Source: Thermodesulfobacteriota bacterium (GTDB lineage: Bacteria; Desulfobacterota; GWC2-55-46). Taken from it: a stretch of DNA of 64,000 nucleotides. Below the pieces are notes generated by a model, which saw nothing but the letters and a program-made list of their open reading frames with translations, was not told the DNA's origin and searched no databases. The stretch spans positions 1,476,744-1,540,743 of the forward strand of contig CP129479.1 of NCBI GenBank assembly GCA_030583865.1, read 5' to 3'. Position 1 is the stretch's first letter; the number at the start of each line of letters is the position of its first letter. This document shows positions 1 through 64,000 of the stretch, in pieces. Both the position numbers and the translations under genes were made by a program.

Positions 1-53
1 TGGCAATCCGTCCGTGGATTGCCTGGCATGGTGTTTTTCAACACCCTGTCAGA
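1..53 (+). repeat. repeat family A (two-hairpin PATE-like element), 3' part, truncated by window edge
   Basis: tggcaatccgtccgtggattgc...gtgtttttcaacaccctg matches 35448-35500 and revcomp of 55081-55130. Confidence 0.8.
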
Positions 54-261
54 GCGTGTTGGCGACCTTCTGGAGCACCTCCATGAAAGCGGCGAGGCCG
101 CTTACCGGGATGACCACCGTGCTCCGCCTGTCGTTGGAGAGCTCGGCTACCTGCAGGAACCTGCCGCCTTCGTTCTCCTTCAGGTCCACGAACAGGGTCT
201 TGTTCTCTATATGCAATTTCTCGCTGGAAAGGACCTTGCTTTTTGCGCCTTCCCTTTTCAT
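49..261 (-). CDS. PUR-alpha-like (DUF3276-type) small nucleic-acid-binding protein
   Basis: 71-aa [73 protein letters not shown]. The F-x-DLKEN-x-GGRFL ... RRS-x-VIP-x-GL-x-F pattern matches bacterial Pur-like repeat proteins. Start ATG overlaps the leuD stop (ATGA). Stop codon lies inside repeat family A copy. Confidence 0.45.
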
Positions 262-752
262 ACAAACCCCCTCTTTCTTATCGACTCCATGAGCCCGCCG
301 GCCTGTATAAGCTCCTGCATGAACGGAGGCACCGGCCTGGCCGTGAAGCTCTTCCCCTTGGTGAGGTTTACGATGGAGCCGGTCGAGACGTCTATCTCGA
401 GTTCGTCCCCGTCGTCCGTGGCTCCGTATACCTCGTCGGATTCGAGTATCGTAAGCCCCATGTTGAACGAGTTCCTGTAGAAAATCCTGGCGAAGCTCTT
501 GGCGATTACGCAGGCAACCCCCGCGGCCTTTATTGCGATGGGCGCGTGCTCCCTTGACGAGCCGCACCCGAAGTTCTTGTCAGCGAGAATTATGTCCCCT
601 GGCCGCACCTTCGAGGCGAACGAGGGGTCCTCGTCCTCCATGCAGTGCTTCGCGAGCTCCGCCGGATCGGATGTGTTGAGGTATCTCGCGGGTATTATCT
701 TGTCAGTGTCTATATCGGCTCCGTACTTCCAGACCCTGCCCTTAAGCTTCAT
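258..752 (-). CDS. leuD: 3-isopropylmalate dehydratase small subunit (type 2, short form)
   Basis: 164 aa; [10 protein letters not shown] motif; aconitase swivel domain; adjacent to leuC/leuA. Confidence 0.9.
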
Positions 753-809
753 CTGCTCACCTCTGCGTAAAAAAATTTGTTTTCAGTGCCGCCTCGCGGC
801 ACTCCTGTC

Positions 810-1454
810 CTATGCCCGCCTGGCGGTTACAAGCTGCAATGACCTGCTTGCGAGAAAGACGCGCCTGAAGTCCCTGAAGCCCAGGCTTGAGAGTAGAGAT
901 TGTATATCGGTCCTCACCCATGCCCTGGCCGGCTCGCCTTCGAAAAATGTAAAGACCAGGGACTGCAAAAAACCCGCGGGCCCCTCGGCCCTGTGGAAAT
1001 CGAGTATGGAGAGCTTCCCGCCTGATTTAAGCACCCTCCCGGCCTCGAAGAGTATTCCCCTGAGCGCCTCGGGCCTGGCCTCGTGGAGGCCCATGGAGGC
1101 CATTACCCTGTCAAAAGAGCCGCCGGCGAACGGAAGCTCCGCCGCATCCCCCCTTACGAGCCCTATCCCGAGCCTTTCGTCCCCTGCCTTTTCGCGGGCG
1201 GCCTTGAGCATCCCCTCGGAAACGTCCAGCGCGAATACGCAAGCGCCGCGCCTGGCTGCCATGAGGGACAATGTCGCGGTGCCCGAGAATATCTCAAGCA
1301 CCTTCTGCCCGCCTCTAACGTCGGCCTCGTCAAGGGTCCTGGCCCTCAAGCGTGCCTCGCCGCCGAAGGGAATGGCCGCGAGCCTTACCCCGAGGTCGTA
1401 AAGCGGGGCAAGCCAATCGTACAGGTAATAATGCGGGGGGCGGGGCTTTTTCAT
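810..1454 (-). CDS. class I SAM-dependent methyltransferase (UbiE/Methyltransf_11-like)
   Basis: 214 aa; motif I VLEIFSGTATLSL and acidic LDVSEGML; inserted between leuC and leuD. Confidence 0.7.
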   Translation of the reverse strand: MKKPRPPHYYLYDWLAPLYDLGVRLAAIPFGGEARLRARTLDEADVRGGQKVLEIFSGTATLSLMAARRGACVFALDVSEGMLKAAREKAGDERLGIGLVRGDAAELPFAGGSFDRVMASMGLHEARPEALRGILFEAGRVLKSGGKLSILDFHRAEGPAGFLQSLVFTFFEGEPARAWVRTDIQSLLSSLGFRDFRRVFLASRSLQLVTARRA

Positions 1455-1484
1455 GGCGGTCTCGCGAGGCCCGGCCCTCCGGGC

Positions 1485-2753
1485 CTACTTCGATACCTCG
1501 TCCGGGTGGGCTATCCTCCCCTTTACGGCCGTTGCAGCGGCGACGGCCGGGTTCGCAAGATAGACCTCGCTCTTGGGGTCGCCCATCCTGCCCACGAAGT
1601 TCCTGTTCGTGGTCGCGAGCGCCCTCTCACCGGCGGCCAGTATGCCCATGTGGCCCCCAAGGCAGGGGCCGCAGGTGGGCGGGCTTATGACGGCACCGGC
1701 CTTGAGGAATATGTCGAAGTAGCCGAGGCGCATGGCTTCGTTGTAGATGAACGGGGTCGCCGGTATTACTATGAGCCGTACGTATTTCGCGACCTTCTGC
1801 CCCTTCAATATCCTGGCAGCGACCTTGAGGTCCTCAAGCCTGCCGTTCGTGCACGAGCCGATTATGACCTGGTCTATGGTTATGCCCTTGAGCTCCGATA
1901 CCTTTTTCGTGTTCTCCGGCAGGTGCGGGCAGGCGACGGTCGGCTCTATTCCAGAGCAGTCGTACTCCTTCACCTCGGCATAGGTGGCGCCTGGGTCGCT
2001 CGAATAGAATTTGTACGGCCTCTCGGCCCTGCCGTTCACATATTCCTCCGTGACAGCGTCAGGGGCTATTATGCCGCTCTTTGCGCCCGCTTCGATGGCC
2101 ATGTTGCACATGGCCATCCTCGAGTCCATGGAGAGCTTCTCTATGGCCCTGCCCGTGAACTCCATTGCCCTGTAGAGCGCGCCGTCCACGCCTATGTCGC
2201 CGATTACGCGGAGGATGAGGTCCTTGCCGCTGACCCACTTGTTGAGCTTCCCTTCGAAGACGAACTTGATGGACTCCGGCACCTTGAACCACACCTCGCC
2301 GGTTATCATGGCCGCGGCAAGGTCGGTCGAGCCGACGCCAGTCGAAAAGGCCCCGAGCGCGCCGTAGGTGCAGGTATGTGAGTCCGCGCCTATGACGACG
2401 TCGCCCGGCACGACTATCCCCTTCTCCGGAAGGAGCGCGTGCTCGACGCCAACGTCGCCGCCCTCGAAGTAATATTTCAGCCTCTGCTCTTTCGCGAACT
2501 CGCGGAGTATCTTGACCTGGGCCGCGGATTTTATGTCCTTGTTAGGCGTGAAGTGGTCCGGGACAAGGACGACCTTGTTCCTGTTGAAGACCTTCTTCGC
2601 GCCGATCTTCCTGAACTCGCTTATCGCGATGGGCGCGGTTATGTCGTTCCCGAGCGCGATGTCCACCCTGGCGTTTATGAGCTCGCCGGGCGCGACTTCC
2701 TTCAGCCCGGCGTGCTTCGCAAGGATCTTTTCCGTGATCGTCATCTGCCTCAT
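1485..2753 (-). CDS. leuC: 3-isopropylmalate dehydratase large subunit (type 2, archaeal-like ~420 aa form)
   Basis: Aconitase family; [14 protein letters not shown]-terminus; Cys ligands GSCTNGR and [11 protein letters not shown] extends to 2816, but start chosen at ATG 2753 with GGAGAGG upstream (2744 also possible). Confidence 0.85.
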
Positions 2754-2836
2754 GCTCTTCAAAAACCTCTCCTGGAATGTGATAAAACCCTTGCGGGCTG
2801 GAAACTCTATATGCACGCCTGCTGGAAAAGGACTTC

Positions 2837-2905
2837 TGGGGGAAACTTTCTGTAGAAAGGTTCCCCCAGAACCCCTGACTTTTAGTTCCTGAGAAGACCC
2901 CCAAG
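2837..2905. repeat. palindromic repeat family C copy 1
   Basis: gggggaaactttctgtagaaaggttccccc + agttcctgagaagaccccca; related to 29797-29900. Confidence 0.6.
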
Positions 2906-2922
2906 GCCTTTCAGCAGTCCTC

Positions 2923-4464
2923 CTAAAGCACAGGTGTGTCGCGCTTCTCCTTCTTCATGTGCTCGAGCCTGTTGAGCGCGTTTATGTAGGCCTTGGCGCT
3001 CGCGACAATTATGTCGGTGTGGGAGCCCTGGCCGAGCACGATGTGCCCGCCCTCCTGCACCCTCACGGAGACCTCTCCCTGCGCGTCGGTGCCGCCCGTG
3101 ATGGCGTTTACCGAGTATTTGAGGAGCCTGCTCTTCGTGCCGGTAAGCGAGGCTATGGTGTTGTAGGCCGCGTCCACCGGCCCGTCTCCTGTGCCTGTTC
3201 CGCTTTCGGTCCTGCCGTCGACCTCCATCTCGACCTCGGCCCTGGGGGGAGTATCGGTCCCGCTCTGCACCTTGAGCTTGACGAGCCTGTACCTGTCAGG
3301 CACCTCGACCCTCAGCACCTCGTCCTGCACTATGGCCTCGAGGTCCTCGTCGAAGACCTCCTTTTTGAGGTCGGCGAGCCGTTTGAAGGTCTCGAAGGCC
3401 CTCTCGAGGTTCTCCTGCGAAAGGTCGTAGCCCATCTCCGAGAGCCTCGTCTTGAAGGCGTGGCGGCCGGAATGCTTGCCGAGGACCAGCTTCGAGCGGG
3501 ATATGCCGACAGACTCGGGCCGCATTATCTCGTAGGTGGACTTGTCCTTGAGGAGGCCGTCCTGGTGTATGCCGGACTCGTGCGCAAAGGCGTTGTCGCC
3601 TACTATGGCCTTGTTTGGCTGCACCATTATGCCGGTTATGCCGCTTACGAGCCTGCTCGCGGGGAATATCTGCTCCGTTGTGATGCCGGTCTCGAGGCCG
3701 AGGACGTCCTTCCTCGTCCTGAGTATCATGACTATCTCTTCGAGGGAGGCGTTACCGGCCCTCTCGCCTATGCCGTTTATGGTGCACTCTACCTGCCTCG
3801 CGCCGTTCACGACCGCGGCAAGGGAGTTAGCAACCGCCAATCCCAGGTCGTTATGGCAATGAACGGATATTACCGCCCTGTCGATGTTCCTTACGTTGTC
3901 GCGTATGCCCTTTATGAGCGCGCCGAACTGGTCCGGGAGCGCATAGCCGACTGTGTCGGGGATATTAACGGTCCCGGCGCCTGCCTCGATAACGGCTTCT
4001 ATCATCTCGTAAAGGTATGCGGGCTCGGTCCTCGAAGCGTCCATTGCCGAAAACTCGACGTCGTCGACGTGGCCACGCGCCCTCTTGACCATCTCGACCG
4101 CCCTCTCGAGGGCCTCGCTCCGGGTGAGCCTGAACTGGTGCTTCAGGTGTATCTCGGAGGTCGAGATGAAGGTGTGTATCCTGGACCTGGCCGCGCCCTT
4201 TAGCGCGCCCGCCGCGGCGTCTATGTCCTCTGGCTTGCACCTGGCGAGGCTGCATATGACCGGGCCCTCGACCTCGAGCGCGATCCTCCTGACCGAGTCG
4301 AAATCGCCCGGCGAGCTGAAGGCGAAACCCGCCTCTATGACGTCGACCCCGAGCTTCGTAAGCTGCCTTGCTACGGCTATCTTCTCCTCGACGTTCATCG
4401 AGGCGCCCGGCGACTGCTCGCCGTCCCGGAGCGTCGTATCGAATATCCTGACCCTGTTGTCCAT
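2923..4464 (-). CDS. leuA: 2-isopropylmalate synthase
   Basis: 513 aa; [15 protein letters not shown]-terminus; [14 protein letters not shown]; C-terminal LeuA allosteric domain. Confidence 0.92.
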
Positions 4465-4474
4465 TACTGCGTCC

Positions 4475-5281
4475 CTATCCCTTTGACCCGGCTTCCTTCG
4501 TTTCCTTCCTGTCCCTTGCAGGGGCCTTGAGCGAAACCTTCCTCCGCTTGTCCACTATCGTCGTTATGGGCCCGGACAGCATATATCCCAGGCTCAGTAT
4601 GAATAGCATCACGGGCGGGTTGGCTGCCACGACAATGAGGAGAAATATTATCCCTACCAGAAGCCTGAAAGGCATCCTCTGCGAGGGGCTCAGCTCCTTG
4701 AAGCTGTAGTAATGCACGTTGCTTATCATGAGGAACGCGAGCGTGTACACGAGTACGAGTATGGTCACGTGCCTTACGGCCTCGTCGCCCCTGCCAAGGT
4801 GGAAGAACATGAGGACCGTGGACGCGACGAGCACCGCCGCCGCGGGAATCGGGAGCCCGTTGAAACGCTTGCTCTCGACCGTCGTCACCTGCACGTTGAA
4901 CCGGGCGAGCCGGAGCGCGCCGCATACGACGTACAGGAACGCCGCGAGCCAGCCGTACCTCCCGAAGGGCCGCAAGGCCCACGTGAATATGAGGACCGCC
5001 GGCGCCAGGCCGAAGGCGATGAGGTCTGAGAGGGAGTCGTATTCCACCCCGAACTTGCTGCTGCCCCCGGTAAGCCTGGCGACCCTGCCGTCAAGCCCGT
5101 CGAGTATCGCCGAGATGATGATGGCTATGGCCGCGTACTCGTACTTGCCGTCGAACGAGGCTATGATGGCGTAAAAGCCCCCGAAAAGGCTCGCCGAGGT
5201 GATGAGGTTCGGAAGGAGATACACCCCCCTCTTGACCTTTTTCTTTTCGCCGCTATCCAGGTTTATTTCGTTATCAAGCAT
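4475..5281 (-). CDS. pssA: CDP-diacylglycerol--serine O-phosphatidyltransferase
   Basis: 268 aa multi-TM; CDP-alcohol phosphatidyltransferase motif DGLDGRVARLTG...D...D. Confidence 0.85.
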   Translation of the reverse strand: MLDNEINLDSGEKKKVKRGVYLLPNLITSASLFGGFYAIIASFDGKYEYAAIAIIISAILDGLDGRVARLTGGSSKFGVEYDSLSDLIAFGLAPAVLIFTWALRPFGRYGWLAAFLYVVCGALRLARFNVQVTTVESKRFNGLPIPAAAVLVASTVLMFFHLGRGDEAVRHVTILVLVYTLAFLMISNVHYYSFKELSPSQRMPFRLLVGIIFLLIVVAANPPVMLFILSLGYMLSGPITTIVDKRRKVSLKAPARDRKETKEAGSKG

Positions 5282-5915
5282 CCCATCTTCCTATTATTGA
5301 AGAACCTGCCCTGACCCTGTCCCCAACCTTCACGTTCGGAGACGCTCCGGCCGGGAGATATACGTCCACCCGCGAGCCGAACCGTATCATTCCGAACCTC
5401 TCGCCCTTGCCGTAGCTCATGCCCTGCCTTGCGTAGCAGACTATCCTCCTCGCAACGAGGCCGGCTATCTGGTTGAAGGCGAACCTCCTGCCGCCCTGGT
5501 CCTCCATTATGACGGCGTTCTGCTCGTTCATGAGCGAGGCCTTGTCCAGGGAGGCGTTGAAGAACCTGCCGGGGTTGTATATGACGTCCACTACCCTGCC
5601 CGGGGCAGGCACCCTGTTCACGTGGACGTTAAAGACGTTCATGAATATGCAGATGCGGAGCGCGTCGGCCTTGAGGAACTTATCGTCCTTTATCCGCTCG
5701 ACCTTTATCACCCTGCCGTCCGCGGGGCTGACTATCGCATTGGTGTCAGTCGGGATTTCCCTTTCGGGGTCCCTGAAAAACGAGACCACGAATACGGCAA
5801 GCGGCACGAAGATCGCCTCAAGCCAGCGGAGCCCCGCCATCCATACCACGATTATACAAAAAAAAGACGCCAGGATAAAGGGATAACCTTCCCTGGCAAC
5901 CGGAATCCTTGCCAA
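5274..5915 (-). CDS. psd: phosphatidylserine decarboxylase proenzyme (short archaeal-type Psd)
   Basis: 213 aa; PSD family with FGSRVD self-cleavage (G-S) site; overlaps pssA by 8 nt. Confidence 0.8.
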   Translation of the reverse strand: MARIPVAREGYPFILASFFCIIVVWMAGLRWLEAIFVPLAVFVVSFFRDPEREIPTDTNAIVSPADGRVIKVERIKDDKFLKADALRICIFMNVFNVHVNRVPAPGRVVDVIYNPGRFFNASLDKASLMNEQNAVIMEDQGGRRFAFNQIAGLVARRIVCYARQGMSYGKGERFGMIRFGSRVDVYLPAGASPNVKVGDRVRAGSSIIGRWDA

Positions 5916-5944
5916 TCATACCTCCTGCAACTCCCCCTGTAATA

Positions 5945-5979
5945 CGATAATACCCTCCCGTATGGGGAGGGTATTATCG
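5945..5979. other. perfect 15-bp-stem hairpin between psd start and ilvC stop
   Basis: cgataataccctccc-gtatg-gggagggtattatcg; no flanking T tract. Confidence 0.5.
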
Positions 5980-6011
5980 GCAAAGAGCGGGGGGCTCTCT
6001 TCTGAAAGACC

Positions 6012-7046
<1,035 letters not shown>

Positions 7047-7090
7047 CTAGTTTTCGCAATCCGTATAGTCGCTTTACGCTTTTAGCTTAT

Positions 7091-7232
7091 GGCAACCTCT
7101 AAAAATCAGAAATTTTTCCTGCAATCAAGGAAGGGCGGGAATAAAAAGCGGAGCATATATGTGAATATGTGAGCATTTTTATTCACGCCCTGACGCAGAG
7201 TCCGGGTAAAATAGCAATTTTTAGAGGTTGCC
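7091..7232 (+). mobile_element. MITE family B copy 1 (16-bp TIR GGCAACCTCTAAAAAT ... ATTTTTAGAGGTTGCC)
   Basis: Perfect 16-bp terminal inverted repeats; flanked by TTAT/TTAT; between ilvC start and ilvN stop. Confidence 0.85.
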
Positions 7233-7718
7233 TTATCTCTGCTTGGGGCTCCGGGCCATTGCCACCCTTCCGGTCCGGACGATCTCCTTTATGCCGAATG
7301 GGCGGAGTAGCTCGGTAATGGCCCGTATCTTCTCCTCGTCCCCGGTTATCTCTATCGTGTAGGTCCGGGAGCTTACGTCAACGACCTTGGCCCTGAATAT
7401 GTCGACTATCGAGAGTATCTCGGCCCTGGTCTCGGCGTTGAGGTTCACCTTTATGAGGGCGAGCTCCCGCTCGATATGCTCCTCGCCGGTGAAGTCGTAT
7501 ACCTTGATGACGTTCACGAGCTTGTTCAATTGCTTGTTTATCTGCTCGAGGACTTTGTCGTCGCCGCTCGTGACGATGGTCATCCGGGATATCTTCGGGT
7601 CGAAGGTCTCGGCCACCGAGAGGCTCTCGATATTGAAGCCCCGCCCGGAGAAAAGTCCCGATATGCGCGATAGCACGCCGAACTCGTTGGTTACAAGGAC
7701 CGATATCGTATGACGCAC
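7233..7718 (-). CDS. ilvN: acetolactate synthase small (regulatory) subunit
   Basis: 161 aa; ACT domain ISVLVTNEFGVLSRISGLFSGRGFNIESL. Confidence 0.9.
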   Translation of the reverse strand: MRHTISVLVTNEFGVLSRISGLFSGRGFNIESLSVAETFDPKISRMTIVTSGDDKVLEQINKQLNKLVNVIKVYDFTGEEHIERELALIKVNLNAETRAEILSIVDIFRAKVVDVSSRTYTIEITGDEEKIRAITELLRPFGIKEIVRTGRVAMARSPKQR

Positions 7719-7734
7719 GCGTTGGACCTCCCAA

Positions 7735-9429
7735 TCAGACCAGAAGCATCTTGTTCAACGGCTGCCCGGCGGGGACCATGGGGTAGACGCACTCGAACTG
7801 GTCCACCCTGAAGTCCATCAAAACCGGCCTGTCCTTCACTGCCAGTGCCTTCTCCAGCACCGTCCCGACCTCTCCGGGCTTTGTCGCCCGGAGGCCGACC
7901 GCCCCGTAGGCCTCCGCCAGCTTCACGAAGTCCGGCGCGACCGAGATGCAGGTGTGGGAGTACCTCTTCTGGAAGAAGAGCTCCTGCCATTGCCTGACCA
8001 TGCCGAGGACCATGTTGTTGAGTATCACTACCTTTACCGGGAGCTTGTACTGCACGGCAGTGGCGAGCTCCTGGATGTTCATCTGGAGCGAGCCGTCGCC
8101 CGCTATGTCAACGACGGTCTTCTCAGGAAACGCTATCTGCGCGCCGATCGCGGCCGGGAAGCCGAAGCCCATCGTGCCGAGGCCGCCGGAAGTAAGGAAG
8201 GTCCGGGCCTTGTCGTATTTGAAGAACTGGGCCGCCCACATCTGGTTCTGCCCGACCTCGGTGGTTATTATGGCGTCACCGCCCGTAAGCTCGTAGAGCT
8301 TCTCTATGACGAACTGTGGCTTTATCTTGCCCTTCGGGTCCTGCTTGTACGAGAGCCTGTGGCTTCCGCTCCACCCCTCGACCTCGTCCCTCCAGGGCTG
8401 TATTCCTTTTTTGAACTCCTTTGCCGGGGGGCAGGCCTTCAAGAGGTCCTTCAGGACCGTCCTCACGTCGCCGACAATGGGGATATCGACCTTGACGTTC
8501 TTGCTTATCGAGGTCGGGTCTATGTCTATGTGGACGATGCCTGCATACGGCGCGAACTCGTCTATCTTTCCCGTGACCCTGTCGTCGAACCTCGCGCCCA
8601 CGGCGATGAGACAGTCGGTATTCATTACCGCCATGTTGGCGGCGTAGGTGCCGTGCATGCCGAGCATGCCCATGAACAGCGGGTGCGTGCCCGGGAACGC
8701 GCCGAGGCCCATGAGCGTCGTCGTAGTGGGTATGCCGAGCTTTTCGGAAAAGGCCTTCATCTCGGCCGAGGCATTCGAGAGGACCACCCCTCCCCCGGCG
8801 TATACGACCGGCCTCTTCGAGGAAAGTATCAGCTCAAGAGCCTTCCGTATCTGGCCCGGATGCCCCTTGTAGTTGGGCTGGTAGCTCTCTATAGCGGCCT
8901 TATCCGGGTACTTGTAATCCGGAAGCGTCGCGGTAAGAACGTCCTTCGGGATATCCACTAGCACCGGCCCCGGCCTTCCGGTCGTAGCTATGTAGAACGA
9001 TTCCTTTATTATCCTCGGGAGGTCCCTTATGTCCTTGACGAGGTAATTGTGCTTGGTGCACGGCCTGGTGATGCCGACGATGTCCGCCTCCTGGAAGGCG
9101 TCGTTCCCGATCAGGGGCGTCGGCACCTGCCCGGTGAAGACGACCATGGGTATGGAGTCCATGTAGGCGGTGGCAATGCCGGTTACGGTGTTGGTCGCGC
9201 CAGGGCCGGAGGTCACGACCACGACCCCGGGCTTGCCCAGTGCCCTTGCGTAGCCGTCTGCCATGTGCACGGCGCCCTGCTCGTGCCTTACGAGTATGTG
9301 CCGGAGGGGGCTGTCGTAAAGGGCGTCGTAGATGGGCAGTACCGCGCCGCCCGGGAAACCGAATATGGTGTCCACGCCCTCCTTCAGGAGGCATTCGATG
9401 AATATCTCAGCGCCGTTCTTCCTGTTCAT
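7735..9429 (-). CDS. ilvB: acetolactate synthase large subunit
   Basis: 564 aa; ThDP enzyme; [14 protein letters not shown] motif. Confidence 0.92.
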
Positions 9430-9465
9430 GACAATATATTTCCCGTCTGGAATTTCGGTTTGGGC

Positions 9466-11127
9466 CTAAGCCTTGAGTACCGCCCCCGTATAGGCCGATG
9501 TGACCGACTTGGCATACCTTGCAAGCCAGCCGTCCTTTATCTTGGGGGACGGCGTCTTCCATGCCTGCCTCCTCGCCAGAAGCTCCTTGTCAGGCACCTT
9601 GAGCTCCATCTTCCTCGCGGGGATATCAAGCTCGATTGTGTCGCCGTCCTTTACGAGCGCTATGGGCCCGCCCTCTGCAGCTTCCGGCGAGATGTGGCCT
9701 ATGCAAGGGCCCCTGGTGCCTCCTGAGAACCTGCCGTCGGTTATTAGCGCCACGGTTTCGCCCATCCCCATGCCCATGAGGGCCGCCGTCGGCGCGAGCA
9801 TCTCCCTCATGCCCGGGCCTCCCTTGGGCCCCTCGTATCTTATGACTATCACGCTACCAGCCTTGATGTCGCGGCCTACTATCGCCTTCATCGCGGCCTC
9901 TTCGGAATCGAAGACGCGGGCAGTGCCGGTGAAGCGCATCATCTTTTCGCTTACGCCGGACTGCTTTACCACGGCCCCGAACGGCGCCAGGTTACCCTTG
10001 AGCACCGCTATGCCGCCTTCCTTGTGGTAGGCCTCGGAAAGGGGCTTGATGACGCGCTCGTCGACGTAGTCGACGCCGTCTATTATCGCCTTTATCCTTT
10101 TCCCGGAGACCGTCGGGTTGTCCTTTATGAGGTCCTTGAGCCTCAAAAGGAGCGCGCCTATGCCGCCGCCCCAATGAAGGTCCTCCATGTAATACTCGCC
10201 CACGGGCTCAAGCGATGTTATGTGCGGGGTCGTGAGGCTCAGGTCGTTAAACACATCCAGCGGGAGCTTCACACCGGCCTCGTGCGCTATGGCAAGGAGG
10301 TGGAGTACCGTATTGGACGAGCCGCCGAGCGCGAGGTCCGCCCTGATGGCGTTCTCGAAGGCAGCCCTTGTCATTATCTTCCGCGGGGTGACGTTCTTCC
10401 TTACGAGCTCTACCGCGCGCACGCCGCTGTCGAAGGCTATACGGCGCTTTTCAGCCGACGCGGCGAGCGCGGTGCCGCAGAAAGGGAGGCTCATGCCCAT
10501 GACCTCGGTAAGACAGCTCATGGTATTCGCGGTGTAGAGGCCCTGGCAGGAGCCGGCGCCTGGGCAGGCCCCGGTCTCGCAGGCGTTAAGCTCTTCTTTT
10601 GTTATCTCGCCCGCCCGGAAACGGCCCATTGCCTCGAAGGTGTTCCTTATGAACGAGGTCTTCCTGCCCCTGTACCTTCCGGTGAGCATTGGCCCGGCGG
10701 TGACGACTATCGTCGGGATATCGAGGCGCGCAGCGCCCATGAGCATCCCGGGCGTTATCTTGTCGCAGTTCGTAAGGAGTATGAGGCCGTCAAAGGCGTG
10801 GGCCTCCGCCACGCTCTCGATGGTATCGGCGATGAGCTCCCTCGACGGAAGGGAATAATGCATGCCCCTGTGCCCCATTGCTATGCCGTCGCATATGCCG
10901 GGGAGCCCGAAGAACATGGGGTAGCCGCCTCCGGTGTGGACGCCCTTCTCAATGAACCTTTCGAGGTCCCTCATGCCGATGTGGCCGGGTATGAGGTCGG
11001 AAAAGCTCGTGGCCACGCCGATGAAGGGCTTCTTCATCTCGCCGGTGGGTATGCCTGTCGCGTAAAGGAGGGCCCTGGAAGGGACCCTATCAAGTCCTTT
11101 CTTTATCCTGTCACTTCTATTCGGCAT
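9466..11127 (-). CDS. ilvD: dihydroxy-acid dehydratase
   Basis: 553 aa; IlvD/EDD family; CDKITPG and GTCTGMYTANTM-like Fe-S ligand region. Confidence 0.92.
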
Positions 11128-11139
11128 CTACGGCTGCGG

Positions 11140-11370
11140 CTACGCCCCCTTCTCCTCGGCGAAATCGGAAACCCTCTTCTCCATCTCGTCCTTCAATGCG
11201 AGCTTCAACTTCTTGAGCCTCATCTTCTCCATAGTCTCGTCTGCCGTGAGCCTCGGTTTTTTTTCGAGTTTTGCGACCTTGTTCTCATAGTCCTGATGGC
11301 TCTTGTAGATCTTCCTGAATCCATCGTCCTCTTCGAGAAGCTTTTTCAGAATCTCTTCGCGTCTCTCCAT
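11140..11370 (-). CDS. DUF465 (YdcH-like) family small protein
   Basis: 76 aa coiled-coil protein; HQDYENKVAKLEKKPRLTADE...LKKLKLALKDEM matches DUF465 pattern; immediately upstream of ilvD. Confidence 0.5.
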   Translation of the reverse strand: MERREEILKKLLEEDDGFRKIYKSHQDYENKVAKLEKKPRLTADETMEKMRLKKLKLALKDEMEKRVSDFAEEKGA

Positions 11371-11713
11371 TCAAGCCTCCCTTCCACTTTGAGGTCCCTG
11401 TTCCGGGTCTCCGGCATTTCCCCCTTGCAGGAAACAGGCTCACGACGTTAATAAAAAGTGCTTGTTTTTCAAGGACAAAGCTAATTTTTATAATATCGCA
11501 ACCCGGAGAGCTTGTCAATTTGTTACCAAACCGGCTTTTTTCGGCCTGTTATGGCGGGAAAAATGATTTCTTATAACGCATTCCAGCGCCCAAGTCCATA
11601 AAAAACCCGGCATTAGAATGGAAAAAACGGGGTTTTGGCTGAATCTGGAATATTGTACAGGCTGGAAAAAGCGGTTTTTTTGCGGGGACATGAGTCCCCT
11701 TCACGTTATCCTG

Positions 11714-12436
11714 TTAGCGACCGCTTTTAAGCTCTGCTTCGGATTTCCGGAGGTATATCGGGACGAGCTCCGCCGGAGAGACGGCCTCCGCCGCGTGCTC
11801 GAAAGCCAGGAGCCCTACGTTAGAAGCCCTTATGTGCCAAAGGTGGGGCAAGGCCGCGTACGCGTCCCTGAGCGCCTCGACGAGCATTTCCATGTAAACG
11901 GAAAGGCCGCTCCCCAGGAATACGACTTCCCCCTCAAGCCCCCTCCCCCTTATTTCCCCTATGAGGGCCTCGGGCCGCATCGCCGAATCGGGCATGACCG
12001 CCCTGGGGCGGCCTGACATGGTATCGTAAAGGGCGGTGTATACCTCGCCCTTTCTGGCGTCGAGCACCGGGCAGACCATCCTTGCGGAATAAGGGATGTT
12101 CATGGCGAGCGAGGCGAGGGTCGAAACACCGGCTATCTTTTTCCCCTGCGGCCACGCGAGCCCCTTTAGGGCCGATATGCCGATGCGGAGGCCAGTGAAT
12201 GAGCCCGGGCCGACATCAATGGCGAAGAGGTCTACTTCGTCGAGCCCGCACCCGGCGCTCTCAAGGTGCGCTTCAAGGGACTTAAGGAGCCAGCTGGAAT
12301 GGGTCCCCGCGTCCCCGACGGTCCATTCGGAGATGAGCTTTCTATCTTCGAGGAGGGCTATCGAGCCTGACCGGGACGAGGTATCGATTGAAAGTATCTT
12401 CAGGCAACCTCTAAAAATTAGATAATTTTCCCGCAA
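11714..12436 (-). CDS. tsaB: tRNA threonylcarbamoyladenosine biosynthesis protein TsaB (YeaZ)
   Basis: KILSIDTSSRSGSIALL and VGPGSFTGLRIGIS motifs. The annotated ATG start (12434-12436) lies inside the MITE copy at 12403-12545, so the true start is uncertain. Confidence 0.7.
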   Translation of the reverse strand: MRENYLIFRGCLKILSIDTSSRSGSIALLEDRKLISEWTVGDAGTHSSWLLKSLEAHLESAGCGLDEVDLFAIDVGPGSFTGLRIGISALKGLAWPQGKKIAGVSTLASLAMNIPYSARMVCPVLDARKGEVYTALYDTMSGRPRAVMPDSAMRPEALIGEIRGRGLEGEVVFLGSGLSVYMEMLVEALRDAYAALPHLWHIRASNVGLLAFEHAAEAVSPAELVPIYLRKSEAELKSGR

Positions 12437-12545
12437 TCAAGAAAGGGCGGAAATAAAAAGCGGAGCATATATGTGAATATGTGAGCATTTTTATTCACGT
12501 AACCTACGCAGAGTCCGGGGAAAAGGTCAATTTTCAGAGGTTGCC
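12403..12545 (+). mobile_element. MITE family B copy 2
   Basis: Same termini (1 mismatch); internal segment aaaaagcggagcatatatgtgaatatgtgagcatttttattcacg identical to copy 1; flanked by TTCA/TTCA. Confidence 0.85.
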
Positions 12546-12553
12546 TTCAATGC

Positions 12554-13855
12554 CTATCCGAATATTCGGAAAAGGTCGTTATAGGTCACAAGGAGCATGA
12601 GCATGATGAGGAGCGCTATGCCAACCTGCTGGGCCGCGGTCATGAACTTTTCGCTCAAGGGCTTGCCTTTTACGGCCTCCATTCCGAAAAATACGAGGTG
12701 GCCGCCGTCAAGGACCGGTATGGGGAAAAGGTTTATTATGCCGAGCTGGAGGCTCAGGAAGGCCATGAGCGACAGGAGTTCGGCTATGCCCGACTCGGCG
12801 GCCTGGCCGGCCACCTGCGCTATCATTATGGGCCCGCCGAGCGTCTTAAGCGAGTAGTCGCCGACAATGAGCCCCTTTACGACCACGAAGAGCTTGTAGG
12901 TCATGTCGACCCCCGAGGCAATACCCCTCTGGATTGACTCGATAAAGCCGTATTGCCTCGTGACCTGCTCCTCCTGCCTGGAGATGCCGATTAGCCAGGC
13001 CTTGGCATCTTCGTTGTAGACAGGGGTTATCTCGAAGGAAAGCTCTTCGCCTCCCCTCGCCACTTTTATGACCTTCTTGTCGCCGCTTTTGTGTATCGCG
13101 CTTTCAAGCTCGGCCCAATGGTTTATGGGCGTGCCGTTTATGGAGAGTATCCTGTCGCCAGGCGTAAGCCCGGCGTCCTTTGCGGGGAATCCCGGGGCGA
13201 CCCCGCCGATTACCGGGTCCATCGGCGGGAACATCCCGCCGTAGCCAGCGCCGGTCGCCTCTGAGACGGCCGGCACAAGCGTCGTCTCATGGCGGGAGCC
13301 GTCCCTTATGAAGCCGACCTTGAGCTCCTTCCCGGGGCTCATGGCGAGGCCCATGAGGAGCTCCTCCCAGTTCCCGGTCTCGCTGCCCGAGACAGAGACG
13401 ATGGTATCTCCCCTTTTTATGCCGGCCCTGTCAGCAGGCTCATTGGGAGCCACGTACCCCACCTCGGCGGGCCTTTCGAGATAGACCGGGACCTGTATGC
13501 CTATCATGAATATAAGCGGCATGAGGACGGCTGCGAGGACCAGGTTCATGGCAGGCCCGGCGGCCACGATGGACGCCCTTTTCCAGAGGGGCTTGTGGGT
13601 GAACGACCTCATCCGGAGCTCTTCGGTTATCTCCTCGCCGGGCGCTTCCCCGACCATCTTTACATAGCCGCCGAGGGGCAGAAGCGAAATCCTGTACTCG
13701 GTCTCTCCCCTCTGGATGCCGACAAGCTTCGGGCCGAAACCCAGGGAAAACTTCTCGACCCCCACTCCGCTGGCTTTAGCGGCGAGGAAATGCCCGAGCT
13801 CGTGGATGAATATCAGTATGCCGAGGACGATTATGAAGGATATTATCGTTGTCAT
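12554..13855 (-). CDS. rseP: RIP metalloprotease RseP (site-2 protease)
   Basis: 433 aa; HELGHF zinc motif; PDZ domains; multi-TM. Confidence 0.88.
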   Translation of the reverse strand: MTTIISFIIVLGILIFIHELGHFLAAKASGVGVEKFSLGFGPKLVGIQRGETEYRISLLPLGGYVKMVGEAPGEEITEELRMRSFTHKPLWKRASIVAAGPAMNLVLAAVLMPLIFMIGIQVPVYLERPAEVGYVAPNEPADRAGIKRGDTIVSVSGSETGNWEELLMGLAMSPGKELKVGFIRDGSRHETTLVPAVSEATGAGYGGMFPPMDPVIGGVAPGFPAKDAGLTPGDRILSINGTPINHWAELESAIHKSGDKKVIKVARGGEELSFEITPVYNEDAKAWLIGISRQEEQVTRQYGFIESIQRGIASGVDMTYKLFVVVKGLIVGDYSLKTLGGPIMIAQVAGQAAESGIAELLSLMAFLSLQLGIINLFPIPVLDGGHLVFFGMEAVKGKPLSEKFMTAAQQVGIALLIMLMLLVTYNDLFRIFG

Positions 13856-13896
13856 TTCCTATCTCAATTCAAGCGTGATTTTGGCGTAAATTTCTG

Positions 13897-13998
13897 GCAG
13901 CCCCTAAAAATCAGAGATCTTCACCCGAATCAAGGAAGGTCGGGGTTATTCCCGGCCTGACGCAGAGTCGGGGAAAAGATCAATTCTTAGAAGTTGCA
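13897..13998. mobile_element. MITE family B copy 3 (shorter, degenerate)
   Basis: ggcagcccctaaaaatcag ... caattcttagaagttgc; shares gcctgacgcagagtcgggg core with copy 1. Confidence 0.55.
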
Positions 13999-14033
13999 TT
14001 TATTATACAATAAATTGCCGGCCAGTGTCGCGC

Positions 14034-15188
14034 TCATGCGGAAGCGGCAGCCGACCTGGCGAGCACCCTCGCCTCCCGGTCGGCCTCCAGGACGTCCTCG
14101 ATCGACTCCGGCTCCTTCGATCGGTGCGCCCCGAGCACCTCGCAGATGATCCGTGATATGCCGGTAAAGGGGATCCTGCCCTCGAGGAAAAGCCCTACCG
14201 CGACCTCGTCAGCCGCGTTTAGCGCGGCAGGTGCGGTGCCGCCGGTCCTGAGCGCCTCGTAAGCGAGCCCCAGGCACGGGAACCTCTCCGGCTCCGGCGC
14301 GCTGAACTCGAGGGAAAGGCGGCTGAAATCCAGCGGCTCGGTCCCTGAAGCTATCCTTTCAGGGTACGCAAGGGCGTACGAGATGGGCGAGCGCATGTCC
14401 GGGGCGCTCATCTGGGACATTACCGAGCCGTCGATATACTCGACCATCGAGTGTACTATCGACTGGGGGTGTATTACAACCGATATCTTCTCAGGCGGCA
14501 GGCCGAACAGCCACCTGGCCTCGATGACCTCGAACCCCTTGTTCACGAGCGTGGAGGAGTCTATAGTGACCTTCCTGCCCATCTTCCATTTCGGGTGCTT
14601 CAATGCCTCTTCAGGCCCCATCCTTTCGAGCTCGGGAAGCGGGGTCTTGAGGAACGGCCCGCCGGAGGCCGTGAGAATTATCCTCTTTATGTCCTCTTTC
14701 CTGTGCCCAAGGAGCGACTGGAAGACCGCCGAATGCTCGCTGTCTACGGGCAGTATATTGACGCCCCGCTTCGCGGCCTCTTCCATTACGAGCCTGCCGG
14801 CAAGCACGAGCGATTCCTTGTTGGCGAGCGCTATGTCCTTACCGGCCCTTACGGCGGCGATCGTCGGGAGGAGCCCGGATGCTCCCGATATGGCGGCTAC
14901 CGTCATGTCCACGCCCTCGAAGGCGGCGGCCCTCATGGCGGCGGCGAGTCCGGCCTCAACAGCGACCGGAACTGAAAGCGAGTTCCTCAAGGCCACTGCC
15001 GCATCCTCGCTCTCTACCGAGACGAAAACGGGCCTGAACTCTTCAATCTGCTCCTTGAGGAGCGCGATATTCCGGCCCGCGGCCATTGAGACCACCCTGA
15101 ACCTCTCCGGGTGCGAGCGCACCACCTGGAGGGTGTTCGTCCCTATGGACCCGGTAGAGCCGAGTATGGAAATCCCCTTTCGTTTCAT
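14034..15188 (-). CDS. dxr: 1-deoxy-D-xylulose 5-phosphate reductoisomerase
   Basis: 384 aa; ILGSTGSIGTNTL NADPH motif. Confidence 0.92.
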   Translation of the reverse strand: MKRKGISILGSTGSIGTNTLQVVRSHPERFRVVSMAAGRNIALLKEQIEEFRPVFVSVESEDAAVALRNSLSVPVAVEAGLAAAMRAAAFEGVDMTVAAISGASGLLPTIAAVRAGKDIALANKESLVLAGRLVMEEAAKRGVNILPVDSEHSAVFQSLLGHRKEDIKRIILTASGGPFLKTPLPELERMGPEEALKHPKWKMGRKVTIDSSTLVNKGFEVIEARWLFGLPPEKISVVIHPQSIVHSMVEYIDGSVMSQMSAPDMRSPISYALAYPERIASGTEPLDFSRLSLEFSAPEPERFPCLGLAYEALRTGGTAPAALNAADEVAVGLFLEGRIPFTGISRIICEVLGAHRSKEPESIEDVLEADREARVLARSAAASA

Positions 15189-16000
15189 GTGTGCATGGCC
15201 CTGATGGTCAGGTAAAAATAAACGAACGGGATATTGAAAATCAGGCTGTCTATCCTGTCGAGCATCCCCCCGTGGCCTGGTATGATAGCGCCCGAGTCCT
15301 TAACCCCGGCGCTCCTCTTCAGGACCGACTCGGCGAGGTCGCCCGCTATGGCTATAAGGCCTATGCCTGCCGATAGCGCGAATATATCCAGGTAATCCGG
15401 CCCAAGCCCGGCCAGACGGGCGAAGACGAAACCCGTAATGACGCCACCGGCAATGCCCCCTATCGCGCCCTCAACGGTCTTTTTCGGGCTTATCTCCGGA
15501 GAGAGCTTGTGCCTGCCGAGCGTCTTCCCGACGGACAGGGCAAAGGTGTCGTTCGCCCAGACCACCACGAGGAGGAAAAGGAGCCACCACTCGCCCTGGT
15601 GAAGCTCCCTGAGCGGGGTGATAAAAGAAATGGGCAGGGCTATGTACAAGAGGCCGAGCGCCTTGTGCGCCGTATCCAGGGAGGAATCGCCGAGAGGGCG
15701 GCCGGATACCATCGAATGGAAAAAGAAGAGGAATACGAGGGTGATGAGGGCCGGGGCCAGGAAGACCGGCCCGAGAAAATAGACGGCAAGTACGATTATT
15801 ACGCCGGATGCGACGCCGAGCCGGTCGAAGACCCTGTCTTTAGCGTCCACCCGGGCGAGCGCGTTGAACTCGGAAAAGGCAAGCGCGGCGATTACGGCAG
15901 AGACCGCGAGTATCCAGTAAGGGCCGGCGTAAAGGACTATCGCGACGATAATCGGGATAAGTACGGCCCCGGTTGCTACCCTTTTCAGACTCCCCTCCAA
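15185..16000 (-). CDS. cdsA: phosphatidate cytidylyltransferase
   Basis: 271 aa multi-TM; C-terminal CTP_transf_1 signature SVLKRSAGVKDSGAIIPGHGGMLDRIDS. Confidence 0.85.
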   Translation of the reverse strand: MEGSLKRVATGAVLIPIIVAIVLYAGPYWILAVSAVIAALAFSEFNALARVDAKDRVFDRLGVASGVIIVLAVYFLGPVFLAPALITLVFLFFFHSMVSGRPLGDSSLDTAHKALGLLYIALPISFITPLRELHQGEWWLLFLLVVVWANDTFALSVGKTLGRHKLSPEISPKKTVEGAIGGIAGGVITGFVFARLAGLGPDYLDIFALSAGIGLIAIAGDLAESVLKRSAGVKDSGAIIPGHGGMLDRIDSLIFNIPFVYFYLTIRAMHT

Positions 16001-16018
16001 TCGGAAATGCGCGCCCGG

Positions 16019-16768
16019 CTACCTTCTGGCGGCCGCGCCCACTTCCTTTTCCTTCACCAGGCCGAACCTGCGCTCCCGCTTCCGGTAATCCCCTATGGCG
16101 GCCTCCAGGTGCTCTTTCGTGAAATCGGGCCAGAGCACGTCTGATATGTATATCTCGGTGTAAGCGAGCTGCCAGAGGAGGAAGTTGGATATCCTCATCT
16201 CGCCGCTGGTCCTTATTAGGAGGTCAGGGTCGGGGATGCCGGCGGTGTAGAGGTTCGACTGGACCGTCTCGTCCGTCACGTCGGACGGCATGAGGCTTCC
16301 CTCGTAGACCTGCATGGCGATTTTCCTTGCGGCCCGGGTTATCTCCTCGCGTCCGCTGTAGCTCAAGGCGAGCTGGAGCCCCATGCCCGTATTGCCCCTA
16401 GTATTCTCCTCAAGGTCGGATATAACGGCCCTAACCCCGGCCGGGAGGTCCTCGACGCAGCCGATGGCCCTGAAACGGATGTTGTTCTCAATGAGGCTTT
16501 TCTTCTCGCCCTTCAAGTGGGTCTCGAGGAACTTCATGAGCATTTGGACCTCGCGGGCTGGCCTGTTCCAGTTCTCCTTCGAAAAGGTGTACAGGGTCAG
16601 GTAACGGACGCCCATCTCCCGGCAGTGGCGGACGGTCTCCCTCGCCGCCTCCACGCCCTTACGGTGGCCGTTTATCCTGTTGAGGAGCCTCTTACGCGCC
16701 CACCTTCCGTTGCCGTCCATTATGACGGCTATGTGCCTGGGGAGATTGTCCCTGGGAATTTCGCTCAT
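16019..16768 (-). CDS. uppS: isoprenyl transferase (undecaprenyl diphosphate synthase)
   Basis: 249 aa; HIAVIMDGNGRWA and YTFSKENWNRP motifs. Confidence 0.92.
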   Translation of the reverse strand: MSEIPRDNLPRHIAVIMDGNGRWARKRLLNRINGHRKGVEAARETVRHCREMGVRYLTLYTFSKENWNRPAREVQMLMKFLETHLKGEKKSLIENNIRFRAIGCVEDLPAGVRAVISDLEENTRGNTGMGLQLALSYSGREEITRAARKIAMQVYEGSLMPSDVTDETVQSNLYTAGIPDPDLLIRTSGEMRISNFLLWQLAYTEIYISDVLWPDFTKEHLEAAIGDYRKRERRFGLVKEKEVGAAARR

Positions 16769-16824
16769 AGGGAAATGCGAAGCCTTCTTTTCATGTGGGG
16801 TCGAAGAGGCCTGAGGGAGGGCGG

Positions 16825-17382
16825 CTATACCTCCATTATCTCGGCCTCTTTCTGGACGACCATCTCGTCTATCCTGTGTATCTGCCTGTCGGTCACGTCC
16901 TGCACTTCCTTCTGGAACTTCTTAAGGTCGTCTTCCGAGATGGCCTTGTCCTTTTCCAGCTTCTTGAGGCCCTCGTTGGCGTCCCTCCTTACGTTCCGCA
17001 CGGCTATCTTGCATTCCTCGGCGTACTTTTTGGCGAGCTTTACGAGGTCCTTCCTCCTCTCCTCCGTAAGCGGCGGGATGTTTATCCTTATGAGCTTGCC
17101 GTCGCTCGAGGGCGTAAGCCCGAGGTCCGAGGTCATTATGGCCTTCTCGATGGCGTGGAGCTGCGAGATGTCCCAGGGCTGTATGGTGATGGTCCTGCTC
17201 TCGGGGACCGAGAGGGTCGCTATCTGCTTGATGGGCGTGGGCGTGCCGTAATAATCGACCTTCACGTGGTCGAGTATCGCAAGCGATGCCCGGCCGGTGC
17301 GAAGCCCGCCGAGCTCGTGCGTGAGCGCCTCGAGGGCCTTTTCGGTCCGTTTCTTCAAATCGGAAAATATCTCTTCCTTCAT
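16825..17382 (-). CDS. frr: ribosome recycling factor
   Basis: 185 aa; RRF family. Confidence 0.92.
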
Positions 17383-17453
17383 CTCCTGCTCCGTTAAATC
17401 GGGATTAGCTTCTTTATTCCGCGCGAGCAGCGCTCAGAGGCTCCGGGCCTCTT

Positions 17454-18176
17454 TCAGGAAACGAGCGTGCCGATACGCTCGCCCTTTACTATCCTGACGA
17501 GGTTCCCGTGCTCCTTTATGCTGAATACGATTATAGGCAGGCTATTGTCCATGCAGAGGGAAATGGCCGTCGAGTCCATGACTTTCAAGCCGTCCTTGAG
17601 GACGTCTATGAACTTGAGGCTCTCGTACTTGACCGCGTCCTTCTCCTTCATCGGGTCCCTGTCGTAGACGCCGTCGACCTTGGTGCCCTTGAGGATCACG
17701 TCGGCGTGTATCTCCATTGCCCGGAGCGACGCGGCGGTGTCGGTAGTGAAGTACGGGTTTCCGGTGCCGGCAGCGAAGATTATGACCCTGCCTTTCTCGA
17801 GGTGGCGCACAGCGCGCCTCCGAATGTAGGGCTCGGCAAGCTCCTTCATCTCGATCGCCGATATGACCCGCGTAAAGACGCCGTTCTTCTCGAGCGCGTC
17901 CTGGAGCATGAGGGAGTTTATGACTGTCGCGAGCATGCCGACGTAGTCGGCGGTAGCCCTGTCCATGCCCTTGGCGCTCGCGGACACCCCCCTGAAGATA
18001 TTTCCGCCCCCGATGACCACGGCCACCTGGACCCCGAGGTTATGCACGTCCTTTATCTCCTGGGCTATGGAGTTTATGACGGACGTGTCGACCCCGAACT
18101 CCTTGCTTCCCATCAGGGCCTCGCCCGAGAGCTTCAGGAGTATCCTGTTATATTTGTATTCTGGCATGTCGCGCAC
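17454..18176 (-). CDS. pyrH: UMP kinase
   Basis: 240 aa; [10 protein letters not shown] and [10 protein letters not shown] motifs. Confidence 0.92.
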
Positions 18177-18207
18177 GGAAAGGCCGTCCGGCCTAAAGGT
18201 GAGATAT

Positions 18208-18242
18208 GCAAAAAGGAGCGGGGGGCCTGGCCCTCCCGCTCC
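18208..18242 (-). terminator. intrinsic terminator/attenuator between tsf and pyrH
   Basis: Minus strand GC-rich hairpin ggagcgggagggccaggccccccgctcc followed by TTTTT. Confidence 0.55.
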
Positions 18243-18248
18243 CGGTTT

Positions 18249-18896
18249 TTACTTCTGCGCGGCCGCCACCTCGGCGGCGAAGTCGGACTGCTTCTTCTCG
18301 AGCCCCTCGCCTACCTTGAACCTGGCAAACCTTCTTATCGATATGTTCTCGCCGAGCTTCGCGATGTTCTCTATCACGACCTGCTCGATTGTCTTTTCCG
18401 GCTCTTTCACGAACGGCTGCTCAAGGAGGCAGACTTCCTTCAGGAACTTCTCGACCTTCCCGTCCACCATCTTGGCCACAACGTGTTCGGGCTTCCCTGA
18501 CTCCTTTGCCTGGGCCTCGTATATACGCCTCTCGCTCTCTATCACCTCGGCCGGGACTTCCTTCCTGCTTACGTAGGACGGGCTCATCGCCGCTATGTGG
18601 AGCGCTATCTCGCGGACCAAGGCGCTGAAGCCGTCAGTCTTGGCCACGAAATCGGTCTCGCAGTTCACTTCAAGGAGGACGCCCACCTTGCCCCCGCCGT
18701 GGATATAGCTACCTATTATGCCTTCGGTCGCGGCCCTGGCCGCTTTCTTCTCAGCCGCCGCAAGGCCCTTCTTGCGGAGAAACTCTACCGCAGCCGCCAC
18801 GTCGCCCTTGGTCTCGGCAAGGGCCTTCTTGCAGTCCATGAAGCCGGCCCCGGTCTTCTCCCTGAGTTCCTTTACTGCTCCCGCGGAAATCTCCAT
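18249..18896 (-). CDS. tsf: elongation factor Ts (short form)
   Basis: 215 aa; [22 protein letters not shown]-like N-terminus. Confidence 0.9.
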
Positions 18897-18931
18897 TATC
18901 CGAAAAACCCCCTGGTATTATTATCTGCGGC

Positions 18932-19732
18932 TCAGCCCTGTGCCGTTCCCTCGGCGCCCGCTCCGGCCTGGGGGGCCGGGATTGGCGCCTCAGCACCCGC
19001 TTCAGCCTTCACGGCCTTCTTGTCGGCCTTGGCCTGGAGCGCTTCCTCGTATACGGCCTTGCCTTCGAGGCAGGCGTCGGCCATGGAGGCGGAGAAGAGC
19101 TTTATGGCCCTTATGGCGTCGTCATTTCCGGGTATCACGTAGTCGACCTCGTCCGGGTCGCAGTTCGTGTCCACGATGGCCACGACCTTGATGCCCAGCC
19201 TGTTTGCTTCCTTGATGGCTATGGACTCTTTCTTGGAGTCGATTATGAAAAGGACGTCAGGCACCTTGTCGAGGTTCTTAACGCCGCCCAGGTATTTCTC
19301 GAGCCTTTCCCTCTCCCTCCTGAGGAGCAGGAGCTCTTTTTTGGTCGCCGAGGCGAAATCCGGGTTTGTCTCGAGGGTATCGAGCTCCTTCAATCTGTTT
19401 ATGGACTTCTTGACGGTGGCGAAGTTGGTGAGGAACCCGCCTATCCACCTGTTGTTTATGTACCCCATCCCGGCCCTTGAAGCCTCTTCCAGTATCGCGT
19501 TCTGGGCCTGTTTCTTGGTGCCGACAAAGAGGACCCTGCCGCCCTTGGAGGCGGAGTTCCTGATGTAGTCGTATGCTTCCTTGAAGAGCTTGACGGTCTG
19601 CTGAAGGTCGATGATGTAGATGCCGTTCCTGGCCCCGTAGATGTAGGTTTTCATCTTCGGGTTCCACCTCTTGGTCTGGTGCCCGAAGTGGACGCCTGAT
19701 TCCAGAAGCTGTTTCATTGAAAGATAAGCCAT
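18932..19732 (-). CDS. rpsB: 30S ribosomal protein S2
   Basis: Starts [20 protein letters not shown] with GGAGGA Shine-Dalgarno. The longer ORF to 19867 is an Arg-rich upstream artefact. Confidence 0.92.
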
Positions 19733-19838
19733 TTGCGATTCTCCTCCCTTTCGGTTTTTTTCCTCCGCGGCGCATGGGACCGGAACCCTGGAAGGGCACC
19801 GCCGGTCCTGGATCTCCGCGTGCGTAGTTAATCGAAGA

Positions 19839-19867
19839 TATTTAGCACAATGATGCGGTTGTTGCAA
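19839..19867 (-). promoter_or_regulatory. sigma70-like promoter for rpsB-tsf (TTGCAA-17-TAAATA)
   Basis: Minus strand cTTGCAAcaaccgcatcattgtgcTAAATAtcttcg ~100 nt upstream of rpsB ATG. Confidence 0.5.
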
Positions 19868-19920
19868 GAAGAAAAAGGCTTTCGCATGCCTTGTGAGGGG
19901 CGGGAATATGCGAAAGCCGC
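19866..19920 (-). terminator. intrinsic terminator downstream of lipoprotein gene
   Basis: Minus strand 11-bp stem ggctttcgcat/atgcgaaagcc followed by TTTTTCTTCTT. Confidence 0.6.
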
Positions 19921-19981
19921 TGAGAATTATTGAACTTTATGAAAAAAGACGCAAGAGAAACGATTGACCAAGGACAGCCCG

Positions 19982-20629
19982 CTATTCGCCAGTCCGCCAG
20001 GCTATCTCGCCCCTGCCCATAACCCCGGTCACCACGAGCTTCAACGTGCCGTCTGCACCTGGCAGCTCCGTGCCTTCCTCGGAATATCTCGGGAATTGGA
20101 CACTATAAGCCCTGCTCCAGAGGTCGAAATACGGGAAGAACTCCCTTATGAAAGCCTCTGTGCCCTCGACCCTGGAAATGGAGATCGGCCTCGCGCGGTT
20201 ACCGCTCCCGTCCTCGAGATAGACCTGCCAGACCGAGTCCCTGCGGTCGAAGTCGTTAACGGCCGCGTCAGGCGTATAGGCCGTAAAGAAGACCTCGTTA
20301 TACTTCTCGGCCTGTTCAAGCTCCCGGGCAAGTAGCGCTTCCTCGCGCTCCGGGCCGAGCGCGTAGCTTTCGCCGTACTTCCTTATGTAGGCCCTTCTGA
20401 ACTCCTCGCTCTTGTAAGTGGCGTTCAGGTAAAGCCTTGATTCGAGCTTCTCGTGCAGCCTGACCCCGCCTGACCAGCGGTCCAGCACCTTATGGTAGGG
20501 CGGCTCAGGGGCCGGACCCTTTGCGCAGCCCTGAAAAAAAATCGCCGAGAGGGCCAGCAGGCAAAGGACCGCTGAAAACACCCTGCCTCCCCGCCTGGCT
20601 ATTCCCTGTTTGAGAACGCGCGTTAGCAT
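19982..20629 (-). CDS. hypothetical lipoprotein
   Basis: 215 aa; signal peptide with lipobox FFQGC; no recognised domain. Confidence 0.5.
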   Translation of the reverse strand: MLTRVLKQGIARRGGRVFSAVLCLLALSAIFFQGCAKGPAPEPPYHKVLDRWSGGVRLHEKLESRLYLNATYKSEEFRRAYIRKYGESYALGPEREEALLARELEQAEKYNEVFFTAYTPDAAVNDFDRRDSVWQVYLEDGSGNRARPISISRVEGTEAFIREFFPYFDLWSRAYSVQFPRYSEEGTELPGADGTLKLVVTGVMGRGEIAWRTGE

Positions 20630-20643
20630 ACCCGTGGGCCGTC

Positions 20644-21498
20644 CTATTCCGCAAGCCTGATGCCGAGGTTTATAAGCCTGCTGCTGTGCTCAAGTCCGTA
20701 CCTGTAGGTCGTACGGAGCTTATATGGCGCGTCGATATAGGAGCCTCCCCTGGCCACGCGCCAAATACCGTGCTCCGGTCCGTAGGGGTTCTGCCTGGGG
20801 CTAGCCTGGTAGAAATCGAAATCGAAGTAGTCTTCGGCCCACTCGGCCGCGTTCCCGGACATGCCGTAGAGCCCGAGCGAGTTGGGCTTACCGGACTTGA
20901 CGGGGCCAAGCTTATCGCTGTTGTCGCTGAAGAGGGCGTAGTCGCCAAGCTCCGCCTCGTTATTGGTCCCTGACCAGACCATCTTCTTTCCGCGTTCCCG
21001 GGCGGCATACTCCCACTCCGCCTCGGTCGGGAGGCGGTAATACCCTCCGACCAGGTCGTTGAGCTTCTTTAGGAAGTCCTGCACGACCGAAAAACTTACG
21101 TACACGACAGGAGCCTTGGGGTCGACGGCCATGAGCCTGTTATATTTCTGTATCGGCGAATACCCCATCACCAGCTCAAAGAGCTCCTGTGTCACTTCTG
21201 TATCGGCCAGGTAGTAATCGTCCAGGCAGACCTCGTGGACCGGCCTTTCGTCCTCATCGCCGTTCCCGACGAAGTCCCCCATTTCGAAGCAGCCGCCTTT
21301 TATGTACACCATCTCGATAAGCGGCTCCACGTCCTCCTTCGTGACGACCTTCTCAGCCGGTTTTTCAAGCTGCAGGTGGTCGTCGATCCCGAGGTCATCG
21401 TCCTTCATGTTCATTGGGGGGTCCTGGGCCAGAGCGCCGGAGCCTGCCATCATAAAAACGAGCGTGAGTGTAACGGCCAGGTTCTTGAATTTCTTCAT
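20644..21498 (-). CDS. formylglycine-generating enzyme (FGE-sulfatase/SUMF1-like) family protein, secreted
   Basis: 284 aa; signal peptide; YRLPTEAEWEYAAR and GNAAEW motifs of the FGE-sulfatase domain. Confidence 0.75.
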   Translation of the reverse strand: MKKFKNLAVTLTLVFMMAGSGALAQDPPMNMKDDDLGIDDHLQLEKPAEKVVTKEDVEPLIEMVYIKGGCFEMGDFVGNGDEDERPVHEVCLDDYYLADTEVTQELFELVMGYSPIQKYNRLMAVDPKAPVVYVSFSVVQDFLKKLNDLVGGYYRLPTEAEWEYAARERGKKMVWSGTNNEAELGDYALFSDNSDKLGPVKSGKPNSLGLYGMSGNAAEWAEDYFDFDFYQASPRQNPYGPEHGIWRVARGGSYIDAPYKLRTTYRYGLEHSSRLINLGIRLAE

Positions 21499-21596
21499 CT
21501 CTTTCCTGCCTCCTTCCTTTTCCGTCCTCTAACGAGGACGTCAGACCAAAAAGACGATTGAAGGACGCCCGTTAATTCGGACCGCCCCGGAGCCGT

Positions 21597-23003
21597 TCAT
21601 TTAAAAAGCGCGAGCTGGGGCGCCTGGGCGCTCAGTACGTCGACCGGGTATCTGCCGGTGAAGCATGCGTCGCAAAAGCTCCCGCCGGCCTCGCGCACGG
21701 CCTGGTACAGGCCTTCGACGCTGAGATAACCGAGCGTATCGGACGTTATATAGCGGGTTATCTCCTCCACGCCCTGGGCCGCCGCGATAAGCTCGTCCCG
21801 CCTCGGCGTGTCAATGCCGTAGTAGCAGGGGCATATGGTCGGCGGCGAGCTTATCCTCATGTGGACCTCTTTCGCGCCGGCGGCCCTTATCATCTTTATT
21901 ATTTTCCTGCTCGTGGTGCCGCGGACGATGGAATCGTCTATGACGACCACCCTTTTGCCGCTTATTATGTCGCTTATCGCGTTGAGCTTTATCTTCACGC
22001 CGAAGTGGCGTATCGAGTCCTTGGGTTCTATGAATGTGCGGCCCACGTAATGGTTCCTCACGATGCCCTTGTCAAAGGGTATGCCGGAGGCCTCGGCATA
22101 CCCTATCGCGGCAGGGACGCCGGAGTCAGGCACCGGCACGACCACGTCCGCCTCGACCGGGTGCTCCATTGCGAGCCTCGCGCCGAGTTTTTTCCTGACC
22201 GCGTGCACATTGGCCCCGAATATCTTCGAGTCGGGCCTTGCGAAATATATGAACTCGAAGACGCAAGGGGTGTACTTGACAGCGGGAAACGGCTTGTAGG
22301 ACGCTATGCCGCTTCCGTCTATGACGACTATCTCGCCTGGCTCTATTTCCCTGACGTACTCGGCCTCTATGAGGTCGAAGGCGCAGGTCTCGGACGCCAC
22401 GACCCACGCGCCCTTGAGCCTGCCGAGCGATAGTGGCCGGAAGCCATGCGGGTCCCTTGCCGCTATCATGGCCTTCTCCGTGAGGAAAAGGAGCGAATAC
22501 GAGCCGAGCACCCTCCTAAGCGAGGCGGTTATCCTGTCCACGAGCGAGTTCTCCTTGCTGGAGGCCAGGAGGTGGACGATTATCTCGGTGTCCATCGAGG
22601 ACTGGAAGATGGAGCCGTAGGCCTCGAACTCGGCCCTGAGTATCTGCGCGTTTACGATGTTGCCGTTATGGGCGACCGCTATCCCGCCCCTCGAATACTC
22701 GACGACAAAAGGCTGCGCGTTCCTTATATGGGACTCTCCGGTGGTCGAATAACGGACGTGCCCTATGGCGGAGCTGCCGTGGAGGCGCTCGATGTCGGCC
22801 TCGGTAAAGACGTCGGCAACGAGGCCCATTCCCTTGTGCGAATATATCCGCTCGCCGTCGGTCGATGCTATGCCGGAGCTCTCCTGCCCCCTGTGCTGGA
22901 GCGAGTAGAGGCCGAGATACGCGAGATTGGCGGCCTCGGGGTGTCCGTAGATGCCGAAGACCCCGCACTCGTCGTTGAACCTGTCTTTTCTGAAAGGGCT
23001 CAT
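21597..23003 (-). CDS. purF: amidophosphoribosyltransferase
   Basis: 468 aa; MCGVFGIYG Ntn start after propeptide; C-terminal Fe-S cysteines. Confidence 0.92.
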
Positions 23004-23018
23004 CAGTAAACCGGAACC

Positions 23019-25226
23019 TTATCTGGAACCCATGTATTTTTCAAACGCGCCGGACCAGGCGTCCCTGACCCTGTCCAGGCCTATATCGATGAATCTTCCT
23101 ATTTTGAGGGACGTCCCGCCGACCCTGCCTATCACCCTGAACGGGGCCCCGGCCTTTTCCGCTATGGCCTTCATTTCATCGAGGTCGTCTTCCGCAAGGC
23201 TTATTACTATCCTCGACTGGGCCTCGCCGAACAGCGCGTCGTCGGCCCTGAGCCCCCCAGCTTCCATCTCGACCGCCGCGCCGACCGGCCCGTCCGGGTT
23301 AAGGCACGCCTCGGCAAGGGCGACAGCGAGGCCGCCGTCCGAGACGTCGTGCGCGGAGGATATTATACCAGCCCTGATGCCCTTCAAACAAGCATCATGG
23401 ACCGACTTCTCAAGGGCAAGGTCCAGCGCCGGCGGGGTCCCTTTCTCCATGCCGTGGACCGAATAGAGGTATTCGCTCCCGCCGAGGCCCGGCCCGTCAT
23501 TGCCGAGGAGCCCTATTAGGCCGCCCTCTGAAAGGAACCACTGCCTCGTGTGGCAGGCCGCCTTTTCTATAAGCCCCACCATGCCTATGGCCGGGGTGGG
23601 CTGTACGGAAACCCCCGACGTCTCGTTATATAGGCTTACGTTGCCGCTCACTACGGGTATGCCGAGCGCGAGGCACGCCTCTTTTATGCCCTCTATGGCC
23701 TCTTTTATCTGCCACATGACCTCGGGCCTTTCCGGGTTCCCGAAGTTCAGGCAATCGGTTAGGGCCATGGGCCGCGCGCCGCTCGAGACGAGGTTCCGCG
23801 CGGCTTCGGCTACCGCGAGCCTCCCCCCTGCCCTCGGGTCGAGGTAGCAGTACCGGGAATTGCAGTCCGCGGTCAGGGCCAGCGCCTTGTCCGTCCCCTT
23901 TATCCTTACGACGGCCGAATCAGACCCGGGCAGGACGACCGTATCCGTCCTCACCATGTGGTCGAACTGGCGGTATATCCACTGCTTGCTCGCGATATTG
24001 AGGGATGAGAGAAGCTTTATGAGCGCCGCGTTATAATCGCCCGGCTCAGGGACCGACGACATATCGAGCGAATTGAGCCCGTCCTGCCAGGCCGGACGCT
24101 TCGAGGGCCTGTCGTATACGGGCGCGTCGTCGGTAAGGAACGGTACAGGTATCTCGGCGACCGTCTTCCCGCACTCCGTTATCCTTATTACGTTCCCATC
24201 GAATACCCTGCCTATGACCTCGCAATCGAGGTCCCATTTGCTGAATATTTCCTTTACCTTGTCCTCGACGCCCTTCCGGACGACCATGAGCATCCTCTCC
24301 TGCGACTCGGAGAGCATTATCTCGTAAGGGGTCATACCCTCTTCGCGCCTGGGGACCCTGTCCATGTCGAGCTCTATCCCGACCCCTCCCCTGGATGCCA
24401 TCTCGACGCTCGACGAAGTGAGCCCCGCGGCTCCCATGTCCTGTATGCCTACGACGTAATCGGTCCTGAACAGTTCGAGGCAGGCCTCAAGGAGGAGCTT
24501 CTCGGCGAACGGGTCGCCGACCTGGACCGTGGGCCTCCTCTCCTCGCCGCCCTCGCCGAAGACGTCTGAGGCCATTGTAGCGCCGTGTATGCCGTCCCTG
24601 CCGGTCTTGCTGCCAACGTACATGACGGGGTTGCCTGCGCCCGAGGCCTTGCCCCTGAATATCCGGTCCTTTTTCACGACCCCGGCGGTCATGACGTTCA
24701 CGAGGCAGTTGCCGTTGTACGAGGGGTTGAAGCTCACCTCTCCGCCGACTGTCGGGACCCCGATGCAGTTCCCGTACCCGGCTATGCCGGAGACTACCCC
24801 GTCGACGAGGAACCTCGTCCTCGGGTTGTCCGGTGCGCCGAAACGAAGGAGGTTCAAAGAGGCAACGGGCCTTGCGCCCATCGTGAATATGTCCCTCAAT
24901 ATGCCGCCGACGCCGGTAGCCGCGCCCTGGTAGGGCTCTATGAAAGAAGGGTGGTTGTGGCTTTCCATCTTGAAGGCCACGGCGAGCCCGTCGCCTATGT
25001 CGACAATCCCGGCGTTCTCGCCCGGGCCCTGCAGCACGAACTCGCCCTTTGTCGAAAAGCCTTTCAAATGCCTCCTCGATGACTTGTATGAGCAGTGCTC
25101 GCTCCACATGACCGAGAATATGCCGAGCTCCAGGAGGTTCGGCTCCCTCCCGAGGGAGGCCACTATCCTCTGGTACTCGTCCGGGGCGAGCCCGTGTTCC
25201 TTTACCGTTTCTTCAGTTATCCTCAT
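23019..25226 (-). CDS. purL: phosphoribosylformylglycinamidine synthase subunit PurL
   Basis: 735 aa; AIR synthase-related duplicated domains. Confidence 0.92.
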
Positions 25227-25230
25227 TTCC

Positions 25231-26325
25231 CTATTCCGCCGGGATGGTGTATATCCACCCGCGCTTGTCCTCTATCTCTCCGTACTGGAGGCCTGTTATA
25301 TGGTCGTAGATTCTCTTCGATAGCGGGCCGGTCTCGCCGCGGTTGATGGTGATTGACGCGCCCTGGTGGTGTATCTCGCCTACGGGCGATATGACGGCTG
25401 CCGTGCCTGTGCCGAAGGCCTCTTTCAAGCTCCCCTTTTCAGAGGCTGCGAAGACCTCGTCTATTGAGATCTTCCGCTCCGAGACCTTAAGGCCCCAGTC
25501 CCGCGCGATAGCCATGACCGAGTCGCGGGTTACGCCAGCGAGCACCGAGCCGCCGAGGGCCGGGGTCACGAGCTCGTCTTCGAGGAGGAAGAACATGTTC
25601 ATGGTGCCGACTTCCTCTATGTATTTTTTCTCGACCGCGTCGAGCCACAATACCTGCGTAAAGCCCTTTTTCTTGGCCTCCTCCGCTGGCAAAAGGCTTG
25701 CCGCGTAGTTCGCCGGGGTCTTGGCCTCTCCGAGCCCGCCCCTTACGGCACGGACATACTCCCCGGGAGTGGTGAGCTTGACCGGGTTTATCCCCTCTTT
25801 ATAGTACGCGCCCACGGGGGAGGTTATGATGAGGAACTTGTATGTGTCGGAGACTTTAACGCCGAGATAGTTGTCGGTGGCGAATATGAACGGCCTTATA
25901 TATAGCGCGCAGCCTCTTTTCGGCGGCACCCAGCCCCTGTCAGTCCGTATAAGCGTGTGAAGGCCCGCGATGAAGTCCTGATAGGAAACCGGTGGTATGC
26001 AGAGCCTCTTAGAGGAACGGAGCATCCTTTCATGGTATTTCTCGGGCCTGAATATGTTTATGGAGCCGTTAGGGGCGCCAAAAGCCTTGAGCCCCTCGAA
26101 AATGGCCTGCCCGTAGTGGAGTGTGGTGAGCGCCGGGGAGACCTCGATATTGCCGAAGGGGACGACTGCCGGGGGGCCCCACATGCCGTCACTGAAGTCC
26201 ATTGAGAGCATGTGGTCGGAAAAGACGGTGCCGAAGACCGGGTTTTCGAGGATGCCGGGGGTGAGCCTGCTCTCCTTGACCCTCCTTACCTCGACATTTT
26301 TCAGGAACGGCATATTATTGGACAT
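25231..26325 (-). CDS. ilvE: branched-chain amino acid aminotransferase
   Basis: Class IV PLP aminotransferase; starts MSNNMPF. The 40 upstream ORF codons are unlikely to be coding. Confidence 0.85.
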
Positions 26326-26521
26326 TTTCCCTTGCGAGGAGTGCGGCTCCCTTCGGAAACCCGGATTTTTCAAAGGGGTTTCTCCGCACAGGGGCCGAAA
26401 AACGAGCTTTCTCCGGATATCCGGAGAAAAATTAAAATAACCCAAAAAAGGGCAAATGACAAGAGCGAAAAGAGGCGTGGAATCGTATTTAGAGGGGCTG
26501 GCCAGGCGGGAGAGCGCCGGC

Positions 26522-26995
26522 TCAGGCGCCCTGGCTCGAAGGGAGCCTCGCTATCATCTCCATTGCTTTTCTGATGATATCCTTCTCGTCCTTGAACCTC
26601 ATCATGCCGGCAGCCTCGCCTATCGGGACCCACCTGCACTCGTCGACCTCCTCGTCGTGGTCCTCGACCCTGCCTGACGTATACTCCATGAGGAAGAAAT
26701 ACACTATCTTGAATATCCTCCTGGTCTCCGCGCCCTCCTTCAATGTAAAGAAATACTCGATATGCCCTATCTTCTCGATTATCCTGCCGTCAAGGCCAGT
26801 CTCTTCCCTCACCTCCCGGTGCGCGGTCCTGGCGAGGTTCTCGCCTTTTTCAGCCGTGCCCTTGGGAAGCCCCCAGACCTTGCCGCCGCGTACGGAAATG
26901 AGCGCGATCTCGACCGTCCCTTCGCTTTTTCTTCTGAAGATAACGCCGCCCGCCGAAATCTGGCGCTCCGCCACGTGCCCCTCCGATACGGTCAA
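26522..26995 (-). CDS. NUDIX hydrolase
   Basis: 157 aa; Nudix box GX5EX7REVREETGL. Confidence 0.8.
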   Translation of the reverse strand: MTVSEGHVAERQISAGGVIFRRKSEGTVEIALISVRGGKVWGLPKGTAEKGENLARTAHREVREETGLDGRIIEKIGHIEYFFTLKEGAETRRIFKIVYFFLMEYTSGRVEDHDEEVDECRWVPIGEAAGMMRFKDEKDIIRKAMEMIARLPSSQGA

Positions 26996-27092
26996 TCAAT
27001 CTCCAAGGGTCGAATTCCCCGCCGCTTGCGGCGCGGCTAAAAGACACCCCCGGTGCTTGCAGCGGAGTAGTCCTTTACGCACGCTTTCCCGC

Positions 27093-28007
27093 TCAGCAAT
27101 GCCCTTCTATCCTGTGCAGCCCCTCTTTGCGCGCGGTCTCAACCGCTTCGTCCAGTTCCGTTCCCGTGGTCCTTCTCGACAGACGCCTGTCTTCAAAGGC
27201 CCTGTATACAGGCCTGTACTGGCCCATGATGTTTACATAGGTGTCCGCGGATACGTCCTCGGACAGGAAGCGCATTACCTCCTCCGTGCCGGCAAGGCCG
27301 TCCGGCAGGACCAGGTGCCTTACGATGAGGCCCCGGCGGGCGATATTATCCAGCCCGGTCTCAAGGTCTCCGACCTGCCGGTGCATCTCCATAACCGCCT
27401 CCCTGGCCTTCGAAAAATATCCGTGTACGCCTGAAAGCTCGAGGCCCATCCGGTCGGAGCCATACTTGATGTCCGGCATGTATATATCGAATACGCCTTC
27501 AAGCAGCCGCAGCGCATCGACCGAGTCATAGCCGCCCGAGTTGTAGACGAGCGGCACCTCGAGGCCGTTCTCAATCGCAAGGGGAAGGCTTTCGGCAATA
27601 TGCGGCGCCTGGTGGGTCGGGGTGACGAGGTTTATGTTATGGCAGCCTTCTCTCTGGAGGCGGAGCATCATTGAGGCGAGCCCCTCGGAAGTCACTTCCC
27701 TCCCGTCTCCGGAGCGGCTTATCTCATGGTTCTGGCAGAAGACGCACTTAAGATTGCAGTACGAAAGGAATATCGTGCCGCTGCCGTATCGGCCCGAAAG
27801 CGGCGGCTCCTCCCCGAAGTGCGCGATGGCAGCGGAAACTTGCGGAAGCGCGCCGGAACGGCAGACGCCGGTCTCCCCGTCAAGGCGTCGTGCGCCGCAT
27901 CTCAAGGGGCAAAGCCTGCACGGAGATAGCATGGCCCTGAGCCCCCGTATCCTCTCAAAGAGCTCGCCGGTCTCGTAAAGCCTTATGTAGCCCGGACGGA
28001 AACCCAT
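27093..28007 (-). CDS. radical SAM protein, PflX/COG1313-like (PFL-activase homologue)
   Basis: 304 aa; CNLKCVFCQN CxxxCxxC motif; N-terminal CxxCxxxC...C cluster. Confidence 0.72.
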   Translation of the reverse strand: MGFRPGYIRLYETGELFERIRGLRAMLSPCRLCPLRCGARRLDGETGVCRSGALPQVSAAIAHFGEEPPLSGRYGSGTIFLSYCNLKCVFCQNHEISRSGDGREVTSEGLASMMLRLQREGCHNINLVTPTHQAPHIAESLPLAIENGLEVPLVYNSGGYDSVDALRLLEGVFDIYMPDIKYGSDRMGLELSGVHGYFSKAREAVMEMHRQVGDLETGLDNIARRGLIVRHLVLPDGLAGTEEVMRFLSEDVSADTYVNIMGQYRPVYRAFEDRRLSRRTTGTELDEAVETARKEGLHRIEGHC

Positions 28008-28112
28008 ACACGGACATTATATCAGGAACGGCTCCCCGGCAGGAACGGAAATCGGTCCTGCCGTACGGGCAATTGCCGTACGCTTCAGCGTAAGTCCCTA
28101 AGCGCGGGGATG

Positions 28113-28502
28113 TCAGAGAGTGGGCTTCCTGCCCCCGGACTGCTCTTCGAGCTCGGTCTGGCACTTGAGGCAGTGCTCGGCGTAAGGCATGGCCTTGAGC
28201 CTCTCGTCCCCTATCTCGGCCCCGCACCTGCTGCAAGCGCCGTACGTGCCCTCGTCCAGCTTCCGTAGGGCCACTTCCATCCTCTCGAGCTCCTGCCGCC
28301 TAAGGTCCGAGACCGAAAGGCCGAGGTCTTCGACAAGGTCAAGGACCGACAGCTCCTCGAGGTCGTGAGGTATGTCGAACTGGTCGCTGTAGTCCTTCCC
28401 GAATTTCCTGAATATCTCTTCCCTCAGCTCGTTCCACACCTTGCGCTTCCTGTCGAGGATGAGCTTTTTATGCCCTGCCTTGTGGTTGTCGTTCCGGTTC
28501 AT
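28113..28502 (-). CDS. DksA/TraR-family C4 zinc-finger protein
   Basis: 129 aa; coiled-coil plus CSRCGAEI...CLKC zinc finger. Confidence 0.7.
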   Translation of the reverse strand: MNRNDNHKAGHKKLILDRKRKVWNELREEIFRKFGKDYSDQFDIPHDLEELSVLDLVEDLGLSVSDLRRQELERMEVALRKLDEGTYGACSRCGAEIGDERLKAMPYAEHCLKCQTELEEQSGGRKPTL

Positions 28503-28529
28503 CGGCTGAGACCTCCTTTATAGGCCTTA

Positions 28530-29738
28530 TCAGCATACCGGGTGCTCGCCCCTGGCCAGCTCTTCGGTAAACGAAGGTATCCGCAAAAGGAACTCGTCGA
28601 TTATCTTCCTCACTCCCTTTTCGTAACGGTCCCTGCCGGCCCTGCCGTCGGGTATCACCTGCACAAAGACCTGCTTCGGCTCGTCTATTGGCCTCCCGAT
28701 CTCGCTCAGGAGCCAGACGGATACCTCCTTGACGCCATTGACGCTCTTGTATATCTCGGAAGCCATGAGGTGCGACAGTATCGAGTATATCTTCCCCACG
28801 TGGCTTACCGGATTTTTTCCGGCTGCCGCCTCGGTGCCCATCGGGCGGTTGAGGGAAATGACCCCGTTTACGCGGTTCCCTCTCCCCACCTGGCCCGAGT
28901 CCGCGTCCTCGGCGGAGGTGCCGAGAAGCGTGAGGTATACGCCCCTGGTGCCCTGTCCTTTCATGTCGAGAGAATTGAGGTTGAGAGTGATTTCAGAAAA
29001 CGGGAAACCCGACAGGAAGTCCCTGATCGCGGTATGCATCTCCTTTTTCTTTTTGAAGTAGGCAGCCTCGCTCTGTATAAGACCCGCCAAAAGCGGGCAG
29101 GCGACCGTCAAATCGAGCTCGCTTCCAGTCCTTACGCCCATCACCTTCACGTCCGAGCCTGCCTCGGGGAAACGAAGCTTAAAGGCCTCGGAATTTATGA
29201 AGCGCTCGGTGGCCAGGACCGCGCGCTCGGCGGTGGTAAGCGGCGCGTATCCCGCCGCAGCGGAAGTGTCGTTCGCGACCCTCACCCTGCCGCGCCTCTC
29301 GAATATCCCTGCAAGCTCCTCGGAGCCCGGCTGCAGTACGACCCTGACCTTAAGGTGCTCTTGAGGGTCAACGTGCGGGAGGTTCTCGGCTACCCAGGAA
29401 CGGACTGTCCGCTTGACGATATCCTCGACCGGGACGCGTGAGTCGCCAATCCCGTAAGAGGCCCTGTCGCCGACGATTAGCTCCATTGGCTTCAAAACCT
29501 TTCCGCTGCCGAAGCCCTTTTCCACCTGCCCTGCCACGAGCAGGCCCTTGTCGATGTTATGATGGAGGACGGCGCCGAATCTTTCCATGTATTCGCGGCT
29601 CAAGGCAACCGAAATCCTATCCATGACAGCGTCGCAGATGGAGTCGGGGTGCCCGGTCCCCTTCCTCTCGACTATCTCCACGGCCTGCTCGGAAACGGCC
29701 ATGTTAGTAGAGACCTCGACGGTCTTCTGCATTGTCAC
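28530..29738 (-). CDS. S-adenosylmethionine synthetase, archaeal type (PF01941 family)
   Basis: 402 aa; near-collinear with Methanocaldococcus MAT: EIVERKGTGHPDSICD, VANDTS, YLTLLGTSAE, GRGNRVNG, GKNPVSHVGKIY. Confidence 0.8.
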   Translation of the reverse strand: MTMQKTVEVSTNMAVSEQAVEIVERKGTGHPDSICDAVMDRISVALSREYMERFGAVLHHNIDKGLLVAGQVEKGFGSGKVLKPMELIVGDRASYGIGDSRVPVEDIVKRTVRSWVAENLPHVDPQEHLKVRVVLQPGSEELAGIFERRGRVRVANDTSAAAGYAPLTTAERAVLATERFINSEAFKLRFPEAGSDVKVMGVRTGSELDLTVACPLLAGLIQSEAAYFKKKKEMHTAIRDFLSGFPFSEITLNLNSLDMKGQGTRGVYLTLLGTSAEDADSGQVGRGNRVNGVISLNRPMGTEAAAGKNPVSHVGKIYSILSHLMASEIYKSVNGVKEVSVWLLSEIGRPIDEPKQVFVQVIPDGRAGRDRYEKGVRKIIDEFLLRIPSFTEELARGEHPVC

Positions 29739-29796
29739 CCGGTCCCCGTTGAATTAGGCCGAAAAGGCGAGCCGGCAGGTTACTGAAAAGCCCCCT

Positions 29797-29900
29797 TTGG
29801 GGGAAACTTTCTATAGAAAGTTTCCCCCCACCCCCCCTTCAAAGATTAGTTGTTCCTGAGATGACCCCCATGAATGGGGGTCATCTCAGGAACAACTAAA
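29797..29900. repeat. palindromic repeat family C copy 2
   Basis: Perfect palindrome ggaaactttctatagaaagtttcc (29802-29825) flanked by C/G runs; perfect 24-bp-stem hairpin tagttgttcctgagatgaccccca / tgggggtcatctcaggaacaacta (29848-29898). Sits in the 5' region of the archaeal-type MAT gene. Confidence 0.7.
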
Positions 29901-30039
29901 AACTTTTGGAGAGAGGTTAGGTCCAATGGATGCGAACGTGATACATGAGGCTATTCGCCTCCTGAGCCCTATGAGCATCCAATGGCTCTAGAACCTTTTT
30001 ATAAAAAGGTCCTCTCAAGGGTTTTATGCACCTGCAGCT

Positions 30040-30651
30040 TCACTTTTTCGGCTTCTTCGAGTACCTTTCCATCTTGCTGTATATGCAGCCGCAGTATTTC
30101 TGCCTGTAGAGGCCGAGGGCCCTGGAGGCGTCGATTCCATCCTGCCAGAAGGCCCTGAAATCCTCATAAAGGAAGAGTATGCCGTACTTTCCGGCTAATT
30201 CAATGCCTGCGCTCCTTATGGCCCCGTGGTCCTGGTACCTGCTGTAGAGAAGAGAGGATGTGAAGACGGGAAACCCGAGCGAGCTCGCGGCCCGCGCCGT
30301 AGCCTCAAGCCTCAGGTAATAGCAGTATTCGCACCTCTTCCCCGTTTGCGGGAAACCTGGGCCAGCGTGCTCTTTCATGCCCTTGAGGAACGTTGAGGGC
30401 CTGTATTCCTCGTCATAGATGACGTTCAGGGAGAGGTGGCGGGCAAGCTCCTTTGCTGCGGCAATCCTTTTCCTGAATTCCGAAAGGGGGTGGATGTTCG
30501 GGTTATGGAAGAAACCTGTGACCTCGGCCTTGCCGTCAAGGAGTGATTTTAGCGGCATGATGGAGCATGGGCCGCAGCAGATGTGCGCAAGCACTACCGC
30601 ATTGCCGCCGCCTATCGCAGGTAGGTCCTTTATGGATATGGCCTCTTTCAT
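30040..30651 (-). CDS. queH: epoxyqueuosine reductase QueH (DUF208)
   Basis: 203 aa; HICCGPCS motif and C-terminal CxxC. Confidence 0.75.
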   Translation of the reverse strand: MKEAISIKDLPAIGGGNAVVLAHICCGPCSIMPLKSLLDGKAEVTGFFHNPNIHPLSEFRKRIAAAKELARHLSLNVIYDEEYRPSTFLKGMKEHAGPGFPQTGKRCEYCYYLRLEATARAASSLGFPVFTSSLLYSRYQDHGAIRSAGIELAGKYGILFLYEDFRAFWQDGIDASRALGLYRQKYCGCIYSKMERYSKKPKK

Positions 30652-30731
30652 TGGAGACCCGTTGTTTTGGATTTGGAATTGGCGTACTTTCGTGTACGCC
30701 GGAGTGTGCAGATGGATTTTTCAGCAGCCTG

Positions 30732-31763
30732 TTAAAACAGCCCGTCATGCTTCCCCGCGCTCGCCGTCTTCCTGTAGGGCCTTCCCAGGTGCGCGTACGC
30801 GAGCTCCGTAGCGACCCTGCCCCTGGGGGTCCTGTTGAGATACCCCTCCTGCAGGAGGTAGGGCTCGTGGAGGTCCTCGATGGCGTCCTTCTCTTCATGG
30901 AGCGCGGATGCAAGCGCCTCTATGCCCACCGGCCCTCCGCCGAACTTGTCTATTATGGTGAGGAGCATCCTCCTGTCCATCTTGTCGAACCCTTTCGAGT
31001 CTATCTCGAGCATGGAGAGCGCGCCTGAGGCGACGTCCCTTGTTATGACGCCCTTTGCCTTGACCTGGGCAAAGTCCCTCACCCGCCGCAAGAGCCGGTT
31101 CGCCACCCTCGGGGTACCCCTCGACCTCCCGGCTATCTCCTCCGCGCCGTCGTCGGTTATCTCGACATCGAGTATGGAGGCCGAGCGCGCGACTATGGTC
31201 TTGAGCTCGGAAGCGGCATAGAAATCGAACCTCAGCATCACGCCGAACCTGTCCCTCAGGGGCGAGGTAAGGAGCCCGGCCCTGGTAGTCGCGCCGATGA
31301 GGGTGAACTTCGGAAGCTCTATCTTCACCGACCTCGCCGAAGGCCCCTGGCCTATCAGGATATCTATGTGGTAGTCCTCCATTGCCGGGTACAGTATCTC
31401 CTCGACGGCCGGGGTAAGCCTGTGTATCTCGTCTATGAAGAAGACGTCCCTGTCCTCGATGTTGGTGAGCATGGCCGCAAGGTCGCCCGCCTTGTCTATG
31501 ACAGGGCCCGAGGAGGCCTTTATCTGGCTCCCGAGCTCGTTGGCGATTATCATTGCCATCGTGGTCTTGCCGAGCCCCGGGGGGCCGTAGAAAAGCACAT
31601 GGTCGAGCGCCTCTCCCCTGCCCTTCGCGGCCTGTATGAAGACCTTGAGGTTCTCCTTGAGCTTCTCCTGCCCTATGAAGTCGTCCAGGAGCCTGGGCCG
31701 GAGCGTAGCCTCTAACTCGTCTTCTTTAAGCTTCGCGGGCGTTATCTCGCGCTCGTCTTCCAT
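30732..31763 (-). CDS. ruvB: Holliday junction branch migration ATPase RuvB
   Basis: 343 aa; Walker [10 protein letters not shown]. Confidence 0.93.
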
Positions 31764-31767
31764 TCGT

Positions 31768-32379
31768 TCATGTCCTTGTCTTTGAAATGAGCCTGAGCGA
31801 TTCCTTCAATACCTCTTCGAAGGCAGGCTCGTCGCCGAGCGAGCGGGCCGCCTTCTTTGCCGCCTCCTCGGCGGGCACGCTCCTGTAGCCGAGGTTCTCG
31901 AGGGCAGACACAACGTCGCTTACGAGCGGGTCCTTGCCGGACGCGGGCTCTTCCTGAGGCGCGCCCTTGAAGGATATTGAGCCTATCTTGTCCTTAAGCT
32001 CCAGGATGAGCCTCTCGGACGATTTTGCCCCGATACCCGGGATTGAGCCGAGCCGCGCCTTGTCCGACGAGCCTATGGCCTGTATGAGGTCGCCTACCGC
32101 GACACCTGAGAGGATGTTCCGGGCAAGCTTCGGACCCACGCCCGAGACGCTTATCAGGAGCTGGAAGACCTCCTTCTCCTCCTGGGTAAGAAACCCGTAC
32201 AGCTGTATGGCGTCCTCCCTCAAATGGGTATGGACCCGGAGGCTTACTGTCTCGCCGTTTTGAGGGAGGGTGTAGAAAGTGGACAGCGGGATGAAGACCT
32301 CGTAGCCCACCCCGCCGGTCTCGACGACCACCGATTCGGTCGTCTTGTGTATTATGCGCCCTTTTATGCTGGCGATCAT
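31768..32379 (-). CDS. ruvA: Holliday junction DNA helicase RuvA
   Basis: 203 aa; MIASIKG...GVGYEV start. Confidence 0.9.
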
Positions 32380-32906
32380 ATGGTGCGCCTGGAGGGTAAA
32401 ACTGCGGCCTCCCCTTTTATGCGGAGGCTGGAAGAATGGCTGTTAAGGTGGCAGATGGCGAGGGCTAGGGCGTCGGTCGCATCATTTTTTCCTGCGATAA
32501 GCCCGGTCTTGAGGAGAAGCCCCACCATCTTCTGCACGTCTTCCTTTGCGGCCCTGCCGTTTCCGGTCACGGCCTGCTTGACCGAGGCAGGGGAATACTC
32601 GTAGACCGGTATGCCGAACTCGGCGACGGTGACGAGCAGGGCCCCCCTCGCCTGCCCGAGCGTAATGGCGCTCCTCGCGTTCTTCGCGTAAAAGACCGAT
32701 TCGAGCGAAACGGCTTCGGGCCTGAACTCTTTTATTATCTCCCGTAGCCTCGTGGATATGCAGAGGAGCCTGGCGGAAAGCGGAAGCCCGCCACCGGGAG
32801 ATATGTCCCCGTGGCAGACGCGGACGAGCGCATTGCCCTTTCTCTCCACTATTCCGTATCCTGTAGAGACGCTTCCGGGGTCGATTCCCAGGACCATAGT
32901 TTTCAC
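32376..32906 (-). CDS. ruvC: crossover junction endodeoxyribonuclease RuvC
   Basis: 176 aa; LGIDPGS...GYG; overlaps ruvA start by 4 nt. Confidence 0.9.
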   Translation of the reverse strand: MKTMVLGIDPGSVSTGYGIVERKGNALVRVCHGDISPGGGLPLSARLLCISTRLREIIKEFRPEAVSLESVFYAKNARSAITLGQARGALLVTVAEFGIPVYEYSPASVKQAVTGNGRAAKEDVQKMVGLLLKTGLIAGKNDATDALALAICHLNSHSSSLRIKGEAAVLPSRRTI

Positions 32907-32921
32907 CTTGAAGGCTGCTAT

Positions 32922-33674
32922 TTAGGAGGCGATGCTCGACATCTCCTCAGGCGGGATGTCGAAGTTGGCGTACACGGACTGGACGTCGTCCAGGTCCTCC
33001 AGCTCCTCAAGGAGGTTAAGCACCTGCCTGGCGGACTTGCCCTCGACCCTAACCGTGGTCTTCGGCACCATCGCTATGTCGGAATGCGAATAGCGGACCT
33101 CGGCCTGGTCAAAAGCCGTTTTGACCCTGGCGTATTCAGTGGGCTCGGTATACACCTCGAAGACCCTGTCGTCCTGGTTAGTAACGACGTCCTCGGCCCC
33201 GGCCTCGAGCGCGGCCTCCATGAGCTTTTCTTCAGTGATCGAGCCCATGTCGAATGTGAAGACGCCCCTTTTTTCAAACATGTACGCGACCGAGCCGCTC
33301 TGGCCCAGGCTTCCCCCGAAACGCGAGAACGCGTGCCTCACCTCGGAAGCGGTCCTGTTCCTGTTGTCGGTCATGAAGTTCACTATGACGGCGACCCCGC
33401 CGGGCCCGTAGCCCTCGTAGACGCCTTCTTCGTAGACGACGTTTTCGAGCTCGCCCGCACCCTTCTTTATGGCCCTGTCTATATTGTCGGCAGGAAGGTT
33501 CTCTGCCTTGGCCTTCTCGACCGCGAGCCTGAGCCTGGGGTTCCCCGCCGGGTCGCTCCCGCTCTTGGCCGCTACCATGATCTCCTTCACGAGTTTCGTG
33601 AAGACCTTGCCCTTCTTCGCGTCAGACTTGGCCTTCTTGTGCTTGATGTTGGCCCATTTGGAATGCCCTGCCAT
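32922..33674 (-). CDS. yebC: YebC/PmpR family DNA-binding transcriptional regulator
   Basis: MAGHSKWANIKHKKA start. Confidence 0.88.
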   Translation of the reverse strand: MAGHSKWANIKHKKAKSDAKKGKVFTKLVKEIMVAAKSGSDPAGNPRLRLAVEKAKAENLPADNIDRAIKKGAGELENVVYEEGVYEGYGPGGVAVIVNFMTDNRNRTASEVRHAFSRFGGSLGQSGSVAYMFEKRGVFTFDMGSITEEKLMEAALEAGAEDVVTNQDDRVFEVYTEPTEYARVKTAFDQAEVRYSHSDIAMVPKTTVRVEGKSARQVLNLLEELEDLDDVQSVYANFDIPPEEMSSIAS

Positions 33675-33879
33675 TGAACCACCCCGTTGAGACTTTTTCT
33701 TAGGAACATAGAAACACACGATTCATAACACAAAACGGCCTGCTTTTCAATTTACAATCTGAAGGGGCGAGCCGTATCCAGGTCCGGGAGCGGGGCGCTC
33801 AGGTTCCTTATGTTATACTAAAAATAGGATTCGACGGCTCCCATATCTGAGCACTGCGGCAAAAAGCCGGAAAAGGAGC

Positions 33880-35337
33880 GTGTTTATGGACCATGCCGAC
33901 CGACACGGAACAGAGGGAGAGCTGGAGAGGCTCAGAAGGCGGGTAAGGGAGTTGGAAAAAAAAGAGGCCGAGCACAGGCGGAGCCTCGAAGAAAACCCCG
34001 CCACCATAGAGGCCCTTATGGGGTATATACCGGAGGGCATCATAATAGCCTCCGCGCCTGACGAGACCGTGAGGATGGCAAGCAGGGAGGCGCTACGCAT
34101 GTCGGGGAACGGCGGGGAAAGCATCGAGGGGCTAAAGCTCAAGGACCTTGCCGGCAAGTGCCCGGTCTACCATCCGGACGGCAGGAAGCTCAAGGAGGAG
34201 GAAAACCCGCTTTTCATCGCTCTCCGGGAAGGCCGGGTCATAAGCGACATGGAGTTCACGCTCCGGAGGCCCGACGGGAGCGAGATATTCGTCCTCGCCA
34301 ACGCCGGCCCGGTCTTCGATAAATCCGGTAAGCTCCTGGGCGCGATAGTCTCATGGAGGGACATAACCGCTAGGAGGAGGGCCGAGCAGGCCGTCTTAAG
34401 GGAACGGGGGCTCCTTAAAAGGGTGCTTGCCATATTGCCCGTGGGCGTGTGGATACTGGACGGTAGCGGCAACATCGTGGAGGGGAACGAGGAGGGACAG
34501 AGGATCTGGGGCGGCATAAAGCAGGTCGGCATCGAGGGCTACGGCGAGTACAAGGCATGGTGGGCGGAAAACGGCAAGCCCATCCCGTCGCACGAATGGG
34601 CGGGCGCAAGGGCCATTGAAAGGGGCGAGACCTCCGTAAGCGAAGAGGTGGAGATCGAGGGCTTCGACGGGGCGCGCCGGTTCATAATCAATTCGGCTGT
34701 GCCGCTCACCGATGAAAAGGGCGGGATAACCGGCGCGGTCACGGTAAACCAGGATATAACGGCGAGGAAGCTCGGCGAAAGGATGCTCGCCGAGGCCCAG
34801 CGTACGGCAAGGCTCGGGAACTGGATATGGGAGCCTGAAAGGGACCAGATATGCGGCTCGAGCGAGGCGTACAGGATATTCGGCCTCCGGGAAGGTCAGC
34901 CCATGAACATGGAGGAGTTCATAAAGATGGTGCATCCGAACGACAGGGAGGCACTCAACAACGCCATAAGTGACGCGCTCGCCGGAGGCGGCGGGTACGA
35001 GTTCGACTTCAGGGTGGAGGTCAGGGGCGAGACTAAATACGTCCAGGCCATCGGCAGGACCGAGTTTCGTAACGGAAAACCGGTGGCCGTAAGGGGCACG
35101 GTCCAGGACATTACGGAACGGAAGAGGACGGAAAACGAGCTGAGGGAGGCGCTCGCCCGCATAAAGACCCTTAGCGGCCTCATACCCATCTGCGCGAACT
35201 GCAAGAGGATCAGGGACGACAGGGGCTACTGGATGAGAATAGAAAAATATATAGAAGACCGCTCCACCGCCGAATTCACGCACAGCCTCTGCCCGGACTG
35301 CGAAAAACGGCTTTACGAAGATGACAAGGCTGCCTGA
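33880..35337 (+). CDS. signalling protein with three PAS/PAC domains and a C-terminal Cys4 zinc-ribbon-like tail (no kinase or GGDEF output)
   Basis: 485 aa; three PAS S-box repeats each ending with DIT(A/E)RK; tail IPICANCKRIRDDRGYWMRIEKYIEDRSTAEFTHSLCPDCEKRLY. One of only two plus-strand genes. Confidence 0.7.
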   Translation: MFMDHADRHGTEGELERLRRRVRELEKKEAEHRRSLEENPATIEALMGYIPEGIIIASAPDETVRMASREALRMSGNGGESIEGLKLKDLAGKCPVYHPDGRKLKEEENPLFIALREGRVISDMEFTLRRPDGSEIFVLANAGPVFDKSGKLLGAIVSWRDITARRRAEQAVLRERGLLKRVLAILPVGVWILDGSGNIVEGNEEGQRIWGGIKQVGIEGYGEYKAWWAENGKPIPSHEWAGARAIERGETSVSEEVEIEGFDGARRFIINSAVPLTDEKGGITGAVTVNQDITARKLGERMLAEAQRTARLGNWIWEPERDQICGSSEAYRIFGLREGQPMNMEEFIKMVHPNDREALNNAISDALAGGGGYEFDFRVEVRGETKYVQAIGRTEFRNGKPVAVRGTVQDITERKRTENELREALARIKTLSGLIPICANCKRIRDDRGYWMRIEKYIEDRSTAEFTHSLCPDCEKRLYEDDKAA

Positions 35338-35340
35338 TCG

Positions 35341-35500
35341 GCCTATCAGGACGTTGAAAAAGTCTTTCCTGGACTTTTTCAACCACGGCCTGGCCGGAAT
35401 GAATCCGTCCAAGCCTCATAAATTGCTCGACATTTTCAGCCATTGCAATTTGGCAATCCATCCGTGGATTGCTTAGCAGGGTGTTTTTCAACACCCTGCT
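35341..35500 (+). repeat. repeat family A, full copy (hairpin 1 at 35353-35383, hairpin 2 at 35475-35500)
   Basis: ~90% identical to revcomp of 55078-55245. Terminal hairpins gttgaaaaagtc..ggactttttcaac and agcagggtgtttttcaacaccctgct. Lies between convergent stop codons. Confidence 0.85.
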
Positions 35501-36908
35501 ACCCCCTTTTCCACCCGGAAGGGGCGCTCCCCGGCCCCTTTATGCCCAGCTCGCGCATCTTGAGGAGGAGCGTATTCCTGTGGATCTTGAGCGCCCTCGC
35601 CGTTTCAGCCCTGTTCCAGTTGGCCTTGTCCAGCGCGCCTTTTATGTAGCGCCTCTCGAAGGCCTTGACCGCTTCCTTGAAATCCAGCGTCATCTCCTTT
35701 CCCGGAGCCGCCTCGTCCGCTAGCGCCGGCATGCCCATCGGCAGGTCGTCGGCCCTTATGAGACCCCCCTCGGGCGCGAGCACCACGAGCCTTTCCAGGA
35801 GGTTTTCAAGCTCCCTGATGTTCCCGGGCCACCCGTAATCCATGAACGCCCTTATGACCTCCGGATGGACCCCCTCCACCCTCTTGCCGCACTTCTTGGA
35901 GAGCTTTTCGAGGAAATGCTCGACGAGCAAAGGCACGTCCTCCTTCCTCTCCCTCAAGGGCGGGAGCTCTATGGGCACAACCTTGAGCCTGTAGAAGAGG
36001 TCTTCCCTGAAGCGGCCCGCCGAGACCTCGTCCTCAAGGCGCGCATTCGACGCCGCTATCACCCTTATGTCGATCGTGATGGAAGAATTCGAGCCGACCC
36101 TTTCGAAGGACCTCTCCTGCAGCACCCTTAGGAGCTTTATCTGGAGGTGCATGGGTAGCGTCGATACCTCGTCAAGGAAGAGCGTGCCAGTGTCGGAGTG
36201 CTCGAACTTCCCGATCTTCCTCTGGTGCGCCCCGGTGAAAGCCCCCCTCTCGTGCCCGAAGAGCTCGCTTTCCATGAGCTCTGATGGCACCGCCCCGCAG
36301 TTCACGGCCACGAAGGGCTTCTCCCTCCTGTCGCTCATGAAATGAATGGCCCTTGCGACGAGCTCCTTGCCGGTGCCGCTCTCGCCCGTTATGAGCACCC
36401 CTGACGAGGTCCTGCTCACCGCCTGCATGAGCCCGAAAACCTTCCGCATCGCGGGCGACCTGCTTATCATCTCGCCGTTCAGGTACCTGAGGCCGTTCCG
36501 CTCGTTAAGCTCTTCCTTGAGGAACTCGATTTCGCTCTTGAGCTTAAGCCCTTCGGACAGCCTCGATAGTGTGGCAAGGAGCTCATCCCCGTCAAAGGGC
36601 TTGGCTATGTAGTCGTAGGCGCCTTTCCTGAGGGAGGATACCGCCTGCTCGGCGCTGTCGAGGGCGGAGAGCATTACGACCTCGATCGAGCCGTCGAGCT
36701 CCTTCAACCGCCCGAGCGTTTCAAGCCCGTCCATGCCCGGCAGCTTAAGATCCAGGAGCACTATTTCCACCGGCCTCGAACGTGCCAGAGAGAGGGCCTC
36801 ATGGCCGGTCCGGGCCTTCAGGACCTCATAGCTCTCCCTGAGGAGTATCTCGAGCGCGCCCGTTACGAAATCGTCGTCGTCCACTACGAGGACAAGTGGT
36901 TTTCTCAT
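35499..36908 (-). CDS. sigma-54-dependent response regulator (NtrC family: REC-AAA+-HTH)
   Basis: VLVVDDD receiver; GESGTGKE Walker A; GAFTGA sigma54-contact motif; C-terminal HTH. Stop codon lies in terminal hairpin of repeat A copy. Confidence 0.85.
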   Translation of the reverse strand: MRKPLVLVVDDDDFVTGALEILLRESYEVLKARTGHEALSLARSRPVEIVLLDLKLPGMDGLETLGRLKELDGSIEVVMLSALDSAEQAVSSLRKGAYDYIAKPFDGDELLATLSRLSEGLKLKSEIEFLKEELNERNGLRYLNGEMISRSPAMRKVFGLMQAVSRTSSGVLITGESGTGKELVARAIHFMSDRREKPFVAVNCGAVPSELMESELFGHERGAFTGAHQRKIGKFEHSDTGTLFLDEVSTLPMHLQIKLLRVLQERSFERVGSNSSITIDIRVIAASNARLEDEVSAGRFREDLFYRLKVVPIELPPLRERKEDVPLLVEHFLEKLSKKCGKRVEGVHPEVIRAFMDYGWPGNIRELENLLERLVVLAPEGGLIRADDLPMGMPALADEAAPGKEMTLDFKEAVKAFERRYIKGALDKANWNRAETARALKIHRNTLLLKMRELGIKGPGSAPSGWKRG

Positions 36909-37085
36909 GCAAGCTACCGCCGCCTGTTTTCTGAGGAGTCGCGCCATTTGCCCTGACCATTCACAAAAAATGTATTAATGAACCAATAGTAACATCTTGT
37001 GACTGAATGTCAAGGCAAAATACATTTTTAATTTAAACTGACAGGCCCAGGGCGAGATGAGTGTTTCCGGTTGTTGGAGGGCTTT

Positions 37086-38462
37086 TTATGCCAGATCTGC
37101 TGAAGCGTCTTCGTTCTCTATCCCATAACTCCTGATTTTTCTATAAAGATGACTCCTTTCTATGCCTATGGCCTCGGCGGTCCGGGCGATGTTCCCCCCG
37201 AACTCCTTGAGTTTCCTTGAGATGAATTCCTTTTCAAAGTCCTTCCTGGCCTCCTTGAGGAGATCGCTCCTGGAGATGAAGCCAGGCTGGACGGACTGGG
37301 AACCTTTGATATACGCAGGGAGGTCGCCGGACGTTATCGTATGGGAATGGGTCATTATGACGAGCCTCTCCATGAGGTTCTTAAGCTCCCGGACGTTCCC
37401 CGGCCAGTCGTACGAATAAAGCATCTCCCTGGCCTCGGGGCTTACGGAGAGGACTTCCCTTGCCGTCTCCCGCGCGAACTCCTTGAGGAAATGCTCCATC
37501 AAAAGGGGTATGTCTTCCCTCCTCTCCCTCAAGGGCGGGACATGGAACGGTATCACGTTGAGCCTGTAATAGAGGTCTTCCCTGAACCTCCCTCTTGCGA
37601 CCTCCTCGCTCAGGTTCTTGTTGGTGGCGGCGATCACCCTGGTATCGACCGTGATGAGCTCGGTCCCCCCCACCCTCTCAAAGCTCTTCTCCTGGAGGAC
37701 GCGGAGTATCTTGGCCTGTGTCCTGAGGCTCATGTCCCCTATCTCGTCCAGGAATATGGTGCCCTTGTCGGCCAGGTCGAACTTGCCCTTTTTCTGGGCC
37801 AGTGCGTTCGTGAACGCGCCCTTCTCATGCCCGAAGAGCTCGCTCTCGATAAGCTCTTCGGGAATTGCCGCGCAGTTGACCTCGATGAAAGGCCTTCCCG
37901 ACCTGGTCGAGAGGAGGTGTATGTTCCTTGCGACAAGCTCCTTGCCGGTGCCGTTGTCACCGGTTATGAGTACCCATGAATTGGACGGGGCCGCCTTCCT
38001 TATATCGGCCTTGAGCGACTGTATGGCCTGGGAGCCGCCTATTATCTCGAACCTGGCGCCGACCTTCTGCCTGAGGTTGCTGTTCTCCTCGGTAAGCCTC
38101 TTCTGCTCTATGGCGTGCTCGACCGTAAGGGTGACCTTTTCGAGCGAGAGCGGCTTTTCGATGAAGTCGTAGGCCCCGAGCTTGGTCGTCCTTACGGCCG
38201 TGTCTATGTTGGCGTGCCCGGATATCATTATGACCGGCAGGCCCGGGTGCCTTGATTTAATCTCCTTCAGGGCCTCGACCCCGTCCATGCCCGGGAGCCA
38301 GATGTCCAGGAGCACGGCGTCGGGCTGCCTGACCTCGAGTTTCTTAAGCCCCTCCTCGGCGCTACCGGCGGTAACGACCTCGTGCCCCTCGTCCTTGAGG
38401 ACGCCTAGGAGCGCTTCCCTTATCTCTTTTTCGTCGTCGATTACCAGGACTGTCGTCTTCAT
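37086..38462 (-). CDS. ntrX: sigma-54-type response regulator, NtrX-like
   Basis: 458 aa; REC + AAA+ (GDNGTGKE, GAFTNA variant) + HTH; 4-nt overlap with upstream kinase. Confidence 0.78.
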   Translation of the reverse strand: MKTTVLVIDDEKEIREALLGVLKDEGHEVVTAGSAEEGLKKLEVRQPDAVLLDIWLPGMDGVEALKEIKSRHPGLPVIMISGHANIDTAVRTTKLGAYDFIEKPLSLEKVTLTVEHAIEQKRLTEENSNLRQKVGARFEIIGGSQAIQSLKADIRKAAPSNSWVLITGDNGTGKELVARNIHLLSTRSGRPFIEVNCAAIPEELIESELFGHEKGAFTNALAQKKGKFDLADKGTIFLDEIGDMSLRTQAKILRVLQEKSFERVGGTELITVDTRVIAATNKNLSEEVARGRFREDLYYRLNVIPFHVPPLRERREDIPLLMEHFLKEFARETAREVLSVSPEAREMLYSYDWPGNVRELKNLMERLVIMTHSHTITSGDLPAYIKGSQSVQPGFISRSDLLKEARKDFEKEFISRKLKEFGGNIARTAEAIGIERSHLYRKIRSYGIENEDASADLA

Positions 38463-40693
38463 ATGGTCACGGTCTTTACGGGAAGCTCGATTACGAACCG
38501 GGTGCCCCTGGGCTGGTTGTCCCTTACCCTTATGTACCCGTTGTGGTCGGCTATTATGTTGCTCGTGATGGCAAGCCCCAGCCCCGTGCCGGTCTTCTTG
38601 GTGGAGAAGTACGGCTCGAAGAGCTTCTGCTTGGCCTCCGTGGGGATGCCCGGGCCGGTGTCTATGACCTCGAGCCTGGCGAGCTGCAGCTCCGGCATAT
38701 AGGCCGTCTCGATGCGGACAGCTCCGCCCTCGTCGCCGACCGCGGCTATGGCGTTGTCCATCAGGTTAATAAGTACCCTTTTTATCTGGTCCCTGTCAAT
38801 ATCAAGGACCGGCAGGCGGTCGTCGAGCGAAGACTCGAAGCTTATCGCCCTCTGCCCTGGCTTGTAAAGCGTCATGACCTCGCGTACGACCTCGTTCAGG
38901 TCGTTAGGGCTGGGGTTGGCGGCGGGCATCCGCGCGAAGCTCGAGAACTCGTTTACGAGGGCCTTCAATTCATCTACCTGCTTTATTATGGTCATGGTGC
39001 ACTCGTCGAAAACGGTATCGTCCTCCGGGAACCTGTCCAGGTACTTCTTGCGGAGCCTCTGCGCCGAAAGCTTTATGGGGGTGAGCGGGTTCTTGATCTC
39101 GTGGGCGATCCTCCTCGCCACCTCTTTCCAGGCCGACATCCTCTGGGTCTTTACGAGATGGGTAAGGTCGTCGAGGACCGCGACCATGCCGAGGTAGTTG
39201 CCGGAGTCGTCCTTCAGGGCGTTGAGGTTGGCAAGCACGGTCATTACCTTGCCGTCCACCTCGACCCTCATCTGCTTCTCCATCGATTCGAGCCCCATCT
39301 CGCTCATGGCGCGTATCATCTCCCGGAGCACCTCCCTGTCCTCCTCCCGGAGCACTTCCCTGTAGTTCCTCCCTATGATGTTCTCCTCGCCGGCCCCGAG
39401 CATCTGGGCGGCCACCCGGTTTATGGAGACTATCTTTCCGGACTTGTCGATGGAGATTACACCTGCCGGGACGTTCCCGAGGACTATTTCTATGTACCTC
39501 CTCCTCTGGTCGAGCTCCATGTTGGTGCGCCTGAGGTCCAGGTTCGCGGCCTCTATCTTGTATTTGCCTGTCCTCAGGTCCTCGGTCATCCTGTTGAAGG
39601 ACTTGACCAGCAGGCCTATCTCGTCGTCGGACTCGACGTTTATCCTGTAGTCGAGGTTGCCGCTCGCCACGGCATGGGTCCCTTCAGCAAGCTCGTGTAT
39701 GGGGACGGTAAGCTCCTTCGCTAGATACCGCCCTATCCAGATGGAAAAGAAGACAATGAAGAGGGTTATTATGAGAAGAATGGTGAAATAGCTCGCCTTC
39801 ACGGGGTACTTGAGGAGCTTAAGCTGCTTGTAGCCCTCAAAGGCCGCGGATATCTCCTTCATCTTGTCCATGAGGCTTCGCGGGACATAGTAGCTCACGG
39901 CCACTACCCCGGAAGGATGGCCGCCGACCGAGGGCGGAAGCGGCGCGACAGCCCTTACCACGTCGCCCACCTTGAGGGTCTGGATATAGCTGGACGCCTC
40001 TCCCGAGAGCGCCTTCCGGACGGCATCCTCGTCGGTGTCGGGGACCATGTTCCTTGTTATCTTGTCGGCAACGGTGTAAAGCTCCCTCTTCCCGTCCGAA
40101 GTGAAGACCTCGACCGTGGAGAGGTCCCACTCGACCATCTTCCGCCTTATGAAGTCCTCCCTGGCATCGGACTCGGCGCTCCCGGCCCCGATGGAGTCGG
40201 CAAGGGCCCTCGACGCCGCCTCGACCCTGTCGTGCATGTCCTTATAGTAGTTCTGGGCGAGCTCCATCGACTCCTGGAGAGAGTCCTCGACCTTTATGCC
40301 GAACCACCCGTCAATCGACCTGTTGATGAAGCCTATGACTATCACGAAAAGGAGGACCGTCGGCACTATTGAGAGGGCCACGAACGACGTGACGAGCTTG
40401 GTCCTGAGCTTCGAGCCCATGACCTGCCGCTTCCGTTCCATGAAAAGTTTTACGGTGTTGCGGAGTATCAGGAATACGAGGAGTATAAGGAGTATGATGT
40501 TGATGTTTATGAGGCCGAAGATGAGTATGTTGGTGGCGATCGGCACGTCCCCGCTCAAGGCCGAGAGGTGCGACTCCACAAGGGTGAGGATTATTATCGC
40601 CGGGACGACGAGGAAGATAAGGAAAAGCTCTCTACGGCGCCTTTTGCTTTCGGCGTCGGACTTCTGAGAGTCTATATTACGGGTTTCGCTCAT
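38459..40693 (-). CDS. ntrY: sensor histidine kinase, NtrY-like (TM-HAMP-PAS-HisKA-HATPase)
   Basis: 744 aa; N-terminal multi-TM; H-box AHEIKNPLTPI; G1/G2 boxes. Confidence 0.78.
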   Translation of the reverse strand: MSETRNIDSQKSDAESKRRRRELFLIFLVVPAIIILTLVESHLSALSGDVPIATNILIFGLININIILLILLVFLILRNTVKLFMERKRQVMGSKLRTKLVTSFVALSIVPTVLLFVIVIGFINRSIDGWFGIKVEDSLQESMELAQNYYKDMHDRVEAASRALADSIGAGSAESDAREDFIRRKMVEWDLSTVEVFTSDGKRELYTVADKITRNMVPDTDEDAVRKALSGEASSYIQTLKVGDVVRAVAPLPPSVGGHPSGVVAVSYYVPRSLMDKMKEISAAFEGYKQLKLLKYPVKASYFTILLIITLFIVFFSIWIGRYLAKELTVPIHELAEGTHAVASGNLDYRINVESDDEIGLLVKSFNRMTEDLRTGKYKIEAANLDLRRTNMELDQRRRYIEIVLGNVPAGVISIDKSGKIVSINRVAAQMLGAGEENIIGRNYREVLREEDREVLREMIRAMSEMGLESMEKQMRVEVDGKVMTVLANLNALKDDSGNYLGMVAVLDDLTHLVKTQRMSAWKEVARRIAHEIKNPLTPIKLSAQRLRKKYLDRFPEDDTVFDECTMTIIKQVDELKALVNEFSSFARMPAANPSPNDLNEVVREVMTLYKPGQRAISFESSLDDRLPVLDIDRDQIKRVLINLMDNAIAAVGDEGGAVRIETAYMPELQLARLEVIDTGPGIPTEAKQKLFEPYFSTKKTGTGLGLAITSNIIADHNGYIRVRDNQPRGTRFVIELPVKTVTI

Positions 40694-40699
40694 CTCTTG

Positions 40700-41245
40700 T
40701 CAGGCCGTAAAGGCATGCACGTGCCAGTCGGTCTCGAAGTTCAGGAATTTAAGGAAGAAGAATATGTAGTTGAGGAGGAACGGCAGCTCGACCGGGTCCA
40801 TTGCCGCCTTTATCCGGAGCTCGTAGAGGCTCCCCGGGATAAGGTGCGCGGGGGCCACTATCACTCCGGAACAGGCGGCCATGACCCTTTTCATCTCTTC
40901 GAAGTCCCTGGTCCGCACCGTCTTGTCCCCCTGCTCGTCAAGTACCACCTCGTACTCGTTCCGGAGGCTGTCGTACCTTACCGTATGCCTGAACTCCCAC
41001 CTGCCCACTTTTTCGTCGGGCAGGAACCTGTTGACTTTCCTGAGCTCGATTATGAAGTTGAACGAGGTAGGAAGGCCGCTCCTTACAGCCTCCTCGATGT
41101 TCTTGCTGAACGCGTCCTTGACCTTGAATGACACGGTAAGCGGGGGCCTTGAGACCTCCAGGCCGGTTATGAGGGGCGTTTCGGCAAGGAGGCTGGCCGG
41201 GAAGACCCATACCGCGAATACAAGAACCAATATGAGTTTTTTCAT
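40700..41245 (-). CDS. DUF4390-like secreted protein
   Basis: 181 aa with signal peptide; immediately upstream of the NtrY-like kinase, as is typical for DUF4390. Confidence 0.45.
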   Translation of the reverse strand: MKKLILVLVFAVWVFPASLLAETPLITGLEVSRPPLTVSFKVKDAFSKNIEEAVRSGLPTSFNFIIELRKVNRFLPDEKVGRWEFRHTVRYDSLRNEYEVVLDEQGDKTVRTRDFEEMKRVMAACSGVIVAPAHLIPGSLYELRIKAAMDPVELPFLLNYIFFFLKFLNFETDWHVHAFTA

Positions 41246-41439
41246 GGAAGTATTCGGCTTTGCTGCTTTTTATAATGTGGAAATTAATTCCTTTCAGGAA
41301 GAAGAACCCGAATCTTGCCCTGGTTCTCCGGCCTGAAAAGAATGATACCGGATTCCATTATCAAAAGCAATGACAGCGGCCCTGGCAAAGAGGGATGAGC
41401 GCATGACGAGTAGCCCCGCCGTTTGAGGGACTGACTAAA

Positions 41440-41580
41440 GGCAATCTCTAAAAATCAACCTTTTACCCGGATTCCGTTCAGACGTGGATGAAAATGCACA
41501 CATATTTATCATGCATGTATGCATCGATTTTTATTCCCGGCCTTTATTGCGGGAAGAATCTCAAATTATCAGAGGTTGCT
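41440..41580. mobile_element. MITE family B copy 4 (diverged)
   Basis: ggcaatctctaaaaatcaa ... aattatcagaggttgct termini; different internal sequence. Confidence 0.55.
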
Positions 41581-41654
41581 TAAACATACCTGATTTTGAA
41601 CGGGGTTTATGGCAGAGACTTTTGCGGGATTTTTGGCCTGGTCGGCTAAGGTAC

Positions 41655-41960
41655 TTACTTCTTGGAGATTCGGGACATTCCAGCCTTGATTATTTCCCTC
41701 CTGACCCTTTTCTTGAACTCCGCCTCGTCGACTTTGTACTTGAATACCTTTTTGCCGTTTATGAAAACGGTCGGTATTTCGCCCTTGTAACGCCGGAGGA
41801 GGTCTTCGCTAGAGTCTATGCCGACCTCCTTGAACTCAAAAGGCAGCTCACTGCTTGCCCTGCCTATGATGCTCCGGGCGTCCTTGCAAAGGGCGCAGCC
41901 GTCAATGGCGCAGAGCGCGCAATCCTCGAGTGCATAAAGCTCAACTGTAGGCTTGGTCAT
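41655..41960 (-). CDS. glutaredoxin-like thioredoxin-fold protein with duplicated CxxC
   Basis: 101 aa; EDCALCAIDGCALC tandem CALC motifs; IPTVFINGK glutaredoxin signature. Confidence 0.6.
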   Translation of the reverse strand: MTKPTVELYALEDCALCAIDGCALCKDARSIIGRASSELPFEFKEVGIDSSEDLLRRYKGEIPTVFINGKKVFKYKVDEAEFKKRVRREIIKAGMSRISKK

Positions 41961-41983
41961 GGCACGGCGCTAAGGGGTCGAAA

Positions 41984-42721
41984 TCAGCTTATGCTGGGTA
42001 TTACGCTGTTTATGTACCCGGCTATGATACCAAGTGAGTTGGTAAATATCAAGAGCCCAGTTAATATGAGGAAGACGCCGGTCACTATCGAAACTGTCCT
42101 CATGTGCCTCTTGAGCCGGTTGAAATGCCTGAGAAAGGTGTTGATGCCCAGGGAAGTGAGGAGGAACGGTATTGCCAGCCCCGCCGAATAGGCTATGAAG
42201 AGGATGATACCCGACCAAGGGCTCTCGGTCGTCGCGGCCACGGCGAATATCGCGGAGAGTATGGGCCCTATGCAGGGCGTCCAGCCCGCGGCAAAGCCTA
42301 TCCCCACGAGGAACGATCCGAGGAGCCCCGCCGGCTTCTCGCGGAAGAAATGAAGGCGCTTGTCCCTCTGCAGTATGCTGAAGTTGATGATCCCTATGAT
42401 ATGTATGCCGAGGAGTATTATTACCAGGCCGCCTATCTTCCGGATTATGTCCTGGTATTCCATGAAGACGTTCCCGAGGAGCTGCGCGGAAGAACCCAGT
42501 ATGACCACGAAAACGGTCGAGAAGCCGAGGATGAACATGAGGGAGTTGAAGAGTATTACCTTCTTGAGCTTCTTCTCTTCCCCGCCCTCTCCCGTAAGCT
42601 CCTCGAAAGAGATGCCAGTCACGAAGGATATGTAGGACGGCACGAGCGGCAGCACGCACGGGGAGATGAAGGAGAGTATCCCCCCCATGAACGCAAGCGG
42701 TATGGAAACCTCGGTGGTCAT
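41984..42721 (-). CDS. ccdA: cytochrome c-type biogenesis protein CcdA (DsbD-family thiol transporter)
   Basis: 245 aa; TM cysteines in SFISPCVLPL and GWTPCIGP. Confidence 0.85.
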   Translation of the reverse strand: MTTEVSIPLAFMGGILSFISPCVLPLVPSYISFVTGISFEELTGEGGEEKKLKKVILFNSLMFILGFSTVFVVILGSSAQLLGNVFMEYQDIIRKIGGLVIILLGIHIIGIINFSILQRDKRLHFFREKPAGLLGSFLVGIGFAAGWTPCIGPILSAIFAVAATTESPWSGIILFIAYSAGLAIPFLLTSLGINTFLRHFNRLKRHMRTVSIVTGVFLILTGLLIFTNSLGIIAGYINSVIPSIS

Positions 42722-42750
42722 ATATATTCGCCGGATGAAATGCCTTGTAA

Positions 42751-43347
42751 CTACTTGGCGGGGTATCCGCCTTTCTCCCTGGGCCCGAACTGTACGAGCT
42801 CCATCAGCATCCTGGTTGACGAGGGCTCGGTCCAGTCCCTGGGGCCCCTCACCTTCTCGGCGATGACGCCGTTCTGGTCGATGATGAAGGTCTCTGGCAC
42901 GCCGGTGGTCTTGTATATTTCCTTTATCTTTCCCTTCCTGTCATGCAGGACCGGGAAGGTCAGGTCGTATTTTTCGACGAATTTTCGGACGTTCTCTGGG
43001 CTGTCGTTGTCAATGCTCACAGCCACTATGACGAAAGGGAAAGAGGCGAGGTTGTCGGAGAGCACCTGCATTGACGGCATCTCCTCCTCGCAGGGCTTGC
43101 ACCACGTCGCCCAGAAGTTGAGGAAGATGGCCTTGCCCTTGAAGTCGCTCAGCTTGTGGGTCTTTCCGGAGAGGTCCGGGAGCTCGAAGTCGATCATCTC
43201 CGTGTTCGCGACCACCGGCTCGAATTTCTCCCGCTGCCCGAAGATGAATATGAGCGCCACCGCCGCGACCACGGCCAGTATTATCCCGGCCAGCGCTATT
43301 GCTGGGAGCCCTTTCTCGTTATCCTCTGCGTTCGTCTTTACGCTCAT
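42751..43347 (-). CDS. resA: thiol-disulfide oxidoreductase ResA/TlpA family
   Basis: 198 aa; N-terminal TM; WATWCKPC thioredoxin motif. Confidence 0.85.
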   Translation of the reverse strand: MSVKTNAEDNEKGLPAIALAGIILAVVAAVALIFIFGQREKFEPVVANTEMIDFELPDLSGKTHKLSDFKGKAIFLNFWATWCKPCEEEMPSMQVLSDNLASFPFVIVAVSIDNDSPENVRKFVEKYDLTFPVLHDRKGKIKEIYKTTGVPETFIIDQNGVIAEKVRGPRDWTEPSSTRMLMELVQFGPREKGGYPAK

Positions 43348-43378
43348 CTCGCACCCGTATTGTTTTATTCCGCCATCC

Positions 43379-44266
43379 CTACGCGTAGGCGTGGAGGCCT
43401 GGGAGTATGAAGCTCACGCCCCAGTAGAGAAAAACCACTGCCGCGAAGCCGAGTATCGAGAGGTACGCGGCCCTCTTGCCCCTCCATCCCCTCGTGACAC
43501 GAGCGTGGAGATATGCTGCGTATATGAACCAGGTTATGAGCGACCACGTCTCCTTGGGGTCCCAGCTCCAGTAGCCGCCCCAGGCGTAGTTGGCCCATAT
43601 GGCGCCGGATACGATCCCCACCGCGAGGAACGGGAACCCCCAGGCAATGGCGCGATAGCTCATCTCATCCAGCACCTTCGAGTCGGGAATGGCTTCGAGG
43701 AGCCTTACTCTCTGCTGCCGGCTTTCGTACCTGTTCTTCAGGAGGTAAAGGATGGCAAGCCCGAAAGATATTGCGAAGGCCGCGTACCCGATGAAGGTAG
43801 TGACCACGTGGAAGTCAAGCCAGCCTATGGCGTAATTCTGGAGGTCCCATTTCGAAAGCAGGCTCGTCATCCATTTCCACTTGCTCTGAAGAGCCGGGTT
43901 GAGCGGCTCGACGTCCTTGAACCTGTAAGGCAGGAGCGAGGCCGCCAGCATGGCAAGCGACACTATGGACATCACTATCGCGCCGATGGCCTTGAACTTG
44001 TACCTGTACTCCATCAGGAGATAGCCGGCGTTGGTCGCCCATACAAAGAGCACCATCGACTCCCAGAGGTTCGAGAACGGTCCGTGACCCGACTCGCCCG
44101 CGCGGCTTATGAGGACCATGGTGGTGGCGCCCAGGGCGATGAAGGCCAGAGCCGTGGCTATCTGCCCCAGCCATTTCTTCCTGAATACCCAAAAGCCCGC
44201 GTACGCAGTCGTCGTGAGTATGTAAAAAATGAACGCGAACGTGAAAAAGACAAGAGAAAGTATCAT
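43379..44266 (-). CDS. ccsA: cytochrome c biogenesis protein CcsA/ResC (system II haem handling)
   Basis: 295 aa; WGGYWSWDPKETWS tryptophan-rich (WWD) motif. Confidence 0.9.
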   Translation of the reverse strand: MILSLVFFTFAFIFYILTTTAYAGFWVFRKKWLGQIATALAFIALGATTMVLISRAGESGHGPFSNLWESMVLFVWATNAGYLLMEYRYKFKAIGAIVMSIVSLAMLAASLLPYRFKDVEPLNPALQSKWKWMTSLLSKWDLQNYAIGWLDFHVVTTFIGYAAFAISFGLAILYLLKNRYESRQQRVRLLEAIPDSKVLDEMSYRAIAWGFPFLAVGIVSGAIWANYAWGGYWSWDPKETWSLITWFIYAAYLHARVTRGWRGKRAAYLSILGFAAVVFLYWGVSFILPGLHAYA

Positions 44267-44286
44267 CTTCTCCCCCTAACGGCCTC

Positions 44287-45702
44287 TCATTTGGAAGACA
44301 CCGCTCCGGTTATCTCCCTTATATCGCGCTCGAACGCGAAGGTGTTCTTGTTTATGGTGCCGCCGATCTTCATCTCGGTGGACTGACCGCTGCCCTTTAT
44401 GTGGATCCAGACCCTCCTGTGGTATATGAAGAAGGCCATTATGAAACCGATTCCCATGACCGCGGAGCCTATCCAGACCACGTTGGTGCCGGGGTCTTTG
44501 CTGTACTGCAGGCCCGAGAACCAGGCCCCCTTGTGGCCGGTGTAGACGAAGTCATGGTCGGAGTCGGGTATGGCCGGGAATATCCCCGGGTAGTTCATGA
44601 AAAGCCATGGCGAGGATATGAGCTTCTCTCCTTCGTACACCTCTATCTTTATGGCAGGGTTGTTCGGGTTTTCTGATTTTGAATAGACGAAGTTATTCTC
44701 CTCGTCATAGGCGAAGTCGGCCGTGTACCCTACGAGCTTTACGGAATATTTGCTGTTAGGAACGTCCGTGAGGTCGTTCCATTTGGCGGGAAACGATATG
44801 CCTGACCCTTCCTCAGCCTTGCGCCTGAAGGTCAGCTGCGCCTCCTCGAGCTTGTTCCAGGAGAGGCCGTAGTTCGACTGGTAGAACTTCAGCCCCTTGT
44901 AGTCGAGGGGCTCGTTCACCCATATCTGCTTCTGCATCACTTCCTTGCCGTCCTCGATTATGGTGAGAACCGAGTTGTACTGCCTGATGTGACCAGAATC
45001 ATAATAGTCTATCCAGAACTTGTCGAGCCTGAGCATGAAGGGCTCGTTGCTGAACTTAACGGTGTTGCCGACGTTCATGAATATGGAGTCCCTGTAACCG
45101 TATACGCTTCCGAGAAGCGCCCCGAGGAGTATGAGGAGGAGGCTTATGTGTGTCATATCGGAGCCGAGCCTGCCGATCCTCCCCTTCCACGCGTATATGA
45201 AAAACTCGTCCCCGCCCCCTGAGCTGACTGTGCCGAACCTCTTTTTCCTGAGGACCTGAAGGAGCCTGTCCCTCACGGCCTCCGGGCTCGCGCCTATGCT
45301 CAGGGTCTCGTGGTGCGCGAACTTCTCGATGAGCTTCGGGTCGAAACGCTCCTGCTTGTGGTCAAGGAGCGACCTCCACTTGGGCGGGAACCTCTCGAGG
45401 GTGCAGACGACGATGTTGACGGCCAGGAATACTATCAGCCCCCTGAACCACCACGAGTAATACATGTTGTCGAGGTTGGTGTAGATGATCAGGTTGCCCC
45501 AGGTCTCGCCGAACTCGGCGATGTACTTCTCCGCCTGGGCGTTCTGCTCGATGGCGGTGCCGAAAATCGAGGTGACCGCCAGCGCGATGAGTATGAAGAT
45601 AGTTAGCTTGAGGGAGTTCAGAAAGGCCCAGATACCGGAGCCAAGGGCCCTGTACCACCTGGCGTCCATGCCTTCCGCCGCCTCCTTTGCTTTCTCTGCC
45701 AT
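44287..45702 (-). CDS. resB: cytochrome c biogenesis protein ResB/CcsB
   Basis: 471 aa; ResB family topology (N-terminal TMs, large periplasmic domain, C-terminal TM). Confidence 0.85.
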   Translation of the reverse strand: MAEKAKEAAEGMDARWYRALGSGIWAFLNSLKLTIFILIALAVTSIFGTAIEQNAQAEKYIAEFGETWGNLIIYTNLDNMYYSWWFRGLIVFLAVNIVVCTLERFPPKWRSLLDHKQERFDPKLIEKFAHHETLSIGASPEAVRDRLLQVLRKKRFGTVSSGGGDEFFIYAWKGRIGRLGSDMTHISLLLILLGALLGSVYGYRDSIFMNVGNTVKFSNEPFMLRLDKFWIDYYDSGHIRQYNSVLTIIEDGKEVMQKQIWVNEPLDYKGLKFYQSNYGLSWNKLEEAQLTFRRKAEEGSGISFPAKWNDLTDVPNSKYSVKLVGYTADFAYDEENNFVYSKSENPNNPAIKIEVYEGEKLISSPWLFMNYPGIFPAIPDSDHDFVYTGHKGAWFSGLQYSKDPGTNVVWIGSAVMGIGFIMAFFIYHRRVWIHIKGSGQSTEMKIGGTINKNTFAFERDIREITGAVSSK

Positions 45703-45722
45703 CTCGGAACCTGCTTCCCTGT

Positions 45723-46319
45723 TTATTTATTTGTGAGCGCGGAGAGGTACTCTGCGGCGGCCTTGCCCACCTGGCTTTCGGGGTTGAGGACGGTGGCCTT
45801 CTCCCACGCGGCCTTTGCGCCCTCCATGTCACCCAGGCCGTACGCGAGTATGAAGCCTTTCGTGAGCCATATCCTCTGGTGGTACGGGTTCTTCTTTATC
45901 CCATCCTCTATGTAGGTAAGGCCTTCGGCGGACTTGCCCATGTAATGGAGAGATATCCCGAGGCCGTTGTAGACGTCGGTCTCTCCGGAACCCATATCGA
46001 CCACTCTCTTGTAGTATGTTGACGCCTGCTCGAACTGCCTGGCCTCGAAGTAGGCGTCGGCTAGCCTCCACATGATGTCCGGGCTGCCGGGGCTCTCCTT
46101 CAGCCTGCTCTCCAGGTCCGCTATGAGCATCGTATTCCCGGGAGGGTGCGGCTGCTGTGCGCCGGTCTGCGCGGCCGAGTTCGCTTGCTGCGGCGGGCTG
46201 GGTGCTTCGTCCCTGGAGCAGCCGCCAAGGGCGATGACGGAGGCTATCGCCACCGCGGCCGCTCCCGTTAATATATTTCTTCTTCTCAAGGGTGCCTCCT
46301 TAAAGAGGATTTCAATCAA
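45723..46319 (-). CDS. TPR-repeat lipoprotein
   Basis: 198 aa; RRRNIL + LGGC lipobox; TPR repeats. Confidence 0.55.
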   Translation of the reverse strand: MIEILFKEAPLRRRNILTGAAAVAIASVIALGGCSRDEAPSPPQQANSAAQTGAQQPHPPGNTMLIADLESRLKESPGSPDIMWRLADAYFEARQFEQASTYYKRVVDMGSGETDVYNGLGISLHYMGKSAEGLTYIEDGIKKNPYHQRIWLTKGFILAYGLGDMEGAKAAWEKATVLNPESQVGKAAAEYLSALTNK

Positions 46320-46789
46320 TGCGGACCTGAATGACTCAAATGGCCGAACCTTTCGTCCACGGCCTTCCTGATGGCCGCCGCGTCCAAGCCCTGCCTGTGG
46401 AGGTCGCGCGCCATGAGGGCCTCGTATATGCAGATGTCGCAGTATACGGCGTGCTCGTCGACGAAACAGGTCAAGAGGCTCTTATGGCCGAAATGCCTCT
46501 CGCAGTCGCAGTAGCAGTAAAGGCTGTCTATTATCTCGGGTATCTCCCTGGCGGCCTGGTACGCCTCCGCCGATAAGCCGGTGAACCTGGCCGGGTCGAG
46601 CGTGGGCCGGGTCTCGCCTCCCCTCAGGCTGTCCGCGGTTCCGGTACCCTTGCCAGAATCGCATGACGCGAGGCCGAGCATGACGAGGGTTACCAGGGCG
46701 AGGACTATCCCGCCTCTTGAGCCGCTGTTTGCCATAAGCCGGTCTGTTGCTGTCCAGGGAAGATTTCGGGACGATTTAAGCAGGTTCAA
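46316..46789 (-). CDS. PCYCGC-motif (PF13798-like) lipoprotein
   Basis: 157 aa; lipobox GLASC; Cys/His cluster LYCYCDCERHFGH...LTCF...HAVYCDICIYE. Confidence 0.5.
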   Translation of the reverse strand: MNLLKSSRNLPWTATDRLMANSGSRGGIVLALVTLVMLGLASCDSGKGTGTADSLRGGETRPTLDPARFTGLSAEAYQAAREIPEIIDSLYCYCDCERHFGHKSLLTCFVDEHAVYCDICIYEALMARDLHRQGLDAAAIRKAVDERFGHLSHSGPH

Positions 46790-46853
46790 TATAGCAAAAC
46801 ACGATTAAAAAAGCATTAACTTTCTATTAGGAAATAACCCGTTGAGCAGGGCT

Positions 46854-47699
46854 TCAGCTCCTGGTCTTGCCGGAGTAGTAGGCGACCCTGGTGGACTTCT
46901 CCTCTTCGCCCCAGAGTATGCATTTGGTGGGGCACCTCTTGACGGACTCGTCCGTCTGGGGCGCGAGCGAGTAGTCGACGACCGCGAGGTTGTTCTTCAT
47001 GGCTATGCCGCCGGGGACGCTGCAGTCCTTTACGCAGAGGCCGCAGGCCACGCAGGCCACCTTGCAGACCTTCCTCGCGTAGGCGCCCTTATCGAGGTTC
47101 TTGCAGTAGACGAAGAGCTTCCTGTCCTCCGGGTGCATCTCTATTATGTCCCTTGGGCAGGCCCTCGCGCAGGCCCCGCACCCGACGCACTTGTCGTAGA
47201 AGACGACCGGAAGCCCGTTGTCGTTCATGGCCATCGCGTCGAACTTGCACGCGGCCACGCACTCGCCGAGCCCGAGGCAGCCATAGGTGCAGGACTTGTC
47301 GCCGCCCGTGAGGTGCGAGGCCGTGCAGGTGCCCTCGCCCCTGTACTCGGCCCGCCTTTCGGCCTCGGCGTTCCCGCCCCTGCAGAGCACGACCGCCAGC
47401 ATCCTCTTCATGCTCCCGGCCTCGACGCCGAGGATCCCGGCGAGCTCCGCGGCGGTATCGTTCCCGCCGGCAACGCAGGCCGTGGGTAGCGCTTCGCCCT
47501 TCATGAGGGCCTCGGCGAACATCCTGCAGCCTGGGTAGCCGCAGCCGCCGCAGTTGGTGTTTGGGAGCGCTGCCGAGATGGCCTCTACCCTGGGGTCCTC
47601 CTCGACCTTGAGCTTCCTGTCGGCGTAGACGAGGAAGACCGCCATGACGGCGCCGATTGCGCCCATGCTGACGGCTGATATCACGAGAGTCTCAAGCAT
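46854..47699 (-). CDS. rnfB: Rnf electron transport complex subunit B
   Basis: 281 aa; N-terminal TM; CGGCGYPGC; multiple 4Fe-4S ferredoxin motifs. Confidence 0.85.
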   Translation of the reverse strand: MLETLVISAVSMGAIGAVMAVFLVYADRKLKVEEDPRVEAISAALPNTNCGGCGYPGCRMFAEALMKGEALPTACVAGGNDTAAELAGILGVEAGSMKRMLAVVLCRGGNAEAERRAEYRGEGTCTASHLTGGDKSCTYGCLGLGECVAACKFDAMAMNDNGLPVVFYDKCVGCGACARACPRDIIEMHPEDRKLFVYCKNLDKGAYARKVCKVACVACGLCVKDCSVPGGIAMKNNLAVVDYSLAPQTDESVKRCPTKCILWGEEEKSTRVAYYSGKTRS

Positions 47700-47708
47700 T
47701 GTCCTGCA

Positions 47709-48287
47709 CTAACCCCTTATGAGGCCGGCGAAGCCCATGAAGGCCAGCGCCAGCATCCCGGCGACGATGAAGGTTATGGGCGCGCCCTTGAAGTGCGAGG
47801 GAACGTCCGCGAACTCGAGCTCCTCCCTTATGCCGGACATCATCACTATGGCGAGGGTAAAGCCCACCCCGGTGGCGAACCCGAAGACTATCGATTCGAG
47901 GTAGTTGTAGTCCCTGAGGACCATGAATAGCGCAAGCCCCAGTATCGCGCAGTTCGTGGTTATGAGCGGGAGGAATATGCCCAGCGCGCGGTAAAGGGAC
48001 GGGCTCGCCTTTCTCACGTACATCTCCACGAGCTGCACGAGGGAGGCGATTATGATTATGAAGGTAACGTACTGCAGGAACGGCACGTTGAACCTTAAGA
48101 GCACGTGGTGGTATATGGGCCAGGTCGCGGCTGCGGTCAGGGTCATGACGAACGTGGTCGCAAGGCCCATGTTGACCGCGTTCTCGGTCTTGTTCGAGAC
48201 GCCTATGAACGGGCATATGCCCAGGAAATAGGCGAGCACGAAGTTGTTTACGATGGAAGCCGATATGAATATCAGTATCAGTTCCAA
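47709..48287 (-). CDS. rnfA: Rnf complex subunit A
   Basis: 192 aa; 6-TM RnfA/NqrE family. Confidence 0.9.
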   Translation of the reverse strand: MELILIFISASIVNNFVLAYFLGICPFIGVSNKTENAVNMGLATTFVMTLTAAATWPIYHHVLLRFNVPFLQYVTFIIIIASLVQLVEMYVRKASPSLYRALGIFLPLITTNCAILGLALFMVLRDYNYLESIVFGFATGVGFTLAIVMMSGIREELEFADVPSHFKGAPITFIVAGMLALAFMGFAGLIRG

Positions 48288-48296
48288 GCTGTCTCC

Positions 48297-48938
48297 TTAG
48301 TGCGAGGCCGGCTCAGCCGCCCCGGCCTCCCTTGCTGCCTTCCTGCTCGACATCCAGCCCACGAGCGCGACAAGCGCCCCGAGGACGAGGAAAGCACCCG
48401 CAGGGAGTATCATTATTATCCAGGGCTCGAACCACGAGCCGAGGAGCTTAAAGCCGAAGACGCTCCCGAACCCCAGCACCTCGCGGATTACGCCCATGAG
48501 CGTGAGGCTCATGGTGAACCCCAGGCCTATGCCGAGCGTGTCCATCGCGGTAGGGATGAGCGGGTTCTTCTGCGCAAAGGCCTCGGCCCTTCCGAGTATG
48601 ATGCAGTTCGCGACTATGAGCGGTATGTACGGCCCGAGCGCCTTTGAGATGGCCGGGAAGACCGCCGCGAGGAATATGTCCGTCACGGTCACGAGGGTCG
48701 CTATGACGACAACGTACGCCGGTATCCTCACCTTTGCCGATATGGTCCTCCTTATGAGGGATACGACCATGTTTGAGGTGAAGAGGACGAAAAGGGTCGC
48801 AAGGCCCATGGAAAGGCCGTTTATCGCGGAGTTCGAGACAGCTAGCGCAGGGCAGAGCCCGAGGAGCAGCCTGAAAGGCGCAATATCCTGCCAGAGGCCC
48901 TTCTTGAACTCGTAAAAGAGGCTCCTATCTTGCCGCAT
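48297..48938 (-). CDS. rnfE: Rnf complex subunit E
   Basis: 213 aa; RnfE/NqrD family. Confidence 0.9.
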   Translation of the reverse strand: MRQDRSLFYEFKKGLWQDIAPFRLLLGLCPALAVSNSAINGLSMGLATLFVLFTSNMVVSLIRRTISAKVRIPAYVVVIATLVTVTDIFLAAVFPAISKALGPYIPLIVANCIILGRAEAFAQKNPLIPTAMDTLGIGLGFTMSLTLMGVIREVLGFGSVFGFKLLGSWFEPWIIMILPAGAFLVLGALVALVGWMSSRKAAREAGAAEPASH

Positions 48939-49560
48939 CCTGCCCCTCCACGGCCCGGGCCGGGCGAGGCCCGTCCTCGACCTTCATCATCTCACCGCGC
49001 GGGAAGTTGGCGACCACCTTCTCCACGGCCCTGTTTATGTTCTTTATTACCGCCTCGGACGATATCGTCGCGCCGGTGATGGCCTGTATCTGGTTCGGCT
49101 TCTCGGGTTTCCTGAACTTTATGTACTCTATCCTGGGCTTCACTTCGAGTCCCTTGAACTGGTCCTTGAACGACTCGTCCCGTATCCTGTCGCCGAGGCC
49201 CGGCGTTTCGAGCTGGTCAAGAACCTCTATGCCCTTTAGCTTCAGATAGTCGAGGTCGAGGCCCACCATGAGGCCTATATTGGCGGAAAAGCCGTTTCCG
49301 TCGGCCTTGAAAGCCAGGCCGACTGGCTCCCCGTTTTCGTTTATGCCCTTGTAGACGATAAGCTTCTCCTGCCCGACGGTCTTCTCGACCTTTACGAAAT
49401 CCCTTGCCTCGGGAAGGACATAGAAGACCGATTCCCTGAGCTCCTTCTCCTTATTCGCCTTGATCATCGGGTCAGCCGCCGTAAAGACGCCCGACAGGAC
49501 GGCCCCGGAAAGGGCTCCGATGATTATGAGGTTGAGGAACATTTTTTTAACGCCGTTCAA
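48925..49560 (-). CDS. rnfG: Rnf complex subunit G (FMN-binding)
   Basis: 211 aa; N-terminal TM; ITGATISS FMN attachment motif. Confidence 0.85.
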   Translation of the reverse strand: MNGVKKMFLNLIIIGALSGAVLSGVFTAADPMIKANKEKELRESVFYVLPEARDFVKVEKTVGQEKLIVYKGINENGEPVGLAFKADGNGFSANIGLMVGLDLDYLKLKGIEVLDQLETPGLGDRIRDESFKDQFKGLEVKPRIEYIKFRKPEKPNQIQAITGATISSEAVIKNINRAVEKVVANFPRGEMMKVEDGPRPARAVEGQDAAR

Positions 49561-49585
49561 ATAAAGCCTCCAGTATGCGGGGCTG

Positions 49586-50638
49586 TCAGCCCTTACCCGC
49601 CTTTACCGCGCCGAATACCCTGGGCCTCGTGTGCTTGTTGAGAAGCGGCACAAAGGCGTTCATGAATAGTATCGAATACATGACCCCCTCGGGAAGTCCG
49701 CCGAATATCCTTATGACCACCGCCATTATCCCGGCAACTATGACGAATATCCACTGGCCGAGCGATGTCGTCGGAGAGGTCACCATGTCGGTCACCATGA
49801 ACCATGCCCCGAGCATCGCGCCGCCGGCAAAAAGATGGAAGAGCGGGTTCGGGTACTTGGCCGGGTCTACGAGCCAGAATATGGCCGAGAAGGCGGCTAT
49901 GGTGCCGAGATAGCCAAGGGGGAGCTTCCAGTTTATATATCCCTTGTACCTCAGGTACAGGCCGCCTATTATTATTGCCAGGGCCGAGGTCTCGCCGAGC
50001 GAGCCAGCCGTGTTGCCGAGGAACATGTCCAGGAGGTTGAAATCCATGTCGCCCTCGAACTTCCAGAGCCCTATCGGGGTCGCGGCGGTCACCGCGTCCA
50101 CGGCCTTTTCCACCGTCCTCGGCTCCACCCATGTCGTCGTAAGGACCGGGTAGGTCGCCATGAGGAACGCCCTCCCGAGGAGCGCCGGGTTGAATATGTT
50201 GTAGCCGAGGCCGCCGAATAGCTCCTTCCCCACCCCTATGGCGAAAAGGGACCCGAGCACCGCGCCGTAGACCGGGAAGCCGGCGGGAAGGGTCATGGCG
50301 AGGAGCATGCCGGTTATGACCGCGCTGCCGTCGTGTATCTTTACGGGCTTCCTCCGTATCCTCTGGAAGGCGTATTCGGTAGCGAGGCACGAGGCCACGC
50401 AGACTATTATGAGAAGGAGGGCCCTCCACCCGAAGAAATAGACGCTTGCCGCGGTCGCGGGCATGAGGGCCATGACGACCGTGTGCATTATCTTAGGTAT
50501 GCTCTCCTCGGCCATGAAGTGCGGCGAAGTGGATACAATGAGCTTCGCGGCGGCGGCCGGGGCCTCTGCAACGGCCGATTCCCTGACCTCGGGCTTGCCT
50601 ATCGCGCTATCAGGCGTATTCGTCGTCTTCTGGTCCAT
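49586..50638 (-). CDS. rnfD: Rnf complex subunit D
   Basis: 350 aa; RnfD/NqrB family multi-TM. Confidence 0.9.
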   Translation of the reverse strand: MDQKTTNTPDSAIGKPEVRESAVAEAPAAAAKLIVSTSPHFMAEESIPKIMHTVVMALMPATAASVYFFGWRALLLIIVCVASCLATEYAFQRIRRKPVKIHDGSAVITGMLLAMTLPAGFPVYGAVLGSLFAIGVGKELFGGLGYNIFNPALLGRAFLMATYPVLTTTWVEPRTVEKAVDAVTAATPIGLWKFEGDMDFNLLDMFLGNTAGSLGETSALAIIIGGLYLRYKGYINWKLPLGYLGTIAAFSAIFWLVDPAKYPNPLFHLFAGGAMLGAWFMVTDMVTSPTTSLGQWIFVIVAGIMAVVIRIFGGLPEGVMYSILFMNAFVPLLNKHTRPRVFGAVKAGKG

Positions 50639-50685
50639 ATCCTCTGTTGCCCTTTATGATTCCGCACCGGAGCGAGCCGGAGTGC

Positions 50686-52026
50686 TCACTTCGCGCCCTG
50701 GGCCTTGCGGGCCTCCTGGCGGAGCCTGAGCTTCCCGACCCGTATCCACTGTATCAGGGGCCTTTTCGCGGGGCACACGTAAGAGCAGCAGCCGCACTCT
50801 ATGCAGCTAAGGCCGTCAAGGGCGCTGAACTCGGCGGTCATCTGAAGCTTTCCGTAATCCCCAAGCCTGTAGGGCATGAGGCCCATAGGGCAGACCTCCA
50901 CGCAGCTGGCGCACTTTATGCAGGGCTCGTACGGCTTCGACCTTATCTCGTCGGCGGAGATGACAGTGATGCCGGTCGTTCCCTTCGTGACCGGCACCGC
51001 GAGAGTCGATTGCGAATTTCCCATCATGGGCCCGCCGTTAAGGACCTCTAGCTCTTTCCCGACGAGCCCGCCGCACTGCGCGATAACCTCCTCGAAGAGG
51101 GTACCCACGCGGACCTTGAGGTTCTTCGGCTCCCTTACGCCGTTCCCGCTTATGGTGACCACCCTCTCGAAGAGGGGCTTCCCCCAGTTGAGGGCCTCGA
51201 ATACGGCGACCGCCGTGCCCACGTTATTTACGAGGACCCCGACGTCGAACGGGAGCTTCCCCGGGGGCACTTTCCTACCCACGGCGGCCGATATCAGCAT
51301 CTTCTCGGCACCCTGCGGGTACTTGGCCTCGAGGACGATTATCTTTATCTCAGGGGAGCCGGATACCGCCTTTGCAAGGGCCTCAATCGCGTCAGGCTTA
51401 TTCTCCTCAATGCCTATGAAGCCCTTTGACGCGCCCGAGGCCCTCATGAGGGCCTTGAGCCCCCAGACCACCTTTTCCGGCTCCTCGGCCATTATCCTGT
51501 GGTCTGCCGTAAGGAACGGCTCGCATTCGCAGCCGTTAAGTATGACCGTATCCACGGCCCTACCCTTAGGGGGCGCGAGCTTGACCGATGAAGGGAAGGC
51601 CGCCCCTCCCATGCCGACTATCCCGGCCTCCCTTATGGCCTGGCGCACGGCCTCAGGCTGGAGCGTTCCGACGTCAACGCCTTTGGTGCCAGTGCCCCAC
51701 TCCCTTCTCAAGCCGTCGCCCTCGATTATGACAGAGGCGCACCTGTAGCCGTTGGGGTGGTTTGCAAGCTCGATATCCTTCACTTTTCCGGAGATGCTCG
51801 CGTGGACCGGGGCGGAGACGAAGGCCTTGACGTCGGCTATCTTCTGTCCTTCCTGGACAGACTCGCCCTTCTTGACAAGGGGCTCGCAGGGCGTTCCGGC
51901 GTGCTGCTGCAGCGGTATGACTACCGTCCTGGGCAGGGCAGCCGGCTCGACCCTCTTGCCGGAAGTAAGCTCTTTATAATAAGAGGGATGGATCCCTCTT
52001 TCAAACGTCCTGTGTCCCATTCTCAA
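50686..52026 (-). CDS. rnfC: Rnf complex subunit C
   Basis: 446 aa; NADH-binding GMGGAAFP; two C-terminal 4Fe-4S motifs CIKCASCVEVCP / CIECGCCSYVCP. Confidence 0.9.
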   Translation of the reverse strand: MRMGHRTFERGIHPSYYKELTSGKRVEPAALPRTVVIPLQQHAGTPCEPLVKKGESVQEGQKIADVKAFVSAPVHASISGKVKDIELANHPNGYRCASVIIEGDGLRREWGTGTKGVDVGTLQPEAVRQAIREAGIVGMGGAAFPSSVKLAPPKGRAVDTVILNGCECEPFLTADHRIMAEEPEKVVWGLKALMRASGASKGFIGIEENKPDAIEALAKAVSGSPEIKIIVLEAKYPQGAEKMLISAAVGRKVPPGKLPFDVGVLVNNVGTAVAVFEALNWGKPLFERVVTISGNGVREPKNLKVRVGTLFEEVIAQCGGLVGKELEVLNGGPMMGNSQSTLAVPVTKGTTGITVISADEIRSKPYEPCIKCASCVEVCPMGLMPYRLGDYGKLQMTAEFSALDGLSCIECGCCSYVCPAKRPLIQWIRVGKLRLRQEARKAQGAK

Positions 52027-52039
52027 ATTGGTCCCACAG

Positions 52040-52066
52040 ATTCTAATATTTGCCTTGCGAGGTCAA
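52040..52066 (-). promoter_or_regulatory. candidate sigma70 promoter for rnfC operon (TTGACC-15-TAGAAT)
   Basis: Minus strand cTTGACCtcgcaaggcaaatatTAGAATctgtggg just upstream of rnfC ATG; leaves a very short 5'UTR, so tentative. Confidence 0.3.
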
Positions 52067-52401
52067 GATAATTAGAGCTCAGGATCCGGGACCATCCCCC
52101 CAGTGCCGTCCCTGCTCGACCAACTCACAATAAAAAAACCGTCACGGCACCGCATCCAGCAATCGTAAATGCTGAATGTTTGGCCCAGACGGTCGGCAAG
52201 CGCACTGTTATTCCCGCTCCCCGGTGGTTGCCCACCTTGATTCCGTCAGTTACGGGAAAATTTTATGGGGAATTTATTAGAAACATCTTAATCCAGGACC
52301 GCGGGCCTTGTCAAGGATTAATCGAATTGAAATCCCGGTGCGGAAGCCTTTCCGGCGTACCCTGCCAAAGCGCAGGGGACATTGCAAATTGCCCGGCGCG
52401 C

Positions 52402-53088
52402 CTATTCATCCCCCCTGAATAGCCACACAATAAGGGACGCCGCGGCCATGATGAGCCCGGCGCCGACGAGCAAAACGCTCAAAGCAGTCATGGGTAAAAC
52501 CGATTGGGCTGCCCCCGCCTCTCCGAGCGCCGTCGTCCGCAGGCCCGCTATGATGAGCGATAGAGGATAGAAGAAGCTCCCGGTCCCGAGCAAGGCCGCT
52601 GCCAGGGCCCTGGCCCATGAACTTACCGGAACCCAGGCCAGCATCAGGGATATGCTTATCGTGAGCACGCCGAGGCCCATCGCGTGGACATGGGCACTTG
52701 CGAGCAGTTCATGCGCGGCCCTCATATCGCGGCTCTCGCCTGAATCGGAATGCGCATCCTCGTGTCCGCCATGCATTTCATGCCCGGCGTGGGCGTCCAT
52801 TCCGTCCGGCACGGACATGCCGCTGCCTTCATGCCCGTGAAGGCCGCCCTCAATGTGCGAGTGTCCGTTCCCCTGCCTTGCGCCGTGCGCCCCATGCCCT
52901 CCCCCGCTGCTCAATACGAACTTCTCCGCGATGGAGGCCTTTTCGGCAAGACCGAGCTCCGTGTGTATGTCTTCGTGGTAGACCGTAATGTAGACCGCCC
53001 AGAAGACCCCGAAGACCACGCACGAAAGCCCGAGCAAAAGACCTATCCCCACAACCTTCAGTTCACGTCCCGCCTCTTTTTTCTTCAT
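52402..53088 (-). CDS. His-rich 4-TM membrane protein (putative metal-binding)
   Basis: 228 aa; ~70-aa loop with 18 His (HGAHGARQGNGHSHIEGGLHGHEGSG...HAGHEMHGGHEDAH); start overlaps htrA stop by 1 nt. Confidence 0.5.
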   Translation of the reverse strand: MKKKEAGRELKVVGIGLLLGLSCVVFGVFWAVYITVYHEDIHTELGLAEKASIAEKFVLSSGGGHGAHGARQGNGHSHIEGGLHGHEGSGMSVPDGMDAHAGHEMHGGHEDAHSDSGESRDMRAAHELLASAHVHAMGLGVLTISISLMLAWVPVSSWARALAAALLGTGSFFYPLSLIIAGLRTTALGEAGAAQSVLPMTALSVLLVGAGLIMAAASLIVWLFRGDE

Positions 53089-54161
53089 CAGTAATTCCTC
53101 GGCATCTCTTCAAGTTCGACCTTGATGACGACTGCTTTATTGCCCCTCAGGACCCTTACGGAAACCGTTTCACCAGGCCTGAATTGGTCTACCGCATGGT
53201 TGAGCTCGTCCATCGAGCTTACAGGTTTTCCGTTTACCCCGGTTATGAGGTCCCCGCCGGAAGCTATTATGATATTGCCGATACGCATGGTGCCGGTCGA
53301 GCCCCTGATCCCTGCCTTGTGGGCCGGGCTTCCCCCGAATACGTCTGCAACGAGCACCCCGCTGGAGGGAAAGCCCATGATCCCGGCGTCATATGCGTCG
53401 ATGGACTGGCCCGCTATGCCGAGCCACGGCCTCGACACGTAACCCTTCTCGACAAGCGATGGGACCGCCTTTTTAACCGTGTCCACGGGTATGGCGAAAC
53501 CTATGCCTATGGACCCGTTCACAGGACTGAAGATGGCGGTATTCAGGCCTATCATCCGGCCCTGGCTGTCGAGGAGCGGCCCGCCCGAGTTCCCGGGGTT
53601 TATCGCCGCGTCGGTCTGTATGATGCCGCTCATCAGCCTGCCGTTACGGGCCCGCATGGTCCGCCCGAGCGAGCTTACGATCCCGACGGTCAGCGTCTTT
53701 TCGAGCCCGAAGGGGCTCCCGATGGCGAGCGCCTTCTGGCCGACCCTGAGCGCCGATGAATCCCCGAGCCTTATGGGCTTGAGCTTCGACTGGGGGGCCT
53801 TTATGGCTATGACCGCAAGGTCGTCACCGGCGTCGACTCCTACGACCTCCGCCCTGTGCCTCGAGCCGTCGAACAGCGTGACCTCGAGGCTCCTAGCGCC
53901 CTCTATGACGTGGTAGTTCGTCACTATGTGGCCCCGCCTGTCGATTATCACCCCGGAGCCAGAGCCTGTTGCCGAAATTGGATTATAGAAGAAGTCGTAG
54001 GATATCGTCGTAGTTATGATGTTAACGACCGAGGAGCCGGCCTCGTCATAGATGCGTATGTTCATCTCCTCGTCGCTTGGAAAGACCGCAGGCGGGAGGG
54101 AAATAAAGGCAAATGCGAACGCGAGGAAAAAAACGAGAAAGGTTTTCGTGCGACCGGTCAT
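53088..54161 (-). CDS. htrA: HtrA/DegP-family serine protease with PDZ domain
   Basis: Starts MTGRTKTFLVFFLAFAF (signal); catalytic TNYHVI, DLAVI, GNSGGPL; C-terminal PDZ; ATGA overlap with GT2 stop. The longer ORF to 54701 is Arg-rich artefact. Confidence 0.85.
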   Translation of the reverse strand: MTGRTKTFLVFFLAFAFAFISLPPAVFPSDEEMNIRIYDEAGSSVVNIITTTISYDFFYNPISATGSGSGVIIDRRGHIVTNYHVIEGARSLEVTLFDGSRHRAEVVGVDAGDDLAVIAIKAPQSKLKPIRLGDSSALRVGQKALAIGSPFGLEKTLTVGIVSSLGRTMRARNGRLMSGIIQTDAAINPGNSGGPLLDSQGRMIGLNTAIFSPVNGSIGIGFAIPVDTVKKAVPSLVEKGYVSRPWLGIAGQSIDAYDAGIMGFPSSGVLVADVFGGSPAHKAGIRGSTGTMRIGNIIIASGGDLITGVNGKPVSSMDELNHAVDQFRPGETVSVRVLRGNKAVVIKVELEEMPRNY

Positions 54162-54880
54162 CTCAGCAGGTTGAACTTGACTATGTGCCAGAACGCGGCC
54201 ACTCCGTCCTTCCAGTTTATCTTCTTCCCCTCGTCGTAGGTGCGGCCCGCGTACGAAACGGAAGTCTCGTATATCTGGCATTTTTTCTTGGCGACCTTTG
54301 CCGTTATCTCGGGCTCGAAGCCGAACCTGTCGGACTCGATCCTTATGCCCTTCAGGACCTCGGTCCTGAAGGCCTTGTATCCGGTCTCCATGTCCGTAAG
54401 GTTCAGGTTCGTGAGCATGTTGGAGAAGAAGGTGAGTACCTTGTTCCCGACCGAGTGCCAGAAAAAGAGGACCCTGTGGGACTCGCCGCCTATGAACCTT
54501 GAGCCGTATACCACGTCGGCCTTGCCGTCGAAAATGGGCTGGAGGAGTTTTGGATAGTCCCTTGGGTCGTACTCGAAATCCGCGTCCTGGATGATGGTTA
54601 TGTCGCCGGTAACATGGGCGAAACCGGTCCTCAAGGCCGCGCCCTTCCCCTGGTTCCTTTCGTGCATGAGGAGCCTCAATTTCACTCCCTTTTCGTTCCA
54701 ACCCGCCTCTATGCCTTTGAGGACGTCCCTGGTGCCGTCCCTCGAGAAGTCGTCCACTATGACAAGCTCGCCGGGTATCCCGGTGTCAATCACCCTTTTT
54801 ATGACCTTGGAGACGTACTCCCTCTCGTTGTAGACAGGCATTACTATCGATACGCTCATCTTTTCAGTCGGCATAACCAA
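54158..54880 (-). CDS. family 2 glycosyltransferase (DPM1-like)
   Basis: SVSIVMPVYNE, DDFSRDGT and QDADFEYD motifs; true start may be M8 (54859). Confidence 0.8.
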   Translation of the reverse strand: MVMPTEKMSVSIVMPVYNEREYVSKVIKRVIDTGIPGELVIVDDFSRDGTRDVLKGIEAGWNEKGVKLRLLMHERNQGKGAALRTGFAHVTGDITIIQDADFEYDPRDYPKLLQPIFDGKADVVYGSRFIGGESHRVLFFWHSVGNKVLTFFSNMLTNLNLTDMETGYKAFRTEVLKGIRIESDRFGFEPEITAKVAKKKCQIYETSVSYAGRTYDEGKKINWKDGVAAFWHIVKFNLLR

Positions 54881-55077
54881 TGACTCCCGGCCTTACTTGG
54901 CTTTCGCAAGGCCCGCCTATCAAGACAGGCGGGCCTTGTGAACTTATACAATAAAAGCGCGCTGAAATCCACTCCTCTGCCTCGCCAACGAATTATTGGA
55001 TATTGCCGCCTGAACTGGTATAATCGACCCGCTCCGCCTGATGCGCGTTTTTCAGATATGGGCCGCCGGAAGTTTCT

Positions 55078-55245
55078 TTTAGCAGGGTGTTGAAAAAACA
55101 CCCTGCTAAGCAATCCACGGATGGATTGCCAAATTGCGAAGACTATCCAGGTCGAGCAATTTGTAAGGCTTGGACGGATTCATTCCGGCCAAGCCGTGGT
55201 TGAAAAAGTCCAGGAAGGACTTTTTCAACATCCTGTTAGAGGAAA
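55078..55245 (-). repeat. repeat family A, full copy in inverted orientation
   Basis: Reverse complement matches 35341-35500; 50 bp upstream of the cytochrome c start. Confidence 0.85.
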
Positions 55246-55285
55246 TCCTGACGGCCCATTTAAAATCCATAAACGAGAGGTGCAG

Positions 55286-56413
55286 ATGAAGGCAAGACAA
55301 TCTTTTATCCTGCTTGCATTTTTGCTGGCGGGGCCGCTTACGTCCGAGGTTGCGTTCGCGGAGAGCAAGTTCATGAAGAGCTTCAGGACGAGCTACGAGC
55401 AGAACAGGTTCGACGCCCTGGGGTTTCTCGTCAAGACCAACAAGGACATAATACCCGGCGAGATACGCTCCCTCCTGGACGAGGCCAGGGCTGCCGAGGG
55501 GTTTGAAAAGAAGATGGCGATCCTTGACCTCGCGGCCACGATGGCGACCATGTACGGCGAGTGGCACGGCCAGGACGGGTTCATTGGCGAGATAGAAGCC
55601 ATGCAGAAAGAGGAGATGGGAAAAGAGGAGGAGAGAAAGGCCGAGCTGGAGAAATGGAAAAAATACGAGGCCTTTCCGGGCAACTTGCTCATGAGGGAAA
55701 AAGCCGAGGCAGCCGGCATGGCGCCAGTCATCTTCCCCCATTGGGTCCACAGGATCAACTTCGAATGCAAGGCCTGCCACCCCGCGCCCTTTGAGATGAA
55801 AAAGACCGGCTCAATAGGCATGACGGAGATATTCGGCGGCGGCCTTTGCGGGAAGTGCCATAACGGCACGACAGCGTTCAGCGCCGCCGAGGACTGCGAA
55901 AGATGCCACAGCGTGGGCACGCCGGGCGAGGCCCATCTCCTGGACCCGAAAAAAGCCTACGTCTCGAAGCTCAAAGAGACCTCTGAACGGCTCGGGACAG
56001 GGCTGAATCTCGACCTCCTCCCGGGCAAGGCCCTGCCTTACGACAGGTTCGGCAACATAGACTGGGGCCTCCTGGGGAAGGCCAGAAAACCGATAAAATC
56101 GATTGAGGGGGCCCCTGCCGATAAAGCGGACGAGACGAGGGACAACGAAATACTCTTCGAGTCTCCCATGCCCTACGTGAACAACGTCGTCTTCAGCCAC
56201 AAGACCCATTCGGAAAGGGTCGTGTGCTCGTCCTGCCACCAGTCTTTCTTCAAGGACCAGCTCGGCGCCAATACCGCCAGCATGAAGGACATGGCCGAAG
56301 GCGCCTCCTGCGGCGCGTGCCATCAGAAGGTGGCCTTCAAGTTCGCCGACTGCAACCGCTGCCATTCCAGGCCCGTGGCCGAGGACGCCGGTGGAGCGCT
56401 TAAGAGGAAGTAG
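55286..56413 (+). CDS. secreted multihaem (six CxxCH) c-type cytochrome
   Basis: Starts MKARQSFILLAFLLAGPLTSEVAFA (signal) after GAGAGG RBS; haem motifs CKACH, CGKCH, CERCH, CSSCH, CGACH, CNRCH. The upstream ORF extension to 55121 is encoded by repeat A copy C. Confidence 0.8.
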   Translation: MKARQSFILLAFLLAGPLTSEVAFAESKFMKSFRTSYEQNRFDALGFLVKTNKDIIPGEIRSLLDEARAAEGFEKKMAILDLAATMATMYGEWHGQDGFIGEIEAMQKEEMGKEEERKAELEKWKKYEAFPGNLLMREKAEAAGMAPVIFPHWVHRINFECKACHPAPFEMKKTGSIGMTEIFGGGLCGKCHNGTTAFSAAEDCERCHSVGTPGEAHLLDPKKAYVSKLKETSERLGTGLNLDLLPGKALPYDRFGNIDWGLLGKARKPIKSIEGAPADKADETRDNEILFESPMPYVNNVVFSHKTHSERVVCSSCHQSFFKDQLGANTASMKDMAEGASCGACHQKVAFKFADCNRCHSRPVAEDAGGALKRK

Positions 56414-56422
56414 GGGCCGAGC

Positions 56423-57577
56423 TTACCGTGTGACGGGGACGGGATGCGAGTTTTTCGACGCGGACGCGGGGCCTTTCAGCACCTCCGTGTAGACATCGAG
56501 TGTGCTCGAGGCTATGGAGTCCCAATCGAACGCGCTCTCGATAAGGGCGGCGTATTTCCGCCTTTCAGGCTCGAAGCCGCCTTGCATCGCGATTGAAAGC
56601 GCCCTTGCGAGGGCGGCCCGGTCTCCTGGCTTGAAGTAGACCTCTTTGCTTAACGGAAACTCCCTGTGCGCCGGGATGTCGCTTACGAGCGAAGGGAGAC
56701 CGTAGCTCAGCGCTTCGAGAAGGGCTATTGGAAGGCCCTCGTGATACGAGGGGAGCACGAAGCAGGAGGCGTTCGAGAAAAGCTCGGAAAGGGCCTCGCC
56801 AGTCTGGAAGCCCGTTAGGACAACCCCTTCGGTTTCGCCCGCCTTTTTCCTGACGAACCTGCTGTACTCTGTCTCATGGTCCGCGTCGCCGGCTATCACG
56901 AGCTTGTGGCCGGGCGCTTTCAACGCGGAATAAGCGGCGATGAGGTCGTGAATGCCCTTCTCCTCGACGAACCTGCAGGCGGTGAATATGTATTTTCCCG
57001 GCAGCAGGCCGAAGCGCTTGAGCGCCGCCCCGGGAGGTAAAGGCTTTTTCACCGTAACGCCGTTCGGTATGAGAAAAGAATCCCTGCCGTAAAGCTCCCT
57101 CAGGTCTTCCCTTATCCCGTTTGATATGGCTATAACGGCGTCGCTTGCGAGCACCCCGTTTTTTTCCCCGCGCCGGAGCACCTCTCTCGCGGCCCTCCCC
57201 CATTTGGCGCGTTTGTAGTCAGGGCCGTGATGTGTCATGACGACCTTGAGCCCCAGAGTTTTAGCCGCAGGGGCAAGGAGCGCAGGGCCGATGCCGTGGA
57301 TATGCAGTATATCGGGCTTAAGCCTCCTCGCCTGGAAAAGGCCGAGCAGGGTGTGCGTTATGGCCTCGAAGGACTTCTTCCTCGGGCACCAGAGGTGCGC
57401 GAATTTCACGCCGCGCCACTCGCCATTCCTTTTTCCGGGCGGGATGTAAGGGGCCCTCGTGATGACGGTAATATCGCACCCGAGCTTTGCAAGCCTCGGA
57501 TAAAGCTCTTCGCAGTGCCTTTCAACCCCGCCCTGCACGCCGGGAAAGCCCCGCGTTCCAAGGACGACTATTCTCAA
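56423..57577 (-). CDS. family 4 glycosyltransferase
   Basis: GT4 fold; start placed at TTG (LRIVVLGTRG) with GGAAGGA RBS to avoid 29-nt overlap with downstream-strand neighbour; alternative ATG at 57637. Confidence 0.72.
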   Translation of the reverse strand: MRIVVLGTRGFPGVQGGVERHCEELYPRLAKLGCDITVITRAPYIPPGKRNGEWRGVKFAHLWCPRKKSFEAITHTLLGLFQARRLKPDILHIHGIGPALLAPAAKTLGLKVVMTHHGPDYKRAKWGRAAREVLRRGEKNGVLASDAVIAISNGIREDLRELYGRDSFLIPNGVTVKKPLPPGAALKRFGLLPGKYIFTACRFVEEKGIHDLIAAYSALKAPGHKLVIAGDADHETEYSRFVRKKAGETEGVVLTGFQTGEALSELFSNASCFVLPSYHEGLPIALLEALSYGLPSLVSDIPAHREFPLSKEVYFKPGDRAALARALSIAMQGGFEPERRKYAALIESAFDWDSIASSTLDVYTEVLKGPASASKNSHPVPVTR

Positions 57578-57608
57578 AGTGGATTCTTCCTTCCGGGAAC
57601 TCAGCGCT

Positions 57609-58595
57609 TCAGCAGCCGAGGCAGGGTTTTCTGCCAAGGAGGGTCTTCATCTTGTTCCTTGCAACCCACGCGAGCGGCTTACTTATGTACTTCTTCATCA
57701 CAGGCGCCGCGGTCCCTATCATCCAGCAGTTTTTGGGGCAACTTCCGACCTTTTCACGGAGCGCCCTGGCCCTCTCGCCCTTCCATATGGAATCGAAATC
57801 GTCGGTTGCGAGGTTCCCCATGCTCCCGGCCCACACGTCTTTTTCCATCCCGTTGCACGGAAGGACCTCGCCAAAAGGATCGACGAAGAAGTTCTCGGTG
57901 CCGGCCTCGCAGGGCAGAAGCCTCGGCCTGCCTTTTATATAGTTCATGAGGCCGTAGTTGAAATACGCCCTGAACCAGTCCTTGACCCTTCCGGATGAAA
58001 GGAGCTCGCATATAAGCTCCTCGAAGCACGCGAGCGCCTCCTTTTCCTTCCTTATCGCGTTATCGTACTTATGGAAATAATCCGAATTATGGACAACGGC
58101 TGTCGCGAATTCAAGACCCATCGCCTTTGCGAGCTCGTAGAGCTCTATCATGTCCCGGGCGTTCCTGTCGGAGACGGTTATGCCGAAGCCTATGTCCTTG
58201 ACATTCATCCTGTGCAGCGCAAGCAGCGTCCGGAGGCCCCTGTCAAAGCCGTCCTTCAGGCCCCGGAGCTCGTCGTTGGCGGCAGGGAGGCCCTCGATAC
58301 TGATCCTCACCCCTATGCCCGGGTTATGCCTCGCCACTGCAAGGACCTTTTCCGTAAAGTACCCGTTCGTGCTTATGACCACCCTCTTCGCTTTTTTCCT
58401 GAGGACTGAGACTATCTCGCCTATATCGTCCCGCAGAAAGGGCTCGCCGCCCGTGATGTTGCAGAAGGCTAGCGGCGGTAGTTTCTCAAGTACCCGAGCC
58501 TTTATCTCCTCCCTGGGCTTTGTGGGGTATTCCCAGGTATTGCACATGTGGCAGCGGGCGTTGCACCTGTATGTCACGATTACCGAAGCGTCCAA
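57609..58595 (-). CDS. radical SAM protein with C-terminal SPASM domain
   Basis: 328 aa; CNARCHMC CxxxCxxC; C-terminal Cys-rich SPASM region (CEAG...PCNG...CPKNC). Confidence 0.8.
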   Translation of the reverse strand: MDASVIVTYRCNARCHMCNTWEYPTKPREEIKARVLEKLPPLAFCNITGGEPFLRDDIGEIVSVLRKKAKRVVISTNGYFTEKVLAVARHNPGIGVRISIEGLPAANDELRGLKDGFDRGLRTLLALHRMNVKDIGFGITVSDRNARDMIELYELAKAMGLEFATAVVHNSDYFHKYDNAIRKEKEALACFEELICELLSSGRVKDWFRAYFNYGLMNYIKGRPRLLPCEAGTENFFVDPFGEVLPCNGMEKDVWAGSMGNLATDDFDSIWKGERARALREKVGSCPKNCWMIGTAAPVMKKYISKPLAWVARNKMKTLLGRKPCLGC

Positions 58596-59258
58596 TTACC
58601 GTTTCTCCTGTCTGTTTTTTTTCACGGTAGACCAGACCAGCGTAAATGTCAGTGTCAGCCCGAAAAGCCTGTTCCGTATTATCCTGTAATCACTCAGCCC
58701 TGCGCCATGTGCGCAATTGTCCAGGTCGCGCCCGCTCAAAAGATGCATATAGGCGCCAGTCGCCCAGCGCTTCCCGATTTTTTCGAGGAAAAAATCGAAT
58801 TGGTCTTTTCTCAGCCAGTGCAGAAATGGCACCTTCGTGTGAGTCTCGACGGGGAAATACCTGTTCGGGGTCGTTATCAAGCCTTTTTTAGCCACTCGCG
58901 CCAGCTCCTTCAAAAAAAGCCGCTGCGCCTCAGGCCCTCCGACGTGCTCAATAACTGCGTTCGAATGAACTATGTCGAATTCATGGTCATTGAAAGGGAA
59001 TCCGCCGCCTTCATAGCTGAAAGCCCTTATATGCGGGTATCTTTTCCGGAAAATAGAAATATCTCCCAATCCTAAAGCGGTGATATTCTCCGGATAGGGA
59101 TAATGCTTAACAAGGAAGTTATCGACTTCCGAATACTCGCGGTTGGCAACGCCAACCTCGAGGAGCTTGTCCTTTGGCGAGGCCCCTAATACCTCGATAA
59201 TCTGCCCAAGCTTATTGAGCCTCGACCTGTATCTTGTCTTATCGATAAACCCTTTCAT
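58596..59258 (-). CDS. class I SAM-dependent methyltransferase
   Basis: 220 aa; LEVGVAN motif-I-like and FDIVHSNAVIEHV. Confidence 0.65.
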   Translation of the reverse strand: MKGFIDKTRYRSRLNKLGQIIEVLGASPKDKLLEVGVANREYSEVDNFLVKHYPYPENITALGLGDISIFRKRYPHIRAFSYEGGGFPFNDHEFDIVHSNAVIEHVGGPEAQRLFLKELARVAKKGLITTPNRYFPVETHTKVPFLHWLRKDQFDFFLEKIGKRWATGAYMHLLSGRDLDNCAHGAGLSDYRIIRNRLFGLTLTFTLVWSTVKKNRQEKR

Positions 59259-59270
59259 TTCCTCTCCCGC

Positions 59271-60512
59271 TCAGGCGCGCTTCATCTTGTTCTTTTTTAT
59301 TGCGTCTTCATAAATGGCAATAAGCCCCTTGTAATGGACCTCGTGGTTGAACTCGGCCTCGACCAGCGCCCTTGCATTTCTGCCGAGCCTCTCGACGAGC
59401 GCCCGGTCCGAGGCGAGCATCAATATCTTTTCCCTGAGGTCCTTCGCGTTCCCGGGCTCGAAGAGCAGCCCTGTCTCATTATCCCTTACAAGCTCAGGTA
59501 TGCCGCCGATGCGTGCGCCGACAACGGGTCTGCCTGCGGCAAAAGCCTCCAATGCGGTCCTCCCGAAGGCCTCATACCATTCCGACGGCAATATAGCAAA
59601 CATTGCCTCCGAAATCTTTCCTATAAGGGCCGGTTTTTCAAGATGGCTGAATATCCGTATGTTGGAAATTTTTTCAGATTTTATTTTTTCAAGGAGCTCA
59701 TTTTTTTGCGGGCCGTCGCCTACTATATGGAGCTCGAGCTCGATGCCCTTGAATGCCTCACAAAGCGTGATCAGGCCCTTTTCATGAGAAAGCCGCCCGA
59801 AATAAATGGCAGCAGGTGGCCCGTCCCTGAAAGGTGCCGGTTCTCGATAATCGTCCAAATCGACGATATTTGGCAATATTGCGATATCACCCACAAAGCC
59901 CATTTCTTCCAATTTGCTTTTAAGAAAGCGGCTGGTAGCGATGAACACATCAACTTCCCGATATATTCTCATCAACCTATGGAGCGTCATTTCCGAGGCC
60001 ACGAGGAGGCTGTTGGCGAAAGAACCTTTGTGGCATCTGTTAATGGCTGCCCTGTAGAAGCGCCCGCCCTTGCAGTCCTCACAGACTCGTCCGTTGGAGA
60101 GCATGGCGTACGACGGACAGACGAGCTTATAGTCCCTTAATGACATGACGACAGGAAGGCCCCTCCTTTTGAACTCGTCTATTATCGATGGCGACAGCTG
60201 GTGTGCGATGTTGTTGAGGTGGACTATATCGACGGGATACTCATCGAGGAGTTTCGAGACCATTCTTTTGGCCTCGAACGAGTAAAGGAGCCGCCCGGCG
60301 GCCTTCAGCCGTCCGGCAAAGGAAATTTTTCCGGCATAGTCCACGTTAGAGACAAAAAACCTGGAGAATTCGCTCTCGATGTTAGAGGGGTGGTCCATCG
60401 AGAAATAAGCGACCCTATGGCCTTTTTTTTCAAGCAGCCTGGCTGTCTCGAACATCGAGACCTCGGCCCCTCCCCTCGGGTAAAGGAATTTATTGGCAAA
60501 AAGTACGTTCAT
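59271..60512 (-). CDS. family 4 glycosyltransferase
   Basis: Starts MNVLFANKFLYPRGGAE; C-terminal EWYEAFGRTALEAFAAGRPVV E-x7-E motif. Confidence 0.8.
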   Translation of the reverse strand: MNVLFANKFLYPRGGAEVSMFETARLLEKKGHRVAYFSMDHPSNIESEFSRFFVSNVDYAGKISFAGRLKAAGRLLYSFEAKRMVSKLLDEYPVDIVHLNNIAHQLSPSIIDEFKRRGLPVVMSLRDYKLVCPSYAMLSNGRVCEDCKGGRFYRAAINRCHKGSFANSLLVASEMTLHRLMRIYREVDVFIATSRFLKSKLEEMGFVGDIAILPNIVDLDDYREPAPFRDGPPAAIYFGRLSHEKGLITLCEAFKGIELELHIVGDGPQKNELLEKIKSEKISNIRIFSHLEKPALIGKISEAMFAILPSEWYEAFGRTALEAFAAGRPVVGARIGGIPELVRDNETGLLFEPGNAKDLREKILMLASDRALVERLGRNARALVEAEFNHEVHYKGLIAIYEDAIKKNKMKRA

Positions 60513-60554
60513 GGCGAATGTAATCAAATACCTTTCTTGGCTTGTTGATGACAA

Positions 60555-61832
60555 TTAATAGGCGGCATATCCCGGCGTAACGGCCCTCTTGATCCTCCTA
60601 TGAAAAGCATAAGCCATTGCCGCGACGGTTATTGTCTCCGAGAGCACTATCGCCTCGGCCGCCCCTGTTGCGCCACGCGCCATGACAAGCGGGGGGCCGA
60701 GTGCGAAGATGGCGATGACCCCGAGCATTGTCATGAGGTTGTGTAGCCTTTGACGTCCTGCCGCTGAAAAAGCGTTCCCGTACCCATACCTGAGATAGAC
60801 CAGGGGGACCAGCCAGACGATGACCCGGAATATGCCCACGCTCTCCTCATACTGGTTGCCGAAAAGAAGCATCACGAGACCGGAACCCCAGACAGTGCCA
60901 AGAACTCCGATAGGCGTCCCGATGGATATCATTATCATCTTCAGTCTTTTATGCGAAGCGAAGAAGGCTTCCCTGTCCTTTACGAAATGCTCGGAAAGGG
61001 CCGGGTAAAAGGCCGTCGGTATGAGGTATCCGGCGCTGCACGCGGCAAGTATTATCCTGTAAGGGGCCGAAAAAAGACCGACCTCGTAGGAGGACATGAA
61101 GAACTGGAGCAGCAGCACCGGCATGAATATGTAGAGAAGGAAGAAGCCGCCGGAGACGGTGAAATAAACGGACTCCCTGATATGATGGAGCCAGAGGCGG
61201 GGGCTGAAAACGGGCCTTACACGGACGCCCGTTATGCGCTTCAACATCAAGATGAGGGCAACTGACCCGCACAGGAACGAAAGGGACGAAAGGAGCGCGG
61301 CCAGGGCGGTGTCCGCCTGGTCGTCGACTAAGACAAGGATGGATGCCAGGAACACGCCGGAAGTTATGAAGCTCCCGACGGCGATGAACTTGAACTTTTC
61401 GAGGCCCTTGAGCACCCAGTCCGGATAGAAAGAGTTCGTGAGTAGATAGAGTCCGGAAAAAACGAAGACGAGCCTTGTCTCTGGCTGCATATCCATTATG
61501 AAAAGCGTCCCTGAATAAACCGAGAAGAAAAAAATCCCGCTCATCATCCTCAGGGTGATTAGCGGGTTCGCGATGGATTCAGCCTCGCATTTCCTCCTGG
61601 CGATCTCCCTTATACCGTACATCCCGATGCCTATGTCGACCATAACCCACAGGTAGAGGGTGATTATCTGGGCGACCGAGAAAACGCCGAAATTGGAGAC
61701 GCCGAGCACCCGCGCGAGATGGACGTTTGTTATGAAGATGACGCCTTTTGCGGCCCCTTCGCCAAGAAGAGACCAGAAGAAATTCGAGGCGACCCTCTTT
61801 TTCGAGAAAAAAGACATTAGCCAGGATACCAT
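60555..61832 (-). CDS. wzx: polysaccharide/oligosaccharide flippase (Wzx, MOP superfamily)
   Basis: 425 aa; ~12 TM; Wzx-like. Confidence 0.7.
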   Translation of the reverse strand: MVSWLMSFFSKKRVASNFFWSLLGEGAAKGVIFITNVHLARVLGVSNFGVFSVAQIITLYLWVMVDIGIGMYGIREIARRKCEAESIANPLITLRMMSGIFFFSVYSGTLFIMDMQPETRLVFVFSGLYLLTNSFYPDWVLKGLEKFKFIAVGSFITSGVFLASILVLVDDQADTALAALLSSLSFLCGSVALILMLKRITGVRVRPVFSPRLWLHHIRESVYFTVSGGFFLLYIFMPVLLLQFFMSSYEVGLFSAPYRIILAACSAGYLIPTAFYPALSEHFVKDREAFFASHKRLKMIMISIGTPIGVLGTVWGSGLVMLLFGNQYEESVGIFRVIVWLVPLVYLRYGYGNAFSAAGRQRLHNLMTMLGVIAIFALGPPLVMARGATGAAEAIVLSETITVAAMAYAFHRRIKRAVTPGYAAY

Positions 61833-61984
61833 CGCGCGCGCCTTTACGAAACCGAAAAGGCCGCAAAGAGCGATGGGACGAACTCCGAGAGCGACGACGA
61901 GACCACTACCGCGCGCTTTGGCCCGGCTTTCTTATCTAAATGCTCAGGTGTATGGAGACCATGTGCCGCAGTGTTTTCCCCCGC

Positions 61985-62045
61985 CTCCGCCTTGCGCACC
62001 CTCGCCATGGGAAGCTTATTCGCAAAAAATATATTCATGGCAAAG
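61985..62045 (-). pseudogene. fragment resembling the 5' end and first ~15 codons of the GT4 gene at 59271-60512
   Basis: MNIFFANKLP... versus MNVLFANKFLYP...; ~75% nt identity over ~48 bp including upstream ttattcgcaaaaa. Confidence 0.3.
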
Positions 62046-62067
62046 ACCAAATACCCTTCCTGCCCTG

Positions 62068-63897
62068 CTACCGGATGGCAGAGGCACACCTTTCCTCCCG
62101 GTACTTATTGATTTCCGAATCGAACAGGGACTCTGCCTGCCCTGAAAAGTTTTTACCCCAGGTAAGCATGTTTTTCAATGGATATCTTGCGACTATCGAG
62201 GGGGAATGGTCGTTTATGAGCTTCCATCTCATCCGCTCCTCCTTCATATCAATCTTCCAGTCGTCGTCCCTGTGGAGCATCACCCCGAACCTTTTTCCGT
62301 TCTTCTCCGCAACCTTCTTGAACGCGTCCACGTAGAACCCGATATTCGCGCTTACGGGGGGGTAGGTCTCGCAGATTATGGCGTCTATGTGCGGCGATGC
62401 CGCCATTTTTTCCAGGTCTACCCCCCGCTGCATCCCCCACGCGCCCCATTTGTGCGTGGACGGCACGGTGAAGCCCTTTTCCGCTATACCCTCGTAGGGG
62501 AGGCTCCACTGGTGGAGGCCGAAATAGATAACGCCCCTCCACTCGGGATTCTTCTCATTCACCTTGTTCGCCATAGCCGCCACCTGGTCTATCCACGACG
62601 ACTGGAAGAGGCCCGTCGTGAATTCATGCCAGTGCCTCCACACGCCTTCGGCCCTCGGAAGCTCGCTGAAGGACTGGCCCGGACGGACCACCTCGGGGAC
62701 GTTATAGCCCGGGAAATACCCGGTCAGCCCGCCGCCGTTCCCAACCATCTCGGGCCTGTGCACAGGGAATTTGTCGACGAGCCTGCCGTCGAACGTCACG
62801 TTATTCCTCCTGCAGTATTCTTTCCAGGCCTCCAGCACCGCGGGGCTGTATGTTGCGTTATTCCAGTAGTCGAACCTGTTGTTGTTTCCCCTGTCCATTT
62901 CACCGAAATAGACGAGGACGTCTTCATTGAAGAAAAACCCGCTGAGGAGTCCTTTGAACGGCTCAAGGTATCTCTTCTCGTATTCCCCGAGGAAATCGGA
63001 AACAGCCTCACGGTTCAGGACATCGAAAAGCGGCCTCCCGTTCGTCTCGGCAGGGACTATCGTGCCGTCATTGAGCATCCTGTGAGCCTGGTATTCAGGG
63101 GTAATCTCAATGAACGCCCTTATCCTCTCGGGAAGCCTCCACGAGGTAGCCCAGAGCTCAATGCCGTACGCCCTGGCGCGCCCGGCGATCTCGCGGTGGA
63201 CCCTGAGGTCGTCCGTTGAGTAGAAGAGCGTCTCGTACTCGATGCCGTCGACCCGCCCGCTCAATTCCCTGAATATCCCGTCAGCTTCTTCAACCGTGCT
63301 TATGGCGCCGTATCTGCTGCTGTAATAGGTGCTCAATGACTGGACAAGGAGATATGCGCCGCATTCGCCGGGAGTGCCGGCCCCGCTGCCCCCGATTCCG
63401 TCCGTACGGGCCCTGTGCAGCGTCTTGGCAAACCGCCCCTCGCCGGTCTCAATCACAGCCACGTGAGGCTCTATGCTCTTGAGGACGCCCGCTCCGAATA
63501 CGCTGTCCCCGACATGGAAGCCCTCGCGCTCGCCTGTCTCTATATTCAGGAAAAAAGCGTTCCCCTGGCCGGTATCGCTCACTGAAGTGCCTATGAGCTC
63601 GATACCGCGGATTGGTATCTGTCCTTTTTTCTCATAGGCTGCGAAACTTTCAGCGCCGGCATCGATCATGGCGGAGGGGGACACGTCGAAGTCGACCTCC
63701 GTCATGGCGAGCCGGGCTTTAGCGGCGATTTCATGCTGTGCCTGTTTTGGAGCTGAAACGCCGCCTGCCTTCCATCCATGTGCGCCGGCAGCGTGGAAGG
63801 CGTCTTTCCGCGCCATTGTTATCCCCACGGTCAGGAAGAAAACGGCGAATATCAGGAAAATGCCTGCAAGTATGTTTTTCGATGGCGCTGACCGCAT
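62068..63897 (-). CDS. large membrane-anchored exported hypothetical protein (polysaccharide cluster)
   Basis: 609 aa; N-terminal TM; no recognised catalytic motif. Confidence 0.45.
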   Translation of the reverse strand: MRSAPSKNILAGIFLIFAVFFLTVGITMARKDAFHAAGAHGWKAGGVSAPKQAQHEIAAKARLAMTEVDFDVSPSAMIDAGAESFAAYEKKGQIPIRGIELIGTSVSDTGQGNAFFLNIETGEREGFHVGDSVFGAGVLKSIEPHVAVIETGEGRFAKTLHRARTDGIGGSGAGTPGECGAYLLVQSLSTYYSSRYGAISTVEEADGIFRELSGRVDGIEYETLFYSTDDLRVHREIAGRARAYGIELWATSWRLPERIRAFIEITPEYQAHRMLNDGTIVPAETNGRPLFDVLNREAVSDFLGEYEKRYLEPFKGLLSGFFFNEDVLVYFGEMDRGNNNRFDYWNNATYSPAVLEAWKEYCRRNNVTFDGRLVDKFPVHRPEMVGNGGGLTGYFPGYNVPEVVRPGQSFSELPRAEGVWRHWHEFTTGLFQSSWIDQVAAMANKVNEKNPEWRGVIYFGLHQWSLPYEGIAEKGFTVPSTHKWGAWGMQRGVDLEKMAASPHIDAIICETYPPVSANIGFYVDAFKKVAEKNGKRFGVMLHRDDDWKIDMKEERMRWKLINDHSPSIVARYPLKNMLTWGKNFSGQAESLFDSEINKYREERCASAIR

Positions 63898-64000
63898 CCG
63901 GCTAGCCTCCCTTATCCAGAACGGCTCGTATTTGTAATAAGTATATACCGGGAGCGCTGGCCCGGGATATTATGTGGATTGTTCAAGGCAACCTCGGAAA

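Follow-up and report, generated by a model that had tools for sequence, protein, structure and literature searches.

Hairpin-forming 142-bp repeats with IS5-group-like termini in operon spacers of a Thermodesulfobacteriota genome

Four copies of a short element between operon genes

The stretch of 64,000 nucleotides analysed here (the window) contains four copies of one element of about 142 bp, situated in the spacers of the gene pairs ilvN|ilvC, rseP|tsaB, dxr|rseP and glutaredoxin-like|DUF4390. The - strand encodes every one of these genes, and the gene contexts, which had been given in a preliminary description of this DNA, were confirmed for all four copies by Pfam and by annotated homologous loci. 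When the window was searched with the 16-mer GGCAACCTCTAAAAAT, eight matches with no more than three mismatches were found. They formed four inward-facing pairs, 103-143 bp apart. By chance, 0.33 matches were expected, and the number of eight was reached in none of 100 shuffles. The four copies are thus present where they had been placed (Table 1). A family profile was built from ten full-length copies, and a search of the window with this profile revealed no match beyond the four copies. Explanations by chance similarity or by an artefact of assembly were rejected and retain next to no probability: the terminus matches stand at eight against 0.33, homologous copies occur in several genomes, and assemblies made independently from at least five samples contain the same insertions.

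Table 1. Positions of the element copies, their target-site duplications and the candidate tsaB start codons
Feature	Position	Strand	Remarks
Copy 1, left target-site duplication	7087..7090		TTAT
MITE copy 1	7091..7232	+	142 bp, between ilvN and ilvC; 150 bits against the family profile
Copy 1, right target-site duplication	7233..7236		TTAT; 7233-7235 is the ilvN stop (TAA on the - strand)
Copy 2, left target-site duplication	12399..12402		TTCA (gene strand: TGAA)
Candidate replacement tsaB starts	12401..12436	-	CTG 12401-12403; in-frame TTG 12434-12436 inside the MITE
MITE copy 2	12403..12545	+	143 bp, at the rseP-tsaB junction; 141.7 bits
Copy 2, right target-site duplication	12546..12549		TTCA; overlaps the ancestral tsaB TTG start (12548-12550, - strand)
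MITE copy 3	13896..13998	+	103 bp, degenerate termini, dxr-rseP spacer; 47.7 bits
Copy 4, left target-site duplication	41436..41439		TAAA
MITE copy 4	41440..41580	-	141 bp, between the glutaredoxin-like gene and DUF4390; 77.7 bits
Copy 4, right target-site duplication	41581..41584		TAAA

The 16-bp inverted termini are perfect in copy 1 (GGCAACCTCTAAAAAT/ATTTTTAGAGGTTGCC) and deviate at one to three positions in the other copies. Copies 1 and 2 had been described as sharing perfect termini and an identical core. This proved exact for the termini of copy 1, but the right terminus of copy 2 contains one mismatch (ATTTTCAGAGGTTGCC) and the two copies are about 91% identical. Copy 3 is degenerate, as reported, with about 40 central nucleotides deleted and with decayed flanks (TTCT|TTTA); its start lies one position before the 13897 given there. 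Copy 4 had also been listed as degenerate. It is indeed a further copy, but one that is oriented opposite to copies 1-3 (77.7 bits on the - strand versus 29.3 on the + strand with the family profile) and fairly well preserved, although its apex has diverged. Perfect 4-bp target-site duplications flank three of the four copies (TTAT, TTCA and TAAA). Those of copies 1 and 2 had been given correctly, and the TAAA|TAAA pair of copy 4 is added here.

With sizes of 103-143 bp, the elements contain neither a transposase gene nor any coding capacity. Their G+C content is about 40%, compared with 58% for the window, and in the predicted fold the whole element forms a single long hairpin with imperfect pairing (DNA fold z = -7.6 for copy 1 and -5.3 for copy 2). 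On its 142-bp hairpin-forming body, the element retains only inverted termini of 16 bp (GGnnnCCTCTAAAAAT), together with some 10 nt of subterminal sequence. The terminus itself carries stop codons at +12 (TAA) and +19 (TAG), and no promoter-like or terminator-like signals were found inside the copies.

Two gene boundaries are altered by the copies. Copy 1 directly adjoins the stop codon of ilvN, whose TAA belongs to the duplicated ATAA. Copy 3 directly follows a TATAAT-like box that precedes rseP and is conserved in the nearest relative. Copy 2 lies 8 nt past the rseP stop codon, and its insertion split the ancestral TTG start of tsaB and severed that codon from the gene. The old TTG now heads a dead-end frame of seven codons running into copy 2. 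Two candidates for a replacement start were recognised. The first is a CTG composed of the last C of the MITE and the TG of the duplication, which stands at the original position (CTG AAG ATA CTT...) and is preceded, at a distance of a few nucleotides, by an AGAGG that the MITE terminus supplies. The second is an in-frame TTG, 11 codons upstream of the CTG and within copy 2. Judged from the reading frames, tsaB may start at either of them after the insertion. In the annotation, the copies call for masking as a mobile repeat rather than for a reading as regulatory sites; the ilvN stop lies in a duplication, and the start of tsaB needs a new call.

Occupied and unoccupied orthologous sites

Syntenic loci in related genomes were reached through RseP homologues. 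The nearest relative was represented by contigs L122/L123, the RseP of which is 92% identical to that of the window and which are probably of the same species as MAG UBA5799 (GCA_002418185.1). The rseP-tsaB gap of these contigs measures 3 nt, and the junction GGATAGGCCTTGAAGATACTG contains a single TGAA, whereas the window has two TGAA at the corresponding position (GGATAGGCATTGAA[143 bp]TGAAGATACTT). Around this junction, TTCGGATAGGCCTTGAAGATACTGGCAATCGAC in the relative is opposed to TTCGGATAGGCATTGAA[143 bp]TGAAGATACTTTCAATCGAT in the window. With one TGAA versus two, rseP-tsaB in L122/L123 is a textbook empty site.

The other spacers pointed in the same direction. The dxr-rseP spacer comprises 66 nt in L122/L123 versus 178 nt in the window. 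In a more distant relative (L124, RseP 76% identical), ilvN and ilvC are separated by a 60-nt spacer without the element. The grx-DUF4390 spacer of UBA5799 also lacks the element but aligns poorly near the site, which documents absence rather than a clean empty site. A reciprocal case was found as well: L124 contains a copy of its own in the rpsB-tsf spacer, and the window spacer, estimated at about 32 nt, gave no profile match. UBA5799 likewise holds its own copies elsewhere (L057 and L095). As L124 and UBA5799 carry copies at other places, activity of the family has arisen separately in sister lineages. Thus, the comparison with related strains that had been proposed in the preliminary description revealed unoccupied orthologous sites.

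Contigs of the same species from other samples were also compared. Copy 4 was present in those of four other samples and copy 3 in those of five. The five short-read assemblies all break off at one and the same position, 51 nt inside copy 2; copy 2 must therefore be present in these samples, too. The common end point also implies that the inner sequence recurs in sufficient number to interrupt de Bruijn graph assemblies, and the copies thus explain the fixed break points in short-read assemblies of this species. None of the same-species contigs observed in other samples lacked copies 2, 3 and 4. Because they are absent from the nearest species and present throughout these contigs, copies 2-4 post-date the split from the nearest species and appear to be fixed within the species. 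The "recent mobility" originally claimed therefore holds on the scale of species, the insertions being younger than the separation from the sister species (RseP 92% identical), but not within the species, where copies 2, 3 and 4 are apparently fixed.

Copies with 84-90% identity were detected in at least four Deltaproteobacteria/Thermodesulfobacteriota MAGs (H5_GWC, UBA5799, NC_groundwater_376 and NC_groundwater_1638). A scan of metagenomes with the central motif of the family gave at least 120 loci, and a profile search in those listed loci (730 kb) yielded 151 distinct matches, about 30 of which were additional to the seeds. A very high genomic copy number had been deduced from the window alone. 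It is supported only indirectly: the four copies in 64 kb and the metagenome profile matches suggest some tens of copies per Mb and, by extrapolation, a number on the order of 10^2 per genome.

Bacterial MITEs have been recognised by a stable hairpin between termini that resemble those of an intact IS, by direct repeats at the flanks, and by orthologous sites that are filled in some genomes and empty in others (PMC3184786). Since all of these features were found for the window element, it is a MITE. The MITE reading put forward at the outset held for every element that could be tested, with respect to termini, duplications, empty sites and the lack of a transposase gene.

Target-site duplications and the parent transposon

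An exact scan for the 16-mer in one genome per species returned at least 120 loci. Among the matches listed, the 16-mer heads dozens of different short elements of 36-300 bp, each of which closes with the inverted sequence, and the hosts of these elements belong to the Planctomycetota, Omnitrophota, Bacteroidota, Thermodesulfobacteriota, Firmicutes, Spirochaetota and Gammaproteobacteria. Most of the 16-mer matches in the listed loci are not due to chance. Beyond the elements, these loci showed no synteny with the window except for two weak matches (about 66-68%) over conserved genes. The termini of the proposed mobile element thus recur both in the window and in other genomes. The GGnnnCCTCTAAAAAT terminus has been conserved in numerous phyla, and many MITE bodies that are unrelated to one another have arisen with it.

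The flanks of 61 two-ended elements were analysed, 58 of them from the listed loci and 3 from the window. Identical 4-bp flanks were present in 41 of the 61, compared with 7.3 for re-paired partners (maximum 17 in 2000 shuffles). Registers shifted by 1-3 gave 0-1 identical 4-bp flanks, and the length of identical flanks peaked at 4 bp (41, as opposed to 2 for a length of 2 bp and 3 for one of 3 bp). The 4-bp duplications first noticed at two copies were therefore upheld over a much larger number of copies. TTAA was the most frequent duplicated tetranucleotide (14 of 41), followed by TTTA (6), ATAA (4), TAAA (3) and TTAT (3); duplications without TA (TGAA, TTCA, AGAT, ACCA and TCAA) were also seen. 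Escherichia coli IS5 has the target YTAR. The targets of the present elements are A/T-rich but not strictly YTAR. Within the 142-bp family alone, perfect 4-bp duplications were kept in 13 of 45 dereplicated copies, a low proportion which indicates that many copies of this family are old.

These data bear on two other origins. An IS630/Tc1-mariner-type MITE, which had been named next to an IS5-like one as a possible derivation, would duplicate TA, and the A/T-rich targets, many of which contain TA, would suit it. It was refuted by the length of the duplications: identical flanks peaked at 4 bp and not at 2 bp, duplications without TA (TTCA/TGAA, AGAT, ACCA, TCAA) occur, and the full-length elements considered below encode DUF772+DDE_Tnp_1 rather than DDE_3/Tc1 transposases. 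We regard this origin as exceedingly improbable. A REPIN-like or IS200/IS605-type element, for which a tyrosine (HUH) transposase such as a RAYT would move a single-stranded hairpin, was considered because the family forms a long hairpin with arms kept complementary, as do REPINs. No target-site duplication is made when REPIN and IS200/IS605 systems insert. The present elements as a rule show 4-bp duplications that vary in sequence, the empty site holds one tetranucleotide, and the termini match those of elements with DDE transposases. The presence of the 4-bp duplications excludes hairpin-dependent tyrosine-transposase systems, and such an origin is accordingly judged highly improbable.

The positions of the copies relative to genes were examined next to their flanks. 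In 29 of 45 dereplicated two-ended copies, the stop codon of an open reading frame of at least 100 amino acids lay within -15 to +25 nt of an element end. The stop was often located exactly at the junction and in some copies inside the terminus, at the +12 TAA or the +19 TAG. None of the dereplicated copies was found within a long open reading frame. Convergent flanking gene pairs outnumbered divergent ones (13:5 and 6:2). The simplest reading of this distribution is an A/T-rich target preference combined with purifying selection, leaving survivors at TAA stops and in 3' spacers. An orientation bias was also considered and rejected. In an early set, eight of eight stop-abutting copies had agreed, but the effect dissolved with more copies (15 right-end-only versus 8 left-end-only), and between co-directional genes the two orientations did not differ significantly (19 versus 11, p = 0.20, and 7 versus 3).

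Full-length insertion sequences of about 1.2 kb share the termini (GGnnnCCTCTAAAAAT) and the 4-bp duplications and encode a DUF772+DDE_Tnp_1 transposase. Among the matches listed, three full-length or truncated elements with these termini were found, L065, L099 and L015. The element in L065 (L065:235-1468) comprises 1234 bp and extends from GGCAACCTCTAAAAAT to ATTTTTAGAGGTGACC. Its protein of 342 amino acids contains DUF772 and DDE_Tnp_1 and was assigned to NCBIfam IS5_4 "IS5 family transposase" (NF033581) with 279 bits at a cut-off of 140. The transposase of L099 is 46% identical to that of L065, and L015 is a truncated version. In plasmid annotation, the closest named relatives were IS1169/IS1168 (52%) and IS1194 (49%). 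A copy of IS1194 on a Lactococcus plasmid is 1200 bp long and has the ends GGGCACCTCTAAAAAC ... TTATTAGAGGTGCCC. A further, abundant transposase of this clade, P0224, consists of 335 amino acids, is 72% identical to that of L065 and belongs to an element of about 1255 bp with the ends GGTAACCTCTAAAAAT/ATTTTTAGAGGTTCCC. The identical protein was encoded in such an element at 10 different sites, with perfect 4-bp duplications at 6 of the 10 (TTAT, TAAA, AAAA, ACAA, TATT and ACAA). Because the P0224 element combines all three, transposase type, terminus type and duplication length are directly linked. The parent type is thus the IS5 family, IS5 group (IS1194-like), and not IS630/Tc1. Of the two possibilities originally named, the IS5-like one was borne out by 4-bp duplications, often without TA, and by IS5-family DDE transposases on full-length elements.

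The autonomous elements with matching termini come from phyla other than that of the window lineage; the named IS1194-type relatives are from Firmicutes, Bacteroidota and Lentisphaerae. IS1194 and its IS5-group relatives have the same terminus type as the window MITE, GGnnnCCTCTAAAAA(T/C), and full-length members likewise duplicate 4 bp at A/T-rich sites. The window element differs from the IS1194 type in being 142 bp long, in having no transposase gene and in a body unrelated to the IS interior. By the match of the termini, the DUF772+DDE_Tnp_1 transposase of IS1194-type elements would recognise the ends of the MITE. As had been stated, the transposase is not encoded in the window: tblastn with an IS5 transposase found no IS5-type transposase there, in the loci of the relatives, or in the 730 kb of metagenome DNA flanking family members. 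Of all loci examined by tblastn, L065, L099 and L015 were the sole matches, and a profile search for the parent transposase returned gut-type relatives only. Neither a blastn search of the plasmid collection nor a motif scan of viral contigs gave a match to the family. In SPRUCE 593, a Thermodesulfobacteriota MAG, the exact 16-mer marks five or more identical ends of an element. All of them coincide with contig ends, so that the interior of this element is unassembled. A parent copy in this lineage can presumably be assumed. A search of the literature returned no earlier description of the terminus or apex motif strings and nothing specific to this family in work on MITEs of Deltaproteobacteria, and the end sequences are absent from the IS1194 papers. 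No prior description of this particular family was thus found, but its kind is well known.

Taken together, the repeats are very probably copies of a non-coding MITE of about 142 bp with the termini of an IS5-family, IS5-group (IS1194-like) insertion sequence. This explanation is based on the anatomy, the duplications, the unoccupied orthologous sites, the autonomous elements sharing the termini, the transposase type and the duplication length. In the mechanism that we propose, both termini would be bound by a DUF772+DDE_Tnp_1 transposase whose gene lies elsewhere in the genome or was formerly present there. This enzyme would excise or copy the element and integrate it via a 4-bp staggered cut. 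The cuts would be made at A/T-rich tetranucleotides (TTAA > TTTA > ATAA/TAAA/TTAT...) and would give rise to the 4-bp target-site duplications. On this view, copies abut gene ends because, at 58% G+C, the tolerated A/T-rich sites are mostly TAA stops and short spacers. The A/T-rich target preference would in this way funnel insertions onto TAA stops in a G+C-rich genome. The duplication would regenerate the stop codon, as at ilvN, and restore a start-codon context at tsaB. We infer mobilisation in trans for this lineage, as well as its parent copy and possible influences on the expression of neighbouring genes.

The Correia/NEMIS elements of Neisseria and the ERIC elements of enterobacteria are hairpin MITEs of about 100-160 bp that occur in high copy number in short operon spacers and are co-transcribed with their neighbours. 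By analogy, the window family resembles them in size, hairpin and spacer setting. It differs in that Correia/NEMIS and ERIC elements duplicate TA, have other termini and exert effects on transcripts that have been documented by experiment (promoters, RNase cleavage). Nezha and other bacterial MITEs share with the window element the IS-matching termini, the direct repeats, the stable hairpin and the filled versus empty sites (PMC3184786), but differ in host phylum, parent family and sequence.

Hairpin arms and a shared apex motif

The outer positions 3-5 of the termini differ between subfamilies and are complementary between the two ends, as is evident from the pairs GGCAACC/GGTTGCC, GGGTGCC/GGCACCC, GGCTGCC/GGTAGCC and GGCCACC/GGTGGCC; the inner stems behave similarly. 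Should an IS5-group transposase act on these ends, TCTAAAAAT would be required in either end and positions 3-5 would be dispensable. For the arms of 36 distinct copies, 91.3% of the cells were paired, compared with 40-56% when the partners were slid. Changes on both sides were found in 15 of 49 pairs, and the observed values were reached in none of 500 shuffles; the relatedness of the copies inflates these counts. Template switching at quasi-palindromes can give paired changes without selection.

The apex of the hairpin is formed by a motif of about 30 nt, AAAA-GCGGAGCATATATG-N2-5-ATATGTGAGC-ATTTT. In a scan of terminus-selected copies with two to three mismatches, it was recovered in 12 copies, each with no more than about three substitutions, and was not recovered in copy 4. 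In the metagenome set, the loci were selected on the motif, and its conservation there reflects ascertainment. A simple MITE model calls for neither the co-variation of the arms nor the sharing of the apex.

Two families were distinguished among the metagenome loci that had been selected by the apex. Members of the second one likewise measure 142 bp but have the ends GAGCCTGTTTGA.../...TCAAACAGGCTC. Their flanks were identical over 3 bp in 21 of 30 copies (TTA, TAA, TGA, TCA) versus 8.5 in shuffled pairs, and none were identical at 4 bp. Outside the motif, the similarity between the arms of the two MITE families was not significant (p = 0.09 and 0.23). The apex was furthermore shared with at least four further scaffolds, the stems of which are self-complementary but different. 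A motif scan of viral contigs did not detect the apex. Neither the element nor the related scaffolds matched an Rfam 15 family at gathering score, and the best hit on the element was at chance level (E = 0.11).

These observations invoked the idea that the hairpin is primarily functional, as RNA or single-stranded DNA with a conserved apex acting, for example, in mRNA 3'-end processing, stability or protein binding, and that the termini are just its vehicle. The co-varying arms (91.3% paired, 15 of 49 double changes, 0 of 500 shuffles), the apex GCGGAGCATATATG-N-ATATGTGAGC kept within about three substitutions in the 12 terminus-selected copies, and its recurrence on an unrelated 142-bp MITE family with other termini, 3-bp TNA duplications and arms not significantly similar outside the motif are in favour of it. 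On the other hand, copies are absent at orthologous sites in close relatives, occur in both orientations without significant bias relative to transcription (19 versus 11, p = 0.20; 7 versus 3), contain no promoter- or terminator-like site and match no Rfam family; template switching could give rise to the arm co-variation without selection, compensatory changes are known from bcr1 repeats, and the conservation of the apex in the metagenome set is due to ascertainment. We therefore consider a primarily functional hairpin improbable and prefer the MITE with IS5-group termini. Somewhat less doubtful, but still unlikely, is the narrower proposal that the inner hairpin with its near-invariant apex, found on at least two unrelated 142-bp MITE chassis, is a conserved functional module. 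If this reflects selection, the apex would be a module riding on whichever transposase is available, perhaps as a DNA site bound by proteins, as a structured RNA or as a site promoting its own transfer between hairpin loops. The shared apex and the arm co-variation pose a small puzzle as to how hairpin MITEs evolve.

Compensatory changes are not without precedent in small mobile repeats. They have already been reported for bcr1 of the Bacillus cereus group, where they keep the double-stranded structure (PMC3184786). This parallels the arm co-variation of the window family. The bcr1 element itself is unrelated in sequence, has direct repeats of 5 bp and forms a cruciform with two stem-loops.

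Arrays of the MITE family and apparently rearranged or interrupted elements with its terminus

For the species of the window, short-read assemblies made independently (five in all) ended at the same base, 51 nt into the MITE copy at the rseP-tsaB junction. This break is a practical marker of where the MITE repeat fragments assemblies.

Two or three copies of the family were found in head-to-tail arrays, in which the junction termini were fused and degenerate, suggesting that the arrays arose by tandem amplification via unequal recombination and not by separate insertions. Unrelated gut and environmental genomes contained 36-bp elements, which consist of the two 16-bp termini joined by just 4 nt (e.g. 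GGCAACCTCTAAAAATTGCAATTGTTAGAGGTTGCC); one of the four had matching 4-bp flanks. A chimeric or nested MITE of 291 bp at L106 had perfect termini and was flanked by a TGAA duplication. Its left part was replaced by sequence with the motif GTCATTGCGAGGAGC...GAAGCAATCTC, which also occurred in other MITEs with the same terminus (L010, L063, L085, and L119). In a Gammaproteobacteria MAG (OZ241347.1), two inward-facing copies of the terminus enclosed 1.9 kb, most of which was an IS110-family transposase gene (DEDD_Tnp_IS110 plus Transposase_20). The locus appears to be a short element with this terminus into which an IS110-type insertion sequence has inserted; palindromic repeats are known targets of the IS110 family.

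A second hairpin family and riboswitch matches

The metagenome loci selected by apex motif (L127-L246) harbored a second hairpin MITE family of 142 bp, unrelated to that of the window. Its ends were GAGCCTGTTTGA.../...TCAAACAGGCTC, and 3-bp TNA duplications flanked 21 of 30 copies. Common to both families was the apex motif of ~30 nt, GCGGAGCATATATG-N2-5-ATATGTGAGC, which was also present on further scaffolds (L186/L197, L188, L240, and L210). At L238, a second-family copy overlapped a cobalamin riboswitch match (37.3 bits versus a gathering score of 31.5) that covered 239 nt, the model being 189 nt long, as though the MITE occupied a variable riboswitch loop. The sole Rfam match in the window was a ZMP/ZTP riboswitch (63.5 bits versus a gathering score of 39).

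Other repeats and putative paralogues in the window

A contig from another sample, SRR28430726, encoded an IlvC identical to that of the window and carried a copy of the small hairpin repeat GGGGGAAACTTTCTGTAGAAAGGTTCCCCC ~50 nt upstream of ilvC, where its sequence differed from the MITE-proximal spacer of the window. Thus, the ilvN-ilvC spacer seems to be polymorphic between strains. The 48-nt repeat was unrelated to the MITE and presumably corresponds to what the preliminary description counted as its "first repeat family". Finally, two similar stretches look like tandem paralogous genes.

Positions of the repeats, elements, and riboswitch matches (L-numbers are loci from other genomes, samples, or metagenomes)
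Feature	Position	Strand	Detail
Shared assembly end	window 12495; L252-L256 3' ends		
MITE arrays	L236:704-1117; L229:7166-7439; L158/L183/L184/L243		
36-bp elements	L009:7500-7535; L042:5277-5312; L084:5593-5628; L084:732-767		
291-bp element	L106:5280-5570		
IS110-containing interval	L064:1453-3391		
Second-family examples	L146:4286-4388; L144; L150		
Second-family copy in L238	L238:981-1077		
Cobalamin riboswitch	L238:859-1097	-	
ZMP/ZTP riboswitch	window 52176-52263	-	RF01750
Small hairpin repeat	window 2822-2867 and 29783-29828; L001:1-25		GGGGGAAACTTTCTGTAGAAAGGTTCCCCC
48-nt repeat	window 1-48 and 35451-35498		92% identity; TGGCAATCCGTCCGTGGATTGCC...GGTGTTTTTCAACACCCTG
Paired similar stretches	window 35901-36404 and 37476-37979		70-74% identical; spacing 1575 bp

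Follow-up and report, generated by a model that had tools for sequence, protein, structure and literature searches.

The stretch of DNA considered here (the window, 64,000 nucleotides from a Thermodesulfobacteriota bacterium) carries a tsaB gene on its minus strand, flanked by rseP, dxr, ilvD, ilvB, ilvN, and ilvC. In the six-frame ORF list, tsaB extends over positions 11714-12436 and encodes 240 aa from a first codon TTG. The product matches the TIGR03725 profile over its full length (145.2 bits against a cutoff of 69.3; residues 14-230 align to profile positions 1-212). It is 93% identical to one orthologue (P0001), and the close TsaB orthologues retrieved by protein search show 54-93% identity. 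The same 240-aa protein is deposited at NCBI as WKZ31677.1 (an exact match, from a 2.75-Mb MAG contig). The following features define the junction between rseP and tsaB:

11714-12403, minus strand: tsaB core coding sequence, 229 codons plus stop, matching TIGR03725
12554-13855, minus strand: rseP, the upstream gene, whose stop codon TAG (12556-12554) is separated by 3 nt from the native tsaB TTG
12403-12545, no strand assigned: MITE copy 2, 143 bp with TIRs at both ends, aligning with copies at 7091, 13896, and 41440 and absent from the empty site of relatives
12529-12545, minus strand: left (transcript-5') TIR of copy 2, GGCAACCTCTGAAAATT, forming the base of a predicted RNA hairpin
12403-12419, plus strand: right (transcript-3') TIR of copy 2, reading AATTTTTAGAGGTTGCC on the transcribed strand
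12546-12549, minus strand: upstream TSD copy, TGAA on the minus strand (a single TGAA in relatives)
12399-12402, minus strand: downstream TSD copy, TGAA (a single TGAA in relatives)

Read 5' to 3' on the minus strand, the junction consists of the rseP TAG, GCA, TTG AAG, the 143-bp element (12545 down to 12403), and TG AAG ATA CTT TCA ATC GAT ACC, the last of which encodes (L)KILSIDTSS. An alignment of orthologues, which the preliminary description of this DNA had proposed as a means of fixing the N-terminus, gave a uniform answer: all 16 aligned sequences open with M/L/V-KIL(S/A)IDTSS at the position of L12 of the tsaB ORF product, that is, at the CTG at 12403, and none of them has the leader MRENYLIFRGC. 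The preliminary description had rightly placed a CTG at the first residue of the family, but near 12372, about 30 nt from its actual coordinates (12403-12401), and it had put this codon just outside the TIR. In fact, the right TIR ends with the C of this codon, and the TG represents the first two bases of the TSD. The claim that MITE copy 2 supplies the annotated start and the first 11 codons is borne out, as the annotated start of WKZ31677.1 is a MITE-internal TTG located 11 codons upstream. This codon (12436-12434) had been read as the only in-frame ATG, which it is not; there is no in-frame ATG in the tsaB ORF ahead of residue 112.

The MITE family

The element at 12403-12545 is a MITE: it possesses TIRs and a TSD that is single at the empty site, is small and devoid of a transposase ORF, and belongs to a set of dispersed, polymorphic copies. 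Copy 2 contains no ORF of 40 aa or more, and stops occur within it in the tsaB frame. The MITE arms are 17 nt long and read GGCAACCTCT[A/G]AAAATT; an autonomous partner IS would carry GGCAACCTCTAAAAA termini. The TIR pattern is matched eight times in the window (0.24 matches are expected by chance), and all eight matches belong to four MITEs that can be aligned from end to end, with approx. 90% identity between copies 1 and 2. Apart from copy 2, these are:

7091-7232, no strand assigned: MITE copy 1, between ilvN and ilvC, with a TSD (ATAA) that includes the TAA stop of ilvN
13896-13998, no strand assigned: MITE copy 3, 103 bp, in the dxr-rseP spacer, with an internal deletion and degenerate TIRs
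41440-41580, no strand assigned: MITE copy 4, a member of a divergent subfamily, with the TSD TAAA

Three of the four window copies are bordered by perfect 4-bp direct duplications: TTAT, TAAA, and, for copy 2, TTCA (minus-strand TGAA). When both termini were sought at MITE spacing in prokaryotic genomes, with each species represented by one genome, 24 loci were retrieved, of which 16 are related copies, 78-92% identical, found in two deltaproteobacterial MAGs, H5_GWC (GCA_015075075; 14 copies) and UBA5799 (2 copies). The TIR termini are also common to unrelated MITEs in Firmicutes and Alphaproteobacteria. Perfect 4-bp TSDs accompany 14 of the 27 evaluable copies, and most members of the family are flanked by AT-rich 4-bp duplications that are either perfect or match at three of four positions (TTAA, TTTA, TAAA, AAAA, TCAA). 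Such a TSD, together with GG termini, is presumably compatible with IS5/IS701-type elements. A search for the TIR string in the collection of papers used here produced no match, nor did an Rfam gathering scan of the window match the MITE; the only Rfam hit in the window is a ZTP riboswitch located away from it.

For approximately 40% of MITE copies, a stop codon is no more than 8 nt away, according to gene calls made with a crude codon-usage caller built for this analysis. This proximity fits a preference for TTAA-like targets in a GC-rich genome, in which such sequences cluster at gene ends, and the insertion at the TTGAAG of tsaB looks like a product of the same preference. All four window copies share one orientation, which was considered as a possible sign of selection; with the relatives added, however, the same crude calls give nine copies in co-directional gene contexts oriented as in the window and five in the opposite direction. 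Orientation was thus rejected as an indicator of selection, and these 9:5 contexts give no sign that the family has been selected as a portable ribosome-binding site.

Insertion into the native start codon of tsaB

Eight loci without the element (L001, L002, L005, L006, L041, L042, L043, and L044) read rseP-TAG, 2-3 nt, TTG AAG ATA CT. The empty sites come from five related assemblies. Since these relatives read the rseP stop, 2-3 nt, and TTG AAG ATA, the native start of tsaB is, on sequence grounds, a TTG abutting the rseP stop, and the junction has the classic layout of translational coupling. The window locus equals the empty-site sequence plus 147 bp, namely the 143-bp element and a second TGAA, and the duplicated TGAA corresponds to positions 2-3 of the start codon and the first two bases of codon 2. 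It is therefore almost certain, from the comparison of filled and empty sites, that transposition of the MITE into tsaB hit and split the TTG start codon. Two products of this event are of particular importance:

12527-12550, minus strand: native TTG (12550-12548), now opening a 7-codon mini-ORF (MKATSEN, then TGA at 12529-12527) that spans the left TIR
12401-12403, minus strand: CTG at the start-codon position of the orthologues, TTG before the insertion

As the downstream TSD is now preceded by the terminal C of the element, the first codon of tsaB became CTG. The old TTG, at the same position as the start codon of empty-site relatives, has kept its frame relative to tsaB, since the inserted 147 nt equal 49 codons, but three in-frame stops lie between the two. 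The mini-ORF that it opens reads TTG AAG GCA ACC TCT GAA AAT TGA and covers exactly the 17-nt left arm.

Comparison with strains lacking the insertion, which the preliminary description had also suggested, yielded a precise empty site even at very close range. The flanks of L041 (SRR5266476) and L042 (SRR10064596) are 98.6-98.7% identical to the window, and both loci carry MITE copy 3 in the dxr-rseP spacer but not copy 2. Judged by this identity and by the shared copy 3, the two are conspecific with the window strain, and the tsaB insertion is thus polymorphic within the species.

The filled allele is equally well attested. The same protein, together with the RseP of the window, occurs on eight short contigs, the products of independent assemblies of seven public runs in Logan (SRR30831073, SRR24881069, SRR29109023, SRR24130422, ERR3169470, DRR779145, and SRR29109021), so that at least seven sequencing runs contain it. 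All eight contigs end inside the MITE with an identical junction sequence, and over 1.6-4.4 kb they match the window with 100% identity. Contig ends inside a MITE are the usual behaviour of assemblers at repeats. The identical junctions and complete identity of independent contigs show that the filled allele is real and recent and that a single, widely sampled clone carries it. When the right junction was sought in JGI metagenome contigs, no matches were returned. Diversity among the insertion-bearing contigs was considered as a test of selection, but since all of them are 100% identical, they give no read-out of post-insertion selection on tsaB function.

The preliminary description had offered two accounts of the insertion. 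The first, that it replaced the native start and that the gene now initiates from MITE-encoded sequence, holds as regards displacement, which is documented by the empty-site TTG in five related assemblies; initiation from the MITE would follow from the anatomy of the locus. According to the second, a non-ATG start is used and the MITE does no more than occupy the ribosome-binding region. In this wording it is refuted, as the start codon itself is split, but the CTG at 12403 is still a candidate for a non-ATG start.

Replacement start sites and their expected use

By the sequence of the locus, both replacement starts of tsaB are MITE-borne: the CTG at 12403 and an in-frame TTG at 12436. The additional features concerned are:

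12434-12436, minus strand: MITE-internal in-frame TTG, the sole canonical start codon on offer and the start of the annotated 240-aa TsaB, adding the 11 residues MRENYLIFRGC
12407-12411, minus strand: SD-like GAGGT from the right TIR, with its GAGG core 4 nt upstream of the CTG at 12403

The TTG at 12436 is directly preceded by an in-frame TGA (12439-12437), and no stop separates it from tsaB. It has no SD-like pairing (+1.3 kcal/mol), lies in AU/U-rich surroundings, and is partly paired. Initiation here would yield the native protein plus 11 residues, whereas initiation at the CTG would yield a protein of native length. Chains in the TsaB crystal structures 1okj, 4y0w, and 5br9 contain 7-20 extra N-terminal residues, and thus an 11-residue N-terminal extension is plausibly tolerated. 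An ORF opening at the same MITE TTG also occurs at the locus L027, but the downstream sequence there looks non-coding or terminator-like, and this apparent second fusion is probably a longest-ORF artefact.

At the CTG, the duplex of GAGGT with the canonical anti-SD amounts to -6.5 kcal/mol, the host anti-SD being assumed canonical. For genes called in the window with the crude caller mentioned above, the median SD pairing is -4.7 kcal/mol, and the 25th and 10th percentiles of the random background are -5.9 and -7.5 kcal/mol, respectively. At -6.5 kcal/mol, the match upstream of the CTG lies inside this background range and is therefore not in itself improbable.

Folding prediction for the MITE RNA gives a single long hairpin (-51.8 kcal/mol; z = -5 relative to shuffled sequences). 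In a free transcript, opening a 32-nt ribosome footprint is predicted to cost 23.9 kcal/mol at the CTG and 15.5 kcal/mol at the TTG; with the left arm single-stranded, as it would be while the mini-ORF is occupied by a ribosome, these values fall to 10.9 and 11.1 kcal/mol, respectively. The corresponding prediction for the MITE-free conspecific site (L041) is 11.8 kcal/mol. A promoter within the MITE driving tsaB was rejected: a scan detected no sigma-70-like promoter inside the element, and candidates picked by eye have poor spacing or hexamers. The hairpin was likewise rejected as an intrinsic terminator, since no T-run follows it and the scan placed no minus-strand terminator near the MITE. 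With no promoter in the element and no terminator after it, tsaB would most simply be co-transcribed with rseP.

Taken together, we favour, with a probability of roughly 0.45, the reading that the MITE inserted into the start codon and that tsaB is still expressed, with the TTG at 12436-12434 as its main start. The gene would be co-transcribed with rseP, and its translation would rely on signals in the right end of the MITE. The main product would be the annotated 240-aa protein, in which MRENYLIFRGC stands ahead of the native N-terminus, and the CTG at 12403, with its TIR-borne GAGG, would act as a second, possibly concurrent, start. Initiation at the upstream TTG would lead only into the 7-codon mini-ORF, which terminates where the left TIR meets the interior of the element. 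In the mRNA, the TIRs would pair into a long hairpin that buries both start sites, and the folding model predicts that this stem strongly inhibits tsaB initiation unless upstream translation melts it. With both sites enclosed in the predicted hairpin, ribosomes that complete rseP or the mini-ORF probably assist initiation; by melting the left arm, they would permit tsaB to be initiated, and coupling to rseP would thereby be kept.

The main competitor, to which we assign a distinctly smaller though still substantial share of belief, is that tsaB starts at the CTG (12403-12401) and has its Shine-Dalgarno sequence, GAGG(T), in the right TIR. The protein would then have its native length, and the 11-codon extension would be a longest-ORF artefact of annotation. 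The CTG stands exactly at the start position of the orthologues, and its GAGGT, 3-4 nt upstream, pairs more strongly than the median called gene, yet no better than random background allows. A 4-nt spacer is at the short limit for SD function, which counts against the CTG. Its predicted opening cost with the left arm melted matches that of the ancestral site, but in free mRNA it is the most buried site. Furthermore, the demand for TsaB may be low, as the weak SD of the ancestral TTG start suggests, and CUG does support low-level initiation in E. coli; relative to AUG, however, initiation there reaches only 1-2% for CUG, compared with 10-100% for UUG (Hecht et al., preprint). The energy terms of the two sites roughly cancel, the structure of the free mRNA favouring the TTG by approx. 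8 kcal/mol and the SD favouring the CTG by approx. 8 kcal/mol; thus, the preference for the TTG at 12436 rests mainly on start-codon identity in E. coli.

It is unlikely, in our estimate, that the insertion silenced or severely reduced tsaB and left the ORF as a young pseudogene or hypomorph. Such a loss would be tolerated if t6A or TsaB were not strictly essential here or if a second copy existed elsewhere, and t6A genes are reportedly dispensable in some bacteria. The native start is uncoupled from tsaB, and both replacement starts are sub-optimal and lie inside the predicted hairpin of -52 kcal/mol. The allele is also so recent (one clone) that the integrity of the ORF is uninformative on function. 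The ORF is intact, with a dN/dS of 0.10 against L001 and 0.20 against the conspecific L041, and the latter value exceeds those of rseP, dxr, and ilvD in the same comparison (0.05-0.11), as loss of function might predict. Polarisation with outgroups, however, assigns 6 synonymous and 3 nonsynonymous changes (start-codon change included) to the window branch, similar to controls, and 3 and 2, respectively, to the L041 branch. Moreover, the elevated divergence resembles a mosaic or a tract of recombination, which is also present in MITE-free lineages: the 5' third of tsaB and the rseP-tsaB spacer (3 vs 2 nt) are mosaic among lineages. The clone is also abundant enough to be assembled from at least seven independent runs, and TsaB is, by the account given in PMC11117223, essential in most bacteria tested. 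The preliminary description had likewise called tsaB essential and held that the element directly affects its expression. The anatomy of the locus, on sequence, speaks for such an effect, while "essential" is, for this organism, an assumption.

The changes on the window branch cluster in tsaB codons 4-7 (CTG GCG..GAC to CTT TCA..GAT) and were considered as compensation for the insertion. This idea was rejected: CTT TCA is also found in the MITE-free L043, the region is mosaic, and local structure is not loosened. Judging from these sequences, recombination or old polymorphism would explain the cluster as well as compensation does.

Finally, it is exceedingly improbable that the element boundary is misplaced and the native upstream start still serves tsaB, the case that the preliminary description had named as its own refutation, or that the repeat is an assembly artefact; the TTG at 12550-12548 does persist upstream in frame, but the three in-frame stops cut it off from tsaB, empty sites fix the edges of the element to the base, and the junctions are identical in eight independent contigs.

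Related elements and implications

MITE-derived 5' gene ends are already documented, and the novelty of the tsaB case is therefore modest; it stands out by its resolution (filled and empty alleles in one species) and by its target gene. Some insertions of MITEAba12 of Acinetobacter give 5' fusions in which nucleotides reading outward from the TIR supply MQQS to a neighbouring CDS (Adams & Brown 2019, PMC6382973). Both MITEAba12 and the tsaB MITE are small TIR elements in which start codons occur close to the ends; unlike the tsaB MITE, MITEAba12 is 113 bp long, unrelated in sequence, and equipped with outward promoters, none of which the scan detected in the tsaB MITE. The MITEAba12 fusions have, moreover, not been shown to strike the existing start codon of a conserved housekeeping gene, as the tsaB MITE does. 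The REP2 repeats of Neisseria and the upstream repeats of Borrelia lie directly upstream of genes and provide an RBS and an ATG start fused to the ORF (Delihas 2011, PMC3184786). They resemble the tsaB MITE in this immediate upstream position with a start fused to the ORF. In contrast, REP2 has a promoter and is not a TIR/TSD transposon, as the tsaB MITE is, and the supply of a start at tsaB is the accident of one recent insertion rather than a family-wide trait. In-frame fusion to ORFs is also known for Rickettsia palindromic elements and many other repeats (Ogata 2000 and Delihas 2007, as cited in PMC3184786). These, too, are mobile palindromic repeats that lend coding sequence to host proteins, but the Rickettsia elements insert internally and are translated through, whereas the tsaB MITE has stops in frame and only its last 11 codons are translatable.

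Two further systems resemble the arrangement in structure. Correia elements (CREE) of Neisseria are TIR elements of approx. 100-155 bp that are co-transcribed with genes and form long mRNA hairpins affecting expression; their target duplication is TA, and they contain promoter halves as well as IHF sites. The family described here has 4-bp, TTAA-like TSDs (TGAA, TTAT, TAAA, TTAA, and others) and a TIR unlike that of Correia elements. As its TSD is 4 bp instead of TA, assignment to the Correia elements was rejected. In the MS2 coat-replicase pair and in erm leader peptides, translational coupling operates through the melting of an inhibitory stem. The tsaB locus shares with them an upstream ORF that overlaps one arm of a stem, the other arm of which hides the downstream initiation site. 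Unlike these systems, the tsaB arrangement is predicted only and would have arisen by chance from transposon TIRs.

It is conceivable, although we consider it improbable, that the insertion is partly self-repairing: in this model, the TIR stem, the mini-ORF, and GAGG-N4-CTG would form a translational-coupling switch, and the TIR family would represent a portable, SD-bearing hairpin. Ribosomes leaving rseP would translate the mini-ORF, open the stem, and thereby uncover the ribosome-binding site brought in by the transposon. If so, a normally essential gene would run on a natural CUG start with its expression still tied to rseP.

For annotation, the case calls for caution, as the deposited 240-aa TsaB opens with 11 transposon-derived residues. 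A further outcome is a new MITE family: its 4-bp target is TTAA-like, and in a GC-rich genome its members often land on stop and start codons. Above all, the locus constitutes a natural experiment resolved to the base pair, in which one species carries tsaB either with its native, coupled TTG or with a start codon split by a transposon. Comparison of such strains bears on how a normally essential gene may be kept running after the loss of its start, be it from a canonical codon without an SD and with a foreign N-terminal tail or from a CUG with a transposon-borne SD.

The tsaB 5' region and the putative rseP leader

When the window is compared with three related loci that lack MITE copy 2, namely the conspecific L041 and the loci L005 and L043, a mosaic pattern emerges both in the spacer between rseP and tsaB and in the first third of tsaB.

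Window 12340-12403 and 12546-12556: mosaic segments on either side of MITE copy 2
Window 13896-14031: MITE copy 3 (103 bp, internally deleted, with degenerate TIRs) and its upstream region

Identity between the window and L041 is 97.0% in tsaB versus 98.6% in the flanks, and at tsaB codons 4-7 and 19-22 and in the 3-nt spacer the window matches more distant lineages. The MITE allele may have been carried in on a recombination tract.

MITE copy 3 is located between the start of rseP and a TATAAT box (14007-14002) that is kept in all relatives and forms part of a promoter-like GCGACA-18-TATAAT arrangement; thus, the 5' UTR of rseP would contain this copy. Copy 3 is common to the window and L041 and is absent from H5_GWC, a deltaproteobacterial MAG (GCA_015075075).

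The ilv neighbourhood and other features of the window

Window 11371-11713: non-coding gap of 343 nt downstream of tsaB
Window 11518-11490, minus strand: promoter-like near-consensus site, TTGACA-17-TATTAT
Window 6012-12436: tsaB and the adjoining ilvD-ilvB-ilvN-ilvC cluster

The gap is also long in relatives (340-445 nt), and on L041 an 84-aa ORF is called within it; the promoter-like site precedes a DUF465 gene and ilvD. In S. aureus, TsaB/YeaZ reportedly binds ilv-leu operon DNA (PMC11117223); the adjacency of tsaB and ilv genes observed here may be a coincidence.

Elsewhere, a ZMP/ZTP riboswitch (RF01750) is found on the minus strand at 52176-52263 (63.5 bits; the gathering threshold is 39). 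Two stretches 1575 bp apart, 35901-36404 and 37476-37979, share about 70-74% identity and are probably tandem paralogous genes. Moreover, two short dispersed repeat pairs (1-48 and 35451-35498; 2822-2867 and 29783-29828), one 92% and the other 80% identical, may be members of additional small repeat families; the 80%-identical pair includes the palindrome GGGGGAAACTTTCT(G/A)TAGAAAG(G/T)TTCCCCC.

Insertion sites and elements with the same termini

Roughly 40% of MITE copies are situated just behind a stop codon, at a distance of 0-8 nt.

Copies near stop codons: window 7091-7235 (region of copy 1); L019, L023, L027, L028, L031 and L034 (scan loci with MITE termini)

In particular, the TAA stop of ilvN falls within the copy 1 target duplication, ATAA. 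Together, these positions suggest that a TTAA-like target preference concentrates insertions at the gene ends of a GC-rich genome.

Elements with identical 15-nt termini (GGCAACCTCTAAAAA) occur in other phyla, in gut Firmicutes MAGs (Ruminococcus, Christensenellaceae, Oscillospiraceae, Acutalibacteraceae) and one alphaproteobacterial MAG.

Same-termini elements, 130-155 bp: L017, 626-780; L021, 1988-2142; L022, 4936-5082; L024, 5245-5395; L026, 2-148; L040, 5899-6053; L030, 4297-4426

Their interiors are unrelated, and they are flanked by 4-bp TTAA-like duplications, mostly perfect. Different MITEs across phyla may be mobilised by a single transposase family.

Follow-up and report, generated by a model that had tools for sequence, protein, structure and literature searches.

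The window, a 64-kb stretch of the chromosome of a Thermodesulfobacteriota bacterium, carries on its minus strand a gene (28530..29732) for a methionine adenosyltransferase (MAT, or S-adenosylmethionine (SAM) synthetase) that belongs to the archaeal class (PF01941) and not to the bacterial MetK class, although the chromosome is bacterial. We consider it probable, at roughly 80%, that the gene encodes a functional PF01941-class MAT that has been inherited vertically within an old housekeeping block, in a lineage that shares this class with several others among the bacteria. The gene has long been resident, as a vertically inherited core gene, in an uncultured lineage recorded under the names "Deltaproteobacteria" and Thermodesulfobacteriota.

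The open reading frame is uninterrupted from 28530 to 29738 on the minus strand, which gives 402 residues when counted from the GTG at 29738. The ATG at 29732, two codons 3' of this GTG, is kept as a start in the alignment with the loci of two sister genomes, namely L001 (JABTVA010000009.1, "Deltaproteobacteria bacterium isolate H5_GWC", MAT 92% identical) and L002 (DIDN01000030.1, "Deltaproteobacteria bacterium UBA5799", MAT 87% identical). The 400 residues counted from this ATG are the usual length among homologues of the protein. The exact protein sequence was absent from the records in a contig index look-up, where the best match was 98% identical.

The sole Pfam family of the protein is PF01941 (AdoMet_Synthase), matched with an E value of 5.2e-153 and 510 bits, for a gathering score of 27. 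This match covers positions 4 to 395 of the 395-position model and is thus a full-length PF01941/COG1812 assignment above the curated threshold. No match to the three MetK families PF00438, PF02772 and PF02773 was obtained at E ≤ 0.01 in the same scan. The protein also scored 582.6 bits with the NCBIfam equivalog NF003363, "methionine adenosyltransferase", versus a trusted cut-off of 557. In the PDB, the sequence matches were to archaeal MATs only, with E values from 1e-83 to 1e-95 (4L4Q at 9e-95, 6S81, 4HPV and 7P83).

An AF2 model built from an alignment of 31 sequences (pLDDT 87.2, pTM 0.88) was compared with known structures using Foldseek. It superposes on the archaeal MATs 4K0B, 4L4Q, 7P83 and 6S81 with TM scores of 0.91 to 0.93; for bacterial and eukaryotic MetK structures the TM scores are 0.53 to 0.63, at identities of 13 to 18%. 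The model contains an N-terminal strand (E2-7) and displays the archaeal-specific fold, with three domains, the N-terminal strand and an extended central sheet. The reading of the gene as an archaeal-type SAM synthetase, made in the first-pass annotation together with a proposal to weigh PF01941 against the three MetK families, is therefore borne out, well beyond chance, by the family assignment, the equivalog score and the fold, with PF01941 alone matched and no assignment to bacterial MetK obtained.

The active site of the enzyme from Thermococcus kodakarensis (TkMAT) is defined by nine residues (Schlesier et al., PMC3853416). Mapping through the HMMER alignment showed that all nine positions are retained, eight as identical residues and one with Asp replaced by Glu. 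The catalytic GHPD signature, which is common to all SAM synthetases (PMC1282579), was located by motif scan and residue mapping at G29-H30-P31-D32 (29643..29654, minus strand), and is followed by S33, which makes the stretch of residues 29-33 GHPDS. H30 corresponds to His33 of TkMAT and to His14 of the E. coli enzyme, and this histidine has the role of catalytic acid (PMC3853416, PMC1282579). TkMAT His62, Asn64 and Asn161, which bind the methionine carboxylate (PMC3853416), correspond to H59, N61 and N156, while Asp201 and Asp283, which hold the ribose hydroxyls, correspond to D196 and D280, and Tyr271, which stacks on adenine, corresponds to Y268. The catalytic histidine, the adenine-stacking aromatic residue and the two ribose aspartates of the PF01941 class are hence present as H30, Y268, D196 and D280.

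The remaining two positions lie in the flexible gating loop, which spans residues 145-155 in TkMAT (PMC3853416) and approximately residues 141-152 here (29283..29318, minus strand; mapped via the HMMER alignment to 4L4Q). TkMAT Leu145, which contacts the methionine side chain, is conserved as L142, and Asp144, which contacts adenine N6, is conservatively replaced by E141; among the archaeal-specific substrate contacts, H59, N61, N156 and L142 are thus identical and Asp144 is the one that differs. The pLDDT of the AF2 model is lowered to 60-71 in the gating-loop stretch. Across the 31 bacterial and archaeal sequences aligned, 97 columns are invariant, including GHPD, residues of GTSAE(D)ADSGQVGRGNR, and EAAAGKNPVSH.

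By homology with the solved archaeal enzymes, the protein is predicted to be a homodimer whose subunit interface contains two active sites. There, the 5' carbon of ATP would be joined to L-methionine, giving SAM and triphosphate, and the triphosphate would then be split by the enzyme into pyrophosphate and phosphate. In this scheme His30 of the GHPD motif would serve as the catalytic acid, Tyr268 would stack against the adenine, Asp196 and Asp280 would grip the ribose hydroxyls, His59, Asn61 and Asn156 would grip the methionine carboxylate, and Glu141 and Leu142 would be carried on the loop that shuts over the substrates. Both the enzymatic activity and the dimeric state are predictions from sequence. 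NTP promiscuity is known for the MAT from Methanocaldococcus jannaschii (PMC8727953) and, together with the change from Asp144 to Glu141, leaves room for another nucleotide specificity.

The characterized archaeal MATs (T. kodakarensis 4L4Q, P. furiosus 6S81, S. solfataricus 4HPV/4K0B and M. jannaschii 7P83) belong to the same Pfam family and are collinear with the window protein over approximately 385 residues. They share its fold, its catalytic histidine, the His/Asn/Asn hold on the methionine carboxylate and an acidic gating-loop residue for the adenine amino group. The window protein is, however, just 37 to 42% identical to them and has Glu instead of Asp144. It comes from a bacterium of mesophile type that has ruvABC, queH and sigma-54 regulators, and kinship with these enzymes does not imply thermostability. 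Moreover, its closest archaeal kin are sequences from Bathyarchaeia and Aenigmatarchaeota, and not from the characterized Euryarchaeota or Sulfolobus. The likeness is much closer to the members of NF003363 (PRK04439.1-2) found in metagenome-assembled genomes (MAGs) of Deltaproteobacteria and Thermodesulfobacteriota, which are 59 to 98% identical among the best 120 of about 8000 homologues and have an identical neighborhood. Nothing of substance sets the window apart from them, except for its 307-nt spacer between queH and the MAT gene.

MetK (PF00438 + PF02772 + PF02773, TIGR01034; E. coli 1RG9/1P7L) catalyzes the same reaction and has the three-domain architecture and the GHPD histidine in common with the archaeal class. 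It is a distant homologue of it (PMC1282579, PMC3853416), which was matched by Foldseek at an E value of approximately 1e-14. The two classes differ in that MetK uses other residues to bind the methionine carboxylate and the adenine N6, and in that MetK forms tetramers whereas the archaeal class forms dimers (PMC3853416). Of the MetK hallmarks (the three S-AdoMet_synt N, M and C domains and the motifs GHPDK, GAGDQG and GGGAFSGKD), GHPD, followed by serine, was the only one found in the window protein. BLASTP with E. coli MetK aligned 18 residues around GHPD with an E value of 0.023, and in tblastn the same query retrieved from the window the GHPD stretch of this gene alone. Neither GAGDQG nor GGGAFSGKD occurs in the protein or in any of the six reading frames of the window. 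An earlier remark that the protein has no GHPDK or GAGDQG motif is therefore right as to GAGDQG and as to the lysine, but GHPD itself is present, as GHPDS.

The window is otherwise that of an ordinary bacterial chromosome. It contains leuC, leuA, ilvC, ilvB and ilvD; rseP, dxr, cdsA, uppS, frr (RRF), pyrH, tsf (EF-Ts) and rpsB; purF, purL and a class-IV aminotransferase gene; two sigma-54 response regulators and an NtrY-like kinase; and genes for cytochrome c biogenesis, Rnf, a multihaem c7 cytochrome and glycosyltransferases. Next to the MAT gene and on the same strand, the invariant upstream neighbor is queH (epoxyqueuosine reductase, 30040..30651; PF02677, E = 7e-58), which is preceded by the housekeeping block yebC-ruvC-ruvA-ruvB (30732..33719; Pfam RuvB_N, RuvA_N, RuvC and TACO1/YebC). 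Downstream, 27 nt 3' of the MAT stop codon, starts a gene for a DksA/TraR-type C4 zinc-finger protein of 129 residues (28113..28502, minus strand; PF01258, E = 2.4e-13), which scores under the cut-offs of every DksA equivalog of NCBIfam. It is followed by a gene for a radical SAM protein of 304 residues (27093..28007, minus strand; PF04055, E = 4e-11), for which no NCBIfam family exceeded its cut-off, and by a NUDIX hydrolase gene (26522..26995, minus strand; PF00293, E = 2e-20). The description of the neighbors as bacterial is upheld by this survey, with QueH, the DksA/TraR zinc finger, the radical SAM protein, NUDIX, RuvB, RuvA, RuvC, YebC, PurF, PurL, EF-Ts and RRF all recognized.

This arrangement is conserved. 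The window is collinear with the two sister MAGs, L001 and L002, at a DNA identity of 83 to 94%, and the order yebC-ruvC-ruvA-ruvB-queH-MAT-dksA-like-(radical SAM)-NUDIX-(methyltransferase)-(aminotransferase)-purL-purF recurs at MAT identities of 78% (L003 and L004), 69% (L005, a 768-kb NCBI contig) and 63% (L006 and L007). In L003 to L007 the yebC-ruv genes keep their order and the dksA-like gene its position, always following the MAT gene within this synteny clade, to which the assemblies GCA_016177845.1 and GCA_040960315.1 also belong; the NUDIX gene, further downstream, is likewise conserved in the block. The radical SAM gene is a variable insert, present in the window, L001, L002 and L005 and missing from L003, L004, L006 and L007, and the class-I methyltransferase genes found in the same block of relatives are variable inserts as well, with the MAT gene invariant. 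At least six independent assemblies (NCBI, ENA, JGI and Logan) contain the queH|MAT|dksA-like junctions.

Selection and composition were assessed in the same region. The dN/dS ratios of the MAT gene versus its orthologues in the two sister genomes are 0.141 and 0.104, which fall within the range of 0.04 to 0.20 observed for its neighbors (purL, ruvB, yebC, queH and others). Its GC3 of 0.761 corresponds to a z score of -0.26, only one of the 32 genes compared has a more typical codon usage, and the GC profile is flat. Because its composition is native, it is under purifying selection and its synteny extends down to 63% identity, the gene is an old resident of this chromosome.

Two readings that would take the gene out of this role were weighed against the evidence above. 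That archaeal DNA was acquired recently, or was joined to a bacterial contig by an assembly or binning artifact, might be suspected from the fact that PF01941 is best known from archaea and that the first-pass annotation saw the gene as foreign to its context. The same junctions with queH and the dksA-like gene, however, recur in independent assemblies, the GC content, GC3 and codon usage are indistinguishable from those of the neighbors, and among the matches listed the nearest relatives are all bacterial, the nearest archaeal sequences being just 51 to 54% identical. With native composition and conserved synteny, a recent transfer or a chimera was rejected, and we regard it as extremely improbable. 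Also very unlikely, although less so, is that the MAT fold has been kept for a different product, made for example from a methionine analogue or from an NTP other than ATP, or that catalysis has been lost. Archaeal MATs do accept varied NTPs and substrate analogues (PMC8727953), and one gating-loop residue has changed conservatively, but every catalytic and substrate-binding position is kept, the invariant columns of the alignment number 97, and the score is above an equivalog-level cut-off.

A different matter is whether this enzyme stands alone in the cell. No bacterial-type metK was found in the 64-kb window or in the two 21-kb loci L001 and L002, which together correspond to approximately 2% of a genome; in the window, tblastn and the six-frame motif scan agree on this, as had been stated from the first inspection. 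A canonical metK located elsewhere would make the gene of the window an accessory paralogue, serving some growth condition or the neighboring SAM-consuming enzymes. Absence of metK from 64 kb says little at the scale of a genome; the second gene downstream codes for a radical SAM protein, and class-I methyltransferase genes occur in the block of relatives. Against this, the MAT gene sits in a stable core-gene block and not in an accessory island, it is invariant while the radical SAM and methyltransferase genes come and go, its constraint and codon usage have the values of a core gene, and the two MAT classes were nearly perfectly anti-correlated in a genome survey (PMC2481427). We therefore consider an accessory role possible but rather unlikely. 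That the archaeal-class enzyme is the main or only SAM synthetase of the cell is somewhat more probable than its opposite, and its housekeeping role is suggested by genomic context and constraint. The genome-wide replacement of MetK, which core-gene behavior and the anti-correlation of the classes favor, has about even odds or slightly better. An even chance is given to the broader scenario, in which PF01941 would be the sole SAM synthetase of the lineage, and perhaps of the Nitrospirae, Nitrospinae, Actinomycetota and Dictyoglomus carriers, following an ancient and complete displacement of MetK that became fixed in a core operon of ruvABC, queH, MAT and the dksA-like gene.

The spacer between queH and the MAT gene (29733..30039, minus strand) is unusually long, at 307 nt, compared with 15 to 78 nt in the relatives L003 to L007. 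It is enlarged by a palindromic repeat, and three palindromes, perfect or nearly so (29846-29899, 29799-29828 and 29990-30013), make up much of it, with terminator-like matches in the inverted-repeat and terminator scans. A second copy of the composite palindrome was found in the leuC-leuA spacer (2838-2902), and the element looks like a genome-specific REP/MITE-like insertion. A promoter scan revealed no sigma-70 promoter in the queH-MAT spacer. The gap between the MAT gene and the dksA-like gene is 22 to 45 nt in most relatives, and the short gaps to both queH and the dksA-like gene in these genomes suggest that the MAT gene is co-transcribed with these neighbors as part of an operon.

It had also been proposed that the enzyme class dictates which SAM riboswitch could control the gene. 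This link fails, because riboswitches reside in the mRNA leader, whatever the fold of the enzyme encoded. Scanning the window at the Rfam gathering scores revealed no SAM riboswitch (SAM-I/II/III/IV/V/VI, SAM/SAH or SAM-Chlorobi), and the sole match at these scores was a ZTP riboswitch 22 kb from the MAT gene. A permissive Rfam scan of 28000-30700 returned just sub-threshold miRNA-like matches on the palindrome hairpins. In the alignment of the window with L001 and L002 there is no conservation of the leader beyond the start-codon region. Control by a riboswitch or by a conserved leader was therefore rejected, given the negative Rfam scans and a leader that does not align with genomes that are 83 to 94% identical.

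A word-indexed search scored about 8000 homologues of the protein. Among the best 120 of these, at 59 to 98% identity, all named matches are called "methionine adenosyltransferase" and come from Deltaproteobacteria or Thermodesulfobacteriota MAGs. An exhaustive search of representatives at 50% identity gave 1854 clusters at E ≤ 1e-3, the nearest other clusters being approximately 50% identical to the window protein. In one of these (P0124) the MAT gene lies between mnmE-rsmG-parA-parB and priA, a plainly bacterial setting; in another (P0129) it adjoins a phage large terminase gene, which places the class on phage-like contigs as well; and a member of a third (P0132) is named Thermoprotei. A profile search with the sister clusters retrieved sequences named by NCBI as Actinomycetota, Nitrospinae, Nitrospirae, Dictyoglomus/Dictyoglomaceae and Deltaproteobacteria MAGs, which interleave by score with Bathyarchaeia and Aenigmatarchaeota. 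The Nitrospinae, Actinomycetota and Dictyoglomus labels are NCBI MAG names, for which mis-binning of single contigs is possible, and bacterial origin by gene context was checked for the window clade and for P0124.

The protein is 55 to 58% identical to those of the other bacterial groups, 51 to 54% to those of Bathyarchaeia and Aenigmatarchaeota and 42% to that of Thermococcus, which runs counter to the euryarchaeal affinity first ascribed to it. In a neighbor-joining (NJ) tree calculated from 67 sequences (200 bootstrap replicates), the synteny clade of the window is monophyletic with a support of 74%, and the Nitrospirae and Actinomycetota groups are supported at 95% and 100%, respectively. 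Deeper nodes all have a bootstrap below 35%, and for this reason the tree allows no statement on the donor lineage or on the number of transfers. Of the ancient lateral transfer proposed in the first-pass annotation, the antiquity is supported by native composition, dN/dS values of 0.10 to 0.14 and synteny.

The rarity implied at the outset did not survive these searches: the class is found widely among bacteria, NCBIfam has an equivalog dedicated to it, and GenBank MAGs already name it correctly. An archaeal-class MAT in a bacterium is therefore a correct but ordinary observation, already catalogued, for which standard annotation gives the proper name. The published record is different. A survey from 2008 described the archaeal MAT class as restricted to Archaea (PMC2481427), a 2021 study of the divergence of archaeal MATs used bacterial MetK as an outgroup only (PMC8727953), and a 2024 preprint places PF01941 in LUCA (bioRxiv 2024.04.13.589375). 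Our literature search found no description of bacterial PF01941 enzymes, nor activity, oligomer or transcript data on any bacterial member of the family.

For the window itself the finding matters little, and the wider point is of modest value: the databases are ahead of the papers, with the "archaeal" MAT present in several bacterial phyla and on phage-like contigs under annotation that is already right. Trees or ancestral reconstructions of the "archaeal" MAT without bacterial and viral members are incomplete. If the enzyme is indeed the sole synthetase of its host, then this, together with the phage copies, would make the name "archaeal MAT" a misnomer, and the split between archaea on one side and bacteria plus eukaryotes on the other, as used in arguments on LUCA and early divergence (PMC2481427, PMC8727953, bioRxiv 2024.04.13.589375), would need to be re-examined with bacterial and viral sequences. 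If MetK is lacking, these lineages would show that an essential, GroEL-dependent enzyme can be replaced in nature, and mesophilic MATs, possibly promiscuous for substrates, could be drawn from the carriers for making SAM analogues.

A small gene for a DksA/TraR-type zinc-finger protein lies 3' of the SAM synthetase (methionine adenosyltransferase, MAT) gene in all of the examined members of the synteny clade, including those with MATs only 63% identical to that of the window. It occupies positions 28113-28502 (minus strand) in the window and 11226-11612, 11387-11770, 11264-11647 and 5108-5491 in the syntenic relatives L003, L005, L006 and L007, respectively. The window protein scores 60 bits, which is far below every DksA equivalog cut-off (105 to 289 bits). 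Therefore, judged from its sequence, the gene product is a divergent DksA-like protein, closely linked to the SAM synthetase.

Comparison of the window with L003 to L007 revealed that the interval containing the dksA-like, NUDIX and aminotransferase genes is a variable slot. A radical SAM protein of 304 amino acids (27093-28007, minus strand), for which no family scored above the cut-off, is encoded in the window, in the sister loci L001 and L002, and in L005, and is missing from L003, L004, L006 and L007. A class-I SAM methyltransferase of 322 amino acids is found in L003, L004 and L005 but not in the window. Each of these inserted genes encodes a SAM-using protein and neighbours the SAM synthetase gene. 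The class-IV aminotransferase was called mechanically in the window as an ORF of 404 amino acids starting at TTG (25231-26445, minus strand). Its orthologues are called at 357 to 360 amino acids, and the Pfam domain begins at residue 115 of the window ORF; the real start is probably located about 45 codons downstream of the TTG.

The leader of the MAT gene contains a composite palindromic element that occurs in two copies in the window, one in the leuC-leuA intergenic gap (2838-2902) and the other in the queH-MAT intergenic gap (29797-29899). The element reads GGGGGAAACTTTCT(A/G)TAGAAAG(T/G)TTCCCCC, then ...TTCCTGAGA(T/A)GACCCCC. Its arm pattern had no matches in 100 shuffles, and the observed count of a shorter core pattern was reached by no shuffle. 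The element is missing from the orthologous queH-MAT position of L001 and L002, whose DNA is 83 to 94% identical to the window; it is apparently a REP/MITE-like repeat specific to this genome that has extended the MAT leader to 307 nt.

Elsewhere in the window, a ZMP/ZTP riboswitch (52176-52263, minus strand) was matched over the full model with 63.5 bits, versus a gathering score of 39. On the same strand, about 150 nt downstream, starts rnfC (50686-52026), which opens an Rnf cluster that also encodes RnfD (49586-50638), an Rnf-Nqr subunit (48297-48938) and an Fe-S RnfB-like protein (46854-47699). Since the usual targets of ZTP riboswitches are purine and folate genes, it would be unusual for one to control an Rnf electron-transport operon. 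Three minus-strand ORFs, of 609 (62068-63897), 228 (52402-53088) and 215 (19982-20629) amino acids, matched no Pfam family at E≤1e-5. The last of these corresponds in position to an unannotated gene of 217 to 232 amino acids adjoining the FGE-sulfatase gene in L003 and L005.

MAT genes of the PF01941 class were also found on virus-like contigs, at 7387-8589 of L010 (JGI 3300033149) and at approximately 6001-7155 of L011 and L012 (IMG/VR UViGs of 82 and 75 kb). In L010, a large terminase subunit gene (PF17289, with PHROG terminase matches) directly precedes MAT, which is followed by a DNA-methyltransferase-like gene and SAM-dependent methyltransferases; in L011, PHROG matches to clamp-loader and exonuclease lie nearby. 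Phage-borne "archaeal"-class SAM synthetases might have a part in phage DNA methylation or in counter-defence, and could also act as vehicles of between-domain transfer.

Follow-up and report, generated by a model that had tools for sequence, protein, structure and literature searches.

Palindromes in the queH-MAT and leuA-leuC spacers of a Thermodesulfobacteriota genome as probable copies of a mobile REPIN/MITE-like repeat

In the 64,000-nt stretch of Thermodesulfobacteriota DNA analyzed here (hereafter, the window), a long perfect palindrome followed by a perfect hairpin lies in the 5' region of the gene for an archaeal-type SAM synthetase (MAT), and a related, shorter copy lies between leuA and leuC. 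Are these palindromes regulatory sites, with a SAM- or methionine-responsive role at MAT, as the original prediction proposed, or are they copies of a dispersed repeat? Our comparisons indicate that both features are probably copies of a mobile REPIN/MITE-like repeat and not components of a Met/SAM regulator. To judge from the sequences, they belong to a new family of such mobile palindromic repeats that is absent from Rfam and from the searchable literature.

Two copies in the window and their parts

The 24-nt palindrome reported originally at 29802-29825, GGAAACTTTCTATAGAAAGTTTCC, was recovered with 0 mismatches, and a copy with two mismatches is present at 2841-2864; the number of matches expected in dinucleotide shuffles of the window is 0.00. 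The palindrome (hereafter, P1) extends beyond these 24 nt and is perfect over 30 nt (29799-29828). The adjacent hairpin, initially described as a perfect 24-bp stem at 29848-29898, is likewise real and longer: 54 nt at 29846-29899, with two 26-nt arms (29846-29871 and 29874-29899) that are 100% complementary and separated by a 2-nt gap. The shorter relative placed at 2837-2905 also exists and spans 2819-2917, but contains only one hairpin arm, TTCCTGAGAAGACCCCCA, located beside the palindrome at 2886-2903. A profile-HMM (nhmmer) search of the 64 kb yielded exactly two copies, A in the queH-MAT spacer and B in the leuA-leuC spacer.

Copy A extends past the region noted at first to a second palindrome, P2 (GAACCTTTTTATAAAAAGGTCC at 29991-30012), and occupies nearly the whole 301-nt spacer between queH (30040-30651) and MAT (28530-29738), both encoded on the minus strand. 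Its outer left arm, CTGAAAAGCCCCCTT (29783-29797), which in the predicted fold pairs with 30020-30039, is common to copy B and to a copy between ilvN and ilvC in a close relative, L133 (CTTTTCAG..ACCTGCC, on the other strand). The arm is followed by P1 (29798-29828), consisting of T, GGGGGAAACTTTCTA and TAGAAAGTTTCCCCC, the core common to all members of the family, and by the left tail CACCCCCCCTTCAAAGATT on the plus strand (29829-29847), a diverged form of the family consensus CCCCCTTCAAAGACTTTTAG. Beyond the central hairpin (29846-29899), the sequence of which, TTCCTGAGAWGACCCCC, is specific to a subfamily, the right tail AAACTTTTGGAGAGAGG (29900-29916, plus strand; family consensus GAAAGTTTTTGGAGAGAG) mirrors the left one. 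P2 in its full extent, TAGAACCTTTTTATAAAAAGGTCCTCTCAAG (29989-30019; family consensus TTGAGAGAACCTTTTTAYAAAAAGGTTCTCTCAA), has its left arm interrupted by an extra hairpin-forming insert of 72 nt (CCAATGGATGC...GCATCCAATGG; 29917-29988), and the outer right arm, GGTTTTATGCACCTGCAGCT (30020-30039), abuts the queH stop codon (30040-30042). The 72-nt insert is absent from canonical copies; two other loci (L019 and L092) have inserts of their own at a comparable position, and in L030 another element is inserted into the tail. Thus, the elements nest in one another. On the mRNA-sense (minus) strand, copy A contains four G5-G7 runs within 85 nt (GGGGG, GGGGGGG, GGGGGG and GGGGG; 29790-29875), which could fold as a G-quadruplex that competes with the hairpins.

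Copy B is internally deleted. The outer arms (CTGCTGRAAAGG) are both retained, as are P1 and the left half of the central hairpin; the right arm of that hairpin, the right tail and P2 are gone. What remains is the outer left arm CTGCTGGAAAAGGACT (2819-2834), an inverted repeat of 2904-2917; P1 with its outer stem, TCTGGGGGAAACTTTCTGTAGAAAGGTTCCCCCAGA (2835-2870), containing one mismatched pair; the left tail together with the left arm of the central hairpin, ACCCCTGACTTT and TAGTTCCTGAGAAGACCCCCA (2871-2903, plus strand); and the outer right arm AGGCCTTTCAGCAG (2904-2917), which ends 5 nt short of the leuA stop codon. On the minus strand, leuA (2923-4464) is followed by the element and then by leuC. 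The assertion that both copies lie on the 5' side of minus-strand biosynthetic genes is correct, yet each of them lies also on the 3' side of another gene because the neighbors in both cases are co-directional on that strand. The gene order across 28530-32906 is ruvC-ruvA-ruvB-queH-MAT-dksA-like; this context is bacterial apart from MAT, which belongs to the archaeal type (PF01941).

The window harbors other repeats as well. One family, a textbook MITE with terminal inverted repeats GGCAACCTCTAAAAAT...ATTTTTAGAGGTTGCC (hereafter, family 2), is present at 7083-7234, 12395-12547, 13891-14000 and 41435-41549; comparison with the empty sites in L133 reveals 5-bp target duplications, TGAAG at 12.4 kb and RAAAT at 13.9 kb. 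A further family, with copies of about 150 nt that are about 90% identical (1-48, 35343-35498 and 55094-55239; in L133, 2629-2732 and 19156-19313), contains the palindromes GGCAATCC..GGATTGCC and CAGGGTGTT..AACACCCTG; one of its L133 copies occupies the spacer that matches window positions ~11704-11727, which contains no copy in the window. For the window, Rfam yielded a single above-threshold family, a ZMP/ZTP riboswitch (RF01750) at 52176-52263 on the minus strand (63.5 bits compared with a gathering score of 39).

Distribution, common plan and gain or loss between relatives

An exact-pattern scan with GGGAAACTTTCNNNNGAAAGNNTCCC, using one genome per species, identified the core pattern in at least 120 loci from at least 39 genomes, compared with a chance expectation of about 1 estimated from the 20 specified bases and the size of the collection. 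The motif CTTCAAAGACTTT was not part of the scan pattern and so represents an unselected flanking motif; of 123 cores, 76 have it a few bases away on one side and not on the other, and 1 more has it on both. Among the matches listed, the 39 genomes range in G+C content from 32% to 67%, with up to 16 loci per genome; the carriers, again among the matches listed, include groundwater Deltaproteobacteria/Thermodesulfobacteriota MAGs, Bilophila wadsworthia and its relatives, Desulfovibrio and Mailhella, as well as Oscillospiraceae, Ruminococcus and other Clostridia. Copies from a Planctomycetota MAG are about 330 bp long and have longer inverted repeats. A few isolated palindromes without the tail (in Ignavibacteriae and some other genomes) may be unrelated. 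Bilophila wadsworthia, a human-gut pathobiont, carries the element in abundance, as do gut Oscillospiraceae and Ruminococcus and groundwater Thermodesulfobacteriota.

Aligned in the same orientation, the copies share a common plan: a copy-specific outer stem, P1, the tail CCCCCTTCAAAGACTTTTAG, a central hairpin, the mirrored tail GAAAGTTTTTGGAGAGAG and P2, TTGAGAGAACCTTTTTAYAAAAAGGTTCTCTCAA. The central hairpin is variable in sequence and near-perfect in pairing (TTCC-N-CCCCC, loop, GGGGG-N-GGAA). P1 with its tail and P2 with its tail are two versions of one hairpin-plus-tail unit, of which many intermediate variants exist, and the full architecture is common to the copies from Thermodesulfobacteriota, Firmicutes and Planctomycetota. 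Module HMMs run on the fetched loci detected about 1.5-2 extra copies per 10 kb in some genomes (Bilophila and the MAG SMAG_U8218). For metagenomes, the pattern TTCCTGAGANGACCCCC was too short: 120 loci were fetched (about 670 kb in all), and the module HMMs gave no match in 118 of these, which are probably chance matches and were used as a negative control.

Several observations on individual loci illustrate how the copies vary. At one locus represented in two metagenome samples with identical flanks (L177 168-330 and L192 1868-2031), the 170-nt element differs at about 8 positions, mostly in loops and at paired positions; to judge from this pair, change seems to be faster within the element than around it. 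Two species of Clostridia share an orthologous site (L010 4959-5068 and L042 875-1010) at which P1 and the outer stem are identical; the remainder of the element is present in L042, and L010 has there an ordinary terminator consisting of an A-run, a hairpin and a T-run, so solo hairpin units persist. Some elements are flanked by a long inverted repeat of at least 45 nt (L079 880-1060, L053 7440-7700 and L115 6340-6600; for example, GTAGACTCATCAACYCACCTGTGATAGAT around the L079 copy), and either the palindrome reaches much further in some subfamilies or the element has a tendency to insert at the centers of other palindromic repeats. Short-read contigs of the window's own species stop inside the element at both sites, and many of the Bilophila matches sit at contig ends. 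The practical cost is that short-read assemblies are broken at predictable points.

Searches of the known repertoires detected no relatives. Apart from the ZMP/ZTP riboswitch, which lies elsewhere in the window, Rfam returned no family match for the window at the gathering threshold, for the locus at E-values up to 10 or for nine related loci; at E-values up to 10, the only matches were generic hairpin (miRNA precursor) models far under threshold, and a sub-threshold match to the 'trpB motif' was purely structural. Nothing was found by blastn against plasmids and phages, by an exact-pattern scan of IMG/VR, or, among relevant reports, by searching the literature for the sequence strings and for Bilophila or Desulfovibrio repeats.

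The copies are located at the 3' ends of genes. Resolvable spacers contain 72 elements: the flanking genes are convergent for 30 of these, tandem for 39 and divergent for only 3, compared with 51 convergent, 218 tandem and 85 divergent among the 354 other spacers of the same loci. Convergent spacers are accordingly enriched (p=7e-7) and divergent ones depleted (3/72 vs 85/354, p=4e-5; Fisher test in both cases), and in tandem contexts the element shows no orientation bias (8 vs 8). The clustering near Met/SAM or branched-chain amino-acid genes that would be expected of a dedicated regulatory site was not seen: the 116 nearest proteins are functionally unrelated and map to 124 Pfam families, none of which occurs more than 3 times. 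Clustering of the neighboring ORFs produced a single recurrent cluster, with 9 members, which, judging by the varied distances and genomes, we take as a common protein family. The alternative raised along with the regulatory prediction, that of a REP/MITE-type repeat with scattered copies and no promoter association, is the one that these data support.

Orthologous sites in close relatives differ in the presence of the element. At the queH-MAT site, two relatives with an 88% identical MAT, L131 and L132, have spacers of 39 nt and 82 nt, respectively, neither of which contains the element; L130, a 97% relative, has the element, with 4 nt of P1 deleted and hairpin arms of lower symmetry. The 39-nt distance in relatives suggests that queH and MAT form one operon. 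In L132, the 3' end of the queH frame contains a family-2-like MITE (2385-2445), and the queH product there is longer and has a different C-terminus (213 aa vs 203 aa). From leuA to the conserved leuC start, L133-L137 have about 60-75 nt and lack the element, at LeuA identities of 97% for L133-L135 (including a 1.4-Mb contig), 94% for L136 and 88% for L137. Between ilvN and ilvC, a complete element is present in L133, a different repeat in the window and nothing in L137. A 15-kb alignment of the window with L133, at 92-93.5% nucleotide identity, contains five repeat insertions, from three families, that only one of the two carries. In a cobalamin operon, L043 and L112 show reciprocal presence and absence, with the cobT stop codon of one of the two falling within the P2 stem. 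Thus, the element is quickly gained and lost and is no conserved part of MAT or leu regulation; as these comparisons indicate, the window palindromes were inserted recently, into operons that sister species have in compact form.

The filled and empty pairs at the queH-MAT and leuA-leuC sites are too diverged for target-site duplications to be read. A single clean filled/empty pair, at the L133 ilvN-ilvC site, has an 8-nt direct repeat at the ends of the element (GCGAAAAC/GCGAAAAA), the left one of which may be either a DDE-type duplication or part of the element's own inverted repeat. Across 30 full copies, no consistent target-site duplication was found.

Pairing constraint and competing explanations

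The predicted single-strand fold of the element is a four-way junction, or cloverleaf (z-scores, -11 and -13). Seventeen full copies were aligned, a set in which the invariance of P1 is a consequence of how the copies were found; 96.8% of the cells are paired, and double-sided changes occur in 18 of 35 pairs, compared with 7.6 in shuffles (0/500); slid controls collapse. P2 has compensatory changes in 12 of its 16 pairs and one-sided changes in none. Of 137 hairpin units, 98 are perfect; the mismatches in the others comprise 10 G·T, 11 A·C and 34 of other kinds, and no strand asymmetry was detected in free energy or in G·U counts. Within one genome, complementary central hairpins are copy-specific, and several self-complementary variants of the palindrome coexist. 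Given the compensatory changes, the lack of a G·U excess and the equality of the strands, pairing appears to be required in a strand-symmetric, Watson-Crick-only manner; this constraint would fit DNA hairpins or cruciforms, or arm-to-arm copying, and not an RNA made from one strand. At the level of sequence, these comparisons demonstrate a dispersed, multi-copy family that sits at gene 3' ends, is present or absent at orthologous sites and has Watson-Crick-compensated stems.

Under the mobile-repeat explanation, which we consider probable, two related hairpin units (P1 and P2, each with its tail) are inverted around a hairpin-forming spacer in a REPIN-like architecture, and the single-stranded element would fold as a cloverleaf or four-way junction. 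It would spread as DNA, mobilized in trans by an enzyme encoded elsewhere. When inserted in an operon, it would be transcribed within the mRNA, with no specific tie to MAT or leuC, and would act there at most as a generic stem-loop that causes partial termination or protects 3' ends, as REPs do. No transposase adjoining the elements was found, and no neighboring family recurs beyond the 9-member cluster. A six-frame motif scan of about 0.75 Mb of fetched loci and the window detected no HUH/Y1-like ORF; its only match, a glutamine synthetase, was a false positive. Inverted pairs of units 0.35-3.5 kb apart in the sampled loci revealed no autonomous IS sharing termini; judging by the first residues of the longest ORFs, they enclose apparently ordinary housekeeping genes (an MFS transporter in L024), so no composite transposon is evident.

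Among possible mobilizing enzymes, we tentatively prefer a structure-recognizing transposase of the HUH/Y1 type (RAYT- or IS200-like) acting on single-stranded hairpin DNA, since the conserved parts are internal hairpins rather than termini, no regular duplication is seen and the stems are compensated; the odds for this particular enzyme class are nonetheless somewhat below even. The main alternative, possible but less likely, is a conventional MITE: a deletion derivative of an IS, mobilized by a DDE transposase through binding to the terminal inverted repeats and with duplication of the target site. The arms of the element are indeed long inverted repeats, the Planctomycetota version has terminal inverted repeats of about 110 nt ending in CATRYGCGTCAAC, and the candidate 8-nt duplication at the L133 ilvN-ilvC copy fits a DDE transposase better than a Y1 enzyme; furthermore, family 2 of the window, itself a textbook MITE with 5-bp target duplications, shows that transposases of this kind work, or once worked, in this lineage. 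However, the duplication is not consistent across the 30 full copies, the termini differ between lineages (and the outermost stems, also between copies) whereas the internal hairpin units are conserved, the sampled loci contain no autonomous partner, and a protein that binds duplex termini has no need for copy-specific compensatory changes in the stems. An unlikely but consequential elaboration of the mobile-repeat explanation is that the hairpin-plus-tail unit (R5-A3-C-T3-C-T loop, mirrored, then ..CCYTYCAAARACTTTTRG) is the handle of one structure-specific enzyme. Candidates for it are a domesticated, RAYT-like transposase and a host nuclease, and the enzyme may have been exchanged horizontally or conserved across Thermodesulfobacteriota, Bacillota and Planctomycetota; the central hairpin may then have been co-opted as a portable bidirectional terminator. 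If true, this would be the first REPIN-type system shared between phyla.

Three further explanations compete with mobility, and each appears less probable than a mobile element. The first has MAT and leuC controlled through P1, either as the operator of a dimeric transcription factor or as part of a leader responsive to SAM, methionine or branched-chain amino acids; it would agree with the perfect dyad of P1, its operator-like size, the position of both window copies 5' of biosynthetic genes and the third copy between ilvN and ilvC in L133. Against it, close relatives lack the element at both sites, and their 39-nt queH-MAT spacer is too short for a separate regulatory region to be likely to fit; elsewhere the neighbors are functionally unrelated, and divergent promoter regions are depleted while convergent spacers are enriched. 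Moreover, neither window spacer contains a sigma-70-like promoter match, no Rfam riboswitch or leader reaches the gathering score at the element, and the many self-complementary palindrome variants per genome are not explained by the half-site specificity of one protein. We therefore regard this explanation as extremely improbable, and the SAM/methionine-responsive role suggested by the placement of the palindrome in the MAT 5' region appears refuted by the unrelated neighbors, the divergent depletion and the absence at the relatives' sites. A false regulatory lead is thereby removed: MAT and leuC are not controlled through these palindromes. Equally improbable is a multi-copy family of structured non-coding RNA genes (trans-acting sRNA or ribozyme-like RNA): the very stable conserved fold with covariation would fit, but Rfam offers only generic hairpin models, there are no promoter matches, the covariation makes almost no use of G·U and does not distinguish the strands, many copies are truncated or consist of a solo hairpin, and the orientation relative to genes is random.

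An RNA device that benefits the host and is maintained by selection without mobility, be it a bidirectional terminator, an operon attenuator or a stabilizer of mRNA 3' ends, has more in its favor, although we still consider it improbable. The copies lie at gene 3' ends and often fill the whole spacer between convergent genes; the central hairpin of the Firmicutes copies is placed between an A-run and a T-run, like a bidirectional intrinsic terminator; the coding (minus) strand of copy A has weak terminator-like matches with the tails TAATCTTTGA and CTTTTCAGTA; and P1 is identical at the orthologous sites of the two Clostridia species, with the remainder differing. Yet the element lacks the G·U excess or strand asymmetry expected of a one-strand RNA, shows no orientation bias in tandem contexts, has, in the delta-type copies, no U-tract right after the hairpins, and occurs within tight operons, such as cobT-cobS, where strong termination would be harmful; the rapid gain and loss between close relatives also points to mobility. 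A mobile element could still have an RNA-level role secondarily. On inspection, CRISPR (no array), integron attC sites (housekeeping neighbors and no cassette array) and dif/Xer sites (the element is multi-copy) were ruled out.

Comparison with known elements

Among known elements, the non-autonomous ones derived from IS200/IS605 (PATEs and the like) have subterminal hairpins at both ends that are read as structure, need neither inverted termini nor duplications, and move by single-stranded DNA transposition; however, they are strand-asymmetric and insert by a fixed tetra- or pentanucleotide, and in the element described here neither asymmetry nor a conserved target motif was detected. With MITEs that have long inverted repeats (Correia/NEMIS, ERIC, RUP and family 2 of the window), it shares a length of 100-330 bp, the non-coding character, arms made of inverted repeats, insertion polymorphism between close relatives and co-transcription with neighbors. 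Those MITEs have defined termini and regular target duplications, neither of which is consistent here, where the conserved parts are internal hairpins. Like the enterobacterial REP/BIME sequences, the element consists of stem-loops, lies between convergent genes and inside operons and only rarely in promoter regions, and REPs can affect termination and mRNA stability. REPs, however, have a palindrome that is imperfect and about 35 nt long, form mosaics in which the linkers are defined, serve as binding sites for IHF, gyrase and Pol I, and do not occur beyond related species; the unit sequence and the three-hairpin layout differ here, and no host factor has been linked to the element.

The closest parallels are with REPINs, doublets of REPs that form hairpins and are mobilized by RAYT tyrosine transposases, for example in Pseudomonas fluorescens SBW25 (PMC3116915). 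According to that study, the inverted ends of REPINs are conserved and the spacer need only pair; compensatory changes are common, and the element can also fold as a clover (PMC3116915). The family described here has the same inverted units around a hairpin spacer, compensatory changes in the spacer and a long-hairpin or clover configuration, and is likewise extragenic, non-coding and accompanied by singlet remnants; its copy number is apparently also high, with up to 16 loci per genome among the matches listed and two copies in the window. In classical REPs, a conserved GTAG or CGTC tetranucleotide tags one end of each REP (PMC3733652). No such tag stands beside the palindrome here, where GTAG is only one loop variant among many (CTGTAGAA, CTGAAGAA, CTCCAGAA and others), and the hairpin units, most of which are perfect, are longer (stems average about 18 bp) and each carry a conserved tail of about 20 nt. 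On these sequence features, and with no RAYT linked to the family, membership in REP-RAYT families cannot be claimed.

REPIN-RAYT systems are described as lineage-specific and vertically inherited, in contrast to the family described here, which spans Thermodesulfobacteriota, Firmicutes and Planctomycetota. Given that REPIN systems are described as lineage-bound, the sharing of sequence across three phyla stands out in these comparisons as the one unusual feature of an otherwise REPIN-like element. Together with the strict Watson-Crick compensation of its hairpins, this cross-phylum spread makes the family a test case for REPIN-like movement and for the crossing of phylum boundaries.
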